64,000 bases of DNA from a virus (IMGVR_UViG_2799113095_000002), one strand, 5' to 3'; counted from the stretch's first letter, positions 1-64,000 are shown. Program-made: numbers and translations. The notes: generated by a model from the letters alone, not told the origin.

Positions 1-314
1 AACCACTCCCCGATCTGTGACAGCGGAATCAGCGGCAGGAGGCCCGGCTTGATCCACGACAGCACGTTCGAGAGGGAGTTCTGGAAGTCCTCCAGCCAGC
101 CCACGATCTCCGGTATCGGGTTGGCCGCGATGCCGAGGAGGGTGTCGATGAGCCGTTTGAGTTCGGCCTGGACCTTCTCGTTGAGCTGCGCGATGGCCTT
201 GCCGACATCCTTGACGTTCTTGCCCAACACTGACGCTGGGTCCTGCGCAAGCTGATTGGTGGGGTCGTAGTCGGCCTTGAATCCCTGTGGGACTAGATCG
301 ACCGCGCGGGGCAT
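1..314 (-). CDS. minor tail protein, N-terminal 104 codons only; the gene continues past the window start
   Basis: ATG at 312-314 overlaps the TAA of the upstream gene (TAATG). This frame reads MPRAVDLVPQGFKADYDPTNQLAQD...IAQLNEKVQAELKRLIDTLLGIAANPIPEIVGWLEDFQ with normal composition; the other frames are Arg-rich. Confidence 0.5.
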   Translation of the reverse strand, partial: MPRAVDLVPQGFKADYDPTNQLAQDPASVLGKNVKDVGKAIAQLNEKVQAELKRLIDTLLGIAANPIPEIVGWLEDFQNSLSNVLSWIKPGLLPLIPLSQIGEW

Positions 315-1720
315 TAGACCGGCGTCACCTGGACGTACAGCTGGGCGTTCGCCTTGTTGAACTGGTACGCCCCAGCGAGGCCGTCGTTGTACAGGTTGAC
401 GTACAGAGTGCCTTGTACCCCAGTGTGGTTCGCGGGGACCAGCGCGTACGAGTTGTCCGGGGTGATCGCGATGGTTGGATCGGCAGTGCTGGAGGCGTGG
501 GGCATCATGTGCGCCCAGGAGGCCGTGTTTCCGAATCCGCGGGCAATCAGCTGGCCGGAGGTGGGGTGGCCGAGCCTGATCTCGCAGCCGATGATCAGCG
601 GATCGGAGTCCAGCTCCAGGCCGGTGGCCTTGATGTGCCCAAACACGATTGGCTTCCACGGGAACGGCTGGGCCGGTACCGCGAACGATCCGATGGGAGC
701 GCGGGTGGAGATGCCCTGGTAGTTCGTGAACGCCGCCTCGGGCACCGTGTAGGGCCGGGGGATGATCGCGCCGATGGACATCGGTCGCCACTTGCCGCCG
801 GGCAGAATGTTCGCGTCGAACGCGAGCACCTGGAGATGCGAAGGCGGGGTGGACATGTCCACATCCGGGGACTGCGACAGATTGCCGGCGGGACCCTGCG
901 GGCCGCGCGGTACTGCCAGGTGCGCGATGACCGATGGAGCGTAGGGGCTGCCCGACTGCGACATGTAGGACTCGACGCCGCCGTCCGGGTCCAGAAGCTC
1001 TACACCCCAGGTGATGAGCGGGACCGGCCCCGGCGGGCCTTCGGTGCCCATCATGATGACGCGGTAGTGATCCCCGAACCACACATAGGCGCGGGAGCCG
1101 ATGAGGTTGGTGCCGCCCTGCTGGTTGGTGACCACATTCACCGCTGGGGAGGTGCCGCCGGTCGCGGCACCGGTGATGGGCGGCTGGTTGAGTCCAGCCT
1201 TCGTGCCGGTGAAGGTCACCGCGTAGGGTCCGCCCGCGACACCGGCCACAGCGACATCGCCGGGCGCGATGTTGGCGAGCGCTTCAAGAGCGGCTTGCAC
1301 AGCGGCGGAGGTAGCGCCTCCCGCGATAGAAGCCGTGGGTAGCCCGTCGTAGTTCAGGATGAATGACGTTGGGCCGCCGGTAACGGTGACGGTTTGGACC
1401 TCGTTGACAACGTCGTACTGGTTGATGACCCAGTACTTGCCGATGTCGTCATCGGTGTTCGTCAGGTTGGTGGGCAGGTCTTCGGGGTCGTCAATGGTGG
1501 AAACCTGCAGCCGCAAGGCGAAAGCGTGCTCACCGGCAGGGCCTTGCGGTCCGACGAGCGCCGGGATGACCAGTGTTGCTTGGTCGCCCGCAATCTCCAT
1601 CGTCGCGACATGCCCGTCCGGGGTTTCCCCGTCCCCGACCACGGCATAGATGTGCGTCGTGGTGGTGAGCGACTTGAGGTACTGCATCAGGCCAAGCGGC
1701 TGAATCACGGGTGCTGACAT
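314..1720 (-). CDS. minor tail protein, Gly-rich with short collagen-like GPQGPAG triplets
   Basis: 468-codon ORF. Start MSAPVIQPLG at 1720 follows a GAGGAG RBS and overlaps the upstream stop (ATGA). Position within the tail gene block. Confidence 0.55.
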   Translation of the reverse strand: MSAPVIQPLGLMQYLKSLTTTTHIYAVVGDGETPDGHVATMEIAGDQATLVIPALVGPQGPAGEHAFALRLQVSTIDDPEDLPTNLTNTDDDIGKYWVINQYDVVNEVQTVTVTGGPTSFILNYDGLPTASIAGGATSAAVQAALEALANIAPGDVAVAGVAGGPYAVTFTGTKAGLNQPPITGAATGGTSPAVNVVTNQQGGTNLIGSRAYVWFGDHYRVIMMGTEGPPGPVPLITWGVELLDPDGGVESYMSQSGSPYAPSVIAHLAVPRGPQGPAGNLSQSPDVDMSTPPSHLQVLAFDANILPGGKWRPMSIGAIIPRPYTVPEAAFTNYQGISTRAPIGSFAVPAQPFPWKPIVFGHIKATGLELDSDPLIIGCEIRLGHPTSGQLIARGFGNTASWAHMMPHASSTADPTIAITPDNSYALVPANHTGVQGTLYVNLYNDGLAGAYQFNKANAQLYVQVTPV

Positions 1721-2283
1721 CAGCTCTCCTCGGGTCGGGGTTCGTCGGTGTAGCGGACCTCGGCCTTTGTGTGCCACTGGGACATCACCATTGGGCCTTC
1801 TCCGTCGCGGCGGGCCGCGAGGCCGCGCACGTCCGGCGGCCGGAGCCGGTCTGCGCTGTAATCGCCTGGCTGGAGGTCGCGTTCGGCGTCATCGGGCGCC
1901 TTCACGTCCACCCAGGTGCAGGCGTTCGGGTAGACGCCCTCCAGATTGGTGAACCGGCGCTTTTTGATGAGCGGATCAGCGGAACGCCGGAAGCCGTACA
2001 GGGCAGCGGTCCACGCGATAGCCATCGGCGTGGACTGGGTCACCTGGTCGTCGCTGCCGGCCATGAGAATGTTCAGGTCGTGAGTCCGGCCGTTCTGATC
2101 GACCGGGTACTCCATGACCTCCAACAGCTCCAGGTAGGCGCGCTGAATATCGCGCATCGCCGCGACTCGCTGCGCCTTCTCCAAGTCGAGCCCGGCGTCG
2201 AGACCAATCTGTATGTCCGCCGGGATATCCCATGCCTCGCATTCGTCGGCTTCCGCGCAGACAGCTTGGTCGCGGGCGGACAT
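1720..2283 (-). CDS. hypothetical tail-region protein
   Basis: ORF 1720..2448 trimmed to internal start MSARDQAVCAEADE; the preceding 55 residues are Arg-rich and lie in the overlap with the upstream gene. Weak RBS. Confidence 0.4.
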   Translation of the reverse strand: MSARDQAVCAEADECEAWDIPADIQIGLDAGLDLEKAQRVAAMRDIQRAYLELLEVMEYPVDQNGRTHDLNILMAGSDDQVTQSTPMAIAWTAALYGFRRSADPLIKKRRFTNLEGVYPNACTWVDVKAPDDAERDLQPGDYSADRLRPPDVRGLAARRDGEGPMVMSQWHTKAEVRYTDEPRPEES

Positions 2284-2303
2284 TTGGAGGGTGTGCTGAT
2301 CGG

Positions 2304-4124
2304 TCAAAAGATGGTCCCTTCGCCGAGGAAGTGGGACAGGGTTGTCCAAACGGCCTGCAACGCACGAAGACCCCGCGCTGCGGGGTCTTCTTTGTCGTTG
2401 TCGTCGCCGATCGCGAGGGACACAGTTACCGGGTCTTGGCGGGACCATGTCCGCTTTATCGCGGTGATCTGGTCCGTGAAGATGATTCCGTGCTGCTCGA
2501 ACCCGGCCCGGTCACCGAGCCCAACGTCTACGTCGATGGCGTGGGGTCGTCCATTGACCACCTTGACCGTGAAGCCTTGCCAGGCACGGGTTTTGTAGTG
2601 GCCTACGCGGAGCGTCACGACACCGGAGAGGGTGTAGGCGGTGCCGCCGCCCTTCTCGAAATGCTCCTGCCAGGCCATGTCACCGGCCCATAAAGCTCGA
2701 GTTGGATCGGTGAACCGCATCCACGCCAGCAACGTATTGTCCAGCTGGCCTTGGTACAGGTTGTCCAAGCCTTCTGTGCCTTGAGCTTGGCCGTAGAACG
2801 CGATGGTCTGGGCTAGTTGCGATAGCGCATATCGGATAGCAAACGTCTGGGCTTGGTTGACGATCGCAGGCGACCGCGAGCCCGTCATGATCGTCTTGAC
2901 CGGCCCCTTGTGCTGTCTTCGCTCGGACTCGATGATCCCGCTGAATTGGCCGTCGTACCAGATGGTCTTTGGCTTCTCCGGTGCGACGCCAAAGAGCTTG
3001 CGGAACAGAGGATCTGTCTCGCCGTCCTGGTTCTCGTCCAGGTTGATCAGCGTCTCCGTGATCATGTCGTCCAACGTGGCGCCGATGAGGTTGATGACGC
3101 CGTCTACGGCGGTGCCTGTCGGGCCGGTGACGCCGGACTTGTCCTCGATGGCGAAGACGATGCAGTTCCGGTGGGGGCGGGTGGCCTGGTCTACGAAGTC
3201 CTCGGCGACGGTTCCCCGGGCGATGTCCACGAGTTCGGTGTGCGGGGAGTCTTCGTCCTCTTCCAGCCATGTGTAGGCACGGAATCCGCAGCCCGCGTCC
3301 TTGAGCATGTCGTCCATTGCGGAGTGCCAGTCGGTCCACGCGGAGCCGATGACGGAGAGTCTGGATTGGTCAAGCAGCGGGTTGACGAACGCGACTTGCA
3401 GCGGCCACGACAGCGGATCCAGTCCGGTGAGTCCGCCGTTGAGCCATGAGAACGGGTTGAAGATGTTGGTCGGGATCGACAGCAGCGGGAAGAACAGTCG
3501 CGCCAGGTTGATGAACATGGAGGCGGAGAGGATGGTGCGGGTGTTGCCCGGAAGCACCCACATCTTGGGCAGCTGGACCTCGGGTGGGAAGATCGGATTC
3601 GCTGCGAACAGAAGGTTTTTCGCGTGCTGCCGGTTGCTGATGGCCTCCAGCTCAAGCGTGTGAATGCCGGAGCTGTCGCGCTTGGCGTTGATCCCGGTGA
3701 TCTTCCCGCCCCATCGGGTTCGCCATGTTGGCGCTGTCGGGTTGGGGTCCACGACCAGGTGGAGGTCTTCGTGGATCTTCGTCTGGTGGAGGATGAAGTC
3801 GGTCAGCCAGTTCTCGTACCGGAGAACAACATTGGCTTGGCCGGAGTCGGACCACATCTCCTCCACTGAGGCCATCCGCTCGCCCGCGATCTGGGCGACC
3901 GGCTTCATGTTCTTGTCGAACAGGCGGAGCATCGGGCGCTGCCGGGCGGAGGCCTCGATGATGTCGCGGCGGCCCTTTACGTACCGGAACTGCGACATGG
4001 GGTCGCTGGGGTCTGGCTTCTCCTTCTCAGCGATGACCCGTTTGAACTGGTCGTTCATCCAGCGGGTGAACTCCAGCGGCGCCGTTACCAGTCCGGTATC
4101 GACGCCGTCGAGGAGGCTGCTCAT
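2304..4124 (-). CDS. minor tail protein (606 aa)
   Basis: Long ORF with non-biased composition directly downstream of the post-TMP gene. Size and position match siphophage minor tail or tip proteins. Confidence 0.55.
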   Translation of the reverse strand: MSSLLDGVDTGLVTAPLEFTRWMNDQFKRVIAEKEKPDPSDPMSQFRYVKGRRDIIEASARQRPMLRLFDKNMKPVAQIAGERMASVEEMWSDSGQANVVLRYENWLTDFILHQTKIHEDLHLVVDPNPTAPTWRTRWGGKITGINAKRDSSGIHTLELEAISNRQHAKNLLFAANPIFPPEVQLPKMWVLPGNTRTILSASMFINLARLFFPLLSIPTNIFNPFSWLNGGLTGLDPLSWPLQVAFVNPLLDQSRLSVIGSAWTDWHSAMDDMLKDAGCGFRAYTWLEEDEDSPHTELVDIARGTVAEDFVDQATRPHRNCIVFAIEDKSGVTGPTGTAVDGVINLIGATLDDMITETLINLDENQDGETDPLFRKLFGVAPEKPKTIWYDGQFSGIIESERRQHKGPVKTIMTGSRSPAIVNQAQTFAIRYALSQLAQTIAFYGQAQGTEGLDNLYQGQLDNTLLAWMRFTDPTRALWAGDMAWQEHFEKGGGTAYTLSGVVTLRVGHYKTRAWQGFTVKVVNGRPHAIDVDVGLGDRAGFEQHGIIFTDQITAIKRTWSRQDPVTVSLAIGDDNDKEDPAARGLRALQAVWTTLSHFLGEGTIF

Positions 4125-5114
4125 CTAGCGTGACCTCTTATAGCGTTGTGGCAGCAGGACAGTGATCTTGGCGTTGGGGTCGGAATGCTTGACGCGGATG
4201 TGCGCGACGGTCTTTGGGGCGATGGCCGCCATGAACCGCTTGTCGAACCGCTTCCACACCGGTTCGCCGCTGGCCGCGAGGTCGTGCAGGAAGAAGTCGA
4301 GGATCTTGGACTGGCGGGCGATCTTGTAGAAGATGTTGTCTACCGGGTCATTTGATGCTGTGAGCGTGCGCTGGGTGGGGTCGGTATCCACGAGCACGTA
4401 GCCGTCTTGCGGTGTGATGAGTGGGAGCTCCACCATGCGTCCGGTGTCGCCGTCCTCCACCCATGCCTTGCCGGGCGGAATGATGAACTGTGTGAAGGAC
4501 TTCAACTCGCCCCGGTTGGCGAGGGCTACGGTGCCCTCACCCTTGCCGTCATATTGGGCGGCGTTGGCCGGGGTGTTCTGCCATGTAGACCACAGCGAGG
4601 GCTTGCTGTAGTACGGCTTCTGGGCGAGCCATGTCAGGTTCCAGGTAGCGAAGTTGTTGCCGAATGCTACGGGGTCACGCTTGACCGAGCCGGTTACGGT
4701 TTTAGCGGGTCGGACCCTGATCCAGCGCCAGCCGGAGAACCGGGTGTAGATACCGAGCCACCCGTCGCGTTCTTCGTCTTGGCCTGCCCACCAGCGTGAT
4801 TCGGCCATCCGGTACTGGTACTCGTTGAACGGGATGCCCTTCCCGCCGATCTTCACCCCGAGGTTGATCTCTCGCTTGAGGATGTTGACGCGCTCGACCG
4901 TGGTTCCGAGCTCGTAGGCGCCCTCGCTGAGTAGCAGCTCGAAAGGCCAGTGGTGCTCGCCCTCGATCTCCTCGGCGAGGTGTACGCCCTGCCGGCCAGC
5001 GAGGACACCGCCGTGCAGGTCGTAGCGGTACCCGTCCGGGGTGATGTAGATGACGCGGGTCTCCAACCCCTGCAAGCGGGGTGGCAGCTTCTCCCATACG
5101 TCGTAGGCCGCCAT
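4125..5114 (-). CDS. minor tail protein (distal-tail-protein position)
   Basis: ORF 4125..5510 trimmed to MAAYDVWEKLPPRL; the upstream 132 residues are Arg-rich out-of-frame overlap with the TMP. It is the first gene after the tape measure. Confidence 0.5.
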   Translation of the reverse strand: MAAYDVWEKLPPRLQGLETRVIYITPDGYRYDLHGGVLAGRQGVHLAEEIEGEHHWPFELLLSEGAYELGTTVERVNILKREINLGVKIGGKGIPFNEYQYRMAESRWWAGQDEERDGWLGIYTRFSGWRWIRVRPAKTVTGSVKRDPVAFGNNFATWNLTWLAQKPYYSKPSLWSTWQNTPANAAQYDGKGEGTVALANRGELKSFTQFIIPPGKAWVEDGDTGRMVELPLITPQDGYVLVDTDPTQRTLTASNDPVDNIFYKIARQSKILDFFLHDLAASGEPVWKRFDKRFMAAIAPKTVAHIRVKHSDPNAKITVLLPQRYKRSR

Positions 5115-5134
5115 CTCTGCCTGCCGGATGAACC

Positions 5135-8100
5135 TCACGGTCGCGGCAGTCCTGACGCGTAGGTGCGGGAGCGTGCGTTCTGCTCGGTGTGTATCTCGGA
5201 TTTCAGTGCAGCGGGGTCCATTCCCACGTTCCCGGTGATGTTGATGGACTGATCGACGCTCGGCGGTGCCTGTGTCTGGCTGTTGGGCAAGAAGTCGCTT
5301 ACCTGCGGGAGCACTGACGCGATGGTGTCGCCTGCTGACGAGATGCCTCCGCCGTCGCCGAAGTTCATGCCGCTGAGGCCGCCGTCTTCGCTGCCGAGTG
5401 GGCCTCCGGCGAGGCCTGGGAAATTGCCCCGCTGCGGGCCGCCGAAGGCGTTCTTCGCCAGGCTGCCGAGGTAGTTCGCGCCTCCGGTGAAGAGCTTCCA
5501 GATGCCCCAATCCATTGGGTTGCTGAATATCTCGCCGTCGAAACCGAGGGCGTCCATGGCGCCGGAGAGCATGTCCTTCGCGAAGCTCTGTCCATCGGGT
5601 CCACTCCCCTTACTTCCCTTGTTGGCAGTGAACTTGCCTCGCTGTGCTTCGCCGAGGTCGTCACGGGCATCCCCTGCTTCGCGACGTGCCTTTGCGGCGT
5701 CGTTCTTGGCCTTATCGACCGCGTTCTGGGCCTGCATGACTTCCAGATCAGTTGCAGCCGCTGTGAGTTCCCGCTGCTTGGCTTCGGCTTCCTTGACGCG
5801 CAGATCAGCGTCTTTCACCCTCTGATCGGCGTCGGTGACACGCTCCTGCGCTTCCCGGACCTGCTTCGCATCTGGCCGGTAGTAGCCCGCGGTGCCGTCG
5901 TCGTCATAACCGGGAGTGGCGGGCATCCGCTGGTAGCCGTAGCCGCTGACTCCACCGCCACCACCTCCAAGACGGCTGTACGCGGCAGACGCAGCGCCAC
6001 TCTTGGACTGGATCTCCGTCTTGTATGCCTGCCGGCCACCGGAGTAGGCCGCCTCGGCTGAGGCTGCACCGGGCGCCTGCTGGAGCCAAAAGATGTCCTT
6101 CCAGATGTCCTTGGATGAGCCTCCGCTACTGCGCTTTTCATCAAGGCGGTTGAAGAACTCCCCGATGTTCTTGTTGGGGTCGTCGCGGCCGACGTAGGAG
6201 GTGTCCTGCTGGAACACGCCGTGCCATGCTCCGCCCCCACCAGAGGCTTTCGGGTTCAGGCCGGACTCTTGCATCGCGGTGGACAGCACCGCGACTGCCT
6301 CGTCTTGGCTGTACCCGCGACGTGTTGCCTCCCCGAGGATCGCCGAGGCAACGTCATCTGGGCTGGATTCCGGAGTCAGCTGACCGAGGCCCACGGACTG
6401 CTGCTGTTGCCGCCCCCCACCCGGCATCTGCCCATAGCTGCCGATCTCGTGCAGGGCGGCCACATGGATGTGGTCCCCGTGCTGCTTCATCGTGGATTCG
6501 CCGTAGATGCGGCGTGCAGCTTGGCCTTCGGCGTGTTCGCCGTTGACGTTGTACCAAACCTTCTGCGGGTCATCGAAGATGATCTGTGCGAGCTGGTCAC
6601 GCATAGACCAGAGCGCATCCAGGTTCCGGCGGGACGGATCAACGTCGATGGCCATGCCCTTGGGGTGGTAGCCGCCGTCTACGCCGTGATCGGTCTTGGC
6701 GCTGGTGAGTACCGCGCTCGGGTTTGATTCGCGCAGAGCCCGCAGGATGGACAGGTTTACCGTGCCGCCACCCATCCGGTTGAGCTCATCCTGGGAGACG
6801 TTGTTGAAGCCGCCCTGGTCGAACACGCCGAGCATCTGGCCGGTCTTGGCCCAGATGTCGATGGAGCGCTTCCCGCCCCTTATGGGTATGAATGCCTCAC
6901 CGCCTGTGGATGGTTCGGCCCACTGCACCAGCCCGGCGCCAGCGACTGGTGGCTGGAACATCGCGGTGCGGGGTAGCTTTCCGCCCGCGAACGACGCAAC
7001 CGAATCCCACACGTCGTAGATGCCGCCCCTGGCTCGGGGGGCGGCAGGCGGCGGCAACATCAGGGTGCTCCAGTCGCCCGGCGGTGGTGAGGAGGCGGGG
7101 GCGGGTGCTGTGATGTTCTTCTTGAAGTTGTCCCAATCCTCCTGTGCCTGCTTGGTATCCACGGTGACGGGGACTTCGAGCTTCTTGCCGCCTTGCTTCT
7201 GCCGCCACGCGTCGAGGGTCTTCTGGCCCTCTTCGGTGTTGGCGTTCACCTCGAACTTGCCGTCAGGCAGCTCCTTGACCTGGAGGCCGATCTTGGCGAG
7301 TTTCTCGGTGACCTCAGGGGCGTTCGAGTCGATGTAGACGGTCGTCTTGTCGTCACCGAGGGATACCTTTGCCTTGCCGAGCTTTTCGGTGAACTTGAGT
7401 GCTTCGGCGGTCTGGTTACCGGCCTCATCGAGCTTTTTGTTCAGCTCGTCAGCACCGCTGTTGGCGGCGTCCTTCCACTTCTTTGCCTTCTCGAACAGGC
7501 TGTCCGGTCCCGACTGCCAGGCAAAGAAGTCTTGCGCGCGTTTGAAATTCTGCTGTGCCTTGTCGTCGTTTCCGAGGACCTGGTCCCAGACGCCGCGCAG
7601 CTGCATCCATGTGCCGGCCACGTCGCCTGCGGCGGCTATGATGTCGCCGACCGCTGTCATCATGTCGGCAGCGAAGATGATGACGTGCCGCCCGGCGTCT
7701 ACCGCGCCCTCGGCGATGAGCGAGAAGAACTTCACGATGTCGGATTGGTGCTCGCTCACCCAATCGCCTAGACCCCCAAGGGCTTCGTTCGTGAAGTCGA
7801 AAACCTCGCTGGAGAGGGGCTGCAAAGCGCCAGCGGCCTTGTTCTTGAGGATCTGCCACTGCTGCGCGAAGTCATCGGTGGCGTCCACGTCTTCCTGGAT
7901 CGTGGTGCCGGTATGCGACAGCGCCTCATCGAGCTTCTTGACATCGAAGACTCCACGCCGGATTGCATCCACGAACTGCAACCCACCTCGGCCGCCAAAT
8001 AGCTTGTTACCGAGGTTGATTGCTCCTGCCTCATCGCCTACGTCGATGAGCCGCTGAATCTCGTTGGTCAGAGTGCGCAACGCCTCGGGTCCGCTCTGCC

Positions 8101-9319
8101 CCTTCTTGGCGAGGGTGCCGAGGCCCTTGGTGAGCGGAGCGATGATCTTCTCCGGCTCCATCCCGGCTTCCTCGAAGACGCCCATCATGGCCGTGGCCTT
8201 GCCAAGGTCCATCCCGAGTTGCCGCATGGCCGGGCCGCCCTTTGCAGCCAGCCCAATGAGTTCGTTGACGGGTATCTGTGTGGACTGAGAAGCGTTCTTG
8301 AATGAATTGAGAGCAGCTACTTGCTCTTTCGCGTCCTTGAGCGAGTACGCCTTGAAAACCTTGCCCAGCTGACGTACGTCGATGGGTTCTTCGGCGATGC
8401 GCGATAGGTTGGCGATATTCGTGGTGACCTCAACGAGACCGTCACCGGTTTGCCCAAGCGCCTTGTTGACTTGAGCGGTCATCGAGCCGATTTCCCCAGT
8501 GGTAAGGGGTACTTGGCTCGCGATGTCCATCGTGGCCTGCTTGAGGCCTTCCAACGCCGGGCCAGTCTCACCGGTCTTGAGGCGCAGCCTGTCGAACACC
8601 TCGTCGTACGACTCGCCGAGGTCGTACAGCTGCTTCATGGCGGCGGCAGCCCCGGCGCCCAACGCAGCGAGCCCAGCGCCCGCGACGGCGCCCGCCGCCG
8701 CGCCGAGAGCCACTGCCCCTGTCTCTGCGGTTCCCAGCGCCGCGCCGAGGCCTGTCGCACCACTGCTCAGCCTGCCCAGCATCGCCCCAAGTACGTTGCC
8801 CCCCGCGCCAAGGCGATCAGCGGCAGAGCCCGCTCTGCCTAGCGCACCGCCCAACACATTCACTGCGGCGGCGGATTCGCGGTGTCCGGCCGTGTTGTCC
8901 TGTTGGGCCCGACGTTGGTCCCTGAGCGCGCGCGTCAGATTGTCGGCCGCGAGCACCTGCGCGCGGCGGGCGCGTTCGACCGCTTCTTCGGCGGCCTTGC
9001 GTTGGCCGGCAGAGGCGCTGGACTTCTTGCGTACGTCCTCCAGCCGGGTCTCGGCTACGACAAGGCGCCCCGCAGCGTCGGCTTCGGCCTTCCGCGCAAC
9101 CTGTACCTTTTTGGAGGCCGCCTCCACCTTTTTGAGGCCGGACTCGGCTCGCTTGGTGCCCTCATCGAGACCGGATGCGAGCTGCTGCCCCATGACCTTG
9201 CCCGAGCGGCCGAAACGCTTTTCGGCCTTGTCGGCGATCTTCTCCACGCCCTCGTCCAGATGAGAGGCCTCCGGCCAGAGTGAGACCAGGACGCGGGCCA
9301 GTTCGATGGTTTCGGTCAC
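5135..9319 (-). CDS. tail tape measure protein with peptidase-M15-like and lytic-transglycosylase-like motifs
   Basis: About 1394 codons from a GTG at 9319 (RBS GAGAGGAGA, GTGA overlap with the chaperone stop). Coiled-coil and Ala/Gly-rich. Motifs GGYHPKGMAIDVD plus HGDHIHVAA (about 6450-6680) and AMQESGLNPKA (about 6240-6330). Confidence 0.85.
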   Translation of the reverse strand: MTETIELARVLVSLWPEASHLDEGVEKIADKAEKRFGRSGKVMGQQLASGLDEGTKRAESGLKKVEAASKKVQVARKAEADAAGRLVVAETRLEDVRKKSSASAGQRKAAEEAVERARRAQVLAADNLTRALRDQRRAQQDNTAGHRESAAAVNVLGGALGRAGSAADRLGAGGNVLGAMLGRLSSGATGLGAALGTAETGAVALGAAAGAVAGAGLAALGAGAAAAMKQLYDLGESYDEVFDRLRLKTGETGPALEGLKQATMDIASQVPLTTGEIGSMTAQVNKALGQTGDGLVEVTTNIANLSRIAEEPIDVRQLGKVFKAYSLKDAKEQVAALNSFKNASQSTQIPVNELIGLAAKGGPAMRQLGMDLGKATAMMGVFEEAGMEPEKIIAPLTKGLGTLAKKGQSGPEALRTLTNEIQRLIDVGDEAGAINLGNKLFGGRGGLQFVDAIRRGVFDVKKLDEALSHTGTTIQEDVDATDDFAQQWQILKNKAAGALQPLSSEVFDFTNEALGGLGDWVSEHQSDIVKFFSLIAEGAVDAGRHVIIFAADMMTAVGDIIAAAGDVAGTWMQLRGVWDQVLGNDDKAQQNFKRAQDFFAWQSGPDSLFEKAKKWKDAANSGADELNKKLDEAGNQTAEALKFTEKLGKAKVSLGDDKTTVYIDSNAPEVTEKLAKIGLQVKELPDGKFEVNANTEEGQKTLDAWRQKQGGKKLEVPVTVDTKQAQEDWDNFKKNITAPAPASSPPPGDWSTLMLPPPAAPRARGGIYDVWDSVASFAGGKLPRTAMFQPPVAGAGLVQWAEPSTGGEAFIPIRGGKRSIDIWAKTGQMLGVFDQGGFNNVSQDELNRMGGGTVNLSILRALRESNPSAVLTSAKTDHGVDGGYHPKGMAIDVDPSRRNLDALWSMRDQLAQIIFDDPQKVWYNVNGEHAEGQAARRIYGESTMKQHGDHIHVAALHEIGSYGQMPGGGRQQQQSVGLGQLTPESSPDDVASAILGEATRRGYSQDEAVAVLSTAMQESGLNPKASGGGGAWHGVFQQDTSYVGRDDPNKNIGEFFNRLDEKRSSGGSSKDIWKDIFWLQQAPGAASAEAAYSGGRQAYKTEIQSKSGAASAAYSRLGGGGGGVSGYGYQRMPATPGYDDDGTAGYYRPDAKQVREAQERVTDADQRVKDADLRVKEAEAKQRELTAAATDLEVMQAQNAVDKAKNDAAKARREAGDARDDLGEAQRGKFTANKGSKGSGPDGQSFAKDMLSGAMDALGFDGEIFSNPMDWGIWKLFTGGANYLGSLAKNAFGGPQRGNFPGLAGGPLGSEDGGLSGMNFGDGGGISSAGDTIASVLPQVSDFLPNSQTQAPPSVDQSINITGNVGMDPAALKSEIHTEQNARSRTYASGLPRP

Positions 9320-9768
9320 GGGTCTCCTCTCTTTTCCGGGCCGATCACTCGGCCTTGGGTCGGGGGTGTGCGGGCGTAGTTCTCGGCGCGTAGCCGCTCG
9401 AACTCCTCCAAGGTCATCGCGTCGAACGAATCGATGCGCCTTGGGTTTTGCTTCTGTACGGGCGGCTCTTCGGGTACGCCGGGGCGGGGCATCCGACGCT
9501 GGACTTCGATGAGCCCTTCGTTCTGCTCCATCTGGGTAGCGATGAGGTGGGCTTCCTTCGTCCACCCGCCGACTGCCAGAAACACAGAGCTATTCGCCGG
9601 GGGCGCAAGAACTATCGAGGCGAACTCATCCAGCGAGAGGTCTGTTCCGATGTCCTTGGCGCGGAATCCCAGGGCTAGAAGGTCGCGCTGAACCGCGTGC
9701 CAGTGATCACCGAACACACGGGTCAGCGCACCTATTTTTCCGCTGAGAGATTCGCCTCGGCGAACCAA
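9316..9768 (-). CDS. tail assembly chaperone -1 frameshift extension (T-like); expressed as a fusion with 9732..10124
   Basis: ORF in the -1 frame overlaps the G ORF by 37 nt. Putative slip site GCG GAA AAA TAG (rc of 9732-9742) immediately before the stop. Conserved G/T arrangement upstream of the TMP. Confidence 0.7.
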   Translation of the reverse strand: MVRRGESLSGKIGALTRVFGDHWHAVQRDLLALGFRAKDIGTDLSLDEFASIVLAPPANSSVFLAVGGWTKEAHLIATQMEQNEGLIEVQRRMPRPGVPEEPPVQKQNPRRIDSFDAMTLEEFERLRAENYARTPPTQGRVIGPEKRGDP

Positions 9769-10124
9769 CCATCAAGGAACACGCGGAACTCCTCCGGCGG
9801 CAGTTCAACGACGTTCCGCTGGATGGATTTCGGCACGTCGGCGTGATCCATCCAGATGAAAGGTTGGAAACGGGGCGCGGCGTTGTAGAGCTCCCACCAG
9901 AACACGTTGTCCGGCGGTGCGATAGCTGTGATCTTCGGGAAGAGGATCACAACCCCTGCGGCGCTGGTGTATTCGTACAGCGGCGTCCCATCCGGGTACG
10001 GCGAGACCGTCTTCGGCTTCGGCGGGACAGCCCCCGCCGGAGCGGGGGCGTCCTCACCTGCGGCCGTAGCGGCGGCCTTGCGCGGCGCTGCCTTCTTGGC
10101 GGGCGCCTTGCGTGCGGTGCTCAA
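9732..10124 (-). CDS. tail assembly chaperone (G-like, upstream frame)
   Basis: 130-aa ORF between major tail and TMP ending ...FAEANLSAEK-TAG. It overlaps the -1 frame ORF below at an A-run. Confidence 0.7.
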   Translation of the reverse strand: MSTARKAPAKKAAPRKAAATAAGEDAPAPAGAVPPKPKTVSPYPDGTPLYEYTSAAGVVILFPKITAIAPPDNVFWWELYNAAPRFQPFIWMDHADVPKSIQRNVVELPPEEFRVFLDGWFAEANLSAEK

Positions 10125-10702
10125 ATGGTCACCACGCCGTCGTTCCAGTACTGGTAGCCGTGGTTCCCGTCAGTGTCGGGGAACGGCTTGAGCGTGCACT
10201 CGTAAGCGGCCAGCTCGGAGTGGACCCACTTGAGCGGGCCAACCGAGGTGATACGACCGATCGGGATGACCAGCCGCATCGAGATCAGGTTGTAGAACCC
10301 TTCGATCAGCCACGCTCCGGTGTCGAGGAGCTTCGAGTTCAGCTTCGCCGCGATCTCAGCACCACTCGTGGTGCTGGCCGGGGTCACGGTGACGTTGCCG
10401 CTTCCGTGCACAGCCTTCTGCACGTCAGCGTTCATCACCTGGAGCAGCTTGAACTTCAACTCCAGGCCGTACTTCTCCTGGAGCACGGCGACCAGGTCGC
10501 CGCCCCAGTTGTTCTCTTCCTTGTTGGAGCGGTCCTCGGTGCGCTCAACACCGTCCACGCCAACATGTCCGAGGTTCTTGAACGCTGCGTCAGGCGCACC
10601 GATTGCCGTGGTGGGCAAGGTGGTTCCAACCGCAGCGCGCAGGATGCCGCCGGTAACTCGCGGAGACGGGGCGGCCAGCTCCAGCACATTGTTGAGAGCC
10701 AT
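10121..10702 (-). CDS. major tail protein
   Basis: 193-aa ORF immediately upstream of the chaperone pair (ATGA overlap). Normal composition. Position typical of the major tail subunit. Confidence 0.6.
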   Translation of the reverse strand: MALNNVLELAAPSPRVTGGILRAAVGTTLPTTAIGAPDAAFKNLGHVGVDGVERTEDRSNKEENNWGGDLVAVLQEKYGLELKFKLLQVMNADVQKAVHGSGNVTVTPASTTSGAEIAAKLNSKLLDTGAWLIEGFYNLISMRLVIPIGRITSVGPLKWVHSELAAYECTLKPFPDTDGNHGYQYWNDGVVTI

Positions 10703-10780
10703 GCGGGCTTTCCTCTCGTGATATGCGAAAGGCCGCCCCGGTTGGGACGGCCTCGTTTTCTCCCGCGCGAGGGCGGTGAG

Positions 10781-11218
10781 TTAGGGGGTGATCGGCGAGC
10801 CGAGGGGCTTGCCGGTGACGATCCAGGTCGCTTGGGACCGGTAACGCGCCATGTTCGGTACGTCAGGATCGGGGGTTCGGTGCGTGAGTACGTCGGCGAC
10901 CGCGTGACTGATGAACCAGCCATTTACCGTCTCGCCAGAGGCAGCTCCGAGTAGGGCCGTTGCCGTGATGGAGGTGTCGGCGGCGGCGTCTTCGTCAGCG
11001 TTGTAGCTGTGCAGGATCGTGTGGAGTCGAAACTCCAGCGGGTTGATCTGTCCCCCACCGCCAAACTCAGTGCGCAGGAAAGGTGCTGGCTTCGTGCGGT
11101 TCGGGGGCGTCGGCGGCAACTTGGTCCCCACCGCTACGGTGACTTCCGCGCGGCCACTGAGGTAGATGCCTGCGACCTTTTCCAAGTCGGGGTGAAGCAT
11201 CGGTGGGTACAGGCCCAC
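10781..11218 (-). CDS. head-tail joining or tail terminator protein
   Basis: 145-aa ORF between the connector genes and the major tail gene. Confidence 0.4.
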   Translation of the reverse strand: MGLYPPMLHPDLEKVAGIYLSGRAEVTVAVGTKLPPTPPNRTKPAPFLRTEFGGGGQINPLEFRLHTILHSYNADEDAAADTSITATALLGAASGETVNGWFISHAVADVLTHRTPDPDVPNMARYRSQATWIVTGKPLGSPITP

Positions 11219-11464
11219 TTACTTGCCCCTTATCTGGTTTACGGCCTTCATCAGGGTGGAGTTCTTGGCATCGTCAGCGCGGGCTTCTGCTGTTTCCGGC
11301 TCCACGAATGCCCTCGGGCGCTGCGTGTTCGAGCGCTTTTGCATCGTGACCTTGTATCCGGGACCGCACGCGTCGGCCAGCTCCTCGGCCTTCTTCTTCA
11401 CGTATTCCGCGTGGAGGTGCCGGATGCGCCGGTAGCCGCGCATGTTGTAGATGATCTTCGCCAT
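11219..11464 (-). CDS. head-tail connector region small protein
   Basis: ORF 11219..11545 trimmed to MAKIIYNMRGYRR right after the upstream stop at 11466. Confidence 0.35.
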   Translation of the reverse strand: MAKIIYNMRGYRRIRHLHAEYVKKKAEELADACGPGYKVTMQKRSNTQRPRAFVEPETAEARADDAKNSTLMKAVNQIRGK

Positions 11465-11465
11465 G

Positions 11466-11831
11466 TCAGCCAACCCGCCTGAGCTGGATCTCCCCGCCAA
11501 ACAGCTTGTTGTACTTGGCCCATGGCCCATTTCGCCAGTCACCATCTACGCCCGGCCCGACGACCTCGAACCGGCGGCCCGCGATATCTACTTCGTCCTG
11601 GTTGAAGTACTGCTCAGGCTTTCGCACGAGCATCGTCACCTCTGAGACGTACCGCGCCACGGTGTCGGCGGAGATCGGCTCTTGGGAGTACTTCCGGTAG
11701 AACGCGATTGCTTTCCGCATGACCGGGTCCTCGGATACCTCGCCGACCGCGTTGCCGTGGCTATCGACGGCTGCCGGTACCGCCGGGGTGAATGCGTAGT
11801 ACGGGATGCTGTGGGGTTCAGGGAAGATCAT
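11466..11831 (-). CDS. head-tail adaptor or tail completion protein
   Basis: 121-aa ORF; 4-nt overlap with the upstream gene. Confidence 0.4.
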   Translation of the reverse strand: MIFPEPHSIPYYAFTPAVPAAVDSHGNAVGEVSEDPVMRKAIAFYRKYSQEPISADTVARYVSEVTMLVRKPEQYFNQDEVDIAGRRFEVVGPGVDGDWRNGPWAKYNKLFGGEIQLRRVG

Positions 11832-12385
11832 CCGACGACCTGAATCCGATACCCAGCCAGCCGGTCTACTTGGTGGCTGGTGAGCGCGAGTCCAATCCCG
11901 GCGCCGAACTTGATTTGGAAAGGTCCGCCCTTGACCTCGCTCGCCGCCGACGCGGGCAATTCGATTGCCTTGGCGGCCAACTCCAGGATCACGGCCTTCA
12001 CGTCCATGGGTACGTCCTCATACCCGTGGGTGAATGTGACCTGTGCGGGCCGGTTGGCCGGGTACCCGTACACCGGCCAGTAGTAGCGGCGGGGCCACGT
12101 CACCGTGTTCCGGTTGATGAACCCCGCCGCGTCCCACTCGTATTCAGTTGTTTCGAGCTCCCGGTCCTCCACGATGACCTTTTCCACGTCGGTGACGTGA
12201 AGGGAGGGCAGCATGATGACGCCCATTTGGCCTACGGCGCAGCGGAGATCGACCACCCGCTCGGATGGCGCGATGTGCCATCCGCAGTACTTGCGAACAC
12301 CGGCCTCGGCGCAGCGGAGAAAGAACTCCGGGTCGCCGTCGTTGAACTTGTTGAGGTCGGCGAGTTCGACAAGGTTCCCGGCCAT
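11828..12385 (-). CDS. head-tail connector protein
   Basis: 185-aa ORF in the head-tail block, tightly coupled to its neighbours. Confidence 0.4.
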   Translation of the reverse strand: MAGNLVELADLNKFNDGDPEFFLRCAEAGVRKYCGWHIAPSERVVDLRCAVGQMGVIMLPSLHVTDVEKVIVEDRELETTEYEWDAAGFINRNTVTWPRRYYWPVYGYPANRPAQVTFTHGYEDVPMDVKAVILELAAKAIELPASAASEVKGGPFQIKFGAGIGLALTSHQVDRLAGYRIQVVG

Positions 12386-12694
12386 TTAGGCGCCCGCGTC
12401 TCCGGTGTTGTTGCCGGGCTTGGCCGGTGCCGCTGCCTTGGCGGGGGCGGCCTTCTCAGGCTTGGGCGCGGAGGCGGTGGCAGGAGTGGGCGGGACTGTC
12501 TTCTCGGGTGCTGTCGGCTCAGTCTTCTTTTCGAGCTCGGGCGCGGGGTCCTTGTCGCTTGAGGCGTCAGCCCATTCGGCGATCTTCTCGTCCACCGAGG
12601 CGGTGTCTTCCCCGACCGATACCAGCAGCGCACGGCGTGCCTTGAGCGCGGCGATGGTGTCCTTGGCGAAGTCTCGCTTCTCGTTCTTGGCCAT
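12386..12694 (-). CDS. hypothetical protein, Ala/Pro/Lys-rich low-complexity C-terminus
   Basis: 102-aa ORF directly downstream of the capsid gene. Confidence 0.35.
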   Translation of the reverse strand: MAKNEKRDFAKDTIAALKARRALLVSVGEDTASVDEKIAEWADASSDKDPAPELEKKTEPTAPEKTVPPTPATASAPKPEKAAPAKAAAPAKPGNNTGDAGA

Positions 12695-12773
12695 CAGGTT
12701 TCTCCTCAGATCGGTTGGCCTGGCGGCCCCGCCCTGCCGGGGGTCACCCAGCAGGGCGAGGGCCAGGGAACGG

Positions 12774-14147
12774 TCAGAACGTCGGGGCGGTCAGACCCGA
12801 GATCTCGACCACGGACTGCGCGTAGCGCTCAGCGGTGAAGGCCAGGTAGCCGTACACCTGGAGAGTCACCGTGAGATTCTTGCCGCCGACCTCGTTGAGG
12901 ACGCGAGTACGGATACCCGACTCGAACAGCAGCAGGTCGTTCGCCCGAACCACGTACACCAGGTCCTCGTTGGTACCGGTGCCGTAGGCAGTGCCGATGT
13001 TGGGATCGGTCACCACGGGGAGGCCCTGCAGTTCGCCGACAACCTGCTGCGACGCGACCGCGTCCAGGGTGGCGACGTTGTTCAGGCTGCGACCGGCAGG
13101 CAGAACCAGCGGGCGCAGATCACCGTCCAGCTGACCGGTCAGCCAACCCCAGCGACGCGGGTGCATCACGATGTGCGTCGGGGGCAGGTAGCGGGAGCTG
13201 TGCACCCGCTGAATGCCATCCGCGATAGCCGCGTAGAACGACTGGAGCGTCAGAGCGGTGATCGCGATGGACTGGATGCCAGGGGTGTTGTGGACACCCT
13301 TGACCTGACCGGCCGCATTGCTGCCGGCCAACACCTGGAGGTCAACCTTGGTGCCGTAGTCGGCGATGAGGTCCTGGAACACGACCTCGTCAAAGTTGAT
13401 GGGCGACTGGTCAAGCAGCTGGATAGCGACATCCTGCGAACCGGCGGCAGTCTTCACGTCCGCCCGGATGGAGCTGTCCTGGAGATCCTGCTCGGCCACG
13501 GCGGCGTTGTCGGCCGTCTGCATCCCGACGAGCGTTCCCCGCGTCACCTTGGGGATGTTGATGCTGTCGGTGCCAGCCGGGAGCGGCTGCTGCTGAACCA
13601 GGTTGGCGAAAGCACGCCCGGCGCGGGCGAGTTCGATGTACTGGCTCACCAGGTGGATGGGCGGCACGAAGTACCCGCCGTTGCCGTCCACGCGGTCCAG
13701 GTCGCGGTACTCCTGGCCCTGAACGTCAACGGCGTGGCGCCGGAGCCGTTCGGTGGCCTGGCCGTCCTGGTCCATGTTCAGGGACCGGCGGAGCAGATCC
13801 TTGAAGTACGAGCGGCCATTGCCCTTCTCGTAGGCGGCGGCTTCCTTCACGGACTCCACGCGAGAGATGGCCTTGCGGACCTTCGTCGCGTTCTCGTTGA
13901 GGCGGCCGGAGCGCTCGATTTCCTCGGACAGCTCCTTGATTCGCTCGTCCAGGCCCTCGCACTCGGTCTGCTTCTTGGCGATTTCCGCGCTCTTGACCCG
14001 GAACTCGGTGTCTTCCTCGGTGGTGAGGTCTTCGCGGGCCTCTTCCTTGACGAGGTCGGTGATGGCGGATCGCTCAGCCATCAGCTTCTCCAGCTCGTCG
14101 CCTGCCTTTGCACGCAGCGCGATGAGCCGCTTGAGACGTTCCTCCAT
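12774..14147 (-). CDS. major capsid protein, HK97 fold with N-terminal coiled-coil delta domain
   Basis: ORF 12774..14225 trimmed to MEERLKRLIALRAKAGDELEKL, which has a strong RBS (AAAGGAGGGA, 7-nt spacer). Coiled-coil N-terminus then capsid-like body. Lies next to protease and portal. Confidence 0.8.
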   Translation of the reverse strand: MEERLKRLIALRAKAGDELEKLMAERSAITDLVKEEAREDLTTEEDTEFRVKSAEIAKKQTECEGLDERIKELSEEIERSGRLNENATKVRKAISRVESVKEAAAYEKGNGRSYFKDLLRRSLNMDQDGQATERLRRHAVDVQGQEYRDLDRVDGNGGYFVPPIHLVSQYIELARAGRAFANLVQQQPLPAGTDSINIPKVTRGTLVGMQTADNAAVAEQDLQDSSIRADVKTAAGSQDVAIQLLDQSPINFDEVVFQDLIADYGTKVDLQVLAGSNAAGQVKGVHNTPGIQSIAITALTLQSFYAAIADGIQRVHSSRYLPPTHIVMHPRRWGWLTGQLDGDLRPLVLPAGRSLNNVATLDAVASQQVVGELQGLPVVTDPNIGTAYGTGTNEDLVYVVRANDLLLFESGIRTRVLNEVGGKNLTVTLQVYGYLAFTAERYAQSVVEISGLTAPTF

Positions 14148-14358
14148 GGGAGCGTCCCTCCTTTCGGATTGTCCCCAAATTGGTTGGGGTGGTTCGGATA
14201 TGGATTGGCGGCCCGAGCTGGGCACCAGCGGCCACCGAGCGGGTGGCGGCTGTTCGACCCGCGCACGAAAAAAGGCCCCCCGAGCTGGGAGGCCTTTGAT
14301 GTGGTTGTGGGCGGGTGGAATCTGGAGCGGTGCAGCGGTTTACCGCTACACGCGGGGG

Positions 14359-15267
14359 TTACTTGCTGCTCTGGGCAAGTGCTTCATCGAGGGTGAGGCT
14401 CTTTCCGTCCTCGCTCGCGAAGCCCTGGCGGGTGAGGGCTTCACGCAGCGACATGCCCTTCGGAGCGGGGTCGGCGTGTTGCCGAGTCTCGGCGAGGCGT
14501 CGGTTCGCTTCCGCCGCAACATCTGAAGCGGCAGCAGAACGTCTGAGGTCGTCGGCTGCCATTCCGACCGGGCCACCGATACGGACTGGTCCACCGAGCT
14601 TTTCGAGCGCGGCGCGGGCGCGGCGCAGGATGTCTTGATCGGAGCGCGCTTCCGCGAGCTGGCGGGGGTCGCATTCCGCGAGCATCGCCAAGGCTTCATC
14701 CACGGACTTCAACTCCGCCGAGGTGCTCGGGTTGGCGCCGAAGTTCACGACCGACACGTCTCCCTTGTGCAGAGATACCTCGGTGATGCACCGGTAGGCG
14801 TACTCGTCGTCGGGGAACTCGGGGGTGGACTTCCACACCTGGTTCTTGACGCGGAACGCAAACGACATCTCATCCATGTCCTTGCGGCGCATCTTGGGTG
14901 CGAGTCGCTGCACGTCAGGGTCCAGCGGGTCGAGCAGCGAATCTGTCAGCAGGCCAATACGGTCCACGCCGAGCTGGAGAGTCCCCGACTTGGTGCGCGC
15001 CAGCGGCATTCCCTCGTGGTTAATGAGCAGGTGTACGTCCGGGTCCTCCCGGAGGGTGGCGTTGAACGCGCCCCTGTCTATCTGTTCGATCCAGCCTCCG
15101 TTGGCGGGGCCTCCGTACATCTCGTACGGCTCGAACGTGGACGCGTAGCCGGTCAACCGGAGACCGCCCCCGCCCGAATCGGAGCGGAGATCGAACATCG
15201 GGATGGAGCGGTGCTCCCACACATCCTTACGGTTCTCCCGGTCGGCACGAGTTACCTTGGGCTTCAT
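14359..15267 (-). CDS. HK97-family prohead protease
   Basis: Motifs GYASTF, DRGAF, LINHEG (catalytic His region) typical of the phage prohead protease S78/U35 family. Lies between portal and capsid. Confidence 0.8.
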   Translation of the reverse strand: MKPKVTRADRENRKDVWEHRSIPMFDLRSDSGGGGLRLTGYASTFEPYEMYGGPANGGWIEQIDRGAFNATLREDPDVHLLINHEGMPLARTKSGTLQLGVDRIGLLTDSLLDPLDPDVQRLAPKMRRKDMDEMSFAFRVKNQVWKSTPEFPDDEYAYRCITEVSLHKGDVSVVNFGANPSTSAELKSVDEALAMLAECDPRQLAEARSDQDILRRARAALEKLGGPVRIGGPVGMAADDLRRSAAASDVAAEANRRLAETRQHADPAPKGMSLREALTRQGFASEDGKSLTLDEALAQSSK

Positions 15268-16550
15268 TGGTCCTCCTGTCCTGGGTCGCCTTCGACCTCG
15301 TCGGGTTCGGCGGCAGGGTCTTCTTCGGGGGTCTGTTCGGGTTGGCCGGCAGGGGCGCTGTCCGCTGGCGGGACATACCCGAGGGGCGCGTAGTTCATGG
15401 GCTGGAGCCGGATGTTGCCGTTCTCCACCGGTCCCATGTCTTCCTTGGCGCGCATCTCGTCCACGCTGTAGATGCCAATCTCGCGGCCGATCTTGTACGC
15501 CTCGAACCGGGACTTCATGTCGCCGCGCAGCAGGTCGTCCAGGGTGAACTTGACGTACTGCCCCTTCGGGAGGAGCAGCGAAAGGGACTGCTCGATGCAG
15601 GTCAGCCAGGCACGCAGCGTGAACTTCACGAAGCCGAGGGTCTGTTGCTCAATGCCGGTGCCCCAGCTGGTGGATTTCTCGGTGTCGCCAATCATGTGAG
15701 GCGGGATGCGGAATAGCATCGCGATCTCGCCGCGCTGGTAGCGGCGGGTTTCAAGGAACTGGGATTCGTTGGGGCTGATAGCGATTGGCTTCCACTTCAA
15801 CCCGCCGGTCAGGATGGCAGGGCGGCGACGCCCCGAGTGGGAGGCAATCCAGCGCTGCATCACGCCCTTGGTCTGGTCCGTATCCAACGTCTGGTCGGTT
15901 TCCAGCACTGAGGACGGGTTCGCGGAGTCCTTGAAGTAGTTGAGGCCGTATCGCTCAGCGGCCAAGGCGATTCCGACTGCGGCAGCGGCCCGCTGTACCG
16001 GAGACAACCCGAGCGCGGCGCCCGCTACCGGGTACCGCTTGATGTGAACCACATCGGCGGCGGGAACTTTCGTCCCATCTACCAGGTAGGTCGGTTCCAT
16101 CCAGCCGTTCTTGGCGGCGACGTTCACCGTCATAAAGTCGGGGTGGACGGGCATGATCGCTTTGGGGGTGTCGTCCGGGTTGCGTGCCGTGATGTAACCA
16201 AATCCGTTACCGGTGACCGCGAGTGCTTCCATCGTCATCCAGATCCAGTCGAACAGGGTGGTTTCTGGATAGGGGTTGGTGATGAGCTTTGGCTGCGGAT
16301 CGACGGGTACTGGGATGCCGCCTTGCAGCTGGTATGCGGTGAGGCTGAGTGAGGCGATGGTGTCGGCGAGTAGCGTGACGCAGGCGGTGAACGCCGCGAC
16401 CTGCGTTTCGCGGGCTCCGCGCGGGGTGACGCTGTAGCTGTTGCTCCCCCACGGGTACATCGCGTCGTCTTCGGCGGGTGTCGGAACGAAGGATGAGCCG
16501 CTGAGGACTCGCGCCTCAGGTGCACTGAACGCGCGCGACAGGAAGCTCAC
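15264..16550 (-). CDS. portal protein
   Basis: ORF 15264..16895 trimmed to a GTG at 16550 (GTGA overlap with the upstream stop); the N-terminal 115 residues are Arg-rich and out of frame. About 428 aa, downstream of terminase, with an acidic C-terminus. Confidence 0.8.
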   Translation of the reverse strand: MSFLSRAFSAPEARVLSGSSFVPTPAEDDAMYPWGSNSYSVTPRGARETQVAAFTACVTLLADTIASLSLTAYQLQGGIPVPVDPQPKLITNPYPETTLFDWIWMTMEALAVTGNGFGYITARNPDDTPKAIMPVHPDFMTVNVAAKNGWMEPTYLVDGTKVPAADVVHIKRYPVAGAALGLSPVQRAAAAVGIALAAERYGLNYFKDSANPSSVLETDQTLDTDQTKGVMQRWIASHSGRRRPAILTGGLKWKPIAISPNESQFLETRRYQRGEIAMLFRIPPHMIGDTEKSTSWGTGIEQQTLGFVKFTLRAWLTCIEQSLSLLLPKGQYVKFTLDDLLRGDMKSRFEAYKIGREIGIYSVDEMRAKEDMGPVENGNIRLQPMNYAPLGYVPPADSAPAGQPEQTPEEDPAAEPDEVEGDPGQEDQ

Positions 16551-16717
16551 TGGCCATCGGCCTTCGGTGCGCGGTTGGGCGGGTCGATAGCAAGCCCGAT
16601 GAGAATCAGTGCGAGACCGCCCATTACGAGACCGATCCACGGCGCCAACACCCAGCCCCCGGCGACTAGCACCGCGACCCCGGCCAGCTCGAACCCGGCC
16701 GAAATGAGGGGGCGCAT
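16547..16717 (-). CDS. small membrane protein (two predicted TM helices)
   Basis: ORF 16547..16768 trimmed to M18, which overlaps the terminase stop. Hydrophobic stretch LAGVAVLVAGGWVLAPWIGLVMGGLALILIGLAI. Confidence 0.3.
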   Translation of the reverse strand: MRPLISAGFELAGVAVLVAGGWVLAPWIGLVMGGLALILIGLAIDPPNRAPKADGQ

Positions 16718-18315
16718 CAGTAGAGGTCTTCTTTCTGCCACTCCATGATTTCCTCCTCGGAAGGCCATTCGTGCACGTCAGGCACCTTTTCGGGTCCGGC
16801 GAGCCGGACTGATTCAGCCCATGCAGCCGCCGCGCAGGCGACGAGGGGGCTTGCGTCGATGGGACTGCCTTGCCGGTCGAAAACCCATGCGTCACCGAGC
16901 TTTTTGGCGACTGTCGCGACGGCAGCTGTATCTAGGGCGGGTTGCGAGCGGTGGCGGACAATTCGCTGTACTACCTGGTCGTAGAAGTCGCCGCAGCCCT
17001 TGGTGAGGTCGCCGCCGCCCCATTCCAGGACCGGGATACCGGCCTCGACCATGTCCTCGATGAACCCTGAGGCCGGAGCGCCGCGCGCCTGCACGGCGAC
17101 GGTCTGGAACTTTCCGGGGCGTGCCTTGAACCACGGAATGATCCAGTCGGTACCGCGCTCCGCTGCAACAACTTCCACGTGGAGTAGGTCGTCGGCTCGG
17201 CGGGCGGCGATTGCGACGTAGCCGCGTGATCGTTGCCAATTCACATCAACGGCAGCCCACACAGGCGCCCCCTCAGCTCGCCGCGACAGCTCATCCAAGG
17301 TGGCTTGCCAGTCTTCGGCGGGGATGATGCCGGGGGCTAGCGAATCAACCCACTGGCATAGGTGTTCAGTCTTAAACCCGGCGATGTCAGCGCGTTTCGC
17401 TTCGAGCTTCCCCGCGACGGACGCTTCGTCGTGCCCGTCAAGCCAGCCCATCGCCGGGTTCGCCATCGGCCAGACGGAACGGTCGTACGGGTCAGATTCA
17501 TCCGGCGCGGACCACTCGAACAACCCGAGCTGGGTCTCCTCGGTCTTACCGGCGATTATCGCCTGCAAGCAGCCGTCCCGGACCGACCGCAGCACGATGG
17601 ATTTCTTGTCCCCGGCGTTACTGGCGGTAACGGCTTGGCTGTACTTACGGGCGGTGGTGGTGGGGACAACCGCGTCCCAGGTCTCCCAATTGGTGTGCTC
17701 ACGAAGCTCATCGAGCATTGCGAGGTCAATTGAGAAGGAGCGTCCCGCTTTTCGGTTCTGGGCGACAGCCCGCCAGGACCGTTTCCCGGTTAGGAACATC
17801 GCGTGCTTGCCGTTGGCGGTACGGTGCCGGACAAACTCCAGCCGGAGCTTCGAGGATTCCTTCACGTCATCCACGACGGCGGAGAGCGTGCCCTCCGCGT
17901 ACTCCAGCCCTTGTGCCGCGATGACCACCGTCTTGGCGGCCGGGCACCCGGCAGTCGATATGCCCTTGCTGTCCAGGTACAGCCGCCAGAGGCCAAGCCC
18001 CTTAAGCCACTGGGTCTTCCCGTTCTGCCGCGCGATGAGGATGACGACTGTGCGGAGCCGGAACCCTGTACCGTCCGCGCCTTTCTCCAAAGCGTGGATA
18101 TACAGCCACTTTTGGTACGGCAGGAGCGTCCAGCCGAGGAAATTCTCCAGAAAACCGATGCACTCGAATCCCCAGGAGGTATCCGGGTTCAGACCACAGC
18201 CGCACTCGCAGGCATCCGGGCGGCTGGGGTCGCAGTGCGCGGTGAGGGGCGGCGTGTACAGGCGGGGTTTGGTGTACCCCTTAAGCGTTGGTGCGCTTAC
18301 GACGCCAGTCGTCAA
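16717..18315 (-). CDS. terminase large subunit
   Basis: 532-aa ORF with an ATPase-like N-terminal region (LIARQNGKT) and a nuclease-like C-terminus. Canonical position upstream of portal. Confidence 0.85.
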   Translation of the reverse strand: MTTGVVSAPTLKGYTKPRLYTPPLTAHCDPSRPDACECGCGLNPDTSWGFECIGFLENFLGWTLLPYQKWLYIHALEKGADGTGFRLRTVVILIARQNGKTQWLKGLGLWRLYLDSKGISTAGCPAAKTVVIAAQGLEYAEGTLSAVVDDVKESSKLRLEFVRHRTANGKHAMFLTGKRSWRAVAQNRKAGRSFSIDLAMLDELREHTNWETWDAVVPTTTARKYSQAVTASNAGDKKSIVLRSVRDGCLQAIIAGKTEETQLGLFEWSAPDESDPYDRSVWPMANPAMGWLDGHDEASVAGKLEAKRADIAGFKTEHLCQWVDSLAPGIIPAEDWQATLDELSRRAEGAPVWAAVDVNWQRSRGYVAIAARRADDLLHVEVVAAERGTDWIIPWFKARPGKFQTVAVQARGAPASGFIEDMVEAGIPVLEWGGGDLTKGCGDFYDQVVQRIVRHRSQPALDTAAVATVAKKLGDAWVFDRQGSPIDASPLVACAAAAWAESVRLAGPEKVPDVHEWPSEEEIMEWQKEDLY

Positions 18316-18715
18316 GGTCGCTCACCGGGGCTTCGTCGCCGTCGTCGCCCTCGTCGTCCGGGTCGGGCAGGTTCGGCGGCTCGTTCATCCCTGGCGTCGC
18401 GGCGTCCAGCCCGTAGAGCCGGGTCTGCTGTGCGAGGAGCCTCCGGCAGAACTCGGCTGCTTTCACGTCGCCGTTCAGCGCGTTGCCGAAATGGGCCCGA
18501 AACAGCGCCTCCGAGCGCTCCACGTGCATCGCCAACGCCTGATCCGCTAAGTAATCACGGCGTTTCGCCGCCTTGGCCATCTCCCGCTGAACGATCTTCT
18601 CGACGGCGGTGTGAGTGATGTTGTGCCGCTCACCGATCTGCCGGTACGGGACACCAGCGATGAACAGCTGGAGCACTTGCGCGTCGCGCTTGGCCCGGGT
18701 GATCCGGTCCGTCAC
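18281..18715 (-). CDS. terminase small subunit-like HTH DNA-binding protein
   Basis: ORF 18281..18856 trimmed to a GTG at 18715 (GTGA overlap). HTH PYRQIGERHNITHTAVEKIV. Acidic C-terminus. Directly upstream of TerL. Confidence 0.45.
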   Translation of the reverse strand: MTDRITRAKRDAQVLQLFIAGVPYRQIGERHNITHTAVEKIVQREMAKAAKRRDYLADQALAMHVERSEALFRAHFGNALNGDVKAAEFCRRLLAQQTRLYGLDAATPGMNEPPNLPDPDDEGDDGDEAPVSDLDDWRRKRTNA

Positions 18716-19569
18716 CGGCCCCCGGCCTTCGCGGAGCGGACGCCGGGTGGCGGCGTGGTCGGGGGGTGCCCGGCGTGCCGCTTCTTCGGGGCGAGGGTGA
18801 TCTCGATGTAGCCGGTGTCCTTCTTGCGGGTGTTCCTGCGCACCAGGCCCGGCCACTGCTTCTCCAGCTCCTCGACGCTGAAAGCGACCTTGGCGGGGGT
18901 TCTTTGGAACTCACCGGGCGCCTGGCAGCCGCCAGGGTCCGTGTAGTAGTTCGCTTGGGCGGCAATTCCGTCGTGCCGGACTGTGCCACCGTCGTACCAC
19001 CATGCGCGCAGGCTCGTTTCGTGCTCGTCCTTGTACGGGACGGTGAACTCGTGGACGGGATGGCCGGGCCGGTTGAAGAACCCGATCACGGTGAAGATCA
19101 GAAATCGGAGGCCTTCGCTGACGCGGCCCGGCGACATGTAGAAGGCATTGACGACCGGCGACAGACCCCACACGTACAGGTCCCGCCCAGCGGTCTCGGT
19201 GAACATCCGCCGGAACAGTGAATCCACATCAGCCACGGGGCGAAGGGTTTTCGAGTCCACTGCCTCCACCAGGCCCGTCACGTCGTCGTCCAGGCACACA
19301 ATCGGGGTACCAGGCGCGAACTGGGTGGGTATGTAGGTCCGCTGTGCCGTGATACCGCGCATCGGGGTGGCGTTGAGGCGGACACCCGTCCTGCCGGCCA
19401 CCTCCTGGTAGGCCTCCAGCTGCGGATCGTTGTCGTGGAGGAACACCGTGATCCGGGCCGGGTCCACTCCGGTCGCGTTCAGCCAGGCGAGCGTCTTCCG
19501 CTCCAGCCCTTCGGCGCGCTGGTAGGAGGGGATCACGATCTGGTACTCGCGGGCCGGGGCGCGCCTCAC
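18712..19569 (-). CDS. GT-A fold glycosyltransferase (DxD type)
   Basis: N-terminal YQIVIPSYQR resembles the GT2 VIPTYNR motif; a DxD-like IVCLDDDV follows. GTG start overlaps the oxygenase stop. Confidence 0.55.
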   Translation of the reverse strand: MRRAPAREYQIVIPSYQRAEGLERKTLAWLNATGVDPARITVFLHDNDPQLEAYQEVAGRTGVRLNATPMRGITAQRTYIPTQFAPGTPIVCLDDDVTGLVEAVDSKTLRPVADVDSLFRRMFTETAGRDLYVWGLSPVVNAFYMSPGRVSEGLRFLIFTVIGFFNRPGHPVHEFTVPYKDEHETSLRAWWYDGGTVRHDGIAAQANYYTDPGGCQAPGEFQRTPAKVAFSVEELEKQWPGLVRRNTRKKDTGYIEITLAPKKRHAGHPPTTPPPGVRSAKAGGR

Positions 19570-20405
19570 TAGGGCTGCCTCCGCTCAGCGATGAGCCGCG
19601 CCTGATTCTGCTCCCGAGCGGTGCGCGCCTTTTGGGCGTATTCAGTCTCCAATGCACCCTCCAAGCACGATTTCATGCCCTTGAGGGCGTAATAGACGAC
19701 GCTCAGCCGGTATCCGTCCGGCTTACGGAGCTGCATCGGGGTGACCCCATGCACCAGCTGATGACCCGGGAAGAAGACCGCGGTGCTGTCTCGGCACGGC
19801 AGCACCACCCCGTACTCGGGGATGTGCAGGTGCCCACCGTTCATGCCGCGCCGGAACACTGGCATCGCGCTCCAGGTTGGGAAGTTGAACCCGTCGCGGT
19901 GGTAGGGCAGCGTCGAGCTCCGGTTGATGACACCCGAAGTCCAGAGCTCGGAATCGCCCAGCTTCCAGGTAGATCCGACCTGGAGCATGGTTTCCCGGTC
20001 GCGGGCCTCGATTTTCGCGTCAATTTGGCGGAGCATCCTCGCCAGCGCCCCGGCCCACGCATCCAGCGCTGCCTCGGCTGCCGGGAACTCCTTGGCGACA
20101 CCGGACGCCCGGCACGCGTCGCGGCTGTAGCTTGGCCGCCGGGGCTGGTACCCGAAGTTGGCCGACAGGTTCTTCGCGCCCGACGCACGCCGCAGATCCG
20201 TGTACTTCAATGACAGGCAGGCCCGCCGCAGATCCGGCGCCTCCACCGGCAGCACCGCCATCACGGTCTCACCGGTATCGGCGTCTGTAGCGATGAATGG
20301 CTCGCTGTGGGTCGGCTCGTGCTCCCCGACCCGCGTACCGACGAGGGTTGTCGCCTCCTCCGGGCTCACCACCCGCCGTAAACTCAGCCGCTCCACCGGT
20401 GTCAC
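19569..20405 (-). CDS. 2-oxoglutarate/Fe(II)-dependent dioxygenase
   Basis: HxD (PYHRDGF), distal His (LVHGVTP) and RxS (YRLSVV) 14 residues later form the classical 2OG-oxygenase triad plus 2OG-binding Arg. GTG start at 20405 overlaps the ParB-like stop (GTGA). Confidence 0.6.
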   Translation of the reverse strand: MTPVERLSLRRVVSPEEATTLVGTRVGEHEPTHSEPFIATDADTGETVMAVLPVEAPDLRRACLSLKYTDLRRASGAKNLSANFGYQPRRPSYSRDACRASGVAKEFPAAEAALDAWAGALARMLRQIDAKIEARDRETMLQVGSTWKLGDSELWTSGVINRSSTLPYHRDGFNFPTWSAMPVFRRGMNGGHLHIPEYGVVLPCRDSTAVFFPGHQLVHGVTPMQLRKPDGYRLSVVYYALKGMKSCLEGALETEYAQKARTAREQNQARLIAERRQP

Positions 20406-21097
20406 TCCGCGACCGCTGGCGCTGCGTCCAGCGCGGTCTCTTCCTGCTTGAGCAGGTGCACCAACACGGATGCGTTGCTCTCCAGTGCGTGAGCGTCCGC
20501 CACCCGCTGCAACGTCTCGACCACCCACAGGTACTCGTCGCCGACGAACGTCATCACGACCATCCGCTGGTCGGACTGGTCATAGTTGGTCTTCAAGTCC
20601 TCCAGGGACGTTGCGGTGCCCTGGTTTCCGGCCAACTCGTCCTCCGGCACCGGTTCCAGCTCCTCCAGGGCCGCCGCCAGGTCATCGAGATCGTCTTGCA
20701 CGTAACCGGTGCCATCCAGGGTGTCCAGGGACTCCAGGATTTCCAGCAACGCCTCGTTGTCGTACCCACCCAAGGCTGGGATCTTGTTGTCAGCAACGAC
20801 AATCGCCTTGGCCTGCTGCTCATCCACGTCCACCAGCCAGCAGTCGATATCTGCCCAGCCGAGTTCCCGCGCCGCGAGCAAGGTGTGGTTACCGGCCAAC
20901 ACCTCGTTGGGGCGCCCGGTGTGCGTCCCACGGTTCACCACGATGGGCCGGTACTGGCCATTGGCGGTAAGCGAGGCCGCGATATCCGGGACCGAACCTC
21001 TACGCGGGTTGCCCTTGAAGGTTTTTAGCTGGGACACGGGTAGCCGCGCAGCCGAATTAACTGCGGTACCTGCGGTGTTAACTGTGGGGTCAGTCAT
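20402..21097 (-). CDS. ParB-like nuclease domain (ParB/Srx fold) protein
   Basis: N-terminal KGNPRRGSVPDIAASLTANGQYRPIVVNRGTHTGRPNEVLAGNHTLLAARELGW matches the ParB N-terminal domain pattern. Acidic C-terminal half. Confidence 0.6.
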   Translation of the reverse strand: MTDPTVNTAGTAVNSAARLPVSQLKTFKGNPRRGSVPDIAASLTANGQYRPIVVNRGTHTGRPNEVLAGNHTLLAARELGWADIDCWLVDVDEQQAKAIVVADNKIPALGGYDNEALLEILESLDTLDGTGYVQDDLDDLAAALEELEPVPEDELAGNQGTATSLEDLKTNYDQSDQRMVVMTFVGDEYLWVVETLQRVADAHALESNASVLVHLLKQEETALDAAPAVAE

Positions 21098-21441
21098 GCG
21101 GGCGCGCTCCTAGCTGGTAGCTGCTGGCTAACTTCTTGGCAACATTTTTCGAGGGGGGGCGGAACCCTTGCCGGTCCGAGGGACCTTGGGTTCGGCGGGC
21201 AACTTTTCACCCCGCCCCCGGGTATCTGCGGTGGCCGTGTGGTCCGTTGGGGCCTGGTGACGAGGGGTTCGTCTCTGGGTCGGGGTCGTTCGGGTGTGTG
21301 CTCGTACAGCGATGGTGGTGGGGTGGGCCCGCAGCGGTGTTGGCGCGGTTGGCTAACTCGCCTCGTTCCCCGAGGTTGGGAGGGGTGTTAGCCAACGGTG
21401 TCCGGGTGTTAGCTGGGTGTGGGGCGTTGTTAGCTGGCGGG
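21098..21441. repeat. 344-bp intergenic region with clustered short repeats (TTAGCTGG x3; inverted GTTGGCTAAC / GTTAGCCAAC); candidate parS-like or packaging (cos/pac) site
   Basis: Motif copies at about 21104, 21125, 21349, 21387, 21408 and 21428. It is the only large non-coding gap in the packaging region. Confidence 0.5.
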
Positions 21442-22170
21442 TTACCAGGTTTCGGACGGTTGGCCGATGGCGATGTTGGGTTCGGCGTCGCCTCGGCGGA
21501 TGTTGCAGTTCAGGTGGCTGGGTCGGAAGTTCCTGGGGTCCAGCGCGAGCTCGGGGGCCTCGGATACCGGGATGGCGTGGTCCACGGAGAAACTGTCCGG
21601 GTGGGGTGCTTTGAGGCTGTAGTCGATGGGGCGCTGGTCCAGCCAGCACACGTCGCCGCGCTCCTCGCACTCCTTACGGAAGGTGGCCTTGAGTTCTTGG
21701 TAGTGGCGGCCGCGTGGGCGTCCTTGTGCGTCGAGGCCGGGCACATGCTGGGCGGGGGTGCTGCCGGTGGTGGGGTGTTCCTCGTACCAGCGTTTGATGG
21801 CGCCCTGTAGCTGCCATGGCCGTTCGGCGCGTGCGCGTTCCATGACGGTGTCTTGGCCGGGGTCGATGGTGATGACCTCAGCGCCGTACGAGCGGTACTT
21901 CGTGAGCATCGCGGTGCTCGGGGTGGAGTGGATCAGGAACACGTCGTGCTCACCGACGAGGGTGAGGGCGGTGTCGATGGCTGCCTGTCGGGCCGCCTTG
22001 GTGACTGCCTTCACGTGGTCGGGGTGGTCGTGGCGGTGGGGGCTGTCGTCTTGTGGGGTGAGGGTGCAGGCGAGGGCGTCGTAGTCGATGGTGATGTCAC
22101 CGGGCCGCGAGTTGTCCCGCACCCATGTGGACTTGCCTGCTGCCGGCGGACCAACCACCACGAACAGCAC
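21442..22170 (-). CDS. P-loop nucleotide/polynucleotide kinase-like domain fused to an HNH nuclease domain
   Basis: ORF 21442..22314 trimmed to a GTG at 22170 (TAGTG overlap). Walker A VVVGPPAAGKSTW at the N-terminus. C-terminal VDHAIPVSE...PSHLNCN resembles the HNH motif. Confidence 0.55.
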   Translation of the reverse strand: MLFVVVGPPAAGKSTWVRDNSRPGDITIDYDALACTLTPQDDSPHRHDHPDHVKAVTKAARQAAIDTALTLVGEHDVFLIHSTPSTAMLTKYRSYGAEVITIDPGQDTVMERARAERPWQLQGAIKRWYEEHPTTGSTPAQHVPGLDAQGRPRGRHYQELKATFRKECEERGDVCWLDQRPIDYSLKAPHPDSFSVDHAIPVSEAPELALDPRNFRPSHLNCNIRRGDAEPNIAIGQPSETW

Positions 22171-22394
22171 TAGACCGCCACCAGGTGGCCGCACTCCAGG
22201 CAGCGGGGTGTACCGCAGTAACCGGTGATGCGCATGCGATCGTCGGCTGCCAGCACCACGGCGCCGTGGGCGGGTGCGCCCGGTCCGGCCAGGGTGCCGT
22301 CCAGGCGGAACCATTCGCTACCGCATTTGACGCACTGGTGGTTGGTGGTCGGTGGGGTGCGGTGCTCGCCGAGTTGGATGACGTTGTCTGCCAT
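22170..22394 (-). CDS. small zinc-ribbon protein
   Basis: MADNVIQLGEHRT...CVKCGSEW...CGTPRCLECGH carries two CxxC pairs. ORF 22170..22466 trimmed to M25. Confidence 0.4.
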   Translation of the reverse strand: MADNVIQLGEHRTPPTTNHQCVKCGSEWFRLDGTLAGPGAPAHGAVVLAADDRMRITGYCGTPRCLECGHLVAV

Positions 22395-22636
22395 CAGCGC
22401 AACCACCGGAGCAGGCGCAGGAACGGTCGCTTCCACCGTGGCGCGGTGAGGTAGCGCACCGTCCAATGGGTATCTGCGATGAGCGTGTGGGCGCGGGTGA
22501 GCGGGTCCGGGCGGTCGAGTGGTTCTAAGTCAGGTGTAAGTCCGCCGAACCCATAGACCCCTGAATGTTTCTCGACATGGACGACACCGCCGATAACTAC
22601 ACCCACGAGTCCCTGGTGGGGTGCCAGGTGCGTCAT
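22394..22636 (-). CDS. hypothetical protein
   Basis: ORF 22394..22840 trimmed to MTHLAPHQGLVG; the upstream part is Pro/Arg-rich overlap. Confidence 0.3.
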   Translation of the reverse strand: MTHLAPHQGLVGVVIGGVVHVEKHSGVYGFGGLTPDLEPLDRPDPLTRAHTLIADTHWTVRYLTAPRWKRPFLRLLRWLR

Positions 22637-22968
22637 CAGCTTCCCCAGCCACGCGGGGTGCCAGGGAGGTTCGGCTGGACGTGCTCCCGGTAGTACTCCA
22701 TCTGCGCTTGCCACTTCGTGAAGGCGGCGAGGTACGTCCGGCGGCGTTCGTTGTTCCGTTCCCGCGCCGCGACCCGGAGGCAGTCCAGCGGGTCCGTCTC
22801 GTGGCAGCGCATGCAGCGGACATCGCCGCACGTCCGGCACTTGTAGCCGCCGTGGACGCCGCTGATGTCGATGTAGGCGCTGGTGTCCCAGTCGTGGGCC
22901 TGGTCCGGGAGGTGTTCCTCTTCGTATTCCGGTTTGAGCGGGCGTGCCGGTGCCGGGATCGTGGTCAT
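22636..22968 (-). CDS. Cys-rich zinc-finger-like protein
   Basis: MTTIPAPARPLKPEYEEEHLPDQ...CRTCGDVRCMRCHETDPLDC. Coupled ATGA overlaps on both sides. Confidence 0.4.
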   Translation of the reverse strand: MTTIPAPARPLKPEYEEEHLPDQAHDWDTSAYIDISGVHGGYKCRTCGDVRCMRCHETDPLDCLRVAARERNNERRRTYLAAFTKWQAQMEYYREHVQPNLPGTPRGWGS

Positions 22969-23390
22969 GCGTTCACCGAGGGCTGCTCGGTGGGTGCCGG
23001 GTCGCTGTCCACGGCGCACGGGCACTGCGGGGCCGGTTCACCATCCACCGGTGCCGCGAGCCACGGTGTGGCGGCCTCGGTGCAGCCGTTCGCCTTGTGC
23101 GGCGGGTGGGGGCAGTATCCGCACACTGGATCCGAGTCCGCGGCTTCGGGGCGTTCCGCGTACGCGACGAACTCATGCCACGTGTACGCCTCGATCGGCA
23201 GGTCCAAATGGTCCTCAGCTGCCCGGGGAATGGCCTCCGGCGGAACGGTGCTCGCCCGGTACTCGACTATTTGGAGGCCTTCGGCGGCGGCGGTCCGCTC
23301 GAACGATTCCCGCGCCAGCCACCGCAGCACATCCGCGTCGGTGTCGGGTGGCTGCGGGAACAAGGTCCGCAGCTGTCGCGCGGCGCTCAC
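22965..23390 (-). CDS. hypothetical protein
   Basis: 141-aa ORF with unbiased composition in the coupled gene array. Confidence 0.4.
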   Translation of the reverse strand: MSAARQLRTLFPQPPDTDADVLRWLARESFERTAAAEGLQIVEYRASTVPPEAIPRAAEDHLDLPIEAYTWHEFVAYAERPEAADSDPVCGYCPHPPHKANGCTEAATPWLAAPVDGEPAPQCPCAVDSDPAPTEQPSVNA

Positions 23391-23773
23391 GCTGACGCCG
23401 CCACGTACACACGCCCTATGACGCGCGGCAGCACCTCGACGGGGATGTCCTCACTGCCGGCCACCACGAACGCGTCCGCGTTGCCCCGGTAGTAGCCGCC
23501 GGTACGCGCCGACATGAAGTGGGCGGTGCCTCCCCACACGTGGTGCACGCGCATATCGCCGACGCTGGTACGGGTGGACTCGATTTCAGGCTGGGCGAGG
23601 TGTCCATCCTCGATGAGGGACCGCATCGCGGATAGCGCTTCCTCGTGGCGCTGGGCAAGGTAGATCACCCGGCGCTGGTGACGGAGCTCGGCAGCGACCA
23701 ACTCGAGTACGGCGTATCGCGCAGCCTTGGGATCGGGTGCGTCGATGGTTATGACGCCGGTTGGGGCGGTCAT
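23387..23773 (-). CDS. hypothetical protein
   Basis: 128-aa ORF; 4-nt overlap with its neighbours. Confidence 0.4.
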   Translation of the reverse strand: MTAPTGVITIDAPDPKAARYAVLELVAAELRHQRRVIYLAQRHEEALSAMRSLIEDGHLAQPEIESTRTSVGDMRVHHVWGGTAHFMSARTGGYYRGNADAFVVAGSEDIPVEVLPRVIGRVYVAASA

Positions 23774-24108
23774 GCGGATGGCCCTGCTGCAGTGTTGATC
23801 GAGCCCGAATCATCAATCAGTTCAGCCTCGGTGGCAGGGATGAAGCCGATGACCCCGGATCTGACTGTGCCAACCGGCTGGGGGGCGGTCTTCGCGATGG
23901 AGGCGTTGGACCACATCAGGGCCTCCTCCAGCTTCGTCAACGCGAGGGACTTCTCTCGACCGGGCGGCAGCACCTCATCAAGGCAGTGGGCGATGTGGGC
24001 GCATTGCCCCCGGACGTAGTCGAGCGTGACCACCCGGTCCTCGCCGGAAAGGTGGTAGTTGAAGCGTTGGTCGATGTCTGCACGGCTGCTTGGGGTGGCG
24101 TGACTCAT
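23770..24108 (-). CDS. hypothetical protein
   Basis: ORF 23770..24384 trimmed to MSHATPSSRADIDQ, which has an AGGAGA RBS 8 nt upstream. Confidence 0.4.
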   Translation of the reverse strand: MSHATPSSRADIDQRFNYHLSGEDRVVTLDYVRGQCAHIAHCLDEVLPPGREKSLALTKLEEALMWSNASIAKTAPQPVGTVRSGVIGFIPATEAELIDDSGSINTAAGPSA

Positions 24109-24179
24109 GCTGGGTTCTCCTGTGCTGCTGGGTGTGGGCTGGGTTTCGTCGCTGGGGAGCCAGAGTCGGCGAGTGAGGG

Positions 24180-24680
24180 TCAGACCGGGTTCGGCGCCGG
24201 GTTGTTCTGGAACCACTGCTCGTACTGGGTCTGGGTGAGGAACGGGTAGCGCTGCACCGTGGTCAGATTCACCTCGGTACCGGCGGTCACGGGCGCGATG
24301 ATCGCGAAGTTCCGCCAGGTACGGTCCCCCCGGTTGAACACCACGTTCGAGAAGCTGATGTCGATGAAGAGGTCTGCCGGCCACGCGAGGAGCGCGGTGT
24401 TGGCGAACAGCTTCATCCCGAGAGTGCCGTTGGGGTGGCGGAGGCGGCCTTCATCGAGGCGCCCCTCAAACGTGTCGAGGGCGAAGTCCGTTGGGCGGGG
24501 GTCGTAGTTCGCGGCCCGGAACGCCCAGCCCTGCGGGAGCCGGTACCGGAACAGGACCGTGGCCGTGATGGGGCGGATGTCGGGCTCGTTATCCAGGTCG
24601 GTGTTGCGGTCTGCGACGCCCGCCCACGTGTCGTACATGACCGTGAACGACTGCGGGACAGCGAGACCCGGACCGGTCAC
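24180..24680 (-). CDS. hypothetical protein
   Basis: 166-aa ORF with normal composition. Confidence 0.45.
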   Translation of the reverse strand: MTGPGLAVPQSFTVMYDTWAGVADRNTDLDNEPDIRPITATVLFRYRLPQGWAFRAANYDPRPTDFALDTFEGRLDEGRLRHPNGTLGMKLFANTALLAWPADLFIDISFSNVVFNRGDRTWRNFAIIAPVTAGTEVNLTTVQRYPFLTQTQYEQWFQNNPAPNPV

Positions 24681-24979
24681 TTGGCTTTGTTGCCCTTGCC
24701 GTTGTCGGCGGTGGTCTCGTAAGCGGAGCCGTCGTGGACGGTCTCCAGTACCTCGGGGTCGCCGTTACCTTCGGGTTCGTCGCCCTCGGGGCCGTCTACC
24801 GCTGGGTCGGTGAGTAGCGGGTTGGTTTCGGTGGTGAGGACGGTCAGCTCTCCGCTGGCGTTCGCGCGGGTGGCCGCGATCGACAGCGCGCCGTCCGGCC
24901 CTTCCACGAGGGAGAAGTTCTCCACGTCCTGCGCGTACTCGATCCGGTCGTTGAACCGGATCTCCAAACGTCCTGGCAT
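24677..24979 (-). CDS. hypothetical acidic protein
   Basis: ORF 24677..25090 trimmed to MPGRLEIRFNDRIEY, which has a GAAGGAGCA RBS. Very acidic C-terminus. Confidence 0.4.
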   Translation of the reverse strand: MPGRLEIRFNDRIEYAQDVENFSLVEGPDGALSIAATRANASGELTVLTTETNPLLTDPAVDGPEGDEPEGNGDPEVLETVHDGSAYETTADNGKGNKAK

Positions 24980-25404
24980 GGTGTGCTCCTTCGGTATCCA
25001 GGTGTGATGCTCGGCTGCTAGCTCGAACACCCCGCGTAGCCACGGCGGGCTTGCCGGATTTGGCATTAGCTTAATTCCCTTGTGCTGCAACTATTTTGAG
25101 GTGCGCCGGGCGGTAGTTGTCGCCCGTCGTCGTGACGCGTAGCTGCCAGACGTGTTCCACGCGAGGGCGGATAGCCCGGCCCGGCGCACCAGCTCAATGA
25201 CTTCCCGCCCCGCGCGACGCGCAGCGCGCCCTCCACCCCTACGAGGCTTCCTGGGTGTCCGGCCAATCCTCCGCCCCAGCAAGACGGTAATGACGGGATC
25301 GGCCTGCAATAGCCCGGCGCAACAGCTGTCGCGGCAACGGGCCGCGCGCTTACCGGGCAAGCACATACCGGCTCAACGAGGCGCGCGGGGCGGAAAGGGT
25401 CAGA

Positions 25405-25450
25405 AACGAGAAAAGGCCCCCGGAAGACTCACGGAGGCCTGAACTCTGGG
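25405..25450 (-). terminator. putative intrinsic terminator: GC stem-loop followed by a U-rich tract on the minus strand
   Basis: Minus-strand RNA AGGCCUCCGUGAGUCUUCCGGGGGCCU followed by UUUCUCGUUUCUG, about 100 nt downstream of the membrane-protein gene end. Confidence 0.45.
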
Positions 25451-25547
25451 CATAGCTCTGCCCACCACACCTGTATAACACGTTACGTCCAACAACCCAC
25501 GGAGGCGGAGGGCAACTTTTCGGAAATCCCGAAGAGTTCCCGCCTGG

Positions 25548-26159
25548 CTATCGGCTGCCTTGCTCCTGCGAAGCGGGAGCAGGTCCCGGCTCAGCCTCGG
25601 GTTGGGGCGTCGCCTCGGGCTCAGGTATTGCGTCCGGCAGCTCGGCGGACGCCGCGTGAAGGCGTTTCAACTGGCCGCGCAGCCCCATGACTGCTTCGGT
25701 ATTGCCCTGTAGGAAGAAATCGGACAACCCAGGTACTCGATAGTCCTTCTTAAATGAGAAGTAAGCGAGCGCCCAGCCGCTGCCCACCATGACTATCACC
25801 ATGGCTATCCCGATAATCACCCCGACCGTGTCGCGTTGGCGGGCCATCATGCCGACAAACCAGAAGGCGCCCACGCCAGCTGCGATGAAGAAGCAGCCTA
25901 TGAACCCGTTCAGCAGGTCGGAACGCGGACGGCTATCAGCCATCGCCCGCCCTTTGAGCCGAACCGCCACCGACTGGCGCAGCCACAAGGCGTGCGCGGC
26001 GAGCCCGACAGCGGACAACTTGTCCGCCAGCTCAAGGTCTTTGGATAGAGCCTCCCAGGTGCGATGCCGCGAACCCCTCCAGGCCGCCAATGCCCATCCA
26101 GACAGGAGGGTCACGACCGGCAGCACGACCGCCGTCACTACGGTTGCCTTGTCGTCCAT
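25548..26159 (-). CDS. integral membrane protein (3 predicted TM helices, Pro/Glu-rich C-terminal tail)
   Basis: Hydrophobic segments VVTAVVLPVVTLLSGWALAAW and FIGCFFIAAGVGAFWFVGMM...VIIGIAMVIVMVGSGWALAY. Last gene before the terminator. Confidence 0.5.
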   Translation of the reverse strand: MDDKATVVTAVVLPVVTLLSGWALAAWRGSRHRTWEALSKDLELADKLSAVGLAAHALWLRQSVAVRLKGRAMADSRPRSDLLNGFIGCFFIAAGVGAFWFVGMMARQRDTVGVIIGIAMVIVMVGSGWALAYFSFKKDYRVPGLSDFFLQGNTEAVMGLRGQLKRLHAASAELPDAIPEPEATPQPEAEPGPAPASQEQGSR

Positions 26160-26166
26160 GAAGGCC

Positions 26167-26355
26167 CTACTTCGGTTCTACGGGTGCGCCCTGCACGTTG
26201 AACGCGCACCCGGCGTATCGATCCAACGCCGATAGGTCGCGGCATCGCTGCTTGGCGTCGTCTTCGTCCAGCCAGATCGACTCCACCTCGTAGTGATGGA
26301 TGATGTCCGAGTCTTTCTCCCAGAACACGGCGATTGCTGCGTACATGGTCGTCAC
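26167..26355 (-). CDS. small hypothetical protein (62 aa)
   Basis: MTTMYAAIAVFWEKDSDIIHHYEVESIW...; 7-nt gap to the membrane gene and ATGA overlap with the upstream gene. Confidence 0.4.
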   Translation of the reverse strand: MTTMYAAIAVFWEKDSDIIHHYEVESIWLDEDDAKQRCRDLSALDRYAGCAFNVQGAPVEPK

Positions 26356-26774
26356 GCTGGCTCCCCTCGATCCTTCGGTGCCAGAACCTTAGCCCGGCAG
26401 GTGTGCACCGCCAGCAGCGCCGCCGCGACCGCTGGAACGTCGGCCCCTCGGAGTGGTCGCGGGATGCCGGCCAACGCGATGCGCCCCGCCTTGTCGAGGC
26501 AGACCTCACCATCCGCCCAGGGCTGCTCACTCAACGGGACCCGCACCGCCCAGCCGCCGTACCCGTCCGGTCCGACATTCGGTATCTCCACCAGGAGGAT
26601 TCCCTCGGCCGCGAGGAGATCTGGGAGCACGGACGCTATTCGCCCGGCCACCTCCTCCGGCGTCCGCACTTCAACGAAAGCCTCAGGGTCCCGGATGAAG
26701 CTCGGGTCATGGGTACGGCTCAACAGGTGCGGGATACCCGCGATCACCCGCGCCAACACCGTGCCGACTGCCAT
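26352..26774 (-). CDS. hypothetical protein, first gene of a small leftward operon
   Basis: ORF 26352..27038 trimmed to MAVGTVLARVIAGIPHLL; the upstream part is antisense to the + strand gene. Divergent from 26826..27359. Confidence 0.4.
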   Translation of the reverse strand: MAVGTVLARVIAGIPHLLSRTHDPSFIRDPEAFVEVRTPEEVAGRIASVLPDLLAAEGILLVEIPNVGPDGYGGWAVRVPLSEQPWADGEVCLDKAGRIALAGIPRPLRGADVPAVAAALLAVHTCRAKVLAPKDRGEPA

Positions 26775-26825
26775 AGACCACGTTCTACCCGCCGCCACCG
26801 ACACAACCCACCTATCGTGAGCGGC

Positions 26826-27359
26826 ATGAAACTCTCTGAGAGTGTGGTGGACGCCCTGGACGCCTACGAGGAATTTCTCATCGTCAAGGACGTGCGCACG
26901 AAGATTGACGACATGCTGTTCTGGGCGAGGAAGCGGCGCGCGCAGTACAGCCCTATCTACGCCCTCTCCGAGTATTACGTGTCGTACCAGAACGCGTGGT
27001 ACATCGAGGTGACCCGCGACCGCCAGAGTGAAGCGCACGCGGCTGTGAAGGCCGCTGCCGAGAAATACAAGAAAGCACTTCAGATTGCGTGGATGCCAGG
27101 CGCGGAAACGGTCTTAGGTGGCCTCGGATTGCCGAACGCTGCCGACATAGAAGAGCAGGTCGCCCACCGTCCGGCTCTGTGGAAGTGGCAGTACCGAATC
27201 GGCTACCGGTGGAGCCCCATCCTGCCGCACCAGCACCTACCCGGCCAATCATCCCTACTGTCATCCGAATCCAAGCTCTACCCGCTGAATGTCCCTGATC
27301 CGTCAGCAGCAGTGCACTTTTGGAGGGAAGTCGCGAGAGAGAGCCGCAGGACCAGCTAG
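26826..27359 (+). CDS. hypothetical protein; the only plus-strand gene inside the prophage body
   Basis: ORF 26334..27359 trimmed to MKLSESVVDALDAYEEFLIVKD; the upstream 164 residues are Arg-rich. Lys/Tyr/Trp-containing, unbiased sequence. Convergent with 27356..27781. Confidence 0.45.
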   Translation: MKLSESVVDALDAYEEFLIVKDVRTKIDDMLFWARKRRAQYSPIYALSEYYVSYQNAWYIEVTRDRQSEAHAAVKAAAEKYKKALQIAWMPGAETVLGGLGLPNAADIEEQVAHRPALWKWQYRIGYRWSPILPHQHLPGQSSLLSSESKLYPLNVPDPSAAVHFWREVARESRRTS

Positions 27360-27781
27360 TCCCATGGGTTGTCGTATCGCCAGTCGCCCATGATGTCGCC
27401 GGGGTGTTCCCTGAACCCCCGCCGGGTGATCTGTTGCCATTCCATCGAGATAGGCATGAGCGGGGGCCGGTCGATCAGTAAGTCCAGGTAGCGCGGTACC
27501 TGCTCGAAGACGGGGGCCGCCTCGGTGCCCGAGCGGTGCTCATCCCAGCCCAGCATGTAGTCAGAGGGCCACACATCCACACGGGATGACGCGAGCACCA
27601 CCGTCAGGTAAGTGCCGTGCTCATCGACGGACAGCACTCCCCGTGCCCGCGCCGTCCTCTGGTCACGGATGTTCGGGCCCAACCGCCACCAGCAGTCCAA
27701 CGCTCCCGGCACACGCCGGGCCGATGCCTCACGCGGCGCGGCCTCGATCCGCGCCGGCAGGCGGTCAGGCATCGCCGTCAC
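27356..27781 (-). CDS. hypothetical protein
   Basis: 141-aa ORF from a GTG at 27781 that overlaps the upstream small-ORF stop (GTGA). Confidence 0.4.
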   Translation of the reverse strand: MTAMPDRLPARIEAAPREASARRVPGALDCWWRLGPNIRDQRTARARGVLSVDEHGTYLTVVLASSRVDVWPSDYMLGWDEHRSGTEAAPVFEQVPRYLDLLIDRPPLMPISMEWQQITRRGFREHPGDIMGDWRYDNPWD

Positions 27782-27900
27782 GCCCGCTCGCGCTCTCGCC
27801 GTGCCGCCAGCATCGGGCAGTCATTGCCTCCGCAGCCCAGTTCGCAAGGTCTTCCTCGGTAGCCGCACTTTGGGCATTGTTCCGGAACGTCAATACTCAT
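27781..27900 (-). CDS. small zinc-ribbon peptide (about 40 aa)
   Basis: MSIDVPEQCPKCGYRGRPCELGCGGNDCPM..., found by hand below the track's length threshold. ATGA/GTGA overlaps at both ends. Confidence 0.3.
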
Positions 27901-28202
27901 CCGCGCTGGTCTTCCCACTCGCGCAGGCGATTCCACGCCGTCATCACGAGATGGTTATCCGCGTCTGTAGGTACGCCGTCGAAGATGTGCAGCGCGGTGT
28001 AGCCGGGCGTGAAATAGGTGAGGCCGTGCTGGCTGGAGACCCCGCCGCCGTACGCGTCGCCCTCGATCTCCCACTCAACGACGGGGCCACCGTCCGGCGC
28101 CACAATGACGATGCGCTCGGTGACTGTCGTGTCCGCGATGCGGTGAGCCAGCTGTACCAGACGCCAAGCAACCCAGCGGCGGATACCCAACTCCCGGATC
28201 AT
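27897..28202 (-). CDS. hypothetical protein
   Basis: ORF 27897..28277 trimmed to MIRELGIRRWVAWRL, which overlaps the upstream stop (ATGA). Confidence 0.35.
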   Translation of the reverse strand: MIRELGIRRWVAWRLVQLAHRIADTTVTERIVIVAPDGGPVVEWEIEGDAYGGGVSSQHGLTYFTPGYTALHIFDGVPTDADNHLVMTAWNRLREWEDQRG

Positions 28203-28528
28203 TCGCCCGGCACCTCGGTCCAGCTCGACGCCCAATGCGACATGACCTTCCACGACATAGGGTGCTGTCGCGCGCAATAACGGGCAGTCCCCTCACTGCC
28301 GATGGTCACCTCGTCATCGCCGATCATCTGCGCACCCCATACACGCGTGATTCCCCCGAAGGCTTTGTCTATCTCAGCGGACTGGTGTGCGGTCGCTTCT
28401 CCTACGTTCCCGAATGACTCTTTGCATCCCGTGCAGATGAATTGATCAAGGTACGCAATCCGGTGCTCGCTCAAGACTTCCGACATGAGCTGCTGTGCTT
28501 CGCTTTTCGCAGGACGGCGGTCAGACAC
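28199..28528 (-). CDS. hypothetical protein
   Basis: 109-aa ORF MSDRRPAKSEAQQLMSEV... with normal composition. Confidence 0.45.
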   Translation of the reverse strand: MSDRRPAKSEAQQLMSEVLSEHRIAYLDQFICTGCKESFGNVGEATAHQSAEIDKAFGGITRVWGAQMIGDDEVTIGSEGTARYCARQHPMSWKVMSHWASSWTEVPGE

Positions 28529-28952
28529 CTTGGACCTTCACCCCGATATAGATGGCGCCCGGCGTGAGATCGTCATCCACCAGGGCCATCTCACCAAACA
28601 GGGTTGCCTTGTCCCCCGACTTGGGGTTGTAGGGCGGGACGGACTCACCGTTGAAGAGGACGTGAAGTGTTTTCGCGTCCTCCGGGCACACGTAGATGAA
28701 GCCGTGGACCGGCTGGTTCGTCGCAACCCGTATGTCCCTCAACGTGTCGATGATGCGTGTGACCATGCGTCTCACCGGGTCGCGGCGAGGAATATCAACT
28801 ACCTCCGTCTTTGCGGCGGCAACAGCGGTAGACATCGACCTCATCGCCGCGACGATTTGCGCCAGAGCGAGTTTCAGGTTTCCCGCGTTCAGAGCATCCT
28901 CAGCGCCGTTGACCCAAGAGTCGAAATATTCCAGGGGCTCTGTGTCACTCAT
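28521..28952 (-). CDS. hypothetical protein
   Basis: 143-aa ORF with normal composition. Confidence 0.45.
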   Translation of the reverse strand: MSDTEPLEYFDSWVNGAEDALNAGNLKLALAQIVAAMRSMSTAVAAAKTEVVDIPRRDPVRRMVTRIIDTLRDIRVATNQPVHGFIYVCPEDAKTLHVLFNGESVPPYNPKSGDKATLFGEMALVDDDLTPGAIYIGVKVQGV

Positions 28953-29338
28953 GATTCGACCACAACGATCATCGGCTTGTCAGGCATCATGTCGGCCAAC
29001 TCGGATAACGGGTCGATGTGGGTGTGGTCGTCGTCGGGCAGAGGCGTCACGGCCAGCTCCGCGTCATAGGTGTCCTCCAGACCGGCGAGGTACGCCATAT
29101 ACGCGTTGGCGTCCGGGAGATCGGGTACGGCGATGTCGGCGAGCTGCGGATGCTGTTCCAGCAGCGCTGGTTTGCATTCGCCTGCGGCACGAGGCAACTG
29201 ATGGGTGAACAGGTTGTCGCCGGTCATGAAGTTGAGGAGTTCGTAGATGTCGCCGATATCGCGCGCGAGCATCCGGTCGGTGGTGACGGTCAAGATGGCT
29301 CCGAGGCCGAACATGCGTGAGGTGGGTGTGGTCATCAT
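28949..29338 (-). CDS. hypothetical acidic protein
   Basis: 129-aa ORF; 4-nt overlap downstream. Confidence 0.45.
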   Translation of the reverse strand: MMTTPTSRMFGLGAILTVTTDRMLARDIGDIYELLNFMTGDNLFTHQLPRAAGECKPALLEQHPQLADIAVPDLPDANAYMAYLAGLEDTYDAELAVTPLPDDDHTHIDPLSELADMMPDKPMIVVVES

Positions 29339-29361
29339 TTACTCCAATGTCGATTGGGCAA

Positions 29362-29709
29362 CTAGCGATTTCGCGTGCGCGGCGGCGCTTCGCGTGTGCC
29401 AAACATTCGGCCAACCTGTCGGGAAGTGTTGTCGAAACATCCGGGGCGAGTTTCATACTGGTAGTCGCACTCGACGTCCGTATCGTAGAGATCATCACGC
29501 CCAGCGTGGTAGCGGTACAGCCCGGATACGACACCAAGTTTCTCGCCGGTTTGCGCATCGTAGATGTCATCTCCGACTTGAAGTTTCGATGTTTCACGCA
29601 TCTTCCCGTCCAGCCATTCGCGGCGCGCGTCTATCGCTGCCTGCACTGCCGCGTTCAAGGCATCCAGTTCCGAATGCTCGTCGGCATTCAACGGTCTCTG
29701 GGTCCTCAT
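29362..29709 (-). CDS. hypothetical protein
   Basis: ORF 29362..29757 trimmed to MRTQRPLNADEH (ATGA overlap with the upstream stop). Confidence 0.4.
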   Translation of the reverse strand: MRTQRPLNADEHSELDALNAAVQAAIDARREWLDGKMRETSKLQVGDDIYDAQTGEKLGVVSGLYRYHAGRDDLYDTDVECDYQYETRPGCFDNTSRQVGRMFGTREAPPRTRNR

Positions 29710-30182
29710 CACGCCAGCTCCTCGCTTGTGAAGATCAGAGGTGCGAGCTCGCTCCACGCTTGACCAAGGTCACGACGCAGGAGCTCGATAGACCAATTGG
29801 CCGACCAGTCCCGTATCGGTTTCAAAGCCTCACGGGCAGTGGCGTTCATTGCGTCGGTCATCGTCCGGTAGTACGCGGGACCGCCGTCTTCTTCCACCCA
29901 TGCCCGTTGCGTGGCTTTGATAGCAGGGTCAGACATGGGGTTCTCCAGCGTTCCAGCCCTTGAGGCCTCCAGCGCGGCATTAAGCCGTTTGACAGCAGAC
30001 CTTTTCGCGGCCTCGGTTGGTAGTGACTCGTACCGCTTTAGCCATCTAGCGCCTGCCTCCTCCGCCCCTATGGCATCGGCCAGCTCAGCATCGGTGCGTT
30101 GCTCGGGGTCTGGGAAACATTCAAGTTCACGAGCCCGAGCTACGAGCTTGTCTCGGAATGCACTCGATTCCGTCATCGCCAT
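29709..30182 (-). CDS. hypothetical helical protein
   Basis: 157-aa ORF with an Ala/Glu/Arg-rich helical composition. Confidence 0.45.
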   Translation of the reverse strand: MAMTESSAFRDKLVARARELECFPDPEQRTDAELADAIGAEEAGARWLKRYESLPTEAAKRSAVKRLNAALEASRAGTLENPMSDPAIKATQRAWVEEDGGPAYYRTMTDAMNATAREALKPIRDWSANWSIELLRRDLGQAWSELAPLIFTSEELA

Positions 30183-31030
30183 CTACTTCGACTGACGGCG
30201 ATGTTGTGTGCGTTTCGGATCGCGCCGGAGAGTCGGGCTTCGGACCTGGTACCGCGAGTACGCCAGTGCCGCTGGTACATATCAACCAACCACGTGTTGA
30301 TCCGAACCCAGTCCGGGGTATCCGGCAGAGGCTCGGTCGAGATGAAGTGCTCCAGACTCCAGGTCAGATCCGCGAGCCAGCTCTTCACCTCGGGGAGCGA
30401 GGTCTCGCCGCGCCGAACGCGGAGCAGCGCATCACGATGGGCCTTGACCATCGGCAGGTGCAGCTTCCTCTCCGTGACGAGCTGGATACCCTGCATGCCG
30501 AGGCGCAGGGCGTGATACGCGTACTTGGTGTCGAAACCGTACTGTTCGATGAGTTCGGGCCGGTTGGTGTGCCGGTGATGGGTACCTTCGAGTCCTTCAC
30601 GCTGAGAGTTCAAGTAGCTCAAGAACTTCTGTCCAGCCTGCGTGGTGACGAACATCTCCGAGGCTGCCTGAAGTTCGGCGCCGAGTTGGCTTTTCACCGT
30701 CAGCTCATTGTCGGGTATCCAAAGCATCAGCAGCACTGAGGGATTGCCATTGGCGGCCAGCCGTGTCCACTTCCGCAGGCTGTAGACACACAGATCGAGG
30801 TCGCCGGGGCCGGAGCGGGCGCCGTCCGGTTGGGTGCGGTACATGTACTGCTCGAACTTCTCCAAACCGATTACGGCCTCGGGAGGTTCGATGCAGATGC
30901 CCATTTCGTCGCGGTCGTCGGCGCCGGTCGTGACACCATGCAGGCCGGAGCCGACCTGCCCACGAAGAATCGTGTTCTCGTCCGCGATAGCGCGGTGCCG
31001 CTCCGTGCCGTGGCGTGCTTCTGTACTCAC
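30173..31030 (-). CDS. Pol-beta-superfamily nucleotidyltransferase (GS-x9-DDxDE motif) with a roughly 160-aa C-terminal helical domain
   Basis: LRGQVGSGLHGVTTGADDRDEMGICIEP matches the hG[GS]x9-13 Dh[DE] nucleotidyltransferase signature. GTG start overlaps the upstream small ORF stop. Confidence 0.55.
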   Translation of the reverse strand: MSTEARHGTERHRAIADENTILRGQVGSGLHGVTTGADDRDEMGICIEPPEAVIGLEKFEQYMYRTQPDGARSGPGDLDLCVYSLRKWTRLAANGNPSVLLMLWIPDNELTVKSQLGAELQAASEMFVTTQAGQKFLSYLNSQREGLEGTHHRHTNRPELIEQYGFDTKYAYHALRLGMQGIQLVTERKLHLPMVKAHRDALLRVRRGETSLPEVKSWLADLTWSLEHFISTEPLPDTPDWVRINTWLVDMYQRHWRTRGTRSEARLSGAIRNAHNIAVSRSRWR

Positions 31031-31194
31031 AGTCCACGCTCCAAGTGCTTCTTGAATTGCTTCTTGTCCATGACAATTCCCGTTGTCCAGTCCGGTGTAG
31101 CAATGGTTTTCGCTAGCGCGCAGTCCGTTTCAGTCGTGAACGGGCCAACGTGCTTCCCGTTGAGCCGGTTCACGATATGGAAAGGGCCGCTACT
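31030..31194 (-). CDS. small hypothetical protein (about 54 aa), locally lower GC
   Basis: MSSGPFHIVNRLNGKHVGPFTTETDCALAKT..., found by hand. GTGA overlap with the nucleotidyltransferase start. Confidence 0.3.
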
Positions 31195-31415
31195 CATCGG
31201 GAGGTGGCCGTTCTACCGTCGATGATTTTCTGGATGAGTTGGGGGCTGCACTTCACGGCGGTGGCGAGAGTGGCGTGGGTCCACTTCTCGCGCTCGTTCG
31301 TCCAGAGTTCCCGTACGAGCCGGTCGCGCTGGCTTCGGTGCTGGCTGGCGGAGTCGCGCTCTTCCCCGGCCAGCCGGTGGTGCTCGCGGGCTTGCTGTGC
31401 CCTCGGGTCCATCAA
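31194..31415 (-). CDS. small HTH DNA-binding protein
   Basis: C-terminal WTHATLATAVKCSPQLIQKIIDG looks like a helix-turn-helix. Confidence 0.4.
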   Translation of the reverse strand: MMDPRAQQAREHHRLAGEERDSASQHRSQRDRLVRELWTNEREKWTHATLATAVKCSPQLIQKIIDGRTATSR

Positions 31416-31846
31416 CGTCCCCTGATGTCCACGCGGCGGCGGGATATCTTCTCGATCGCGGTGATGGCTTCCTCTCCGGGGTCTTCGATCTCGAAGATGC
31501 CGTGCTCTGCTGCGTCACGGCCTGACTCGAACAGCGGGACAGGGCTCACATATTCGAATGCGGCCTGTACGTCTTCGGGAGACAGCGCGCCCGTGGCCGC
31601 GCCGATGCGTATCGCAAGTAGTTCCTCGCCGCCGTGGCAGCCGACCCAGCCCGCACAAAGCCGGGCCGCTGCGTCGGCGGCGTCCGTCTGGTGGCACAGG
31701 AACAGGCCGGGCGGCTGCTCCGAGGTGGGGCCGTCGTAGGCGATGAGTTTCTGATACTCGGTGGCATGCCACACGCCGCTGGGTACGTCCTCCCGGTAGG
31801 GGCACGACGCGCAGGGGCGCGGCGCGGGGCCGCCGACCCTGCCCAT
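31412..31846 (-). CDS. Cys/His-containing hypothetical protein co-transcribed downstream of rsr
   Basis: CASCPYR...LFLCHQ...CAGWVGCHGG. ATGA overlap with the rsr stop. Confidence 0.45.
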   Translation of the reverse strand: MGRVGGPAPRPCASCPYREDVPSGVWHATEYQKLIAYDGPTSEQPPGLFLCHQTDAADAAARLCAGWVGCHGGEELLAIRIGAATGALSPEDVQAAFEYVSPVPLFESGRDAAEHGIFEIEDPGEEAITAIEKISRRRVDIRGR

Positions 31847-31848
31847 CG

Positions 31849-33549
31849 TTACAGGTCACCTCGGGCGAAGTCCGAGATGAGCTGCGGTACAGCGCTATCG
31901 AACCCGGACACGTCGAGCTGGCGCGGGTCCGAAGGATCTGCGATGGTCTGCCGACCGCCGGTCATCGCGACCACCATCAGGCTGGTGTCCAGGCTGAGCT
32001 TGTTCCGGTACTCGGTGAGAGCCTGGTGCGGGTGGATACCCCCGTACCAGGTCTCGTTGTCGGTGAGGATCACGATGGCGTCGTAGGGGCGAAGCTGCGC
32101 CTTCGCCCAGATCATGGGGAGCGCGCAGTCGGTAGCGCCCATAGGGAGGCCTGCGGTGTATCGGCACACGTCATCGAGGCGGCGGCGCGGCGTGATGTCC
32201 AACTCCGTGATCCCTGATGAGCGGAAGCTCCCACCGGCCCCGGCGGTGAACCCGATGATGTCGTGGTTGGGCTCCACGTTGGCGGTCACCAGTGCGAGCG
32301 CGGCGGCGGCCTCGCGGCACGTCAGCGGCATACCGGAGATCGCGGCGCTCATGGAGCCGGAGATGTCCAGTGCCAGCAGGGTCCGCTTACCCGAGGGCTC
32401 GACGGCGCCGTAGGCGTTGTAGAACGCGGCGTCGAGCGCGTCAACGATGCGGCGGTTCGGAGTCCAGGTGGACTCACCGCGCGCAGAACGCCCAGAGGCA
32501 TAGGTGCGCTGTGCGACAAGGACATTGATCGGGTGGACGCGGCCCTTTCGTAGCCGGTCTGTGTCCTGGAGCTGCGCGGAGACCCGGCTGCCGAGCTGAC
32601 CGTTCAGCACGCCGAGGCGGGTTAGGCGGGGCAGCTGCCGCATGAGGGCGGTCTGCGGGAGGCCGTGCTCGATCAGCGCCTCCCAGATCGCAGGCTCGGT
32701 GAGGGCCTTGTCGGGGAACGCCTCCCACGGTAGGCCGTTGCCCCGGCGGATGATCGCCAGCCACTCGTTGACGGTGGTGGCACGCTGCGCGGCTTCGTAG
32801 TCCGCGATGATGGCAAGCGGGTGCCCGTCAGCCAGTTCCACATTGGGCAGCTTCGGTAGAGCGGGGTTGCGCTCTCCGGCCTTGAGCTGCTCCGGAGTGA
32901 GGAGCGGCTGCTTCCAGTTGTAGTCGTTGAGCCCCTTGCCGACAGCCCAGTTGAACGCCATGCGGCGTGCGGGGTCGCTGGTGGCGGGGCCGCTGAGCCG
33001 GAGCATGTCGCGGTGGGTCCAGCCGTCACGCTGCCGGTACTTGACCAGCTGGTAGGCGAGCCGGTCCACGGGCTTGTCCAGGTACCAGCTGGAGACGGCG
33101 CGCTTCATCGCCGGTCCCCAGCCCCGGAACTGCTCCATGTACTTGGTGAACAGGTACAGGTGGGTGGCGGTGCGCGCGACTCGGGGCAGTGCGGCGGCGG
33201 CGGCACGGCGGCCTTCCACGTTCTCGGAGGCCGAAGCGATAGCGAGCGCGAACAGGGCCGGGTTCTGCTTGGGGGCGCGTCCGGCCTCGGAGACCTCAAC
33301 GATCTTCTGCACGAGGGTGACGGGATCGGTTGCGGCGAGCCGGATCACGACATCGGCGGCGTCGCGGGTGAGGTCCTCGGCGGAGGTGTAGTAGGTGCCG
33401 CCGGTCGTGCCGAGGGTCAGGAATCGGTGGAGCCGGGTCCAGTCGTCGGCCTGGAAGGTGTAGCCCCCGGCGGCGTTCTTGACCTGGCGCGGGTCCGCCT
33501 TCTGGGCCTGAGGGGTGCGCCGCGTGCTGATCGAGGATAGAACGTCCAC
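31849..33549 (-). CDS. rsr: Ro60/Rsr-like ribonucleoprotein (TROVE domain plus C-terminal vWA domain with MIDAS DxSxS)
   Basis: 566 aa. GTG start with an AGGAG RBS 6 nt upstream. vWA MIDAS LLALDISGSMS...T...D. Size and domain order match bacterial Rsr. A Y-RNA-like array lies immediately upstream. Confidence 0.75.
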   Translation of the reverse strand: MDVLSSISTRRTPQAQKADPRQVKNAAGGYTFQADDWTRLHRFLTLGTTGGTYYTSAEDLTRDAADVVIRLAATDPVTLVQKIVEVSEAGRAPKQNPALFALAIASASENVEGRRAAAAALPRVARTATHLYLFTKYMEQFRGWGPAMKRAVSSWYLDKPVDRLAYQLVKYRQRDGWTHRDMLRLSGPATSDPARRMAFNWAVGKGLNDYNWKQPLLTPEQLKAGERNPALPKLPNVELADGHPLAIIADYEAAQRATTVNEWLAIIRRGNGLPWEAFPDKALTEPAIWEALIEHGLPQTALMRQLPRLTRLGVLNGQLGSRVSAQLQDTDRLRKGRVHPINVLVAQRTYASGRSARGESTWTPNRRIVDALDAAFYNAYGAVEPSGKRTLLALDISGSMSAAISGMPLTCREAAAALALVTANVEPNHDIIGFTAGAGGSFRSSGITELDITPRRRLDDVCRYTAGLPMGATDCALPMIWAKAQLRPYDAIVILTDNETWYGGIHPHQALTEYRNKLSLDTSLMVVAMTGGRQTIADPSDPRQLDVSGFDSAVPQLISDFARGDL

Positions 33550-33573
33550 CGTGAGCTCCTTGCTGGGTTAGGT

Positions 33574-33650
33574 GGCGCGGGCGTGTGAGTGACCGCCGGG
33601 GTTCATCCAGTTTCGAGGTTGGGGTAACCGACCGTCGTCCTGCTCGCGCC
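33574..33650 (-). ncRNA. Y-RNA-like module 1 (minimal: conserved 5-prime and 3-prime boxes only, no tRNA-like domain)
   Basis: On the minus strand it carries the shared boxes GYGAGCAGGACG...GGUCGGUUAYC (5-prime) and CCGGUCA...CACACGCCC (3-prime). Terminal GGCGCG/CGCGCC can pair. Confidence 0.45.
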
Positions 33651-33668
33651 AAAAGGGGGTTCGGGGTG

Positions 33669-33787
33669 ATGTGGGCGTGTATGTGCTGACCGGGATTTCG
33701 CTTTTACACCCGCACCGAGGCGCGAGCGACAGGGGTCGAACCTGCATTACCAATTGAGTGATAACCGACCGAGCGTCCTGCTCACAT
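33669..33787 (-). ncRNA. Y-RNA-like module 2 with tRNA-like D-loop and T-arm elements
   Basis: Minus strand: box GUGAGCAGGACGCUCGGUCGGUUAUC, then CUCAAUUGGUAAUG (D-loop-like), CAGGUUCGACCCCUG (T-arm), and 3-prime box CCGGUCAGCACAUACACGCCCAC. Confidence 0.55.
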
Positions 33788-33821
33788 CGAAAAGCTATGG
33801 AGTTATTGATGATTCGCGTAG

Positions 33822-33966
33822 GTGGTGCGGGCGTGTGATTGCTGACCGGTGTTTTAGGTGCTCTACCAAGCTGAGCTATACGGACGCACTACGCGCCCGC
33901 AGCTGGATTTGAACCAGCGACCACCCGCTCCAGATGCGATAACCGATCCTGCGTCCTGCTCACACC
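33822..33966 (-). ncRNA. Y-RNA-like module 3 (YrlA-type): circularly permuted tRNA-like domain flanked by the conserved terminal boxes
   Basis: Minus-strand order: 5-prime box, T-arm GCUGGUUCAAAUCCAGC, closed acceptor hairpin CGGGCGC-GUAGU-GCGUCCG (7 bp), D-arm UAGCUCAGCUUGGUAGAGCA, 3-prime box CCGGUCAGCAAUCACACGCCC. Confidence 0.6.
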
Positions 33967-33986
33967 ATCTACTACGAAGCCTTGGG

Positions 33987-34122
33987 GATGATGCGGGCGT
34001 GTGTGTGCTGACCGGGGGTAAGCGCTCTACCGACTGAGCTACAACCACTTTCGCGGCTGACGGGACTCGAACCCGCGACCTTTCCATTAGAAGTGGTAAC
34101 CGACCTGCGTCCTGCTCGCATC
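33987..34122 (-). ncRNA. Y-RNA-like module 4 (permuted tRNA-like domain)
   Basis: Minus strand: 5-prime box GCGAGCAGGACGCAGGUCGGUUACC, T-arm GCGGGUUCGAGUCCCGU, acceptor-like hairpin, D-arm GUAGCUCAGUCGGUAGAGCGC, 3-prime box CCGGUCAGCACACACACGCCCGC. Confidence 0.6.
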
Positions 34123-34146
34123 ATCAATGTGAAGTTGTATCCGGGA

Positions 34147-34314
34147 TGGCGTGGGCGTGTGAGGTGCTTACCGGCGTTGATCTTGGATCAATGCATTCGG
34201 CCGCTCTGCCACGTTCCGCCCGATGAAAGCCCGAAGCTCTTTCAAGCAGCCCGGCGGGATTCGAACCCGCGATCTGATGATTTTCAGATAACCGACTCGC
34301 GTCCTGCTCACGCC
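34147..34314 (-). ncRNA. Y-RNA-like module 5 (longest; permuted tRNA-like domain with Ser-type D-arm and extra hairpins)
   Basis: Minus strand: 5-prime box GGCGUGAGCAGGACGCGAGUCGGUUAUC, T-arm GCGGGUUCGAAUCCCGC, extended acceptor hairpin, D-arm GGCAGAGCGGCCGAAUGC, hairpin UUGAUCCAAGAUCAA, 3-prime box CACCUCACACGCCCACGCC. Confidence 0.55.
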
Positions 34315-34334
34315 ATCCATGTTTTTGTTGACTA

Positions 34335-34360
34335 CGCCAAGAACTATACCTCAGTAATGC
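34335..34360 (-). promoter_or_regulatory. candidate promoter (-10 TATAGT on minus strand) for the Y-RNA/rsr transcript
   Basis: AT-richer 150-bp gap between the immunity gene and module 5. The minus strand reads ...GAGGTATAGTTCTTGGCG about 35 nt upstream of module 5. No clear -35. Confidence 0.25.
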
Positions 34361-34472
34361 CTGTTCAGGGCATATTTTTTGAGGAAATGTTGATTCGCTG
34401 GAAGGTGACTCCCGTACCGGGGAAAGTATGCCGTCGAGGCCCTCGACCTGGCTACCGAATATCGGTGCCAGC

Positions 34473-35222
34473 TCAGTGAGGTACTTCGTCTAGGCCGTTC
34501 TCGCGGAGGGTCGCGGTGACCGCCTCCACGACGCGCGTAGCGGGCCAGTCGTCGGGCGCGGAGATCAGGGTGCCCCCGGCCAGCTCGGTCTTTGTGAGAA
34601 GGTCAACGAGATGGTCAATCTCGCCGACTTCCTTGCTGATCCAGGTGCGGTATCCGGCACCGATCTTCCAATTGTTGCGCCGAGCAAGGCGCATTGCCGC
34701 AAGATCAGTGAGGGTGAAAGTGGCGGGCTGCCAGGTTGAAGCCACAGCGGCGCACACCTTGTCGCCAACCTCGCTAGAGACGCCGCCCGGCGCGGTCTCG
34801 GTCAGGTCGATGTGGAGGTTGTGCGCCGGCAGTCTCCCGCCGAGACCGATAGACCCCGCACCGATGAAGACCTTGGCAGTGATGGCAGGACCGACGCCCT
34901 TCAGGACGATCGAGTACCCCTCCCTGGGGAGAGCATCGCCGCTGGCGCCGTCAGGGAGTGCTTCGCGCACCGGGCAGCTCCGAACGATGTCGGCCAATGC
35001 CTCGCTGGGCCCAGCCCAAGTCTCCCAGTGGTGCCCCTTCGGGATGTCCCACTGCGCGATTCCCAGATCCGTTCCTAGCTGCGTCAGCAGCGCATCGGTG
35101 CGCGCCGCGATCCATTCGGGTGATTCGCCGGTCGCGACCCAGAACGCGTTCACGAACGACTCTCTCGCCCAGACGGGAGACGCGTTGGTTGGCCCGTTCA
35201 CAGCATCGAATTCTACGGTCAT
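34473..35222 (-). CDS. putative immunity protein of the polymorphic toxin system
   Basis: 249-aa ORF whose ATG overlaps the toxin stop (ATGA). Assigned by the toxin/immunity gene-order convention only. Confidence 0.45.
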   Translation of the reverse strand: MTVEFDAVNGPTNASPVWARESFVNAFWVATGESPEWIAARTDALLTQLGTDLGIAQWDIPKGHHWETWAGPSEALADIVRSCPVREALPDGASGDALPREGYSIVLKGVGPAITAKVFIGAGSIGLGGRLPAHNLHIDLTETAPGGVSSEVGDKVCAAVASTWQPATFTLTDLAAMRLARRNNWKIGAGYRTWISKEVGEIDHLVDLLTKTELAGGTLISAPDDWPATRVVEAVTATLRENGLDEVPH

Positions 35223-37102
35223 GGCTTCTCCGGGGTGTAGATCACGTCAACGTCGAGACCGCGGCCCTCTAGCAGATTCCGAATTATCGCTGCGCTCTGT
35301 GGGTTAGCGACGTGCCACTCAAGGCCAGTCTCAGGGGGCAGGACGCGTATCTGTCGCTGAGCCTCTCTGACGAGCTCGTTCTGGATGTTCTCAGTCCACG
35401 GCGCATCTGGACTCTTGATCAGGGGCGTGTAGTTGTGCTTTGCGTCTAGGAACACCTGCTGATTGCCCCGTTCGATGGGTCCGCTGTCGAATCTGACCAC
35501 CTCGCCGGTCTCGGGGTTGGTCATGACGTACTCGGGGATGCGTCCGTCAGGTGTTCGTTCGATACCCGTGATCTGCTCCTGGAAGCCCATCCAGGGCTTG
35601 TCGGGACCACGGTTGACATGCTCCCAACCTGGCGTGGGGTCACCCTTGGTCCAGGTTGCCTCTGGGGTGTGGGGCGGCCACCCACCCGGATGGTGCGGAT
35701 CGCCCGACGTGTAGTGCTGCCCCACGCTGGGGTCGAACTGATCGGGTGTCGGTAGTTGGTGCTGGGTTGGGGGTGGGGAGTGGTCGGCGACCGTGGGCGG
35801 TGGATGGTCTACAACCGGCGCGGGGTGGGTTGCGTCACTCGGGTCTGCGGTGTGCGCTGCGGGTGCTGGTGTGTCATGGAGTGCGCCGGGGCTCGGAAGG
35901 TCCGGGTGCGCGCCCAGGCGTGCAGCGGCGGCTTCTTCGAGTCCAGCGCGTGGCAACAGGCCTTCGGGACCGCCTGCCATTAGCGCCCCGCCATCGACCA
36001 GTTTTTCCCCGAAGTATTGGCCGGGGTTTTCGATGTTGTGCTTGATGCCTTCGGCGATATCGGCGCCCGGCGGGGTGGTCATGTGGTGCTTAAAGGACTC
36101 CCATTCTCGCCTACCGGCCTCTTCATTGGCCTCCCAAAAACCCTTGTCCCCCAACCCAAGACGGTCCCGCAGATCCGTGAACGGCGCAACCAACTTATCG
36201 ACGCCCTTGTCAATGCCCTCGGAAATATCCGTCTTGAAACGCTCGGCAGCCGATGGTTTGTGCTCCTCCGGTGGCTTGTCGTTGCGATTCAGGTAGGTGA
36301 CGCTTTCGCCCAGGCCACCCACCTTGGTCTTGTCGATAGTGTCCTTAGCGAACGGGCCGTACTGCGGGGCATTCGGATCGGCAGCAGCGGTGGCAGCGGT
36401 CGGGGTTGTCGCGGGATTCTTGATGTGCTCCAGCTTGTCGCCGAGCGTCCCGGCACCAGGATCGATGGAGGCCGGATCGGTGGCCTTGGGGTACCAGTCC
36501 TTGTAGAAGTTCGCGGGCTGGGCGCTCGGGTCGCCGGGCTTCGGGGTCGCGGCGTCGCGCAGGGCCTTGCGCCCGTCCACAAGCGCCGTTTTGGGGTTGA
36601 TGCAGCCGGTGATCGTTTGGGCGGTGGCGTCGGCCTGGGTTTTGAGGGTTTGACAGCCCTTCTCCCACTTGGCGACATACTCTTCGATCTGCCGTTGGAT
36701 GTCGGCGACGTGGGCGCGGTTTCGGGCTATCGAGTCATCGCTTTCACCCTCGGCGGGGTGGTAGTCCATCTTGTAGTCCTGAGCGATGGAGACGCCCTGG
36801 TCCTTGTGCGCCAGCACGCTCTCGATGAGGCGTTGGCCGTTGACCAGGGGATCGACCACCTCGTATTGGATGGTGGCGGCAACGAGTTTTCCGCCGTCTT
36901 CGGCGGTGTCGTGGGTGTTATCCGAGCCGTGGCAATCAGTGGATGCAGTGTCATAGGCGGCGTTCGAGGTGCGCCCGGTCCATTCGGTGCCATCGGGAGC
37001 CCCGACCCACCGTTTGTATTCGTCGTAGATTTCCTTGAACTGCCGGGTCTGTGGAAGCCAGGTATCCACCACCGCCATATAGTCATTGGCCTTCTTGGCC
37101 AT
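35219..37102 (-). CDS. polymorphic toxin: N-terminal WXG100-type (T7SS/ESX) secretion domain, long Pro/Thr/His-rich linker, C-terminal PD-(D/E)xK nuclease-like toxin domain
   Basis: ORF 35219..37231 trimmed to MAKKANDYMAVVDTWLPQ (or the GTG 21 nt upstream, which has an AGGGGG RBS). WxG motif KRWVGAPDGTEWTG. C-terminal EYVMTNPETGEVVRFDSGPIERGNQQVFLDAKHNY carries D...D-A-K. Confidence 0.6.
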   Translation of the reverse strand: MAKKANDYMAVVDTWLPQTRQFKEIYDEYKRWVGAPDGTEWTGRTSNAAYDTASTDCHGSDNTHDTAEDGGKLVAATIQYEVVDPLVNGQRLIESVLAHKDQGVSIAQDYKMDYHPAEGESDDSIARNRAHVADIQRQIEEYVAKWEKGCQTLKTQADATAQTITGCINPKTALVDGRKALRDAATPKPGDPSAQPANFYKDWYPKATDPASIDPGAGTLGDKLEHIKNPATTPTAATAAADPNAPQYGPFAKDTIDKTKVGGLGESVTYLNRNDKPPEEHKPSAAERFKTDISEGIDKGVDKLVAPFTDLRDRLGLGDKGFWEANEEAGRREWESFKHHMTTPPGADIAEGIKHNIENPGQYFGEKLVDGGALMAGGPEGLLPRAGLEEAAAARLGAHPDLPSPGALHDTPAPAAHTADPSDATHPAPVVDHPPPTVADHSPPPTQHQLPTPDQFDPSVGQHYTSGDPHHPGGWPPHTPEATWTKGDPTPGWEHVNRGPDKPWMGFQEQITGIERTPDGRIPEYVMTNPETGEVVRFDSGPIERGNQQVFLDAKHNYTPLIKSPDAPWTENIQNELVREAQRQIRVLPPETGLEWHVANPQSAAIIRNLLEGRGLDVDVIYTPEKP

Positions 37103-37136
37103 GAACTCATCCAGTGGCGTCACCACGCGCGTGCCC

Positions 37137-37457
37137 CTATGCCCGCTTCGGTGGCTGATAGATGCTGGGCAGATTGCCGTACCCGGCCGCCAGTGAACTC
37201 TCCGTGATCTTGAAAGCTTGCTGGGCCTCATCAGCGAAATCAGCGATCGTATTCAACCGCGCTGCCCCGATCCGCTTCACATCCGCGATGGCCTTGGACA
37301 CTCCATACAGCGCCGCCAAACCTGGATCAGCACCAGCCGGTGGCGAGACACTGGCCGCCGTGCTCTGCGTCAGCTGACCGGCGAGCGTCCTCAGATGCGG
37401 ACCGAGCTTCCCCAAGGCCGCAAGATCAAACTTGAGAACGTTCTCATCGCCCGACAT
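37137..37457 (-). CDS. small helical protein upstream of the toxin (possible secretion partner or chaperone)
   Basis: ORF 37137..37496 trimmed to MSGDENVLKFDLAALGKL, which has a GAAGGGGG RBS. About 106 aa. 35 nt upstream of the toxin start. Confidence 0.4.
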   Translation of the reverse strand: MSGDENVLKFDLAALGKLGPHLRTLAGQLTQSTAASVSPPAGADPGLAALYGVSKAIADVKRIGAARLNTIADFADEAQQAFKITESSLAAGYGNLPSIYQPPKRA

Positions 37458-37551
37458 GACACCCCCTTCGGCAACCAACTGTGTGATTGCCAGCACACTA
37501 CAGGAGCAGTAGTGGGTTCCGCAGGGGGAGTTGCCAGGGGTGCGGTGTTCG

Positions 37552-38073
37552 CTAGTCGAACAAGGCCAGCTGGCCTACGGGTTCCTCATCGAACTGGAAC
37601 GCCCGACGAACAAGCACCTTCTCCAGGTCGAGTATGCGCCAGTGCTCGGCGCGGGCGGTGTCGTCCTCGGCGGCGGTGGGGTGGTAGCGCTTGCATGGCT
37701 CCGAGTGCTCGTGGCGTGCCTCGTGCTGCCAAGGGCAGTGGCACCAGCCATACTGCGTGAGGTTGAGCGCGTGGCTGTCTTTGCGGCATCGCTCGATCTC
37801 GGCGCGGAGGTCCGCCGGCAGGGCGAGGCCGTACGCGGTGATCCGGGTGACCTTGATCGACAGGATGGGCGTTCCGAACGCCGGGCAGTGGACCTTTCCG
37901 CCGTTGGTGCTGAACCCGCCCCGGAGCCATTCGGGGCCGCCTTCAACGTGGCGCAGCGTGCCGCCCCAGTGGCTCTGGGCTAGGTAGTCTGCGCCTGCCT
38001 TGCTGAGGAGTGCGTCGAGGATCATCCAGCCGCCCATCGCGAACAGGAGCCAGCGTTCTTCTTCGGTCAGCAC
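37552..38073 (-). CDS. Cys/His-rich hypothetical protein
   Basis: 173-aa ORF; contains ...CPAFG...WCHCPWQHEARHEH... Confidence 0.4.
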   Translation of the reverse strand: MLTEEERWLLFAMGGWMILDALLSKAGADYLAQSHWGGTLRHVEGGPEWLRGGFSTNGGKVHCPAFGTPILSIKVTRITAYGLALPADLRAEIERCRKDSHALNLTQYGWCHCPWQHEARHEHSEPCKRYHPTAAEDDTARAEHWRILDLEKVLVRRAFQFDEEPVGQLALFD

Positions 38074-38435
38074 GGCGGGTCGTTCTCGCGGTGGTATCGG
38101 GCCCAGGCCAGTTTCCGCCGGGATTCGAGGTGGTGTTTCTCGGCGGCGCGGCGGGCCGCGCGTAGGTCGTGGCCTCGGTATAGCTCCGAGGGCACGATGA
38201 TGACACCGGGTTCGGTTGGGTGGTCGTATTCTGCGATCCAGTGTCGTTCAACAACATTCCGGGGCTCGTACCTACCGTCAATCAGATTGCCCAACATATG
38301 AACTGTGTACTCCCTGAAGTGCAGCCGGAGGCGGTACCTCCCCTCGCTGGCATCGCGGTGGGGCGCGAACCAGCTGACCCCCTTGTCCCAGCGGTCGTAT
38401 TGGCCGCGTTGCCAATCCAGGCTTCCGTCGATCAT
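38067..38435 (-). CDS. hypothetical protein
   Basis: ORF 38067..38534 trimmed to MIDGSLDWQRGQYDRW (ATGA overlap with the upstream stop). Confidence 0.35.
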   Translation of the reverse strand: MIDGSLDWQRGQYDRWDKGVSWFAPHRDASEGRYRLRLHFREYTVHMLGNLIDGRYEPRNVVERHWIAEYDHPTEPGVIIVPSELYRGHDLRAARRAAEKHHLESRRKLAWARYHRENDPPC

Positions 38436-39196
38436 CACGGAACCCTCACGGGCTGCATACCGGGGATTGCCATGCGGATGAGCCTGCCTGGGCTCGCCTC
38501 GAATCCGTTGAGCGTGAACGTAAGCATCTGCCACTCATCCCAACGGGCCATCTGGAGCCAGCCTTTCGCCGGTACAAGCTCCAGGGGCACGCGCTGCACA
38601 TAGGGGCCGACATGGAGTAGGGCTTCCACGGGGATAACGATCCGCCGTTCGTGCACCGATCCTGATCTCCGCTCGGTGATCCGGACGCAAGCGAGGTCTC
38701 TCCACTGGTCGTACACACTGGATATCTCTACCTCGATGGTGGGGACCACCGGCTCAGCCTCGGGCACTTCTTCCGTCACGCTCCAGCGGACCATTGGCAC
38801 CGCCGCCATCAGCGCCAGTCGATGTATCGGGCGCTCAATCAGAGCGGCGATTTCCTCTTGAGTGGGTTCCGGTGGGACCACGTCAACATCGGGAACCACG
38901 TCAACTTGGAACATCGTGGGCGCTGATGTCTGGTACATCCCGATCCCCTGTTGGTTTCGGCGCTGACCGTAGGACGGGTTGCCCGTGTTCCGGTAGGCCG
39001 TCTTCTGCTCGGGTGTTCCGTATGGTCCGGGGCAGCCGCCCAATGCGAGGCCGTGCCATTCGCGGCCGCACACCGCGCACTTGTCCTGGTTGACGTTGTA
39101 GTCGTATCCGCTTCGCTGGCTGTAGCCGGACAGCTGCTCATCAACCAGATCGCCGATAGCGTCGATCACGTCTTGCTCTGGGTTGCGGGTGTTCAA
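38435..39196 (-). CDS. hypothetical protein
   Basis: ORF 38435..39418 trimmed to a TTG at 39196, which has an AAGGAGA RBS 6 nt upstream and a TTGA overlap with the upstream stop. Contains CAVCGREWHGLALGGCPGPYG. Confidence 0.45.
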   Translation of the reverse strand: MNTRNPEQDVIDAIGDLVDEQLSGYSQRSGYDYNVNQDKCAVCGREWHGLALGGCPGPYGTPEQKTAYRNTGNPSYGQRRNQQGIGMYQTSAPTMFQVDVVPDVDVVPPEPTQEEIAALIERPIHRLALMAAVPMVRWSVTEEVPEAEPVVPTIEVEISSVYDQWRDLACVRITERRSGSVHERRIVIPVEALLHVGPYVQRVPLELVPAKGWLQMARWDEWQMLTFTLNGFEASPGRLIRMAIPGMQPVRVP

Positions 39197-39615
39197 CGGG
39201 ATCTCCTTGCGCGGCGGCGCTTTTTGTATTCGAGTACGTCTCCCCACCGGAAGCGGGGGCCGTCTGGGGTGTCGATGGCTCGGACACCGTCGAGGCCTTG
39301 CTTGGCGCGGCTGTTCCACATACGCACGGCGGCGGGTGAGACATAGGCGTGAGCGGCCACTTCGGACGTGGTAAGTAGGTCGTCCTCGGCGGGCGGGGCA
39401 AGCTGAGGCACCACCCACAGCTGGTTGCCTTGGCTGTCGTCCTGCCAGTAGCGGTCGAGGTCGGCGACCGCCTCAAGCGCGCGGTGGTCGGGTGGTAGAT
39501 GCTCGGCGAGCACCTCAGTGAGTTGTTCGGCGAGGCGCCGATACGAGAGGGCGACGCGCCGGGTCAGCTCTACCGGTGAGTCCCCCCGGTACCGGTGGAC
39601 GTTCGGGTTGGTCAA
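39193..39615 (-). CDS. MerR/excisionase-like HTH DNA-binding protein
   Basis: LTTSEVAAHAYVSPAAVRMWNSR...GLDGVRAID...RFRWGDVLEY resembles the Xis/MerR-type winged helix. Basic C-terminal tail. Confidence 0.5.
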   Translation of the reverse strand: MTNPNVHRYRGDSPVELTRRVALSYRRLAEQLTEVLAEHLPPDHRALEAVADLDRYWQDDSQGNQLWVVPQLAPPAEDDLLTTSEVAAHAYVSPAAVRMWNSRAKQGLDGVRAIDTPDGPRFRWGDVLEYKKRRRARRSR

Positions 39616-39809
39616 CGGGATTCCGCCACCTTCGGCTCAACGAGCGCGGATTCCAGTGCTGGAGTGGCCGGTACAGCTTGCCCCTCGATGTCGTAGGGCA
39701 TTCCGAAGTTGAGCTCCAACACGCCTTCAATCATCTTGGCACTCTTGAGTTTTGCTGTCACCCAGCGTCCCGTCTCCGGGTCATGGAAGCTGAGGCTTTC
39801 GATGCTCAC
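39612..39809 (-). CDS. small hypothetical protein
   Basis: 65-aa ORF coupled (ATGA) to both neighbours. Confidence 0.35.
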   Translation of the reverse strand: MSIESLSFHDPETGRWVTAKLKSAKMIEGVLELNFGMPYDIEGQAVPATPALESALVEPKVAESR

Positions 39810-40807
39810 TTCTTGGGGCCTTTCACTGTTTGGCGTTCCTTCGGGGTTTGGTGTGGGATTAGGCCGTTGTTGAGGACACTCTGGATGCTTTCCGCGACGA
39901 CGCGGCCCGCGCCGGGCAGATCGACAGCCGGGTCGCTCTCTGCCTTCTTGACGAGGGCAGATATCTCATCAAGCCTCGAATATGCCTCGGCGAGAAGGAA
40001 TTTCAACAAGTCTGTCTCCTCTTGTTCTTTGATCAGGTCAATTACTAGTCCTTGGAGCCACTGGTACTCGCGCTCAGGCCAGCGGGCACCGCATGTGGTG
40101 CAGTCGTATTCGGCGGTGCCGTCCCAGCGGCCAACGGTGTAGGCGCCGCATTGCTCGCCTTTGTGATTGACCGCCGGGCACGGCATAGGGTCTGAGTGCC
40201 GGAGCGCGGCGCGGCCAAGTTCCTGGTAGACGAGCCTGGATGCGTGAACGATCTGCGTCGCGATGTCCACGCCGTCGAAGGATTGGAGTTCCCGTGGTTG
40301 TCCGTTCTGGGGGTGCCAGCCTTCATCGCCGTCAGGTATTCGGCCCCACACGAGCATGTCCTGCTCTTTTTGGGCCAGCAGCACATCGAGATTGGGCTCC
40401 AGGATTTTCACGGCGTGCACGACGGTCGCCTTGTCGTGGGCGGGGAATCCTCTCCGGCCGTGCCGCTGCCGGCCGTTGATGTTCATCGCGGTTTCGACCA
40501 TCTCGGCGGCGCGGTCGGCGAGGTCAACGATGTGGGCCTGGAGGGCTTCGCGGTGCTCGTTGATGACGAGGGCGTGTTCGTGGGTGCCGGATACCTTGGC
40601 GCCTCCGGCGATGAACCTCTCCCCCATCCCGTGGTGGAGCCGTTCCCAGTCGGCGGGCATGCCTTTCACCGCGTAGCGGAGTTTTGTGAGGCACCCGTCG
40701 CAGACCACGCCGTCTGCGATTTGCGCGCCGACATGCTCGTCATCGAGGAGTTCGCGGCGGGTGCAGCGGGCCTCGAAAGCGCAGCGGTACGGGTCGCGTT
40801 GTGTCAC
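39806..40807 (-). CDS. Cys-rich hypothetical protein (333 aa)
   Basis: Several CxxC pairs (CDGC, CTTCG). Confidence 0.45.
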   Translation of the reverse strand: MTQRDPYRCAFEARCTRRELLDDEHVGAQIADGVVCDGCLTKLRYAVKGMPADWERLHHGMGERFIAGGAKVSGTHEHALVINEHREALQAHIVDLADRAAEMVETAMNINGRQRHGRRGFPAHDKATVVHAVKILEPNLDVLLAQKEQDMLVWGRIPDGDEGWHPQNGQPRELQSFDGVDIATQIVHASRLVYQELGRAALRHSDPMPCPAVNHKGEQCGAYTVGRWDGTAEYDCTTCGARWPEREYQWLQGLVIDLIKEQEETDLLKFLLAEAYSRLDEISALVKKAESDPAVDLPGAGRVVAESIQSVLNNGLIPHQTPKERQTVKGPKK

Positions 40808-41184
40808 TCGGGGTCTCCGTTCGCAAGTTCAAGGAGGACATCGGCATGGCAGGGTTGGTCGAGCGGGCAGTAGCAGCACAGGTCGTGTCCGCGTAGCAGC
40901 GGGACTAGGTCCTCTACGCGCTTCATCGAGCCGAGAAGCCAGCGACGGTAAAGCCGCACCGCGTAGGCGGCTGCCCATTCACGTGTCCCGGTGCCCTGGA
41001 AAAACGTTCCGGGACCCTCGACGGTCCAGACCCGTTCGCGGCGTCGGCTGAATAGGCCGGGCTCTGTTCCGGCGGATATGACCTTGAACGGGTTGCCCCA
41101 GCGTCCGGGCCGGGTGACGCAGATGGCGCCCTCTGGTTTGCGCCAGCCCTTGACTCGTTTCCGCTGGATACGTTGTGGGCTCAT
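40804..41184 (-). CDS. DUF4326-like protein
   Basis: VTRPGRWGNPF...LCCYCPLDQPCHADVLLELAN matches the DUF4326 pattern (RxxWGNPF, CxCxP..CH.DVL) recalled from Pfam. Confidence 0.5.
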   Translation of the reverse strand: MSPQRIQRKRVKGWRKPEGAICVTRPGRWGNPFKVISAGTEPGLFSRRRERVWTVEGPGTFFQGTGTREWAAAYAVRLYRRWLLGSMKRVEDLVPLLRGHDLCCYCPLDQPCHADVLLELANGDPE

Positions 41185-41423
41185 TTACTCACCCCGAGGT
41201 AGTCGGCGAGCACCTTATGCACGAGCGCGAGCGCCCCGTCGCGGTGGTAGTGATCGACCCTCCCCGATGCCGGTTCCGCTCGGTCGCTGCTAGTCACGGA
41301 GTATTCGTAGCCTCGGGTGTCCGTGTAATCGCTCCACTCAACGCAATTGACTTCCACGTGACCGACTAGTAGCCCGTTTACCGTGAGATCGACTGAAAGG
41401 CTCACGTGGCCTCCTGTTCCCAT
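41181..41423 (-). CDS. small hypothetical protein
   Basis: 80-aa ORF. Confidence 0.35.
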   Translation of the reverse strand: MGTGGHVSLSVDLTVNGLLVGHVEVNCVEWSDYTDTRGYEYSVTSSDRAEPASGRVDHYHRDGALALVHKVLADYLGVSK

Positions 41424-41842
41424 GAATTAGCACAGGTGATGCAGGTGCGAAGGAGATACCGGCGCACCGGGTATCCGCCCCAGCCCCAGCCGGTGTCGCA
41501 GAATCTTTCGAGTTCGGGCACCTCGATGAGGTGGACTGTTTCCGTCGCGCAGGCGGGGCAGGTGTCAAACGAGTTGAACACCATCGGGATTCGATATGGA
41601 CGCGTCTTTCTTATGAACCATCCGCTGTCACCCTCACGAGCACCAGGGGGCCAAACTCCAACATCGACCCAAGCGGGCCTCTCTGTGGTGATGCCTGGTA
41701 GCTCTATCCGATCTCCGGGGTGGAGGGTGTCGATCAGGACGAGAGTCGGTAGTTCATCCTTCTGATAGAAGAGGTTGAAAGATATAGGCCACCGTTTCCC
41801 GTTGCGTTCCAGCCAGATTGAATCCGGGGTGTGGGCGATCAT
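41402..41842 (-). CDS. hypothetical protein
   Basis: 146-aa ORF containing CPACATE...CITCAN. Confidence 0.4.
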   Translation of the reverse strand: MIAHTPDSIWLERNGKRWPISFNLFYQKDELPTLVLIDTLHPGDRIELPGITTERPAWVDVGVWPPGAREGDSGWFIRKTRPYRIPMVFNSFDTCPACATETVHLIEVPELERFCDTGWGWGGYPVRRYLLRTCITCANSWEQEAT

Positions 41843-42741
41843 TTCTCACCCCACTGCATTTTGCAGTTGGTGCATTCGCGGCCGATGGCGGCGCCTTCGG
41901 GCAGGTCTATGGTGTGGAGGTAGTGGGCATCCACCCAGCCACAGCGAGGGCAGCTGCAAGTGGCTTTGAACTCACGTACCGGGATTGGGCTGGCGTAGCC
42001 GAGTAGGAACTCGGGTGGTGCTGGTTGCTCCGGGATGGCCTCGGCACCCTCGATAACGAAACGTGTACCGGTCCAGAGGTATCCGCACCGCCCAGTCTCG
42101 TCGTAGAACAAGGTGTTCTTGTCTTTCAAGGTCAGTCCAGCAGGAAGCTCACCTACGTGCTGGACGGCTGGTCCCATCTTCAAAGTGGCCGCGATACTTT
42201 GGACTCGGTACAGGCCAGCGAGGATGGCCGCCAGTTCGGGGCGGTCATCCAAGTGCGGGGCGCCTTCCTGCTGTTCCGCGAGCTGCCGTTCCCATGGTGT
42301 TTGGGGGCGAATCGTGTCAGATTTGGCGAGCCCGTTCGGGCCTCGGGCGAGAGCCTCCTGGAGACTCTTGGCGTACAAATTGGTAACGAGGGCAGGCTGA
42401 ATCGTTGACGGATGCCCACGGCACGCTTCTGAACCACACGCACATGCGGGTGCCTGTTCCCAGCACCGGCCATCCCGCGTGATTCCAGCCCGGAGCGGAG
42501 ATGTCGAAGCCTGCCCTTGACCGATCGTGACGGCGCCGTCGATGGTGTGGGCGGCAAGGGAGCCGTTCACGGCAGTGATGGTGATGTTGGTGCCGGATAT
42601 CTGTGTGGAGTTGTCGCCAGCCACCTGAACCCGGCTCGGGCCAGAATGGTCGCGCCTCCGGCTCCAGACGAGGAGCCATGCAACGTTGCACAACACGACC
42701 AGCGCCAAGGCGATGAGTGCGACCAATACCATTGCGGTCAC
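41839..42741 (-). CDS. membrane-anchored protein (N-terminal TM helix)
   Basis: MTAMVLVALIALALVVLCNVAWLLVW followed by a roughly 270-aa domain with several Cys. Confidence 0.45.
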   Translation of the reverse strand: MTAMVLVALIALALVVLCNVAWLLVWSRRRDHSGPSRVQVAGDNSTQISGTNITITAVNGSLAAHTIDGAVTIGQGQASTSPLRAGITRDGRCWEQAPACACGSEACRGHPSTIQPALVTNLYAKSLQEALARGPNGLAKSDTIRPQTPWERQLAEQQEGAPHLDDRPELAAILAGLYRVQSIAATLKMGPAVQHVGELPAGLTLKDKNTLFYDETGRCGYLWTGTRFVIEGAEAIPEQPAPPEFLLGYASPIPVREFKATCSCPRCGWVDAHYLHTIDLPEGAAIGRECTNCKMQWGEK

Positions 42742-42971
42742 GTCTTTCTCCTGCTCTCTATCGCTAGGATGTCGTAGACGCAGCCGAGTGCGTCAGGCTG
42801 GGAATCGAACGCGGCCATGGGTTTCAGCTGGCCGGGCCGCCATACCCACCAACGTGGCGTCGGAATGACACCGGGTAGTGGGGGCAGCTCAGGCCACGGC
42901 GGGCGCTCACCCTTCAAGGATTTCCGTATCCGCCAGCGTTCTAGTTGTTCTGGTGTCCAGTCACGCCCCAT
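42738..42971 (-). CDS. small hypothetical protein
   Basis: 77-aa Trp/Pro-rich ORF. Confidence 0.3.
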   Translation of the reverse strand: MGRDWTPEQLERWRIRKSLKGERPPWPELPPLPGVIPTPRWWVWRPGQLKPMAAFDSQPDALGCVYDILAIESRRKT

Positions 42972-43371
42972 CGGGGAACACCTCCTCGTACGGGCGTACC
43001 GAACGCAAGATGTCCCGGTGGTTCCTTATCGGCGCTTCACATGTTTCGCAGCGCAGGGATTCACCTCGGCCGGAGAGAATCGCGTGGAGGCCGCGTGAAG
43101 CTACGTCCATGCAGATCTTGATGACCATCTGGGTAGCGCATTCATGGCACATGAAGATCACCCAGTTGCCGAACTCGTTGACGCCGTCGTCCTTGCATTC
43201 ATCGGTCGCGTGGGCCTCAATCACGTAGACGGCGGCGTTCGGGCATGGTCCGTCATAGTGTGCGGCGCACTGGCATCCGGTTCGATGGCCTTGGAACTGC
43301 CCGTTCAGATCTGGTAGCTCTGAGGCAATGAGCGCCTGAATCCGAGCCTCCGACAACCGTTCCACCATCAT
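42961..43371 (-). CDS. Cys-rich hypothetical protein
   Basis: ORF 42961..43740 trimmed to MMVERLSEARIQ (ATGA overlap with the upstream stop). Multiple Cys/His (CQCAAHYDGPC, CHEC, CETCE). Confidence 0.4.
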   Translation of the reverse strand: MMVERLSEARIQALIASELPDLNGQFQGHRTGCQCAAHYDGPCPNAAVYVIEAHATDECKDDGVNEFGNWVIFMCHECATQMVIKICMDVASRGLHAILSGRGESLRCETCEAPIRNHRDILRSVRPYEEVFPDGA

Positions 43372-43601
43372 TGCGCCCCGGCGTACGGCGGATAGGTTAT
43401 GGGCATCGAGGAGAGGACGGTCACGTACTTGCGCATCCGGTCGGCGATGACCGGGCCGCCGTCCTCGGCGGTCTCCTCGTAGTCGGCCGCATCGGAGAGG
43501 CACAAGCGCGCCAGTCGCAACCCGAGGTCGATCCCTTCCTGGAAGGCGGTTTGTATGGCCTCCGGCGTGGCGCTGGCGCCTTCGTGGTTCGGCTGGGTCA
43601 T
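43368..43601 (-). CDS. small acidic hypothetical protein
   Basis: 77-aa ORF. Confidence 0.35.
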   Translation of the reverse strand: MTQPNHEGASATPEAIQTAFQEGIDLGLRLARLCLSDAADYEETAEDGGPVIADRMRKYVTVLSSMPITYPPYAGAQ

Positions 43602-44212
43602 CGGTCGCTCCTGACCGGTTCACCGCAACCGGCGGCCCCGAACTCATCCCACGGGATGAAGCGTTCGACCTCGACCTGACCGTCAGTGGAGGCGACGATC
43701 CTGTCCAGATCGTCGTAGGTTTCCGCTGACCATGTGTCAACCGTTCGACGGCACCAGAATCCCCATAGGCGTCTCCGGCGCCCGGTGATGATCAGGGTCC
43801 AGCAGGGGGTGCGCCCGGTGTTCCATAGGCGCACGCGCGGTGGCCTCTGCCCGTCCGCTTCGAGCTCGCCGACTTCCTGGAGGGTCTTGTCGAGGATGAC
43901 CCGGTGCCTCCACTTGGCCGGGCGGAACGCGACGGAACCGGCGCGGCGGCGGCGTTCACCGGTGGGTGTCATTTCGGTGTAGCTGCCCCGCAGGACGATA
44001 GAAACGAACCACCACGGGTGATCGTGTAGGGCGCGGTCTTCGTCGTCGCGTAGGAACTTGTGGAGGTAGACGTTCAGCCAGCGGTTCCTCGGGATCACGT
44101 ACCAGCGCAGCAGGTACGTGGGTTCGCCTTCGGCGCCGATGGGCTGGTGGGGTTCCAGCCGGAGCCACTTCCGCAGCCATCGGTGGTTGTTCGGTCCTGT
44201 GGTGGTGCTCAT
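43598..44212 (-). CDS. hypothetical protein (204 aa, Trp/Arg-rich)
   Basis: ORF 43598..44566 trimmed to MSTTTGPNNHRW; the upstream part is Pro/Arg-rich out of frame. Confidence 0.45.
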   Translation of the reverse strand: MSTTTGPNNHRWLRKWLRLEPHQPIGAEGEPTYLLRWYVIPRNRWLNVYLHKFLRDDEDRALHDHPWWFVSIVLRGSYTEMTPTGERRRRAGSVAFRPAKWRHRVILDKTLQEVGELEADGQRPPRVRLWNTGRTPCWTLIITGRRRRLWGFWCRRTVDTWSAETYDDLDRIVASTDGQVEVERFIPWDEFGAAGCGEPVRSDR

Positions 44213-44384
44213 CGGTTCTCCTTGGCTGCTGGTTGGTTGGGTCGTTGCTTCTGGTGGAGTGGCATCACGCCGTCGCGGCGGATGCGGTACGAGCGCTGGC
44301 AGGTGGGGCAGTAGGCGCGGCCTTCGCGCGGTCGGGTGAGCGGGACCTTGCCGCTGCCGGCGCAGACCTCGTCGCGGACGTTCA
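44212..44384 (-). CDS. small zinc-ribbon peptide (about 57 aa)
   Basis: VNVRDEVCAGSGKVPLTRPREGRAYCPTCQRSY..., found by hand. GTGA overlap with the DnaJ-gene stop and ATGA overlap with the next start. Confidence 0.3.
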
Positions 44385-45026
44385 CCGCTGGTCCTGGAGG
44401 CGCCCGAAGGCGCGGAGCACGGCAGCGGCGGCCTCAACGGAGTCCCACGCGGAGCGATCCCCGCTGTTGCGGTCCGGGTGGGCTCTAGCTCGTGCGGCTC
44501 GGTAGACCTTGTCGAGCGGCGAATTTTTGTCGCCAGCGGCAAGCCGGAGGTGGAGTTCAGCGTCATCGGCGGATTGGCCTCCGGGGGCTGGAGCTCCTGC
44601 GGAAGGGAGTTGCTTCCACCCGGCGTACTGCTGCCCGGTTTGGGTGACGCCGTAACGGTCCACCTTGCGGAGCGCTTCGAGCGCGAGGGCGATGGCGCGG
44701 AGGTTGTCCTGCCAGTTGGTGAAGGTGTCGCAGGGGAACGACAGTGGCCCTGTGCGGGATTCGACGTTCAGGATGACGCCGGGGTGCTCGGGTTTGGCTG
44801 TGGCGCGGGGCATCCCGTCCACGCGGAAGTCTTGCTCACGCATCGCGATCTGGAGGACGGCTGGCGCGTTCCGCTGGCCGTTCCCGAGGTGCCAGAGTTC
44901 CCGGTCGAGCAGGTTGAGGGTTTCGCTCCACTGCGCGGAGAAGTTGGAACGGCGCCGTTCCTCGGTGAGCTGGTGCGGCCAGGCGGTGATCGGGCGCAGG
45001 GTCATGTTCGTGGGGTAGCTCGTCAT
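44382..45026 (-). CDS. DnaJ (J-domain) containing protein
   Basis: C-terminal KVYRAARARAHPDRNSGDRSAWDSVEAAAAVL has the HPD motif of J-domains. ORF 44382..45056 trimmed to M11 (ATGA overlap). Confidence 0.5.
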   Translation of the reverse strand: MTSYPTNMTLRPITAWPHQLTEERRRSNFSAQWSETLNLLDRELWHLGNGQRNAPAVLQIAMREQDFRVDGMPRATAKPEHPGVILNVESRTGPLSFPCDTFTNWQDNLRAIALALEALRKVDRYGVTQTGQQYAGWKQLPSAGAPAPGGQSADDAELHLRLAAGDKNSPLDKVYRAARARAHPDRNSGDRSAWDSVEAAAAVLRAFGRLQDQR

Positions 45027-45961
45027 GCGGACTCCTTGGGTGCTTCGGGGTTGCATTGGCAGCGGCGGAGGCTGTTGTCGTCGGTGTCGATCCAGCCGCG
45101 CCCGTCGCAGTCAGTGCAGGCGGCGATGCGGGCGCGGCGTTCGGCTTTCTCGCGGGCGGGGCGTTCGGCGTCCCAGGCCTCGCGGCGTTCGCGGTGCCGC
45201 TGGCATGCGCGGCACGGTTCGTCGGTGCCGCCGGGGTGCTTGGGGCAGTAATCGGGGGGCGGCGCGGAGCGCTCCCCAACCCAGGTACCTACGGAAGGTG
45301 AGATAACACCCTGACCCTCACCCTGACCCGACCCTGAGGCGAACCCTTCTCCAAAGGGTTTCGGGAAGGGTTCCATTTCCCCAGGTGGCGGAAACCCTTC
45401 CGGAAACCCTTCACCAAAGCCTTCTGTAAAGGGTTCAGGAAAGGGTTCCGATAACCCTCGGGTAAGGGTTCCCAAGTGCGCCAACGCTTCCGCGTGTGCC
45501 CGCTTCAAGTTGTCGCGGAGCTTCACCGCTTTCGGGCTTTCACCCGCGATCGACGGCAGAGGTACCCGCTCCAGCTCTTCGGCGAGGACGTAGGCGAGTT
45601 TCGGTGACTCCACGTGGGCCGCCGAGCGGAGCGCGGACAGCATCACGTTGGGCTGCTTGCCAACCTCGTCTCGGCGCATGAACGACCGCACCAAGGTTTC
45701 CCCGGTGTCCTCGTCGGTGAACACGTACCGGCTGCGTTCCAGCCGCGCCAGGGCCTCCTCCACGGCCGTCTCCGGGGGGATGCGTCCGCCGTGGCGGAGG
45801 GCCTTCCGCCAGCGCCGCATGCTGATCGGCTGCACCCCGGCGTAGTTCATGGCCGGTTGCGCGATCAGCACACAGAACAGGAGCTTGTCGAACACCTCCT
45901 GCGCGCAGAAGTCCTCATCGGTCCACATCGAGAACCACATACGCCCGTACTCGCGAGGCAC
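45023..45961 (-). CDS. replication-initiator-like protein with embedded iteron-like DNA repeats and a C-terminal Cys-rich zinc finger
   Basis: N-terminal MPREYGRMWFSMWTDEDFCAQEVFDKLLFCVL resembles phage replisome-organizer N-termini. Central low-complexity EPFPEPFTEGFGEGFPEGF repeat. C-terminal CPKH...CRAC...CTDCDGRG...CQC. Confidence 0.4.
   Translation of the reverse strand: MPREYGRMWFSMWTDEDFCAQEVFDKLLFCVLIAQPAMNYAGVQPISMRRWRKALRHGGRIPPETAVEEALARLERSRYVFTDEDTGETLVRSFMRRDEVGKQPNVMLSALRSAAHVESPKLAYVLAEELERVPLPSIAGESPKAVKLRDNLKRAHAEALAHLGTLTRGLSEPFPEPFTEGFGEGFPEGFPPPGEMEPFPKPFGEGFASGSGQGEGQGVISPSVGTWVGERSAPPPDYCPKHPGGTDEPCRACQRHRERREAWDAERPAREKAERRARIAACTDCDGRGWIDTDDNSLRRCQCNPEAPKESA
45300..45440. 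repeat. cluster of about 9 short AAGGGTTYC / GAACCCTT motifs in alternating orientation inside the coding sequence (candidate origin iterons)
   Basis: Examples: gaacccttc, aagggtttc, gaagggttcc, ggaaacccttcc, ggaaacccttc, aaagggttc, aaagggttcc, gtaagggttcc within about 140 bp. Confidence 0.4.
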
Positions 45962-45989
45962 TACCGCTCCCCTTCCATCTTGTCGTTGT

Positions 45990-46697
45990 TCACCAGCCGA
46001 ACTCCGTGGGGACGTACACCTGTGTCTGAGACCGGATGAATCCCGAATCCAACGGGGGCTGGTCTGATTCCGTCACCCGGATGAGGAGCCGCCACCCACG
46101 CCAATCCGCAGTCGTCGCGGTGTGAACGTTCCACCAATTCCACGAAAGCCACTGCTCCAGCGGAGAATCCAGATACGCGCCTCGCTCGGAATATGGCGCG
46201 CTCTCAACCTTTTGTGACAGTTCGCGATACAGGCCCGAGTCCTCGCCATGTTCCAGGTCAACGGCCCACGGTTTGCGCATGAACCTTGTTGGGCAGTGGT
46301 TTCCGACATGGATCGTGTGGAAGCGGGGCCGGTAACCCTTCGCCTCTTGGGCGCATTGAGCCTCCATGGACGGCGGGCCAGCGTTGAACGGTGATCCAAC
46401 CTGCTCCGTTACGGTGTGGAGACGTGGGACGCCATCGGTGTGCCAGCCCGGTATCGCCGGGATGAAGCCCGGCAGTAGCAGCGAGACCTTCGTGTCCACA
46501 AATACGTGCTTGTGGTCACCGACAATTGGCGCCTTTTCCAGGCAGCGCTTGACCGCAGGGCCGCCGAACAGCACTGCGTTCTGGAGGCTCGCGCGCTCCA
46601 GGTTCGGTGTGGCCGGCAGGCATCCCCGCTCCTGCGCGTCGAGCTCGACTCGCGCGCCGTGCTTGGGCGGCTCTACGTTGAACGTGTAGGCGGTCAC
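45990..46697 (-). CDS. hypothetical protein (possible cupin/dioxygenase-like HxD...H)
   Basis: 235-aa ORF; PGWHTDG and FHTIHVGNH about 45 aa apart. Weak signal. Confidence 0.35.
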   Translation of the reverse strand: MTAYTFNVEPPKHGARVELDAQERGCLPATPNLERASLQNAVLFGGPAVKRCLEKAPIVGDHKHVFVDTKVSLLLPGFIPAIPGWHTDGVPRLHTVTEQVGSPFNAGPPSMEAQCAQEAKGYRPRFHTIHVGNHCPTRFMRKPWAVDLEHGEDSGLYRELSQKVESAPYSERGAYLDSPLEQWLSWNWWNVHTATTADWRGWRLLIRVTESDQPPLDSGFIRSQTQVYVPTEFGW

Positions 46698-46990
46698 AGT
46701 TCACCTCCCGCGTCTCGGCGCTGCCGCCTTCGCCGTAGGAGATCCATGGATTCCCTACTCATGTAGCCGATTTGAGTGGCGCCGAGCTTGATAGCTTCCT
46801 GGCGTTTGGATTCGGTTACGTCGTAGTGCGCGGTCACTTTGCCCTCGTGTTGGAACCACGAGCGCCGCAACCCAAGCCGGGCCGCGAAGGCGTGCAGCTC
46901 CTTGTCTGTGTCTGCCATCAGGTGCGACCAGTTGGCTTGGAGGCGGCCGACTCTGGCGGGTCTGCACATGTCATCTATGTAGACGGTCAC
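46694..46990 (-). CDS. DUF4031-like protein
   Basis: VTVYIDDM...WSHLMADT..ELHAFAARLGLRRSWFQ...HYDV matches the DUF4031 pattern as recalled. Start taken as the GTG that overlaps the upstream stop. Confidence 0.45.
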   Translation of the reverse strand: MTVYIDDMCRPARVGRLQANWSHLMADTDKELHAFAARLGLRRSWFQHEGKVTAHYDVTESKRQEAIKLGATQIGYMSRESMDLLRRRRQRRDAGGEL

Positions 46991-47409
46991 TGGACTACCT
47001 GCCACGGCTTGTCGTCGCGGACGTGCCACCCGAGCCCCGGCAGCTCAGGCCCACTTTCGACTTCCACCTGCTTGTCGCTCGGCGGCTGAACCACGAGCCA
47101 TGTCAACCGCTGCTCAGCGTCCGAGTAGTAGCGGCGGGCGAGCCGCCCATCCCCATGGGTAGCGACGGTCCCCTCGGCGTACCCAAGGCGCGTGGAATTG
47201 ATCCGCTGCAGGAGCGCGATCGCAAGAGCTTGAGCCGCTTTCGTATCGATCTTCTTCGTCTGGCCAGCGCCGTAGTCCGGCTTGAAGTTGACAGCTAGCC
47301 ATGAGTCATCCACTGTCTCGCGCAGCAGCCGAACCAAGTTGGCTAGCTCGCCCTCGGATACGGTCACGCGACCATCCAGCCTTCTAGGCGTTGGAGGGGT
47401 GTCGGTCAT
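46987..47409 (-). CDS. hypothetical protein
   Basis: ORF 46987..47655 trimmed to MTDTPPTPRRLDG (ATGA overlap). Confidence 0.4.
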   Translation of the reverse strand: MTDTPPTPRRLDGRVTVSEGELANLVRLLRETVDDSWLAVNFKPDYGAGQTKKIDTKAAQALAIALLQRINSTRLGYAEGTVATHGDGRLARRYYSDAEQRLTWLVVQPPSDKQVEVESGPELPGLGWHVRDDKPWQVVQ

Positions 47410-47891
47410 GGTGTGTTCTCCGCTCTCTTGATGATCGCCATGCCCGCAGCCCGGTATGCGAGGGCCTGTACTACGTGCTGTGGCAATGGTTCTGGTGTCT
47501 TGTTGATCGAGACTTTGCGCTTCACTTCGACGCGCCCGAGCGGGTATATAGCGGTCGGTTCGTGAATCCACCACAGGCCGCAGCCGTAAACGGGCGGATG
47601 CTCGATGAGTTCGGCGGGCACGACGTACACGAACCGGTGGCACACCCGGCGCCACGGTTGGACCTTCTCCCAGGTCTCCCTTGCTGCGTCGGCCTTGGAG
47701 ACCTTGATCTCAATCGCGGTGCGCTCCAGGCTGTCGAACATCAGCGCGTCTATCCGACGCGTGTAGGGCTGGCCGTGCCCATCGGGTAGCTCAGCCCAGG
47801 TTGGATGGTCGTCGTGTATCACCACTTCGGGTACCAGAGCGGCGTCGCGGTGGTGTTTACGCAGCGCGGCGAGCACATCGGCGGCGTTCAC
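47406..47891 (-). CDS. PD-(D/E)xK nuclease-like protein
   Basis: RIDALMFDSLERTAIEIKVSKAD gives a D...E-x-K arrangement. 161 aa. Confidence 0.4.
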   Translation of the reverse strand: MNAADVLAALRKHHRDAALVPEVVIHDDHPTWAELPDGHGQPYTRRIDALMFDSLERTAIEIKVSKADAARETWEKVQPWRRVCHRFVYVVPAELIEHPPVYGCGLWWIHEPTAIYPLGRVEVKRKVSINKTPEPLPQHVVQALAYRAAGMAIIKRAENTP

Positions 47892-48529
47892 GACGCGCCA
47901 CCCCGTTCAAGGAACTCGATGCCTTCTGCGAGGGTGTCGAGCCCTACCGGCGCCATGTTCCAGGCGTCCACACCGACATGAAGCTGGCGCTGATGCACGT
48001 AAGGCAGATAGCTTGCGGTGCTGTGGGTATGGCCGTGGAGAAGCCACGCGCCTTCATCACGGAGCCGGTACTGGTTGTAGCGCTCGGCAGTGGTGTGGTC
48101 CCCCTGGTAGGGCAGGTGCGACATGAGCACCGTTCGGCCCCCGATACGGCGCCGCGCGAACGGCTGCACCGACTGGAATACCTGGAGGTAGTCGCGCTGC
48201 CATTTGTGGGAGTCGCGGTACATCGGGTGGCATCGGTCGTGATTGCCGGGCACTAGGTGCTTCTCCCCCGGCCTCCGGTACAGCCAAGCAAGGGACTTCA
48301 TCTGGGCGGCGTTCGTCCCAGAGCTGTTGTCCCCCAAGTCCCATACCTGGTCCCCGGGGTGAACGACGGCATCCCACTTCTCCGCCAAAGTCCGGTCATG
48401 CCACTCGATAGCCACAAGCTGCCGATCCGCAGGATTGGCCGGCAGGGCGATACCGGCCCGCTCCGCCCGGATCACAGCGACGAGCGCGTGCCCGATATGC
48501 AGGTCCGAAACGAACCAGACGGTCGTCAT
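47888..48529 (-). CDS. calcineurin-like metallophosphoesterase
   Basis: Motifs VSDLHIGH, GDQVWDLGDN, GNHD, GHTH. ORF 47888..48562 trimmed to MTTVWFVSDLH. Confidence 0.7.
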   Translation of the reverse strand: MTTVWFVSDLHIGHALVAVIRAERAGIALPANPADRQLVAIEWHDRTLAEKWDAVVHPGDQVWDLGDNSSGTNAAQMKSLAWLYRRPGEKHLVPGNHDRCHPMYRDSHKWQRDYLQVFQSVQPFARRRIGGRTVLMSHLPYQGDHTTAERYNQYRLRDEGAWLLHGHTHSTASYLPYVHQRQLHVGVDAWNMAPVGLDTLAEGIEFLERGGAS

Positions 48530-49494
48530 TGGGCTACCGCCTTCTCGGGGTACTGGTCCCACGTGCGCCCGTCCAGCTCACGCCCGGCGCGCTTCTTGCC
48601 GACACGTTGCATCTGTGCTCGTGGATCATCTACATACGGCGGCTTGGACAGCTTGCGGCAAGGATCATTTCGGCAGATGTCAGCCTCCCGTCCGTCGTAC
48701 CAGTCACAGACGCATGCACGGAGCGGGGGATGTTGGTTGGGTGCCCACTCGCCCCACTGTTTGAACAGGAATGGCACACCGGCCGCGACGCACTGGTCGC
48801 GCAACGATCGCGCCCAGTCGGGGTGCATCGGCCTTGCGCCGGGGCCGGATTCGCCGCCCACGATCACCCAACTCAGTGGCGGAAGGTCGAACTTCTCGCC
48901 ATCGTCCTCCACGAACCGGGAGAGGTCGATCGGTCCGAGCAGTGGCTCAGCACTGATGAACCGGACGGCGGCGGGGGTGTCGAGCAGTGCTGGGATGCGG
49001 AGGTCGGCGCGCTTCTGGTCCTCGGCGCTCACTCCCAACCAGACGTTGGGCAGCGGCCAGTAGTCGCCCATCACATCGCCCGGTAACTCCAGCGCTTGGC
49101 ACTTGAATACCAACTCGCGGAATGCTTCTGAGTTCAGCAGCGACCGCATGCGCCCATGCCGCTTGGTCAGGAGTTGAAATGTGTGCCGCTCGGCGCACGC
49201 CATGACAGAGAACACGCGAGCTATGTACTCGTCAGACACCTTTTCGTGGAACAGATCTGACATCGAGTTGACGAACACCTTGCGCGGCTTGGTCCAGCGC
49301 AGCGGCAACGCGAGCTTGTCGGGGCGCAACTGAACATCGAACCCGTGCTCGAAGTAATGCCCCTCGGTCCCTCGCCAGCGCTCGGCAAACGTCTCCGCAT
49401 AGCAGTGGTCACAACCTGGAGATACCTTGTCGCAACCCGTAATTGGGTTCCAGGTCGAGTCGGCCCACTCTATGCCTGTCTTGTCACCCATCAC
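48526..49494 (-). CDS. phage Gp37/Gp68 family protein (DUF5131)
   Basis: N-terminal TGIEWADSTWNPITGCDKVSPGCDHCYAETFAERW matches the Gp37Gp68 family signature. Confidence 0.6.
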   Translation of the reverse strand: MMGDKTGIEWADSTWNPITGCDKVSPGCDHCYAETFAERWRGTEGHYFEHGFDVQLRPDKLALPLRWTKPRKVFVNSMSDLFHEKVSDEYIARVFSVMACAERHTFQLLTKRHGRMRSLLNSEAFRELVFKCQALELPGDVMGDYWPLPNVWLGVSAEDQKRADLRIPALLDTPAAVRFISAEPLLGPIDLSRFVEDDGEKFDLPPLSWVIVGGESGPGARPMHPDWARSLRDQCVAAGVPFLFKQWGEWAPNQHPPLRACVCDWYDGREADICRNDPCRKLSKPPYVDDPRAQMQRVGKKRAGRELDGRTWDQYPEKAVAQ

Positions 49495-49820
49495 TTACCC
49501 GCCTTCACCGGAATGGGATGCTGATCCTCGAACGATGTCCCGTAGCCGCATACGGTGCAGCTACCTCCGTAACTAACTGTCACGACACCGGTTTCAGCCC
49601 CATATATCTCGTAGTCCTCACGGAACGTGCGGCCCAGCGGAGCCGCTTTGATCTCTGCGATTGCAGCCTCTACGCGGCCGCGAAGGCTGTCGTATTCCTC
49701 CTGTGACACCTGTCCGTACGCGTCTTCGATGAGCTTCCGCTGCTCGGCAATGCGTTCGTCATCAGCATCGGCGCGCCGGGTCTGGCAGGCGTAGCAGGTA
49801 GTCCAGTTGTTGGCGCTCAC
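49491..49820 (-). CDS. small Cys-containing hypothetical protein
   Basis: ORF 49491..50021 trimmed to a GTG at 49820 (GTGA overlap). CYAC...CTVCGYG. Confidence 0.35.
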   Translation of the reverse strand: MSANNWTTCYACQTRRADADDERIAEQRKLIEDAYGQVSQEEYDSLRGRVEAAIAEIKAAPLGRTFREDYEIYGAETGVVTVSYGGSCTVCGYGTSFEDQHPIPVKAGK

Positions 49821-50272
49821 CGGGCTGCCGCCTCGGCCACAGAGCTGAGCAGCGTCGCAACCGCGCGCGTCAGGTTGCTGCCACCTATGCCGTAGCCGCG
49901 CTCCAGTCGCCCGGCGGCTGCCGCGTACATCGAGGCGTCGGTATCGCGTGGCCCTTTGTGTGCAACCCGTGGGACCTGAACGACCACATGCCCTTCCTCG
50001 GCCAACATCTCTCGAATGCATGCGACCACGCTTCCGGCATCACCGCCCAGTTCCAGTTCCTCAGCGGCGGCGCCGGTCAACACTTCCCAGATTCCCTCTG
50101 GTGGTGCGACGTTCGGCGTATCCGGCTCCGTCTCGAACTCGCGGCCTTCGTTCCGGTGCCCGAGCGGGCAGTGGAACGGGTGCCCGCTGAGCCACAGCGG
50201 CACACCGAAGTAGGTGTCGCAGTGGTCGCAGATCACCGCTTCCAGAACGAGTTTCACTTTCAGTGTCGTCAT
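49817..50272 (-). CDS. hypothetical protein with N-terminal Cys/His cluster
   Basis: MTTLKVKLVLEAVICDHCDTYFGVPLWLSGHPFHCPLGH.... ORF 49817..50311 trimmed to M14. Confidence 0.4.
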   Translation of the reverse strand: MTTLKVKLVLEAVICDHCDTYFGVPLWLSGHPFHCPLGHRNEGREFETEPDTPNVAPPEGIWEVLTGAAAEELELGGDAGSVVACIREMLAEEGHVVVQVPRVAHKGPRDTDASMYAAAAGRLERGYGIGGSNLTRAVATLLSSVAEAAAR

Positions 50273-50466
50273 GCGCATTCTCCTGCGTGCTGGCACCAGC
50301 AGTTGGGGCATATGTCCCGTATGTCGGTGGGGGTTACTGGGTTTGGGCAGTTGGTGTGTACGAGGGTGTCGTCGTCGTAGCGGACTTCATCGCCAGGGCG
50401 GATCGGGTCGTCTCCGTATTCGCACCAGCCCCCGAACTCCGCACGGAATGGGCGGCTGCTGCTCAT
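50269..50466 (-). CDS. small Cys-rich protein
   Basis: 65-aa ORF containing CPNPVTPTDIRDICPNCWCQHAGEC. Confidence 0.35.
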   Translation of the reverse strand: MSSSRPFRAEFGGWCEYGDDPIRPGDEVRYDDDTLVHTNCPNPVTPTDIRDICPNCWCQHAGECA

Positions 50467-50750
50467 CGCCGGAGTCCGATGTTGTCTCCGGCGTCACCGA
50501 GGCCTAGGAGGTACTGGAGGCCGGGGTTGTCGTAGAGGTTGAATGTCATGGTCACGCGGTTCATCAGGTGGACGTTGTGCCCGCGTAGAGCGCGGTGGCG
50601 GACCGCGAACCGCTCGGCTTGCTTGAGACCGTCTCGGCAGGCGGGGAACTCCCACGTGGCTTTCACTTCATGGCCGTAGTCCTCGTCCTTGGTGGTGGGG
50701 CAGTCCTGGCACTCGGCGACCCATTTCCGCGCTTCCGGCTCGGGGTTCAT
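50463..50750 (-). CDS. small hypothetical protein
   Basis: ORF 50463..50849 trimmed to MNPEPEARKWVAECQDCPT (ATGA overlap). Confidence 0.35.
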   Translation of the reverse strand: MNPEPEARKWVAECQDCPTTKDEDYGHEVKATWEFPACRDGLKQAERFAVRHRALRGHNVHLMNRVTMTFNLYDNPGLQYLLGLGDAGDNIGLRR

Positions 50751-50935
50751 GGCTGTTCCCCGTACCCGGCGATGTGATCGGCGGCGGCCTGCGTCAGCGC
50801 TTCCAGTAGGTCCACGGTCTCGCCGAGCTGCTTGTCGGTGGTGCCCCACTGCATCCAGCCGAGCGGTGCGATCTGGAACTTGCGGGTCACACCATCGGTG
50901 GTGGTGATTTGTCCGCGTATCAGCTGGACCTTCAC
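50747..50935 (-). CDS. small hypothetical protein
   Basis: ORF trimmed to a GTG at 50935 that overlaps the upstream stop (GTGA). Confidence 0.3.
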   Translation of the reverse strand: MKVQLIRGQITTTDGVTRKFQIAPLGWMQWGTTDKQLGETVDLLEALTQAAADHIAGYGEQP

Positions 50936-51291
50936 GGGTACATCCCCAGCACCCGGTACGTGCGCGTCACGTGGCGGGAGACGCCATCCCAGTGCAGATG
51001 ACCCATGGCGCACGCCTGGCACACCCAAAGCGTTTCCGGGGCGGTCAGCTGGTCCATGCTGCGAGGGCACAGCTCGCAGGTCACCTTGATGACCGCACCC
51101 ACCGTTGGCCGCTGCTCCGCCGTCTGCCCGGCTCCCGGTTCATCGGCAGGGGTGACGGTGGCGCGCAGACCCGTTATCCACGCGAGCAGTTGCTGGCCCT
51201 CCGCGTTCTCGATGGTGTCTGCGGCGCGGCGGACAGCTTTCGCCGCGTACCGGGCTCCCACCTCAAGAAGTTCTGCGAGATTGCTTGCCAT
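50932..51291 (-). CDS. hypothetical protein
   Basis: 119-aa ORF containing CELCPRS...CQACAMGH. Confidence 0.4.
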   Translation of the reverse strand: MASNLAELLEVGARYAAKAVRRAADTIENAEGQQLLAWITGLRATVTPADEPGAGQTAEQRPTVGAVIKVTCELCPRSMDQLTAPETLWVCQACAMGHLHWDGVSRHVTRTYRVLGMYP

Positions 51292-51571
51292 GCTTGGTAT
51301 CTCCTAGTAGTCGGCGCTGGCGTCGGTTCAGCCCAAACGGTGACTGCTGCTCCCGTCTCCGGGTCGTGGGCTGCCGGCGGGGAATCGGACGGAACGTGGC
51401 CTTGGTCTGGTCGGTGGCCGGGTCGTACACCGCCGAGACGGGCGCGTAGTAGGCGCCGTGTAGGTCGGGGCCGAATGGGTGGGTGTCGGCCAGGATGTGT
51501 GCGGCGATGTCGCCCCGGTAGTTGGCGACGTTGCGGGTGGCGCCGGGGAACAGGTCTGCGAACTCAGTCAT
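51263..51571 (-). CDS. hypothetical protein with basic C-terminus
   Basis: 102-aa ORF. Confidence 0.35.
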   Translation of the reverse strand: MTEFADLFPGATRNVANYRGDIAAHILADTHPFGPDLHGAYYAPVSAVYDPATDQTKATFRPIPRRQPTTRRREQQSPFGLNRRQRRLLGDTKHGKQSRRTS

Positions 51572-51948
51572 CAGGAGGCCGCCTTCCGGCTGCCCCAGAG
51601 ATGCTGGATTTCATCGACGCTGGCGCGATGTTGGTAGGCGTCCCCGGGGCAAGCCTCCACCAACACTTCCTTGCCCCAGCGCTTCTCACACTTAGTGCCC
51701 CAGCGTCGGACCTTCTCCACTTCGGCGGACTCGGGGGCCAGCGAGTCCAGGAACCGGTGCTGGTCGAGTAGAAACTTCTGGCAGAAGTCCTTAGCCCTCG
51801 GGACCTGGTTGATGGTGATCGGTCCGCCGGTCATGAACCCGAGGAGCGCTTGCACTTCGCTGACCTTGCATAGCGCGCCTTCGGGTAGCCCGGCGGCGAC
51901 GGTCAGTACGGCAGCGAGCGGGAACCGTTGCTTGCGTGCGCGGCTCAT
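51571..51948 (-). CDS. hypothetical protein
   Basis: 125-aa ORF. Confidence 0.4.
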   Translation of the reverse strand: MSRARKQRFPLAAVLTVAAGLPEGALCKVSEVQALLGFMTGGPITINQVPRAKDFCQKFLLDQHRFLDSLAPESAEVEKVRRWGTKCEKRWGKEVLVEACPGDAYQHRASVDEIQHLWGSRKAAS

Positions 51949-52157
51949 TCGGTCCTCCAGGTGGGGTCGCCGATGAATGGGGCTTTTGCCTCTACGGGCG
52001 GCCCGGCGATGTATGCGGATTCAGCTAGCAGCTCGAACACGGCGAGGGAAGCGTTGAGCTGTGCCTCCGCGATGAGCGGAGCTGACTGTGCCTTGGGGAG
52101 GCCCTGCGCCTCTTCGTAGAGACGCAGGGCTTCCTCATGGTGTTCGGTAGCGGACAC
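51945..52157 (-). CDS. small helical hypothetical protein
   Basis: 70-aa ORF. Confidence 0.35.
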   Translation of the reverse strand: MSATEHHEEALRLYEEAQGLPKAQSAPLIAEAQLNASLAVFELLAESAYIAGPPVEAKAPFIGDPTWRTE

Positions 52158-52159
52158 GT

Positions 52160-53014
52160 CTACCGGCTGTACTCGTTGCTGAACGGCTGAACCGGCTCAG
52201 GTGCGGGGCCATACGCGACGGGCAAACTGTCGGTGATCTTCTCGACCTCTGCGTCGAACGCCGCATCAACGACTTCCTGTGCCCGGTCGAGCTTGTATCC
52301 GAACGCGACGCCTTGCGGCCCGAGTCGGTACATGAAGTTCGCCAACAGCTCGTAACGCGCGCCGCGCTCGTAGATCGGGAGCCTCAGCGTGAGTACCTGC
52401 GGGATCTCGATAGTCCCGGCGGTTCCGCCGCCCGCATCCGAGGTCTCCTCGACGTACTCGAACTGAACCTCGCCATTGGCGATATCCCGAGCCGACTTGA
52501 ACGAGAGGGACCGCTTGGCCTGAAACTTCCGAACGATCTCCACCAGGTCGGCCGCCGGGGGGTTGTAGATCTCGGAGAGCCCATCCTGGAGGTGGTCAGC
52601 GAACCTAGCCTGAGGCAGGAACTCACCGTCGAGCTGGGACCAGTGCTGCCACTCACGGGAATGCTTCAAATGCAGCGCTATCCGGTGATCACCCCAACCC
52701 TCGTAATTGAGGATCGCGGTCACCCGGTTGCTTGCGCGGTCGGCGAACCCGAGCGCGTCAAGCTGCTGGACCTTACCCAGAAGCAGGTTCAAGCTATCCG
52801 CATCGAGAACCGCAGTAGTCCCGCGCTGGCGGCGCGGATTCGGCAGGTACTTCTCCAGCGAATGAAACTGCTGGGTCTCGTCATTTCGGACCGTGTACGT
52901 GAAAACGTCCGCTGTATCAGGAGATACGGCGTCCACGCGGTCAGCGGCCAGCCGGGCAATATCGGCTGCCGCATCGACCTCCGTACGGGAACTGGTGTCG
53001 GTGAATGATGCCAT
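52160..53014 (-). CDS. hypothetical protein (284 aa)
   Basis: Long unbiased ORF; no motif recognised. Confidence 0.45.
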   Translation of the reverse strand: MASFTDTSSRTEVDAAADIARLAADRVDAVSPDTADVFTYTVRNDETQQFHSLEKYLPNPRRQRGTTAVLDADSLNLLLGKVQQLDALGFADRASNRVTAILNYEGWGDHRIALHLKHSREWQHWSQLDGEFLPQARFADHLQDGLSEIYNPPAADLVEIVRKFQAKRSLSFKSARDIANGEVQFEYVEETSDAGGGTAGTIEIPQVLTLRLPIYERGARYELLANFMYRLGPQGVAFGYKLDRAQEVVDAAFDAEVEKITDSLPVAYGPAPEPVQPFSNEYSR

Positions 53015-53389
53015 TTACTGGGCTTCCTTTCTGGTGTTGTCCTCGGCGGGTACCGGGGTGGGTACGGCTTGGATGGAGTTGAAATCGAGTTGGTTCGGGT
53101 CCGATCGGGTGGGGTTGCCGTCTTTGTCCACGAACCACAGTGAGCGCGTCCGGTCCGGCTTCGGGAGCTTGGGCGTCACATCGTCGTCAATGATCAGCAT
53201 CGGCGTCTTCTTCTCCTGCGACACAACCAAAGTCAGCGTGAGGGAGCCCTTCTTGCCGGTGGCTTTCACCGCCGCTAGAAGATCGTGGAGACCCTTGGAC
53301 AACTCGTCATGGACACGGCCCTTGTTGAGTTCCTGAAGGAACGCGGCGAACGGGCGAACAACCTTCTCGTCCTCGTCTGGATCAGCCAT
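53015..53389 (-). CDS. hypothetical protein
   Basis: 124-aa ORF. Confidence 0.4.
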   Translation of the reverse strand: MADPDEDEKVVRPFAAFLQELNKGRVHDELSKGLHDLLAAVKATGKKGSLTLTLVVSQEKKTPMLIIDDDVTPKLPKPDRTRSLWFVDKDGNPTRSDPNQLDFNSIQAVPTPVPAEDNTRKEAQ

Positions 53390-53726
53390 GGGTCACCGCC
53401 GTTCCGTCCGCCGTGCCCTTCTCTGAATCCTTCACTGGCGGAACCCATCCGGCATTCATGAAACGGACCATGGTTTCCCTGAACTCCGCCGTGTTCTCAC
53501 CGAACGCTGCACCGACCTGTGCCTTAGCAGCGACGTTGGACAACAGGTAGGCAGCCCGCTTGGGGAGCTTCCCCTCTTCGGCCAGGGCCTCAATTTTCCC
53601 GGCCGCGCTCTCCGCGATCTTGAGGACTGTAGTGATCATCGGTTCGGTGGCGACATCGAACTTGGCTGCTCTGGCATATGTTTCGGATAGGGGCGGTAGC
53701 CCCGGAGGTAATTCATTTCCGTACAT
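53382..53726 (-). CDS. hypothetical protein
   Basis: 114-aa ORF. Confidence 0.4.
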   Translation of the reverse strand: MYGNELPPGLPPLSETYARAAKFDVATEPMITTVLKIAESAAGKIEALAEEGKLPKRAAYLLSNVAAKAQVGAAFGENTAEFRETMVRFMNAGWVPPVKDSEKGTADGTAVTHG

Positions 53727-53753
53727 CGGACTGTTCTCCTTCTGGGTTGGGTG

Positions 53754-54641
53754 TTATTTGGTTGGGGCGGGGATCGTGGCGAGAGCGCTAGTACCGGGCC
53801 AGCAGCCCCACGGGGACATGCCTTTATCGAGTGCCTTGGTGATGCAGTTCTGAACAATCACGTTGGGGTCGTTGGATACAGACGAGGCGAGGATGCGGTT
53901 CGCTTCCGCCTGTTCGGTGGCCGTCTTCTTCGCCTGCTCGGCCTTGGCGGTGTTCGCGCGTTCCGCGTTCAGCTCATTGATACGAGCTTCGGTGCCGTCG
54001 TCGTAGTCGATGGTGGGCACGGCTACGTCGAGGATGTCCACCTGCTCACCGACAAGCTTCCGCAGCTTCTCGGAGGTCTCCTTGGCGAATGTCTCCAGCG
54101 GTAAGCCGTTGGCCCACTTGGTCGCCAGTGGGTCCAGCTTGGAAAACACGTCATTGAGCGCGACCTGCAAGTTCCTGGTGATGAGGTTGGTTCGGACGTT
54201 GTCGAATGATCGGTACTGGACGTACAGCTCATCGGCGGCATCCTGTTTGATCTGCCAGCGCACGGACACATCCGCATCGGCGGTGGATGAGTTACCGAGT
54301 CTGACCTTGATCCGGTGGTCCCCTTCGTACTTGTCGATCTGGACGGCGGCGTCCATCTCATCGACCGTTGCCCAAGGCCTCTTCCAGTGCAGCCCGTTGG
54401 AAAGTGTTTCCCCGGAGGGCTTTCCGAACACGGTTTCGATGCCGACTTTTCGGGTTCCGACGACAGTGAAGCAGCCCAGCAAAAGGACGACGACAGCGAC
54501 TACGAGGGCAATACCTCCGGCGACGAGCGAAACGTAGGGGCCTTCGGCATCCCGGTCGATTCGATGGGCGACGAAGCCGCCGCCACATAGGGCCACGGCG
54601 ATGAGGCCGAAGATCAGGAACGTGACAAATTCCCAGGACAT
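53754..54641 (-). CDS. SPFH/band-7 (prohibitin-like) domain membrane protein
   Basis: N-terminal TM helix, then GIETVFGKPSG...VDEMDAAVQID...VRW typical of the SPFH domain. Coiled-coil Ala/Glu-rich C-terminal part. Confidence 0.55.
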   Translation of the reverse strand: MSWEFVTFLIFGLIAVALCGGGFVAHRIDRDAEGPYVSLVAGGIALVVAVVVLLLGCFTVVGTRKVGIETVFGKPSGETLSNGLHWKRPWATVDEMDAAVQIDKYEGDHRIKVRLGNSSTADADVSVRWQIKQDAADELYVQYRSFDNVRTNLITRNLQVALNDVFSKLDPLATKWANGLPLETFAKETSEKLRKLVGEQVDILDVAVPTIDYDDGTEARINELNAERANTAKAEQAKKTATEQAEANRILASSVSNDPNVIVQNCITKALDKGMSPWGCWPGTSALATIPAPTK

Positions 54642-54645
54642 GTGC

Positions 54646-55740
54646 TTACTTCTCCTTCTCGGTATTGGTTAGGACGGCGATGATTTCGGCGGCCAGGTCG
54701 TCGGACAGCGAGTCGATGTCCGTGACTTCTTGGGATACGCACTGGGACACGAACTCCAGTGCTTCCTTCATGCCCTGCTTGGTGCGGAGCTGGTACTTCT
54801 CCGCCGTGAGCAGGTCACGGACTTTCTGGATGGTGGCGCTGTCGGCTTTGCCGCTGCCGGGCGGCGGGGTGTTGTCGTCACCGCCGTCCGGCGCGGTGGC
54901 CTCTTGCGCGTCGGTTGCTGTTGGGGCTGGCTCCGGCTCGGGGGCAGGGGCGGGCTCAACGTTGGTGTCCGGTTGGGTGGGGTCTGGCCCCTGTTCCGCC
55001 GTCTCTGCCTGCCGGCGTTCCTCGATGGCGGCTTGCAGACCGGCGAGGCCCTTCTGTTGCGCAGGTGGCCGGGTGACCCGCTGCACGGAAACCGTCTCCG
55101 AGAGTTGTAGCTCTTCAACGGAATGGCTCATACCGAGGAGCACGTCCTGGAAGAGGATGCGGCAGACCTCCGCTTGCGCCTTCGCACGCAGCATCTCAGT
55201 GGGCTGCTTCTTGTAGAGGTCGTTGCTGGTGAAACCTGCGGTGGTGGCGCGGTCGATGGTCCACTCGGATGCGGCGGGCCTACCATCTCGACGCCCGGCC
55301 CACACGACGCGCTCCGGTGATGCCGCGACCTCCCAGACACCATCGCCGTCTGGACCGCCAGTTCCGTTGTTGTCGATCCATCGCCGTACCTGCGCGACCA
55401 TGGTCTTGCTGTAGACACCGGGCGAGCCGTGGACAGTGAACACGTTCTGCGCCGCCTGCATCGCGGACATACCGAGCTCGGCGCCGTACATAATGGCTGC
55501 GGCCAAGTCCTGTGCAGCCTTGTCCCCGAGCGGTTCCCGTTGATTCCTTGGGATATGTGACTGCTGGAAATGCTGAGGCACCATCGATGTTTTCGACAGC
55601 GACTTCGCCATGTTGTAAGCGGTCTGGAGTGCTCGGGCTTCGGCCTCCATACGCTTGATTGCAGGTGTGGTCGGCTCATCCATGAACACCTCCGGCACTG
55701 GCGGTGCTTCCACTTGGACGATGTCGGCGGTTTCGGACAT
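54646..55740 (-). CDS. RecT-like single-strand annealing protein (putative)
   Basis: ORF 54646..55851 trimmed to MSETADIVQV, which has an AGAAGGAGAG RBS. Lies immediately downstream of a YqaJ/RecE-type exonuclease. Acidic, Pro-rich C-terminal tail. Confidence 0.45.
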   Translation of the reverse strand: MSETADIVQVEAPPVPEVFMDEPTTPAIKRMEAEARALQTAYNMAKSLSKTSMVPQHFQQSHIPRNQREPLGDKAAQDLAAAIMYGAELGMSAMQAAQNVFTVHGSPGVYSKTMVAQVRRWIDNNGTGGPDGDGVWEVAASPERVVWAGRRDGRPAASEWTIDRATTAGFTSNDLYKKQPTEMLRAKAQAEVCRILFQDVLLGMSHSVEELQLSETVSVQRVTRPPAQQKGLAGLQAAIEERRQAETAEQGPDPTQPDTNVEPAPAPEPEPAPTATDAQEATAPDGGDDNTPPPGSGKADSATIQKVRDLLTAEKYQLRTKQGMKEALEFVSQCVSQEVTDIDSLSDDLAAEIIAVLTNTEKEK

Positions 55741-55762
55741 GCTGGCTCTCCTTCTGGTTGTT

Positions 55763-56656
55763 TCACTGGACCGCGTACAGGGAAACCGATCCGCCCCTGC
55801 CTGGTTGTCTGCGGGCGACACGGACACCGCCCGCTGTCGCGTACTGGGCATCGCCCATGAGGTCGAGAATCTTTGTCTTGGCTCCGCGTTCGCGGTTGGT
55901 GGCCTCCTTCGCTTCGGCTACTGCGGTGAGATAGTCAGTGCCGTCTTCGGGGGTGATCTGGACTGTGATTCCGCGCGCGATGTCGGGGTGCTGCTCGCGC
56001 ACAAATTCATAGGTGGCGACCGAGTTGTCGAGCGGTGGCGGCTCCGTCTCATCGAGTGAGTCCCAGAACTCCTTGCACGCCTTGATGATCGCGGCGGCTG
56101 CGGCCATGTTGTACGGGATGACGTACGTGTGGTGTTGGAACCGCGGACCCATGACGACGAGGTGCGCAGGTTCTTTCGTCAGCCCCGAAAACACCTGCTG
56201 GGTAAGAACTTGCGTGAAATAGTCTGGTGGAGCTTCATCGGTGAAGTCGTCGCCCCACTCCTCCAATGAGCGCGCGATCTTGAACTCCACGTCGCGGCGG
56301 CGGCGGCCTCGGCGTCCGCGTCGGTCGAGCGTGACCAGGTACGGGAAACCGAACTTCTCCGGGTCACCGACGTACTGGACCTCGCCGGGTGACAGCTGCC
56401 AGCCGGGGTTGTCGTACCGCCACAGTTCGGCGAGGGCGAGCTCGAACGCGTGCCCTACACGGAATATGTCCTTCTCTGGTTCCGGCGCGGCGAGGCCCTT
56501 CATCCTGTGCCACAGGCAGTATGGCGAGTCCCACCGGGAGAGGCCCATGATCGCGGCGACCTTGGAAGGGCTGATGAGCATTGAGTGCTCCGGCGAGCCA
56601 GGGGCGATGAATCCCGGTTCGCCGGGCCGGTAGATACCCGGCTTGATATCGGTCAT
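55763..56656 (-). CDS. YqaJ/lambda-exonuclease-like recombination exonuclease (RecE-like)
   Basis: ORF 55763..56794 trimmed to MTDIKPGIYRPGEP (ATGA overlap). Has a YqaJ-like N-terminal region (SPSKVAAIMGLSRWDSPYCLWHRMKG). Confidence 0.6.
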   Translation of the reverse strand: MTDIKPGIYRPGEPGFIAPGSPEHSMLISPSKVAAIMGLSRWDSPYCLWHRMKGLAAPEPEKDIFRVGHAFELALAELWRYDNPGWQLSPGEVQYVGDPEKFGFPYLVTLDRRGRRGRRRRDVEFKIARSLEEWGDDFTDEAPPDYFTQVLTQQVFSGLTKEPAHLVVMGPRFQHHTYVIPYNMAAAAAIIKACKEFWDSLDETEPPPLDNSVATYEFVREQHPDIARGITVQITPEDGTDYLTAVAEAKEATNRERGAKTKILDLMGDAQYATAGGVRVARRQPGRGGSVSLYAVQ

Positions 56657-57021
56657 CGCGCGTTCTTCCCTGCTGGTAGGTAGTTGTCGTGAAGCCAGAG
56701 GTCCGGCTGGCGGTTGGGGCGGTTGCGCACCGGCACCGCCGCTGGAGGTATGTGGGGGTGTCCGGGGATGGAGAGGCCAACGGATTGCGCCCATTCGGGG
56801 CTAACGGTGACTTCCCGGTGGTCGGCGGAGCAGAGGTCAATGATGTTGGCGGGATGCCATTTGCCGCCCTGTGAGCGGTTGATGCGGTGGTGTTTCTCAG
56901 TGGCCTTTTCCTTGCCGCACCACTCGCACCAGCCCATCGAGCGCCCGGCGACGTGGGCGCGGGTGAGGGGTTCATCCCAGTTGGTGATGAACTCTTCGTC
57001 CCAGATCGACGGCGCTGTCAC
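56653..57021 (-). CDS. HNH endonuclease
   Basis: CEWCGKEKATEKHHRINRSQGG...NIIDLCSADHRE carries the HNH motif with a Cys pair. Confidence 0.65.
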   Translation of the reverse strand: MTAPSIWDEEFITNWDEPLTRAHVAGRSMGWCEWCGKEKATEKHHRINRSQGGKWHPANIIDLCSADHREVTVSPEWAQSVGLSIPGHPHIPPAAVPVRNRPNRQPDLWLHDNYLPAGKNAR

Positions 57022-57221
57022 TGAACCGGCCTGAGGACGATGGACGATTTGGCCGGCAAGACATCTACGTGTAGAACGTCGTTGCTATCGAGAGGCGTGG
57101 CGCACTCCCATTGATCGAGGCCGTCCGCGTCTTTCCCGACATAGGCGAGTTCGCAAATGATCTTCCGGCCATTGGCTTTAGTGATGTAGACGCCTTGCGG
57201 GCGCTCTGGTTGCTCGCTCAT
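57018..57221 (-). CDS. small hypothetical protein
   Basis: 67-aa ORF. Confidence 0.35.
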   Translation of the reverse strand: MSEQPERPQGVYITKANGRKIICELAYVGKDADGLDQWECATPLDSNDVLHVDVLPAKSSIVLRPVQ

Positions 57222-57433
57222 ACGTCGTCCGGTTCGGGTTCGGTGTGGGCGGGTTTGGCTGTGAAGTTCCGCGCGAATTTCCTGCCAGCTGCGGCGGCGA
57301 CAGCCTTTGTGGTGTATGGGCCGTAGTTGAAGTGTTCATTCCCCTTGGGGCTGGTCCACTTCCACGCGAACCCTTCGTTGTCCTTCCGGGGGAACGCTTC
57401 GACGGTGCCAGGCACCGGCTTGGCTTTGGTCAC
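57218..57433 (-). CDS. small hypothetical protein
   Basis: 71-aa ORF. Confidence 0.35.
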   Translation of the reverse strand: MTKAKPVPGTVEAFPRKDNEGFAWKWTSPKGNEHFNYGPYTTKAVAAAAGRKFARNFTAKPAHTEPEPDDV

Positions 57434-58221
57434 GCTGCGCCTTCCTTCCTCGTCGCGGCCTTGATCCGTTGCAGCTGCCGTTCAACGGATTCCGGCTTCA
57501 CGTCGAGCCTCTGCGCGAGCTGATAGGTATCGGTGACGCCCATGTCTTGGAGTTCTTCCAGCCGCTCTGTGGCGGTGCTGAAATTGCTGCCGTAGATCGG
57601 CTGCACGGCGGGGTCATCGATGGTGTCTTCGTCCCACTGGAGAGGTAGCGGCCAACCCTTTTGGGTTGCTCGCTGGCGGGCGACACGGCTCGGGCCTTCG
57701 GTCATTTGCAGCTTGTTGAACAGGTCGGCTATCGCTTGCGCACGTTGCGCCGTGACGTTCTTGGCTCTTCCGGAGTACAAGCCGCTGAGGGCGGTTGGGT
57801 CTGAGAGCCCCAGACTGGCCGTGATCTGCGGGCCGCCGTACCCGATCCGGGCGAGGGCGCGGAGGCGACGCACTGAACCCGTCGAATCCACGAGTGCTGA
57901 TGCGCTTGCGAGATCGACAGCGGACGCGGGTACAGCGAGGCCCATGATTAGTTCGTGGGTGCGGCGGTCGATCCAGCGGCGTTCGGCAGCAGCTAATCGC
58001 ATGATGGTGCTGCGCGATAGCCCGGTGAGGCTCCGTATCTGCCGCGTCCCGATACCGGCGGCTTGAAGTTGTGCAAGCCGTTCGCGGGCTTCGTCTACGG
58101 AGTGCCTTCCGTTGTCGAAACGTCCGTAAGCCCGCAGGCGGTAGACATGCCGTTTCCGGTGGGTGTCACAGAGGCCATGACCTACAACCGGCCTTTTGCA
58201 GAGTCGGCACTGCGCCCTCAC
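57430..58221 (-). CDS. DNA-binding protein with N-terminal Cys4/His zinc ribbon and HTH
   Basis: GTG start. CRLCKRPVVGHGLCDTHRKRH, then HTH-like IRSLTGLSRSTIMRLAAAERR. Confidence 0.45.
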   Translation of the reverse strand: MRAQCRLCKRPVVGHGLCDTHRKRHVYRLRAYGRFDNGRHSVDEARERLAQLQAAGIGTRQIRSLTGLSRSTIMRLAAAERRWIDRRTHELIMGLAVPASAVDLASASALVDSTGSVRRLRALARIGYGGPQITASLGLSDPTALSGLYSGRAKNVTAQRAQAIADLFNKLQMTEGPSRVARQRATQKGWPLPLQWDEDTIDDPAVQPIYGSNFSTATERLEELQDMGVTDTYQLAQRLDVKPESVERQLQRIKAATRKEGAA

Positions 58222-58354
58222 GGATTACCCTTCCGCCCCGAGAAGAAGTAGTGCGAGAGCATCGCCGCGACGATGGCGGGTACCAGCCATCCGCCCTGCG
58301 CTGTCACTGCGCCGACGCCCGCGAACACGAAAGAGGCTGCCAGTGAAGCCCAGC
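58222..58354 (-). CDS. small single-TM peptide (about 44 aa)
   Basis: MRQGWASLAASFVFAGVGAVTAQGGWLVPAIVAAMLSHYFF..., found by hand. GTGA overlap with the downstream start. Confidence 0.25.
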
Positions 58355-58360
58355 CCTGCC

Positions 58361-58702
58361 TCATGATTCGACCGCCAGAGGGTTGTACGCGTTGCCTCGT
58401 GCGAACCGGCGGCGACGCTTCTGTGCGTAGTTGAGGCGCGACTGGCGGGCGATGGCCGCAGTGTTTCCGCGCCGGGCGCGGCGGGCGTGGCGGTTCTTCT
58501 TCCGCCGTCGCTCTACCTCCTCTACGGGAACGGACCCCGCGTACACGTTGGAGCCTTGGAGTGCGAGGAGTACTGACTTCTCAAACTTGCCTGGCTCCAG
58601 TGGCTTTGGTGTGGGCTCCAGCTGGTATATGCCGGTCTCTGGCTTCTTGGCTGCTTCGGTGCGCGCGTTCTGGTCGCGGAGCAGCTTGTACATATCAGGC
58701 AT
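58361..58702 (-). CDS. hypothetical basic protein
   Basis: 113-aa ORF with an Arg/Lys-rich C-terminal half. Confidence 0.4.
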   Translation of the reverse strand: MPDMYKLLRDQNARTEAAKKPETGIYQLEPTPKPLEPGKFEKSVLLALQGSNVYAGSVPVEEVERRRKKNRHARRARRGNTAAIARQSRLNYAQKRRRRFARGNAYNPLAVES

Positions 58703-59267
58703 GGGGATCGGCTCCTATTCCCTTCTTGTCGCGCTCGTACGCGCGGCGGAAGCAATCTCGGGTGGCCCGCGTGTCGCCGAGCGCCGTGTGTTCGGCGGTG
58801 TTGGTGACACCCAGCAGCTCGCAGCACCTCGCAAGGCCGGGTGGGTCGGCGGGGTCGATCTGGAAAAGACCTGCGGTGTAGGCAGATAGGTCCGAGAGCC
58901 GATACCGCCAAGGCTCTTTCGTCCGGGTCTGCGCACGCCAGACGTGCTCGTAACCGGCTATCAGCATGTCCGCGTCAAATCGCGGGTTAGCACCGCCGAG
59001 GGTCTTCCCGTCCAGCAGTTCGAACAAGTCCTGGTAGCAGTTCAGCGTCGCGGTATCGGTGAGCTGATCGCGGTAGAGGGCACGCTCGTAGTACCGGTTG
59101 ATACGCATCGACTCTGGGTCCGCGTAGCCCAATGCCTCCGCCGAAATGAATGGGACGAAATGGATTTCGCGGCCCGTCTTCAAGTGGATCGCCGCGACCT
59201 CCACCGGCAGGTGCCGGTTGCGGTCCAATCCGGTTGTCTCAACGTCAACAACCCATAGCTCGCTCAT
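58695..59267 (-). CDS. DnaQ-like DEDDh 3-prime to 5-prime exonuclease
   Basis: ORF 58695..59450 trimmed to MSELWVVDVETTGLD (Exo I motif). HTALGDTRA (Exo III) near the C-terminus. Confidence 0.65.
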   Translation of the reverse strand: MSELWVVDVETTGLDRNRHLPVEVAAIHLKTGREIHFVPFISAEALGYADPESMRINRYYERALYRDQLTDTATLNCYQDLFELLDGKTLGGANPRFDADMLIAGYEHVWRAQTRTKEPWRYRLSDLSAYTAGLFQIDPADPPGLARCCELLGVTNTAEHTALGDTRATRDCFRRAYERDKKGIGADPHA

Positions 59268-59563
59268 ATGGTCCTCCAGCGGGCCGACTTCACGTAGAGG
59301 TCGAGAAGCGGCTGCTGCCAAGGGCAGTAAGCCTCCACGGACAGCCGGACAATGCGGCCCGCGTCGGGGTAGCTGAACCCTCGCTCGTGGAGTGCATTCC
59401 CGATGCGGTTGATGCCGTTGAAAGTTGGATCGCCGCTGATCGCGATGCACAGCGCGCCACCGACATCATTCGCGGCATCGTTCACCGGGTCGGCAGCCGC
59501 CGGGGCGGCGCAGGAGACCACCACCGCGAACGCGACGAAAGTCGCCAAGACTATGCGTATCAT
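59264..59563 (-). CDS. secreted small protein (signal peptide), DUF732-like
   Basis: ORF 59264..59689 trimmed to MIRIVLATFVAFAVVVSCAAPAAADP, which reads as a signal peptide. Two Cys. About 99 aa. Size and pattern recall mycobacterial DUF732. Confidence 0.4.
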   Translation of the reverse strand: MIRIVLATFVAFAVVVSCAAPAAADPVNDAANDVGGALCIAISGDPTFNGINRIGNALHERGFSYPDAGRIVRLSVEAYCPWQQPLLDLYVKSARWRTI

Positions 59564-59700
59564 GCGGCAGCGCTCCAGATCTCGGCTGGTGTGCCGTGCC
59601 TTGCGGACAGTTCGTCCCAGATCGGATTCAGGCTTGGCGGCGCCGGTTCGGGTGCCGGTTGGATACCGAACAAGACACGCCGCAACCATCGGTGCTTCAT
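59562..59700 (-). CDS. small hypothetical peptide (about 46 aa)
   Basis: MKHRWLRRVLFGIQPAPEP..., found by hand. GGGAGA RBS and ATGA overlap with the downstream start. Confidence 0.25.
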
Positions 59701-59724
59701 GTTGTCTCCCTGTGCTGGTTGGTT

Positions 59725-60081
59725 TTACGTGAGGGTGAGCTGCTGGGAACCGCCCAGCCGGTAGTGCATTTCGCCGATACCGGCGGCGGTGACGTGGATG
59801 ATCTGTGGGCGCTCCTTGGTCACACCGGTAGGTGTTTCGTACTCGCCGCCGGGCCGCAGAGCGATGTACCCGAGGGTCACGCTCTCCGGGTATGCGTGCC
59901 AGCGTTGATCGCGGCCCCGCGTGATCCAGTCCTCGTTAGCCATTGCCTCGAACAACTGGTCGCGCCCGATGTTGATGGCAGGGTCTACGGACAGCAGGCG
60001 TGCGGCCTCGGATACGGGGTAGTCCCCCGTGAGATCCGTGAGATGCGCTGGCAGCTCAGGGCGTTGAAGGATGCGCGCCAT
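59725..60081 (-). CDS. hypothetical protein
   Basis: ORF 59725..60267 trimmed to MARILQRPELPAHLTDL. Confidence 0.4.
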   Translation of the reverse strand: MARILQRPELPAHLTDLTGDYPVSEAARLLSVDPAINIGRDQLFEAMANEDWITRGRDQRWHAYPESVTLGYIALRPGGEYETPTGVTKERPQIIHVTAAGIGEMHYRLGGSQQLTLT

Positions 60082-60085
60082 GGTG

Positions 60086-60190
60086 ATCACCTGCTGGCGA
60101 GGACGTTCGTCATCAGGACGGAGCCGAAGAACACGCCGAAGGCGAGGGCCCAGAGGACAGGCACCAGGGTCTCCCGGAGCCAGGGCACCA
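60086..60190 (-). CDS. possible small TM peptide (about 39 aa)
   Basis: MFRETVVPWLRETLVPVLWALAFGVFFGSVLMTNVLASR lies in the 124-nt gap. TGATG overlap with the ParB-like stop. Confidence 0.2.
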
Positions 60191-60205
60191 CGGTCTCGCG
60201 GAACA

Positions 60206-61066
60206 TCACGCGAGCACCTGCTGTGTGGTGCCGATAACCTTGGGGAAGTTCGTTCCGTTCCACCCACCCTTGGGCTGCTGGAGCTTCGCGATGTGGCTGC
60301 CGGTCATCCAGCGGTTGAACGCGACAATGAAATAGCCGATGGCTTCGCGGTCAGAAATCTTGAAGCCCTCGCCGCGCACGCGGTCTAAACGGTTACGCAG
60401 GGCGAGGATTGGCGAGCCTGCCTCTAGCCCAGCACCGTCGAGTACTCGCTGGAAGAACACGCTGGTTGTCTCAACCCCATGCCAGTACGCGATGCCTGCG
60501 AACACCGCACGCACCAGGCCGGGCCGGGCCTTCACGCGATTGAAGGCGCCACCCCTGCGGATGAGCTCGAACAACTCGGGATGCTCGGTGGCCCACTGCA
60601 CAACATCCGTGGTCGTGATAGCGCCGGAGGCCTTATCGGTGTACAGCCAGCCGCGCTGCCACACCATGAACGTCTTGACAGCGGAAGCATCCGAGTTCGT
60701 GGAGTTGATACCGGCGAGGTTCAGCTGATCGGATGCGCTCCGCCGGAGGCCCTGGTCCATGGTGCTCTGCGATTCCGCCGGCAGGCCCCGAACCACAAGC
60801 ATTTCCACGGGCACGCCGCACAGGGAGATCGCGTGGAGGCGGTGCTGCCCGTCGAGAAGTGAGCCGTCCAGGCTGAACTTGATCGCCTCGCCGTTGAACT
60901 GCCAGCGGCCCGCCTCCATGTCGGCGGCTAGCTGGAGAATCTTCTTCTCGCTGAGGGGCCGGTTACGGACGTTGAACTTGAGGTACTCGTCGGCGAGCTT
61001 GCCGTCGATCCTCTCGACATCGGACGTGACCATTTGGTTCCTCCGAAGTGGGATAGCATTCGACAC
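60206..61066 (-). CDS. ParB-like nuclease domain protein (second copy of the ParB/Srx fold in the window)
   Basis: NVRNRPLSEKKILQLAADMEAGRWQFNGEAIKFSLDGSLLDGQHRLHAI matches the ParB N-terminal domain, including the DGQHR core. Confidence 0.55.
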   Translation of the reverse strand: MSNAIPLRRNQMVTSDVERIDGKLADEYLKFNVRNRPLSEKKILQLAADMEAGRWQFNGEAIKFSLDGSLLDGQHRLHAISLCGVPVEMLVVRGLPAESQSTMDQGLRRSASDQLNLAGINSTNSDASAVKTFMVWQRGWLYTDKASGAITTTDVVQWATEHPELFELIRRGGAFNRVKARPGLVRAVFAGIAYWHGVETTSVFFQRVLDGAGLEAGSPILALRNRLDRVRGEGFKISDREAIGYFIVAFNRWMTGSHIAKLQQPKGGWNGTNFPKVIGTTQQVLA

Positions 61067-61087
61067 TGAGGTGCTCCTTCTGCTGGT

Positions 61088-61969
61088 TTACGAGGGCAAC
61101 TTCTCGATGACGCGTTGCAGCGCGTCTCGCGCGCGGATCAGATCGCTTGCGTAGATGGCGATTTGGTCCGCGTTCTTGTCGAAGCGGTCGTCGGCTGCCA
61201 GTGCCTCTACCCGCTTCACCGCCTTCGTCATGGCCGTGGTGGCTTCGGCGAAGGAGTCTGTGATCGGCTTCCGGCGGGGGATGGGCACGGGAACCGGGAC
61301 GGGGGCGGCGGGTGTGGGGAGCACGCAGGACTGGTGCTCGTCGCGCCAGTCCTGGAGGGCCAAGCGGTCTTCGTCTGCCGCCCCGGAGTAGAGGGCCATG
61401 GTGGATCCGCACACGCACTTGGCGAAGCTCTCCACGGTCTCGGAGGTGGCGGCAGCGGGGGGAGCGCTCACCTCCGAGACCGTGGGAGCGCCCGTGGCCG
61501 CCTGCGCGGGGGGAGGCGCAGCATTGGCAGCCGCCGGGGGCTCATTCGGGAGGTCTGGGACAACCGTCAGCGTGGGCCGTACCGGCTGGGTCGGCTGGTA
61601 GGTCTTGCCGTTGGTGCCGGTGACGGGTCCTACTGAGTCATTTGACTCAGTAGGGGGTGCAGGGAGTTCGCGTTGCACGGTGCTCTGGCTGACCCCGGTT
61701 GCCGCCGCGATAGCGCGGGTGGAGAGCCCGGAGTCGCGGAGGGACAGCACTACCTCGGCGCGGGTCTCGCGGGGCAGCTTGAACCAGGTGGAGGCGAACT
61801 CGCGCTCGCAGTACACGTCCCAGGACGGGTATCCGAGGACAGCCCATGCCCGCTGGGTGTATGCCTTAGCTATGAGGTCCCAGACGCGATCGACGGAGCT
61901 GCGGATGCTCTCGGTGAGTGCCCGCGCATCAGTCGGCGACATCGCGGTCACGGAGACGGCGGACATCAT
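61088..61969 (-). CDS. HTH DNA-binding protein with Pro/Ala-rich linker
   Basis: HTH SLRDSGLSTRAIAAATGVSQSTVQREL; 293 aa. Confidence 0.5.
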   Translation of the reverse strand: MMSAVSVTAMSPTDARALTESIRSSVDRVWDLIAKAYTQRAWAVLGYPSWDVYCEREFASTWFKLPRETRAEVVLSLRDSGLSTRAIAAATGVSQSTVQRELPAPPTESNDSVGPVTGTNGKTYQPTQPVRPTLTVVPDLPNEPPAAANAAPPPAQAATGAPTVSEVSAPPAAATSETVESFAKCVCGSTMALYSGAADEDRLALQDWRDEHQSCVLPTPAAPVPVPVPIPRRKPITDSFAEATTAMTKAVKRVEALAADDRFDKNADQIAIYASDLIRARDALQRVIEKLPS

Positions 61970-62220
61970 GCGGCCTTGGAGGCGGAGTCGGGCAGAAGAG
62001 AGGTGAGGGAGATGCCCAGAAACCGGGCGATGCCGTCGAGGTCGGCGAGGGTGAAGCTCAATTCCCCTGTGAGTCGGCGACTTACGTACTGCCGGGTGCG
62101 CCGGAGGGGAACGGCGGCGTCAGTGGCGGTGAAGCGGCGGCGGGCGAGCTCGGCTCGGATGGTCGCACCAACCATTTCGTCCAACGTCAGAACGTTACTC
62201 ACAGCGTAACGATAACTCAC
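61966..62220 (-). CDS. Cro-like small DNA-binding protein, divergent from the repressor
   Basis: 84-aa ORF (GTG at 62220, or ATG about 62175). Helix-turn-helix-like RRTRQYVSRRLTGELSFTLADLDGIARFLGIS. Leftward, opposite the repressor. Confidence 0.45.
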   Translation of the reverse strand: MSYRYAVSNVLTLDEMVGATIRAELARRRFTATDAAVPLRRTRQYVSRRLTGELSFTLADLDGIARFLGISLTSLLPDSASKAA

Positions 62221-62290
62221 AGCAAGTAACGGCGCTACCGTTTGGAGATACGGCGCGCCGGTTTAAGTGAGGTGTGAGTTACTTTTCCGG
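62190..62290. promoter_or_regulatory. divergent promoter/operator region with four copies of GTGAGTNAY in both orientations
   Basis: gttactcac (62193), ataactcac (62211), gtgagttac (62273) and a partial gtgaggtgt. Putative leaderless repressor promoter: -10 TATCAT 7 nt upstream of ATG 62346, with TTTCAC as -35 at 17-bp spacing. Confidence 0.4.
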
Positions 62291-62336
62291 TCGTTTAGTT
62301 AGCTTTAACTTTCACCACGACCGCTAGACGGTTATC

Positions 62337-62645
62337 ATGAGCGCTATGAGTACGTTGTATTCGGTTCCGAACGAGACCCTGTCCCAGACGGTGGCCCGCC
62401 GAATCCGGGGGCTGCTCGGGGAGAAGCGCATCTCTCAGGCCAAGTTCGCCAAGATGCTGGAGACGAACACCGCGAGCATGTCGCGGCGGCTCTCAGGCGA
62501 GTACCCCATCGACCTGGCTGAGGTTGAAAAGTATGCAGCCGCACTGGGGGTGTCCCCAATGCGGCTGTTGACTGGTCGGCCTGACGGCAGTGGCCCCGAT
62601 GGACCGGATGTGCGCCCGAAGGGATTCGAACCCCTAACCTTCTGA
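62337..62645 (+). CDS. XRE-family HTH immunity repressor whose 3-prime end is fused to host tRNA-Arg sequence (integration-truncated form)
   Basis: HTH TLSQTVARRIRGLLGEKRISQAKFAKMLETNTASMSRRL. The last 11 codons (RPKGFEPLTF, stop) are encoded by the 3-prime half of the tRNA-Arg gene on the opposite strand. Confidence 0.7.
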   Translation: MSAMSTLYSVPNETLSQTVARRIRGLLGEKRISQAKFAKMLETNTASMSRRLSGEYPIDLAEVEKYAAALGVSPMRLLTGRPDGSGPDGPDVRPKGFEPLTF

Positions 62646-62683
62646 TCCGTAGTCAGATGCTCTATCCGTTGAGCTACGGGCGC
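62611..62683 (-). tRNA. tRNA-Arg (anticodon ACG)
   Basis: Minus strand reads GCGCCCGUAGCUCAACGGAUAGAGCAUCUGACUACGGAUCAGAAGGUUAGGGGUUCGAAUCCCUUCGGGCGCA, a cloverleaf with anticodon loop CUACGGA. No encoded CCA. Confidence 0.8.
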
Positions 62684-62731
62684 TTACTATTCAATTGTTG
62701 CAGGTCAACAGGTTTGGCCTGCAGACCGACG

Positions 62732-62820
62732 CGGAGGCGAGAGGATTTGAACCTCCGGTCCCCCGTAAAGGGGACAACTCATTAGCAGTGAGTCCCATTC
62801 GGCCGCTCTGGCACGCCTCC
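62732..62820 (-). tRNA. tRNA-Ser (anticodon GCU), long variable arm
   Basis: Minus strand reads GGAGGCGUGCCAGAGCGGCCGAAUGGGACUCACUGCUAAUGAGU...GGUUCAAAUCCUCUCGCCUCCG; 89 nt. Confidence 0.8.
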
Positions 62821-62956
62821 TGAACTTCCTGAGCGGGACTCCGAACCCATAAAAATGGATCCCGAACCGCCGAGGGCACAGAGTACAGGGCCGCGCGCCC
62901 CAAAGGCAAAGCCGTTGGTCGTCATCGGGCCCCACGTGCCCCGATAGTCTGGTGAC

Positions 62957-64000
62957 GTGCCCGCACGACTTCGCCCCGAGCTGACCGAACTACCGGCCTA
63001 CACACCGGGCCGAAACGTCCCCGGCGCCATCAAGCTCGCCAGTAATGAGACCGTGCAGGAACCACTGCCGAGCGTGCGGGCCGCCCTCGCCGAGGCGGGA
63101 TCGCTAATCAATCGGTACCCCGATAACGGCTACGCCGAGCTGCGCTCGCACCTGGCCAAGCACGTCGACATGCCACCCGAGCACATCGCGGTGGGGTGCG
63201 GGTCGGTGAGCCTATGCCAGCAGCTGGTCCAGATCACCGCAACGGTGGGCGACGAGGTGCTGTTCGGCTGGCGGTCCTTTGAGACCTATCCGTTGGTGGT
63301 GCGGGTCGCGGGGGCGACTCCGGTGCAGGTACCGCTGGTCGACCACACCTATGACCTCGCCGCCATGGCGGCCGCCGTGACCGACGTCACCCGGCTGATC
63401 TTCGTCTGCAACCCCAACAACCCGACCGGCACCGTGGTGCGGCCCGCCGAACTGCGGCGGTTCGTCGAGTCGGTGCCGCCGCATATCCTGATCGCGATCG
63501 ACGAGGCATACGTCGAGTACGTACGCGAGGACTTCACCGACAGCCTCGCACTGGTGCGTGAGCACCCCAATGTCGTTGTCTTACGCACCTTCTCGAAGGC
63601 ATACGGCCTGGCAGGGCTGCGAGTCGGCTACGCGGTCGGCGATCCCGATGTAATCACCACACTGGGCAAGGTGTACGTACCGTTCAGTGCGTCGAGCCTC
63701 GCGCAAGCTGCCGCGGTGGCTTCCCTCGGCGCCGCCGAGGAGCTGCTCGCGCGCACCAATGACGTTGTCACCGAACGCGCCCGGGTGACCAGCGCACTGC
63801 GGGAAGCCGGCTATCAGGTGCCGCCGTCGCAGGCTAACTTCGTGTGGTTGCCGCTGGGCGAGCGCTCCACCGAATTCGCCCAGGCCTCCGCGGAGGCTCG
63901 AATCATCGTGCGCCCCTTTGGCACTGACGGAGTCCGGGTGACCATCGGAGCACCGATGGAGAACGACGCGTTCCTGAAGTTCGCGCGCACCTGGCGCTAG
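62957..64000 (+). CDS. PLP-dependent class I/II aminotransferase (histidinol-phosphate/aromatic aminotransferase family); host gene
   Basis: 347 aa from a GTG. Typical aminotransferase sequence including the FSKAYGLAGLRVGY PLP-lysine region. Resembles the mycobacterial HisC2/Pat type. Confidence 0.8.
   Translation: MPARLRPELTELPAYTPGRNVPGAIKLASNETVQEPLPSVRAALAEAGSLINRYPDNGYAELRSHLAKHVDMPPEHIAVGCGSVSLCQQLVQITATVGDEVLFGWRSFETYPLVVRVAGATPVQVPLVDHTYDLAAMAAAVTDVTRLIFVCNPNNPTGTVVRPAELRRFVESVPPHILIAIDEAYVEYVREDFTDSLALVREHPNVVVLRTFSKAYGLAGLRVGYAVGDPDVITTLGKVYVPFSASSLAQAAAVASLGAAEELLARTNDVVTERARVTSALREAGYQVPPSQANFVWLPLGERSTEFAQASAEARIIVRPFGTDGVRVTIGAPMENDAFLKFARTWR

What the first reader, a model, noticed from the sequence alone, without database searches (positions are those of the whole stretch)
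62337..62683. Repressor reading frame ends inside the host tRNA-Arg: integration-dependent immunity architecture
The HTH repressor ORF (plus strand) continues 35 nt into the 3-prime half of the minus-strand tRNA-Arg gene. Its last 11 residues (RPKGFEPLTF) are tRNA-templated. This fits a phage whose attP core lies inside the repressor gene, so that integration swaps the native C-terminus (often a degradation tag) for host-derived sequence and stabilises the repressor. That mechanism is established for several mycobacteriophage clusters. The exact crossover point cannot be seen without the unintegrated phage or an empty site.
Basis: partly seen in the sequence, partly recalled or inferred. Interest (0 to 1): 0.65.

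Follow-up and report, generated by a model that had tools for sequence, protein, structure and literature searches.

The report
Prophage repressor truncated at tRNA-Arg junction
A Mycobacterium abscessus prophage has its integration site inside its own repressor gene, so inserting into the host tRNA-Arg gene cuts 41 residues off the repressor; this is real, but it is a further example of a published mechanism at a published site.

Summary
ORF 62337-62645 (+) encodes a 102-aa Cro/C1-type HTH protein that ends inside tRNA-Arg(ACG), 62610-62683 (-).

- **Boundaries.** Seven empty M. abscessus sites share the window's sequence only from 62610 rightwards. Free-phage (attP) contigs of the same phage are 99.99% identical over 10.3 kb and match only up to 62644. 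The common core is therefore 35 bp, 62610-62644, inside the ORF.
- **Stop codon.** TGA at 62643-62645 is TG from the core plus one host-only A. In attP the codon is TGG, and the frame runs 41 codons further (143 aa, ending ...EPAVA).
- **Other parts.** In attP a tyrosine integrase lies 1.2 kb downstream of the repressor gene. A cro-like gene lies divergently upstream in the window.

This is integration-dependent immunity. It is established for mycobacteriophage clusters G, I, N and P and for M. abscessus prophage clusters, including MabK at the site the paper calls attB-1. The MabK GenBank record carries the same core and a note placing attP within the immunity repressor.

What is new is modest: a repressor family with no relative among deposited Mycobacterium phages, and two reverse genes between repressor and integrase. 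Instability of the long form is inferred, not shown. Interest is low.

The parts
62337..62645 (+). Prophage (truncated) form of the immunity repressor gene: 102 aa, Cro/C1-type HTH. An alternative start lies at 62346.
   Evidence: ORF. Pfam HTH_3, HTH_26 and BetR all score above their cut-offs. Residues 1-102 are identical to the first 102 of the 143-aa viral form P0001.
62610..62644 (.). attR common core, 35 bp: GTGCGCCCGAAGGGATTCGAACCCCTAACCTTCTG. It is shared by attB, attP, attL and attR.
   Evidence: Host-only homology (empty sites, and other prophages at the same site) starts exactly at 62610. Phage-only homology (attP contigs) ends exactly at 62644, with zero extra identical bases on either side.
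62643..62645 (+). Junction-made stop codon TGA: TG from the core and A from host-only tRNA sequence. The corresponding codon in attP is TGG (Trp).
   Evidence: frame 1 translations of attR and attP.
62610..62683 (-). Host tRNA-Arg(ACG). Its 3' half is rebuilt by the phage core and is identical to the tRNA at empty sites. It is transcribed towards the repressor gene.
   Evidence: ARAGORN and Rfam tRNA at 71.6 bits. Five of the seven empty sites show 0 mismatches from 62610 to the window end.
61966..62220 (-). Divergently transcribed cro-like HTH gene (84 aa), the first gene of the leftward early operon.
   Evidence: ORF. Pfam HTH_31 at E 4.8e-5, 24 bits, which is below the cut-off of 27. The same gene sits in the same position in the attP contigs.
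62195..62281 (.). Candidate operator half-sites: three copies of TWACTCACA (62195-62203 +, 62213-62221 +, 62273-62281 -) in the repressor/cro control region.
   Evidence: These are the only three matches in 64 kb, against 0.26 expected, and no shuffle out of 100 reached three. The inverted pairs are listed. Binding has not been tested.
62311..62338 (+). Promoter-like site for the repressor gene (TTCACC, 16 nt, TATCAT). The -10 overlaps the first ATG.
   Evidence: This is a consensus match only.
62536..62567 (-). Stable 14-bp hairpin followed by a weak T run, on the tRNA strand and inside the repressor ORF. It may stop tRNA read-through that would run antisense to the repressor gene (speculative).
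   Evidence: Terminator-like hit. Folding gives -43.7 kcal/mol with z -4.74. All 14 pairs are kept in 4 relatives, one of them through a change on both sides. No such hairpin was found in the two other repressor families at this site.
1..62609 (.). Right-hand 62.6 kb of a prophage of about 75.6 kb. Tail genes are at the left of the window and early genes at the right. The integrase, the repressor 3' remnant and attL lie about 13 kb beyond the window start.
   Evidence: Sipho_Gp37 tail protein at 2304-4124. Logan contig L013 (75,600 nt) is identical to window 1-14124. Its left end is L019, and L030 continues the same sequence.

Best explanation
This is the attR junction of a temperate siphovirus of about 75.6 kb, a relative of M. 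abscessus cluster MabK and M. smegmatis cluster Y, integrated into the tRNA-Arg(ACG) gene of Mycobacterium (Mycobacteroides) abscessus. It uses integration-dependent immunity.

**Free phage.** The 35-bp attP core sits inside the repressor gene. The phage encodes a 143-aa repressor made of an HTH domain, a Gly/Pro/Asp linker, 11 core-encoded residues and a 41-residue tail ending ...EPAVA.

**Integration.** A tyrosine integrase 1.2 kb downstream recombines this core with the identical 3' half of tRNA-Arg. The tRNA is rebuilt. The repressor gene is separated from its last 41 codons and from the integrase gene, and it terminates at a TGA made of two core bases plus the first host-only base. The result is the 102-aa protein seen in the window.

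**Consequence, by analogy with phage BPs and the M. abscessus prophages already described.** The long form is unstable or inactive, so infection defaults to lytic growth. The truncated form is stable. It binds operators in the repressor/cro intergenic region and maintains lysogeny and superinfection immunity. Excision restores the tail.

**Shown versus inferred.** Shown here are all four att sites, the exact core, the two protein forms and the gene layout. Inferred are the instability of the 143-aa form, repression by the 102-aa form, and the identity of the operators.
For: - **Core defined from both sides.** Empty attB sites and unrelated prophages at the same site match the window only from 62610 on. 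The attP contigs L030 and L031 of the same phage (99.99% over 10.3 kb) match only up to 62644. The attL copy on L019 (its 6,671-nt overlap with L030 is 99.985% identical, and its 1.4-kb overlap with L013 and L015 is 100%) has host flank, then core, then the repressor 3' remnant.
- **Two protein forms.** They are 102 aa and 143 aa, identical over the first 102 residues.
- **Layout in attP.** The order is cro-like gene, repressor gene, two reverse genes, then the tyrosine integrase (PF00589, E 1.5e-21).
- **Frame constraint.** Only frame 1 both stays open through the core and stops immediately in host DNA. Frame 2 has a TAA inside the core, and frame 3 stays open for 57 host-coded codons.
- **Convergence.** Three unrelated repressor families at this site all read the core in frame 1, and every prophage-form copy seen (this one, the L010/P0004 family, and the one inferred for prophiGD43A-5) ends ...VRPKGFEPLTF*; phage Bipper, known only as the free-phage form, reads the same 11 core residues in that frame.
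- **Tails of relatives.** Viral tails end -GAA (L021), -DAA (prophiGD43A-5, Bipper) and -AAA (PhrostedPhlake).
- **GenBank.** Record MW584167 carries a note beginning 'The location of the phage attachment site (attP) within the immunity repressor', and its two ends carry the same core.
- **Literature.** Dedrick et al. 2021 (PMC8092301) describe MabK at attB-1 with a stop codon formed by the first bacterial base and the tRNA transcribed towards the truncated repressor. BPs gp33 goes from 136 to 103 aa, and the long form is degraded through a C-terminal tag (PMC4557955).
- **Operators.** Candidate operator repeats occur only in the control region.
Against: - No stability or immunity data exist for this protein.
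- The tail of this particular phage ends -PAVA, not the canonical -AA.
- The integrase ends ...AVSLVP, with no tag. Dedrick et al. report the same for MabK.
- The repressor and integrase genes are separated by 1.18 kb containing two reverse-oriented genes, so co-transcription of the integrase from the repressor promoter, as in BPs, is doubtful.
- The window itself lacks attL and the integrase gene. These come from other assemblies of the same phage, and the only attL copy seen (L019) has a host flank matching Mycobacterium sp. D16R18 rather than the M. abscessus flank.
- A single-sequence AlphaFold model of the 143-aa form was too poor (mean pLDDT 41.8) to say whether the tail is disordered.
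Confidence: 0.85

Rival explanations
1. Integration-dependent, but not through a degradation tag. The 41-residue tail would inhibit the repressor in another way, for example by blocking oligomerisation or DNA binding or by recruiting a partner. Alternatively, the tail's conserved part would be constrained mainly at the DNA level, as the integrase-binding P' arm of attP.
For: - The first roughly 24 tail residues (WLGVPKSPASS-E/D-G/S-AITDLGEYR) are conserved among P0001, P0002 and L021, while the extreme C-termini differ (-PAVA, -PAVA, -AGAA).
- An 11-bp perfect inverted repeat, AACCCCTAACC / GGTTAGGGGTT, flanks the right end of the core in attP. That is the pattern expected for integrase core-type sites.
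Against: - Close relatives and other families at the same site end in -AA.
- In BPs both forms bind DNA similarly, and the difference between them is proteolysis (PMC4557955).
Confidence: 0.1
2. The overlap is an incidental by-product of integrating at a tRNA 3' end next to the repressor gene. Both forms work equally well and the truncation has no regulatory role.
For: No functional data exist for this phage. Many phages integrate at tRNA 3' ends with the integrase and repressor genes nearby.
Against: - At least three unrelated repressor families at this core use the one frame that reads through the core and then stops at once.
- The tail has been kept as an open frame of 37-49 codons in diverged relatives.
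- Experimental precedent exists in BPs.
Confidence: 0.04
3. ORF 62337-62645 is an Xre-family regulator but not the immunity repressor. The true repressor would lie elsewhere, for example the 98-aa HTH gene near the integrase gene at the attL end.
For: A second HTH gene lies between the repressor and integrase genes in attP, oriented so that it could be expressed from the prophage end (L030 11124-11420).
Against: - The position is canonical: divergent from a cro-like gene at the head of the early operon, with clustered repeats in between.
- The homologues found in Gordonia phages are annotated as immunity repressors (the weaker Arthrobacter phage matches are annotated only as HTH DNA-binding proteins).
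- The attP-in-gene architecture is specific to repressors in all described cases.
Confidence: 0.02

Closest known systems
M. abscessus prophage prophiGD43A-5, cluster MabK, attB-1 (GenBank MW584167; Dedrick et al. 2021, mBio, PMC8092301)
   Same: - Same host species, and the same tRNA-Arg core sequence at both record ends.
- Same reading frame through the core.
- The same junction-made stop, so that the prophage form is inferred to end ...VRPKGFEPLTF*.
- The viral form has an Ala-rich tail (-ADAA).
- Similar size, about 76 kb.
- The integrase has no tag.
- The record carries a note placing attP within the immunity repressor.

   Different: - The repressor N-terminal HTH domain belongs to a different family. 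tblastn with the window repressor finds no Mycobacterium phage.
- There the integrase gene follows the repressor gene directly, about 125 bp away. Here they are 1.18 kb apart with two reverse genes between them.
- Overall DNA similarity is only about 77% over about 38% of the structural region.
Mycobacteriophage BPs (cluster G), gp33/gp32 integration-dependent immunity (Broussard et al. 2013, as summarised in PMC4557955)
   Same: - attP lies inside the repressor gene.
- The prophage form (103 aa) is shorter than the viral form (136 aa).
- The layout is a divergent cro-like gene followed by the repressor and a tyrosine integrase.
- The truncated form is the active one.
   Different: - The repressor sequence is unrelated.
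- The tail is 33 aa there and 41 aa here.
- In BPs the integrase gene abuts the repressor gene and is transcribed from the repressor promoter.
- The function of the window system has not been tested.
Mycobacteriophage Bipper (cluster Y, M. smegmatis), gene 51 immunity repressor and gene 50 tyrosine integrase
   Same: - The same 35-bp core is read in the same frame (...AVRPKGFEPLTF then CFV...).
- The tail ends -CDAA.
- A tyrosine integrase lies downstream.
- The structural genes are about 76% identical to parts of the window.

   Different: - The repressor family is the one found in prophiGD43A-5, not the window's.
- The host is M. smegmatis.
- The tail is 28 aa.
Gordonia phage PhrostedPhlake, gene 44 immunity repressor and gene 43 tyrosine integrase (MK801724)
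   Same: - One of the closest sequence relatives of the window repressor among deposited phages, at 41% identity.
- A tRNA-Arg-like core lies inside the gene.
- The tail ends -PAAA.
- The integrase gene is immediately downstream.

   Different: - The host genus is different.
- The core is read in frame 2. That frame is open there because the Gordonia core has CAAA where M. abscessus has CTAA.
- On integration the stop would fall two codons into host sequence.

Membership tests
Integration-dependent immunity system (BPs type) | The attP common core lies inside the repressor open reading frame. | tested here: met
   The core, 62610-62644, lies within ORF 62337-62645. It was delimited with empty attB sites and with attP contigs of the same phage.
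Integration-dependent immunity system (BPs type) | [quoted passage not shown] | tested here: met
   The two forms are 102 aa (window) and 143 aa (P0001 on L030 and L031). The first 102 residues are identical.
Integration-dependent immunity system (BPs type) | The stop codon of the prophage form is supplied at or just beyond the att junction. | tested here: met
   TGA is TG (core) plus A (first host-only base). attP has TGG.
Integration-dependent immunity system (BPs type) | A tyrosine integrase lies downstream of the repressor gene in the same orientation in the viral genome, and is separated from it by integration. | tested here: met
   L030 has the repressor gene at 10001-10432 (+) and the integrase gene at 11616-12593 (+), PF00589 at E 1.5e-21. 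Two reverse genes lie between them. Dedrick et al. describe repressor and integrase genes 'separated by 3 to 5 genes' in some systems.
Integration-dependent immunity system (BPs type) | A divergently transcribed cro-like gene with an intergenic control region. | tested here: met
   The cro-like HTH gene is at 61966-62220 (-). Three TWACTCACA repeats occur only in and beside the intergenic region.
Integration-dependent immunity system (BPs type) | The viral form carries a C-terminal ssrA-like (-AA) degradation tag. | tested here: inconclusive
   This phage ends -EPAVA. Close relative L021 ends -AGAA, and prophiGD43A-5 and Bipper end -DAA. The literature accepts non-canonical tags in some members.
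Integration-dependent immunity system (BPs type) | The long form is unstable or inactive, and the truncated form is stable and confers immunity. | not testable with these tools
   This needs protein stability and immunity assays.
Integration-dependent immunity system (BPs type) | The integrase carries a C-terminal degradation tag. | tested here: not met
   The integrase ends ...ASHAVSLVP. Dedrick et al. report the same absence for MabK integrases, so this feature is not universal in the family.
Cluster MabK M. abscessus prophages (attB-1) | Integration at the tRNA site that the paper calls attB-1, with the same common core. | tested here: met
   Both ends of MW584167 carry the same core, extended by 3 bp. 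The paper assigns that prophage to attB-1.
Cluster MabK M. abscessus prophages (attB-1) | Overall genome relatedness sufficient for the same cluster. | tested here: inconclusive
   Megablast covers 38% of window 1-25000 at 77% identity, and 10-12% of window 25001-50000. No gene-content measure was computed.
Cluster MabK M. abscessus prophages (attB-1) | Same repressor, meaning the same immunity group. | tested here: not met
   tblastn with the 102-aa protein finds no Mycobacterium phage record. The prophiGD43A-5 repressor has a different HTH sequence.
Cro/C1 (Xre) type HTH DNA-binding proteins | A Pfam HTH domain scoring above the curated threshold. | tested here: met
   HTH_3 scores 23.9 against 23, HTH_26 scores 28.2 against 22, and BetR scores 31.1 against 21.6.

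The most novel reading that the evidence does not exclude
The repressor coding sequence may carry a second, RNA-level function. The very stable hairpin on the opposite strand (62536-62567), about 45 nt past the tRNA-Arg 3' end, would act as a phage-supplied terminator or processing site for the host tRNA-Ser/tRNA-Arg transcript. Without it, that transcript would run antisense into the repressor gene once the phage is integrated. Stable immunity at a convergent tRNA site would then depend on an insulator built into the repressor ORF.
Probability: 0.12. Interest if true: 0.4.

Novelty: new member of a known kind. Interest (0 to 1): 0.2.

Why it matters
- **Cloning the right form.** This adds one more naturally documented attB/attP/attL/attR set and a new repressor (immunity) type to the integration-dependent immunity systems of M. 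abscessus. Anyone cloning this repressor as a selectable immunity marker, or engineering a lytic derivative of this phage for therapy, must use the 102-aa prophage form and not the 143-aa viral form.
- **Convergent evolution.** Only one reading frame both stays open through the tRNA-Arg core and stops at once in host DNA. That explains why unrelated repressors converge on the same C-terminal peptide, VRPKGFEPLTF.
- **No change to the mechanism.** None of this alters current understanding of how the system works.

Tried and rejected
- **attL inside the window.** No copy of the core or of any 14-mer or longer from 62450-62720 occurs elsewhere in the window. The 13-mer at 34256 is a T-arm-like motif in a tRNA-like/Y-RNA-like region, not an att site. 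The prophage runs off the left end of the window.
- **Walking left.** Only proteins encoded in the window may be used for walking, and that reached only about 7.7 kb beyond the window. The left end was obtained instead from IMG/VR contigs and from P0001.
- **DNA searches of the phage collection.** Searches with the junction gave mostly phage-borne tRNA-Arg genes.
- **Exact-pattern scans for the attP junction.** The metagenome scan found one contig and the viral scan found three, all already known from earlier calls. The species-representative genome scan found nothing.
- **Structure prediction.** A single-sequence AlphaFold2 model of the 143-aa form had a mean pLDDT of 41.8 and is uninformative about whether the tail is disordered.
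- **Primary literature.** Broussard et al. 2013 (PMC3557535) is not held in the library, and PMC3694055 yielded no matching text. The BPs facts are taken from PMC4557955.
- **Hairpin as a general feature.** The terminator-like hairpin inside the repressor gene was not found in the two other repressor families at this site, so it is not general to the architecture.

Full report
**1. What is in the window**

ORF 62337-62645 (+) encodes 102 aa ending ...GPDGPDVRPKGFEPLTF*. ARAGORN and Rfam place tRNA-Arg(ACG) at 62610/62611-62683 on the minus strand and tRNA-Ser(GCT) at 62731-62820.

The protein is a Cro/C1-type HTH. Pfam HTH_3, HTH_26 and BetR all score above their curated cut-offs. An 84-aa cro-like HTH gene (61966-62220, -) is transcribed divergently and heads a long leftward operon of early genes. 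Tail genes (Sipho_Gp37 and a tape-measure-sized ORF) lie at the far left of the window. Almost the whole window is therefore prophage, with its right end at the tRNA. To the right of the tRNAs lies a host aminotransferase gene.

**2. Host and empty sites**

The aminotransferase protein is found in many M. abscessus assemblies. Seven distinct places (L004, L006-L009, L011, L012) have no prophage. There the tRNA-Arg is preceded by ...cgtcctgcggatga and an AHSA1-family gene. These loci match the window from 62610 to 64000, five with 0 mismatches, L009 with 1 and L008 with 6 in 1391 nt, and share not one further base to the left of 62610.

Two other occupied sites behave the same way. L005 holds a related prophage and L010 holds an unrelated one. 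The host/prophage boundary therefore lies inside the ORF, 11 codons before its end.

**3. The unintegrated form of the same phage**

No second copy of the core exists in the window. The prophage is about 75.6 kb, and its left end lies about 13 kb beyond the window start:

- A Logan contig of 75,600 nt is identical to window 1-14124.
- By coordinate arithmetic, that contig starts and ends within the core.

A protein search with a relative's long form returned P0001 (143 aa). Its first 102 residues are identical to the window ORF. They are followed by WLGVPKSPASSEGAITDLGEYRKARRIIRRNTPSRQEPAVA.

P0001 is encoded on five JGI contigs of about 75.6-75.8 kb. L030 matches window 52337-62644 with one mismatch in 10,308 nt. 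It then continues without a break into the sequence that forms the left end of the prophage (L019 at 99.985%, L013 at 100%). This is the contiguous attP of the same phage, and its homology with the window stops exactly at 62644.

L019 supplies the attL copy. Its order is host flank, core, the repressor 3' remnant, two reverse genes, then the integrase gene. Its 20-nt host flank matches the tRNA-Arg-proximal flank of Mycobacterium sp. D16R18 rather than that of M. abscessus. That copy therefore sits in a different host background.

**4. Anatomy of the junction**

The common core is GTGCGCCCGAAGGGATTCGAACCCCTAACCTTCTG, 35 bp, at 62610-62644. The stop codon TGA (62643-62645) is TG from the core plus A, the first host-only base. 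attP has TGG. Integration is therefore a clean truncation of 41 residues. It adds no host-coded amino acids, and the 11 'tRNA-templated' residues are present in both forms.

The three frames across the junction behave differently:

| Frame | In the core | In host DNA after the core |
|---|---|---|
| 1 | open | stops immediately |
| 2 | TAA inside the core | not applicable |
| 3 | open | stays open for 57 host-coded codons from the start of the core |

Only frame 1 both reads through the core and stops at once. This explains why unrelated repressors at this core all use frame 1, the prophage forms ending ...VRPKGFEPLTF*:

- the window family
- the L010/P0004 family
- the prophiGD43A-5/Bipper family

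In attP an 11-bp perfect inverted repeat (AACCCCTAACC / GGTTAGGGGTT) brackets TTCT at the right end of the core. This suggests that the integrase core sites and the crossover lie there. That is an inference.

**5. Layout in the free phage**

The order in L030 is:

1. cro-like gene (-)
2. repressor gene, 143 aa (+)
3. 229-aa membrane-like protein (-)
4. 98-aa HTH protein (-)
5. tyrosine integrase, 325 aa (+), PF00589 at E 1.5e-21
6. DUF732 protein
7. the lysis and tail genes

The integrase ends ...AVSLVP, so it has no -AA tag. Relatives' viral repressors end -AGAA (L021, 151 aa) and -PAVA (P0002, which has the same sequence as the L023 ORF, 139 aa).

**6. Control region**

TWACTCACA occurs three times in the 64-kb window, all within 62195-62281 and one of them inverted. 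The chance expectation is 0.26. These are candidate operator half-sites. A promoter-like site (TTCACC, 16 nt, TATCAT) ends at 62338. Its -10 overlaps the first ATG, so the second ATG at 62346 may be the real start, possibly on a leaderless transcript.

**7. Comparison with what is known**

The architecture is integration-dependent immunity. It was established experimentally for mycobacteriophage BPs, where gp33 is 136 aa in the virus and 103 aa in the prophage, and the long form is degraded through a C-terminal tag. It is also found in clusters G, I, N and P (PMC4557955).

Dedrick et al. 2021 (PMC8092301) describe it in M. abscessus prophage clusters MabB, C, H, K, N and O. For MabK at attB-1 they state:

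- The tRNA is transcribed towards the truncated repressor.
- The repressor and integrase genes may be separated by several genes.
- MabK integrases lack tags.

The MabK record MW584167 (prophiGD43A-5, 76.5 kb) starts and ends with the same core. It carries a note beginning 'The location of the phage attachment site (attP) within the immunity repressor'. Cluster Y phage Bipper reads the same core in the same frame and ends -CDAA.

The window phage is only distantly related to these at the DNA level, about 77% identity over about 38% of the structural region. Its repressor has no detectable relative among deposited Mycobacterium phages. The nearest relatives are Gordonia phage repressors at 30-42% identity. 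One of the two closest, from PhrostedPhlake, also contains a tRNA-Arg-like core, read in another frame, and ends -PAAA.

**8. Verdict**

One correction applies: integration truncates the C-terminus rather than swapping it.

What remains inferred is the biochemical consequence, namely instability of the 143-aa form and repression by the 102-aa form. This phage's tail ends -PAVA rather than -AA, and the single-sequence structure model was uninformative.

This is a new member of a well-described kind, at a site and in a phage group where the same arrangement has already been published. Interest is therefore low.

Noticed in passing
window 31849-33549 (-) and 33650-34310: A Ro60/TROVE gene (Pfam TROVE plus vWA_Ro60) lies next to a run of tRNA-like modules. 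These give only sub-threshold YrlA (Y RNA-like) matches: 37.9 and 33.4 bits against a gathering score of 69. ARAGORN calls no tRNA there. Related MabK prophages annotate a 'Ro-like RNA binding protein'.
   Followed up: partly
window 34473-37496 (-): A WXG-type gene (37137-37496), a polymorphic toxin (35219-37231, weak Tox-REase-5 end domain) and a probable immunity gene (34473-35222) sit in the middle of the prophage. In the M. abscessus prophages described in PMC8092301 such cassettes lie next to an att junction.
   Followed up: partly
window 62536-62567 (-): A very stable 14-bp hairpin with a weak T tail lies on the tRNA strand inside the repressor ORF (z -4.74). All its pairs are kept in four relatives, one through a change on both sides. 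No terminator-like hairpin was found in the two other repressor families at this attB. It may terminate tRNA read-through that would run antisense to the repressor gene.
   Followed up: partly
L030 10435-11420 (outside the window; the attL end of the prophage): Two reverse-oriented genes, a 229-aa membrane-like protein with no Pfam hit and a 98-aa HTH protein, are inserted between the repressor and integrase genes in the free phage. After integration they would sit at the prophage end, next to attL and pointing outwards towards the junction. They are candidates for lysogenically expressed genes.
   Followed up: partly
L021/L029 (FVOE01000007.1, 75,091 nt), L023/L027/L028 (Ga0265327_10000434, 75,809 nt), L030, L031: Stand-alone contigs of about 75-76 kb contain the contiguous attP. 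They occur in an M. abscessus isolate assembly and in several JGI samples. The free or circular form of this phage group was therefore abundant enough in those samples to assemble as its own contig.
   Followed up: partly
L032 4001-5390 (M. salmoniphilum GCA_041644795.1, a 533-kb contig): A repressor matching the window's 102-aa form (only an extra Gly in the linker and a start at the second ATG) continues past the core into a different tail (WSVVATCPRCGFQGTSPF, 118 aa). It is followed directly by a different tyrosine integrase, inside a chromosome. This looks like a hybrid junction between two prophages in tandem at the same tRNA-Arg site.
   Followed up: no
L019 6672-6691 and L033 6602-6640: The only attL copy of this phage that was found has a host flank matching Mycobacterium sp. 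D16R18, not M. abscessus. In D16R18 itself the tRNA-Arg core is followed by yet another foreign sequence (AGATATTCG...). The same site is therefore used by other elements in other Mycobacteroides hosts.
   Followed up: partly
P0004 (Logan contig, 1,342 nt) compared with L001 3001-3438: A 108-aa prophage-form repressor is almost identical over about 95 residues to the repressor of Gordonia phage PhrostedPhlake. It reads the tRNA-Arg core in frame 1 (VRPKGFEPLTF*), whereas PhrostedPhlake reads it in frame 2. The frame change occurs within the Gly/Asp-rich linker.
   Followed up: no
window 62333-62348: The promoter-like -10 (TATCAT) overlaps the first ATG of the repressor ORF. The second in-frame ATG (62346) lies 8 nt downstream, and gene callers used it in a relative. 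The repressor may be translated from a leaderless mRNA as a 99-aa protein.
   Followed up: no
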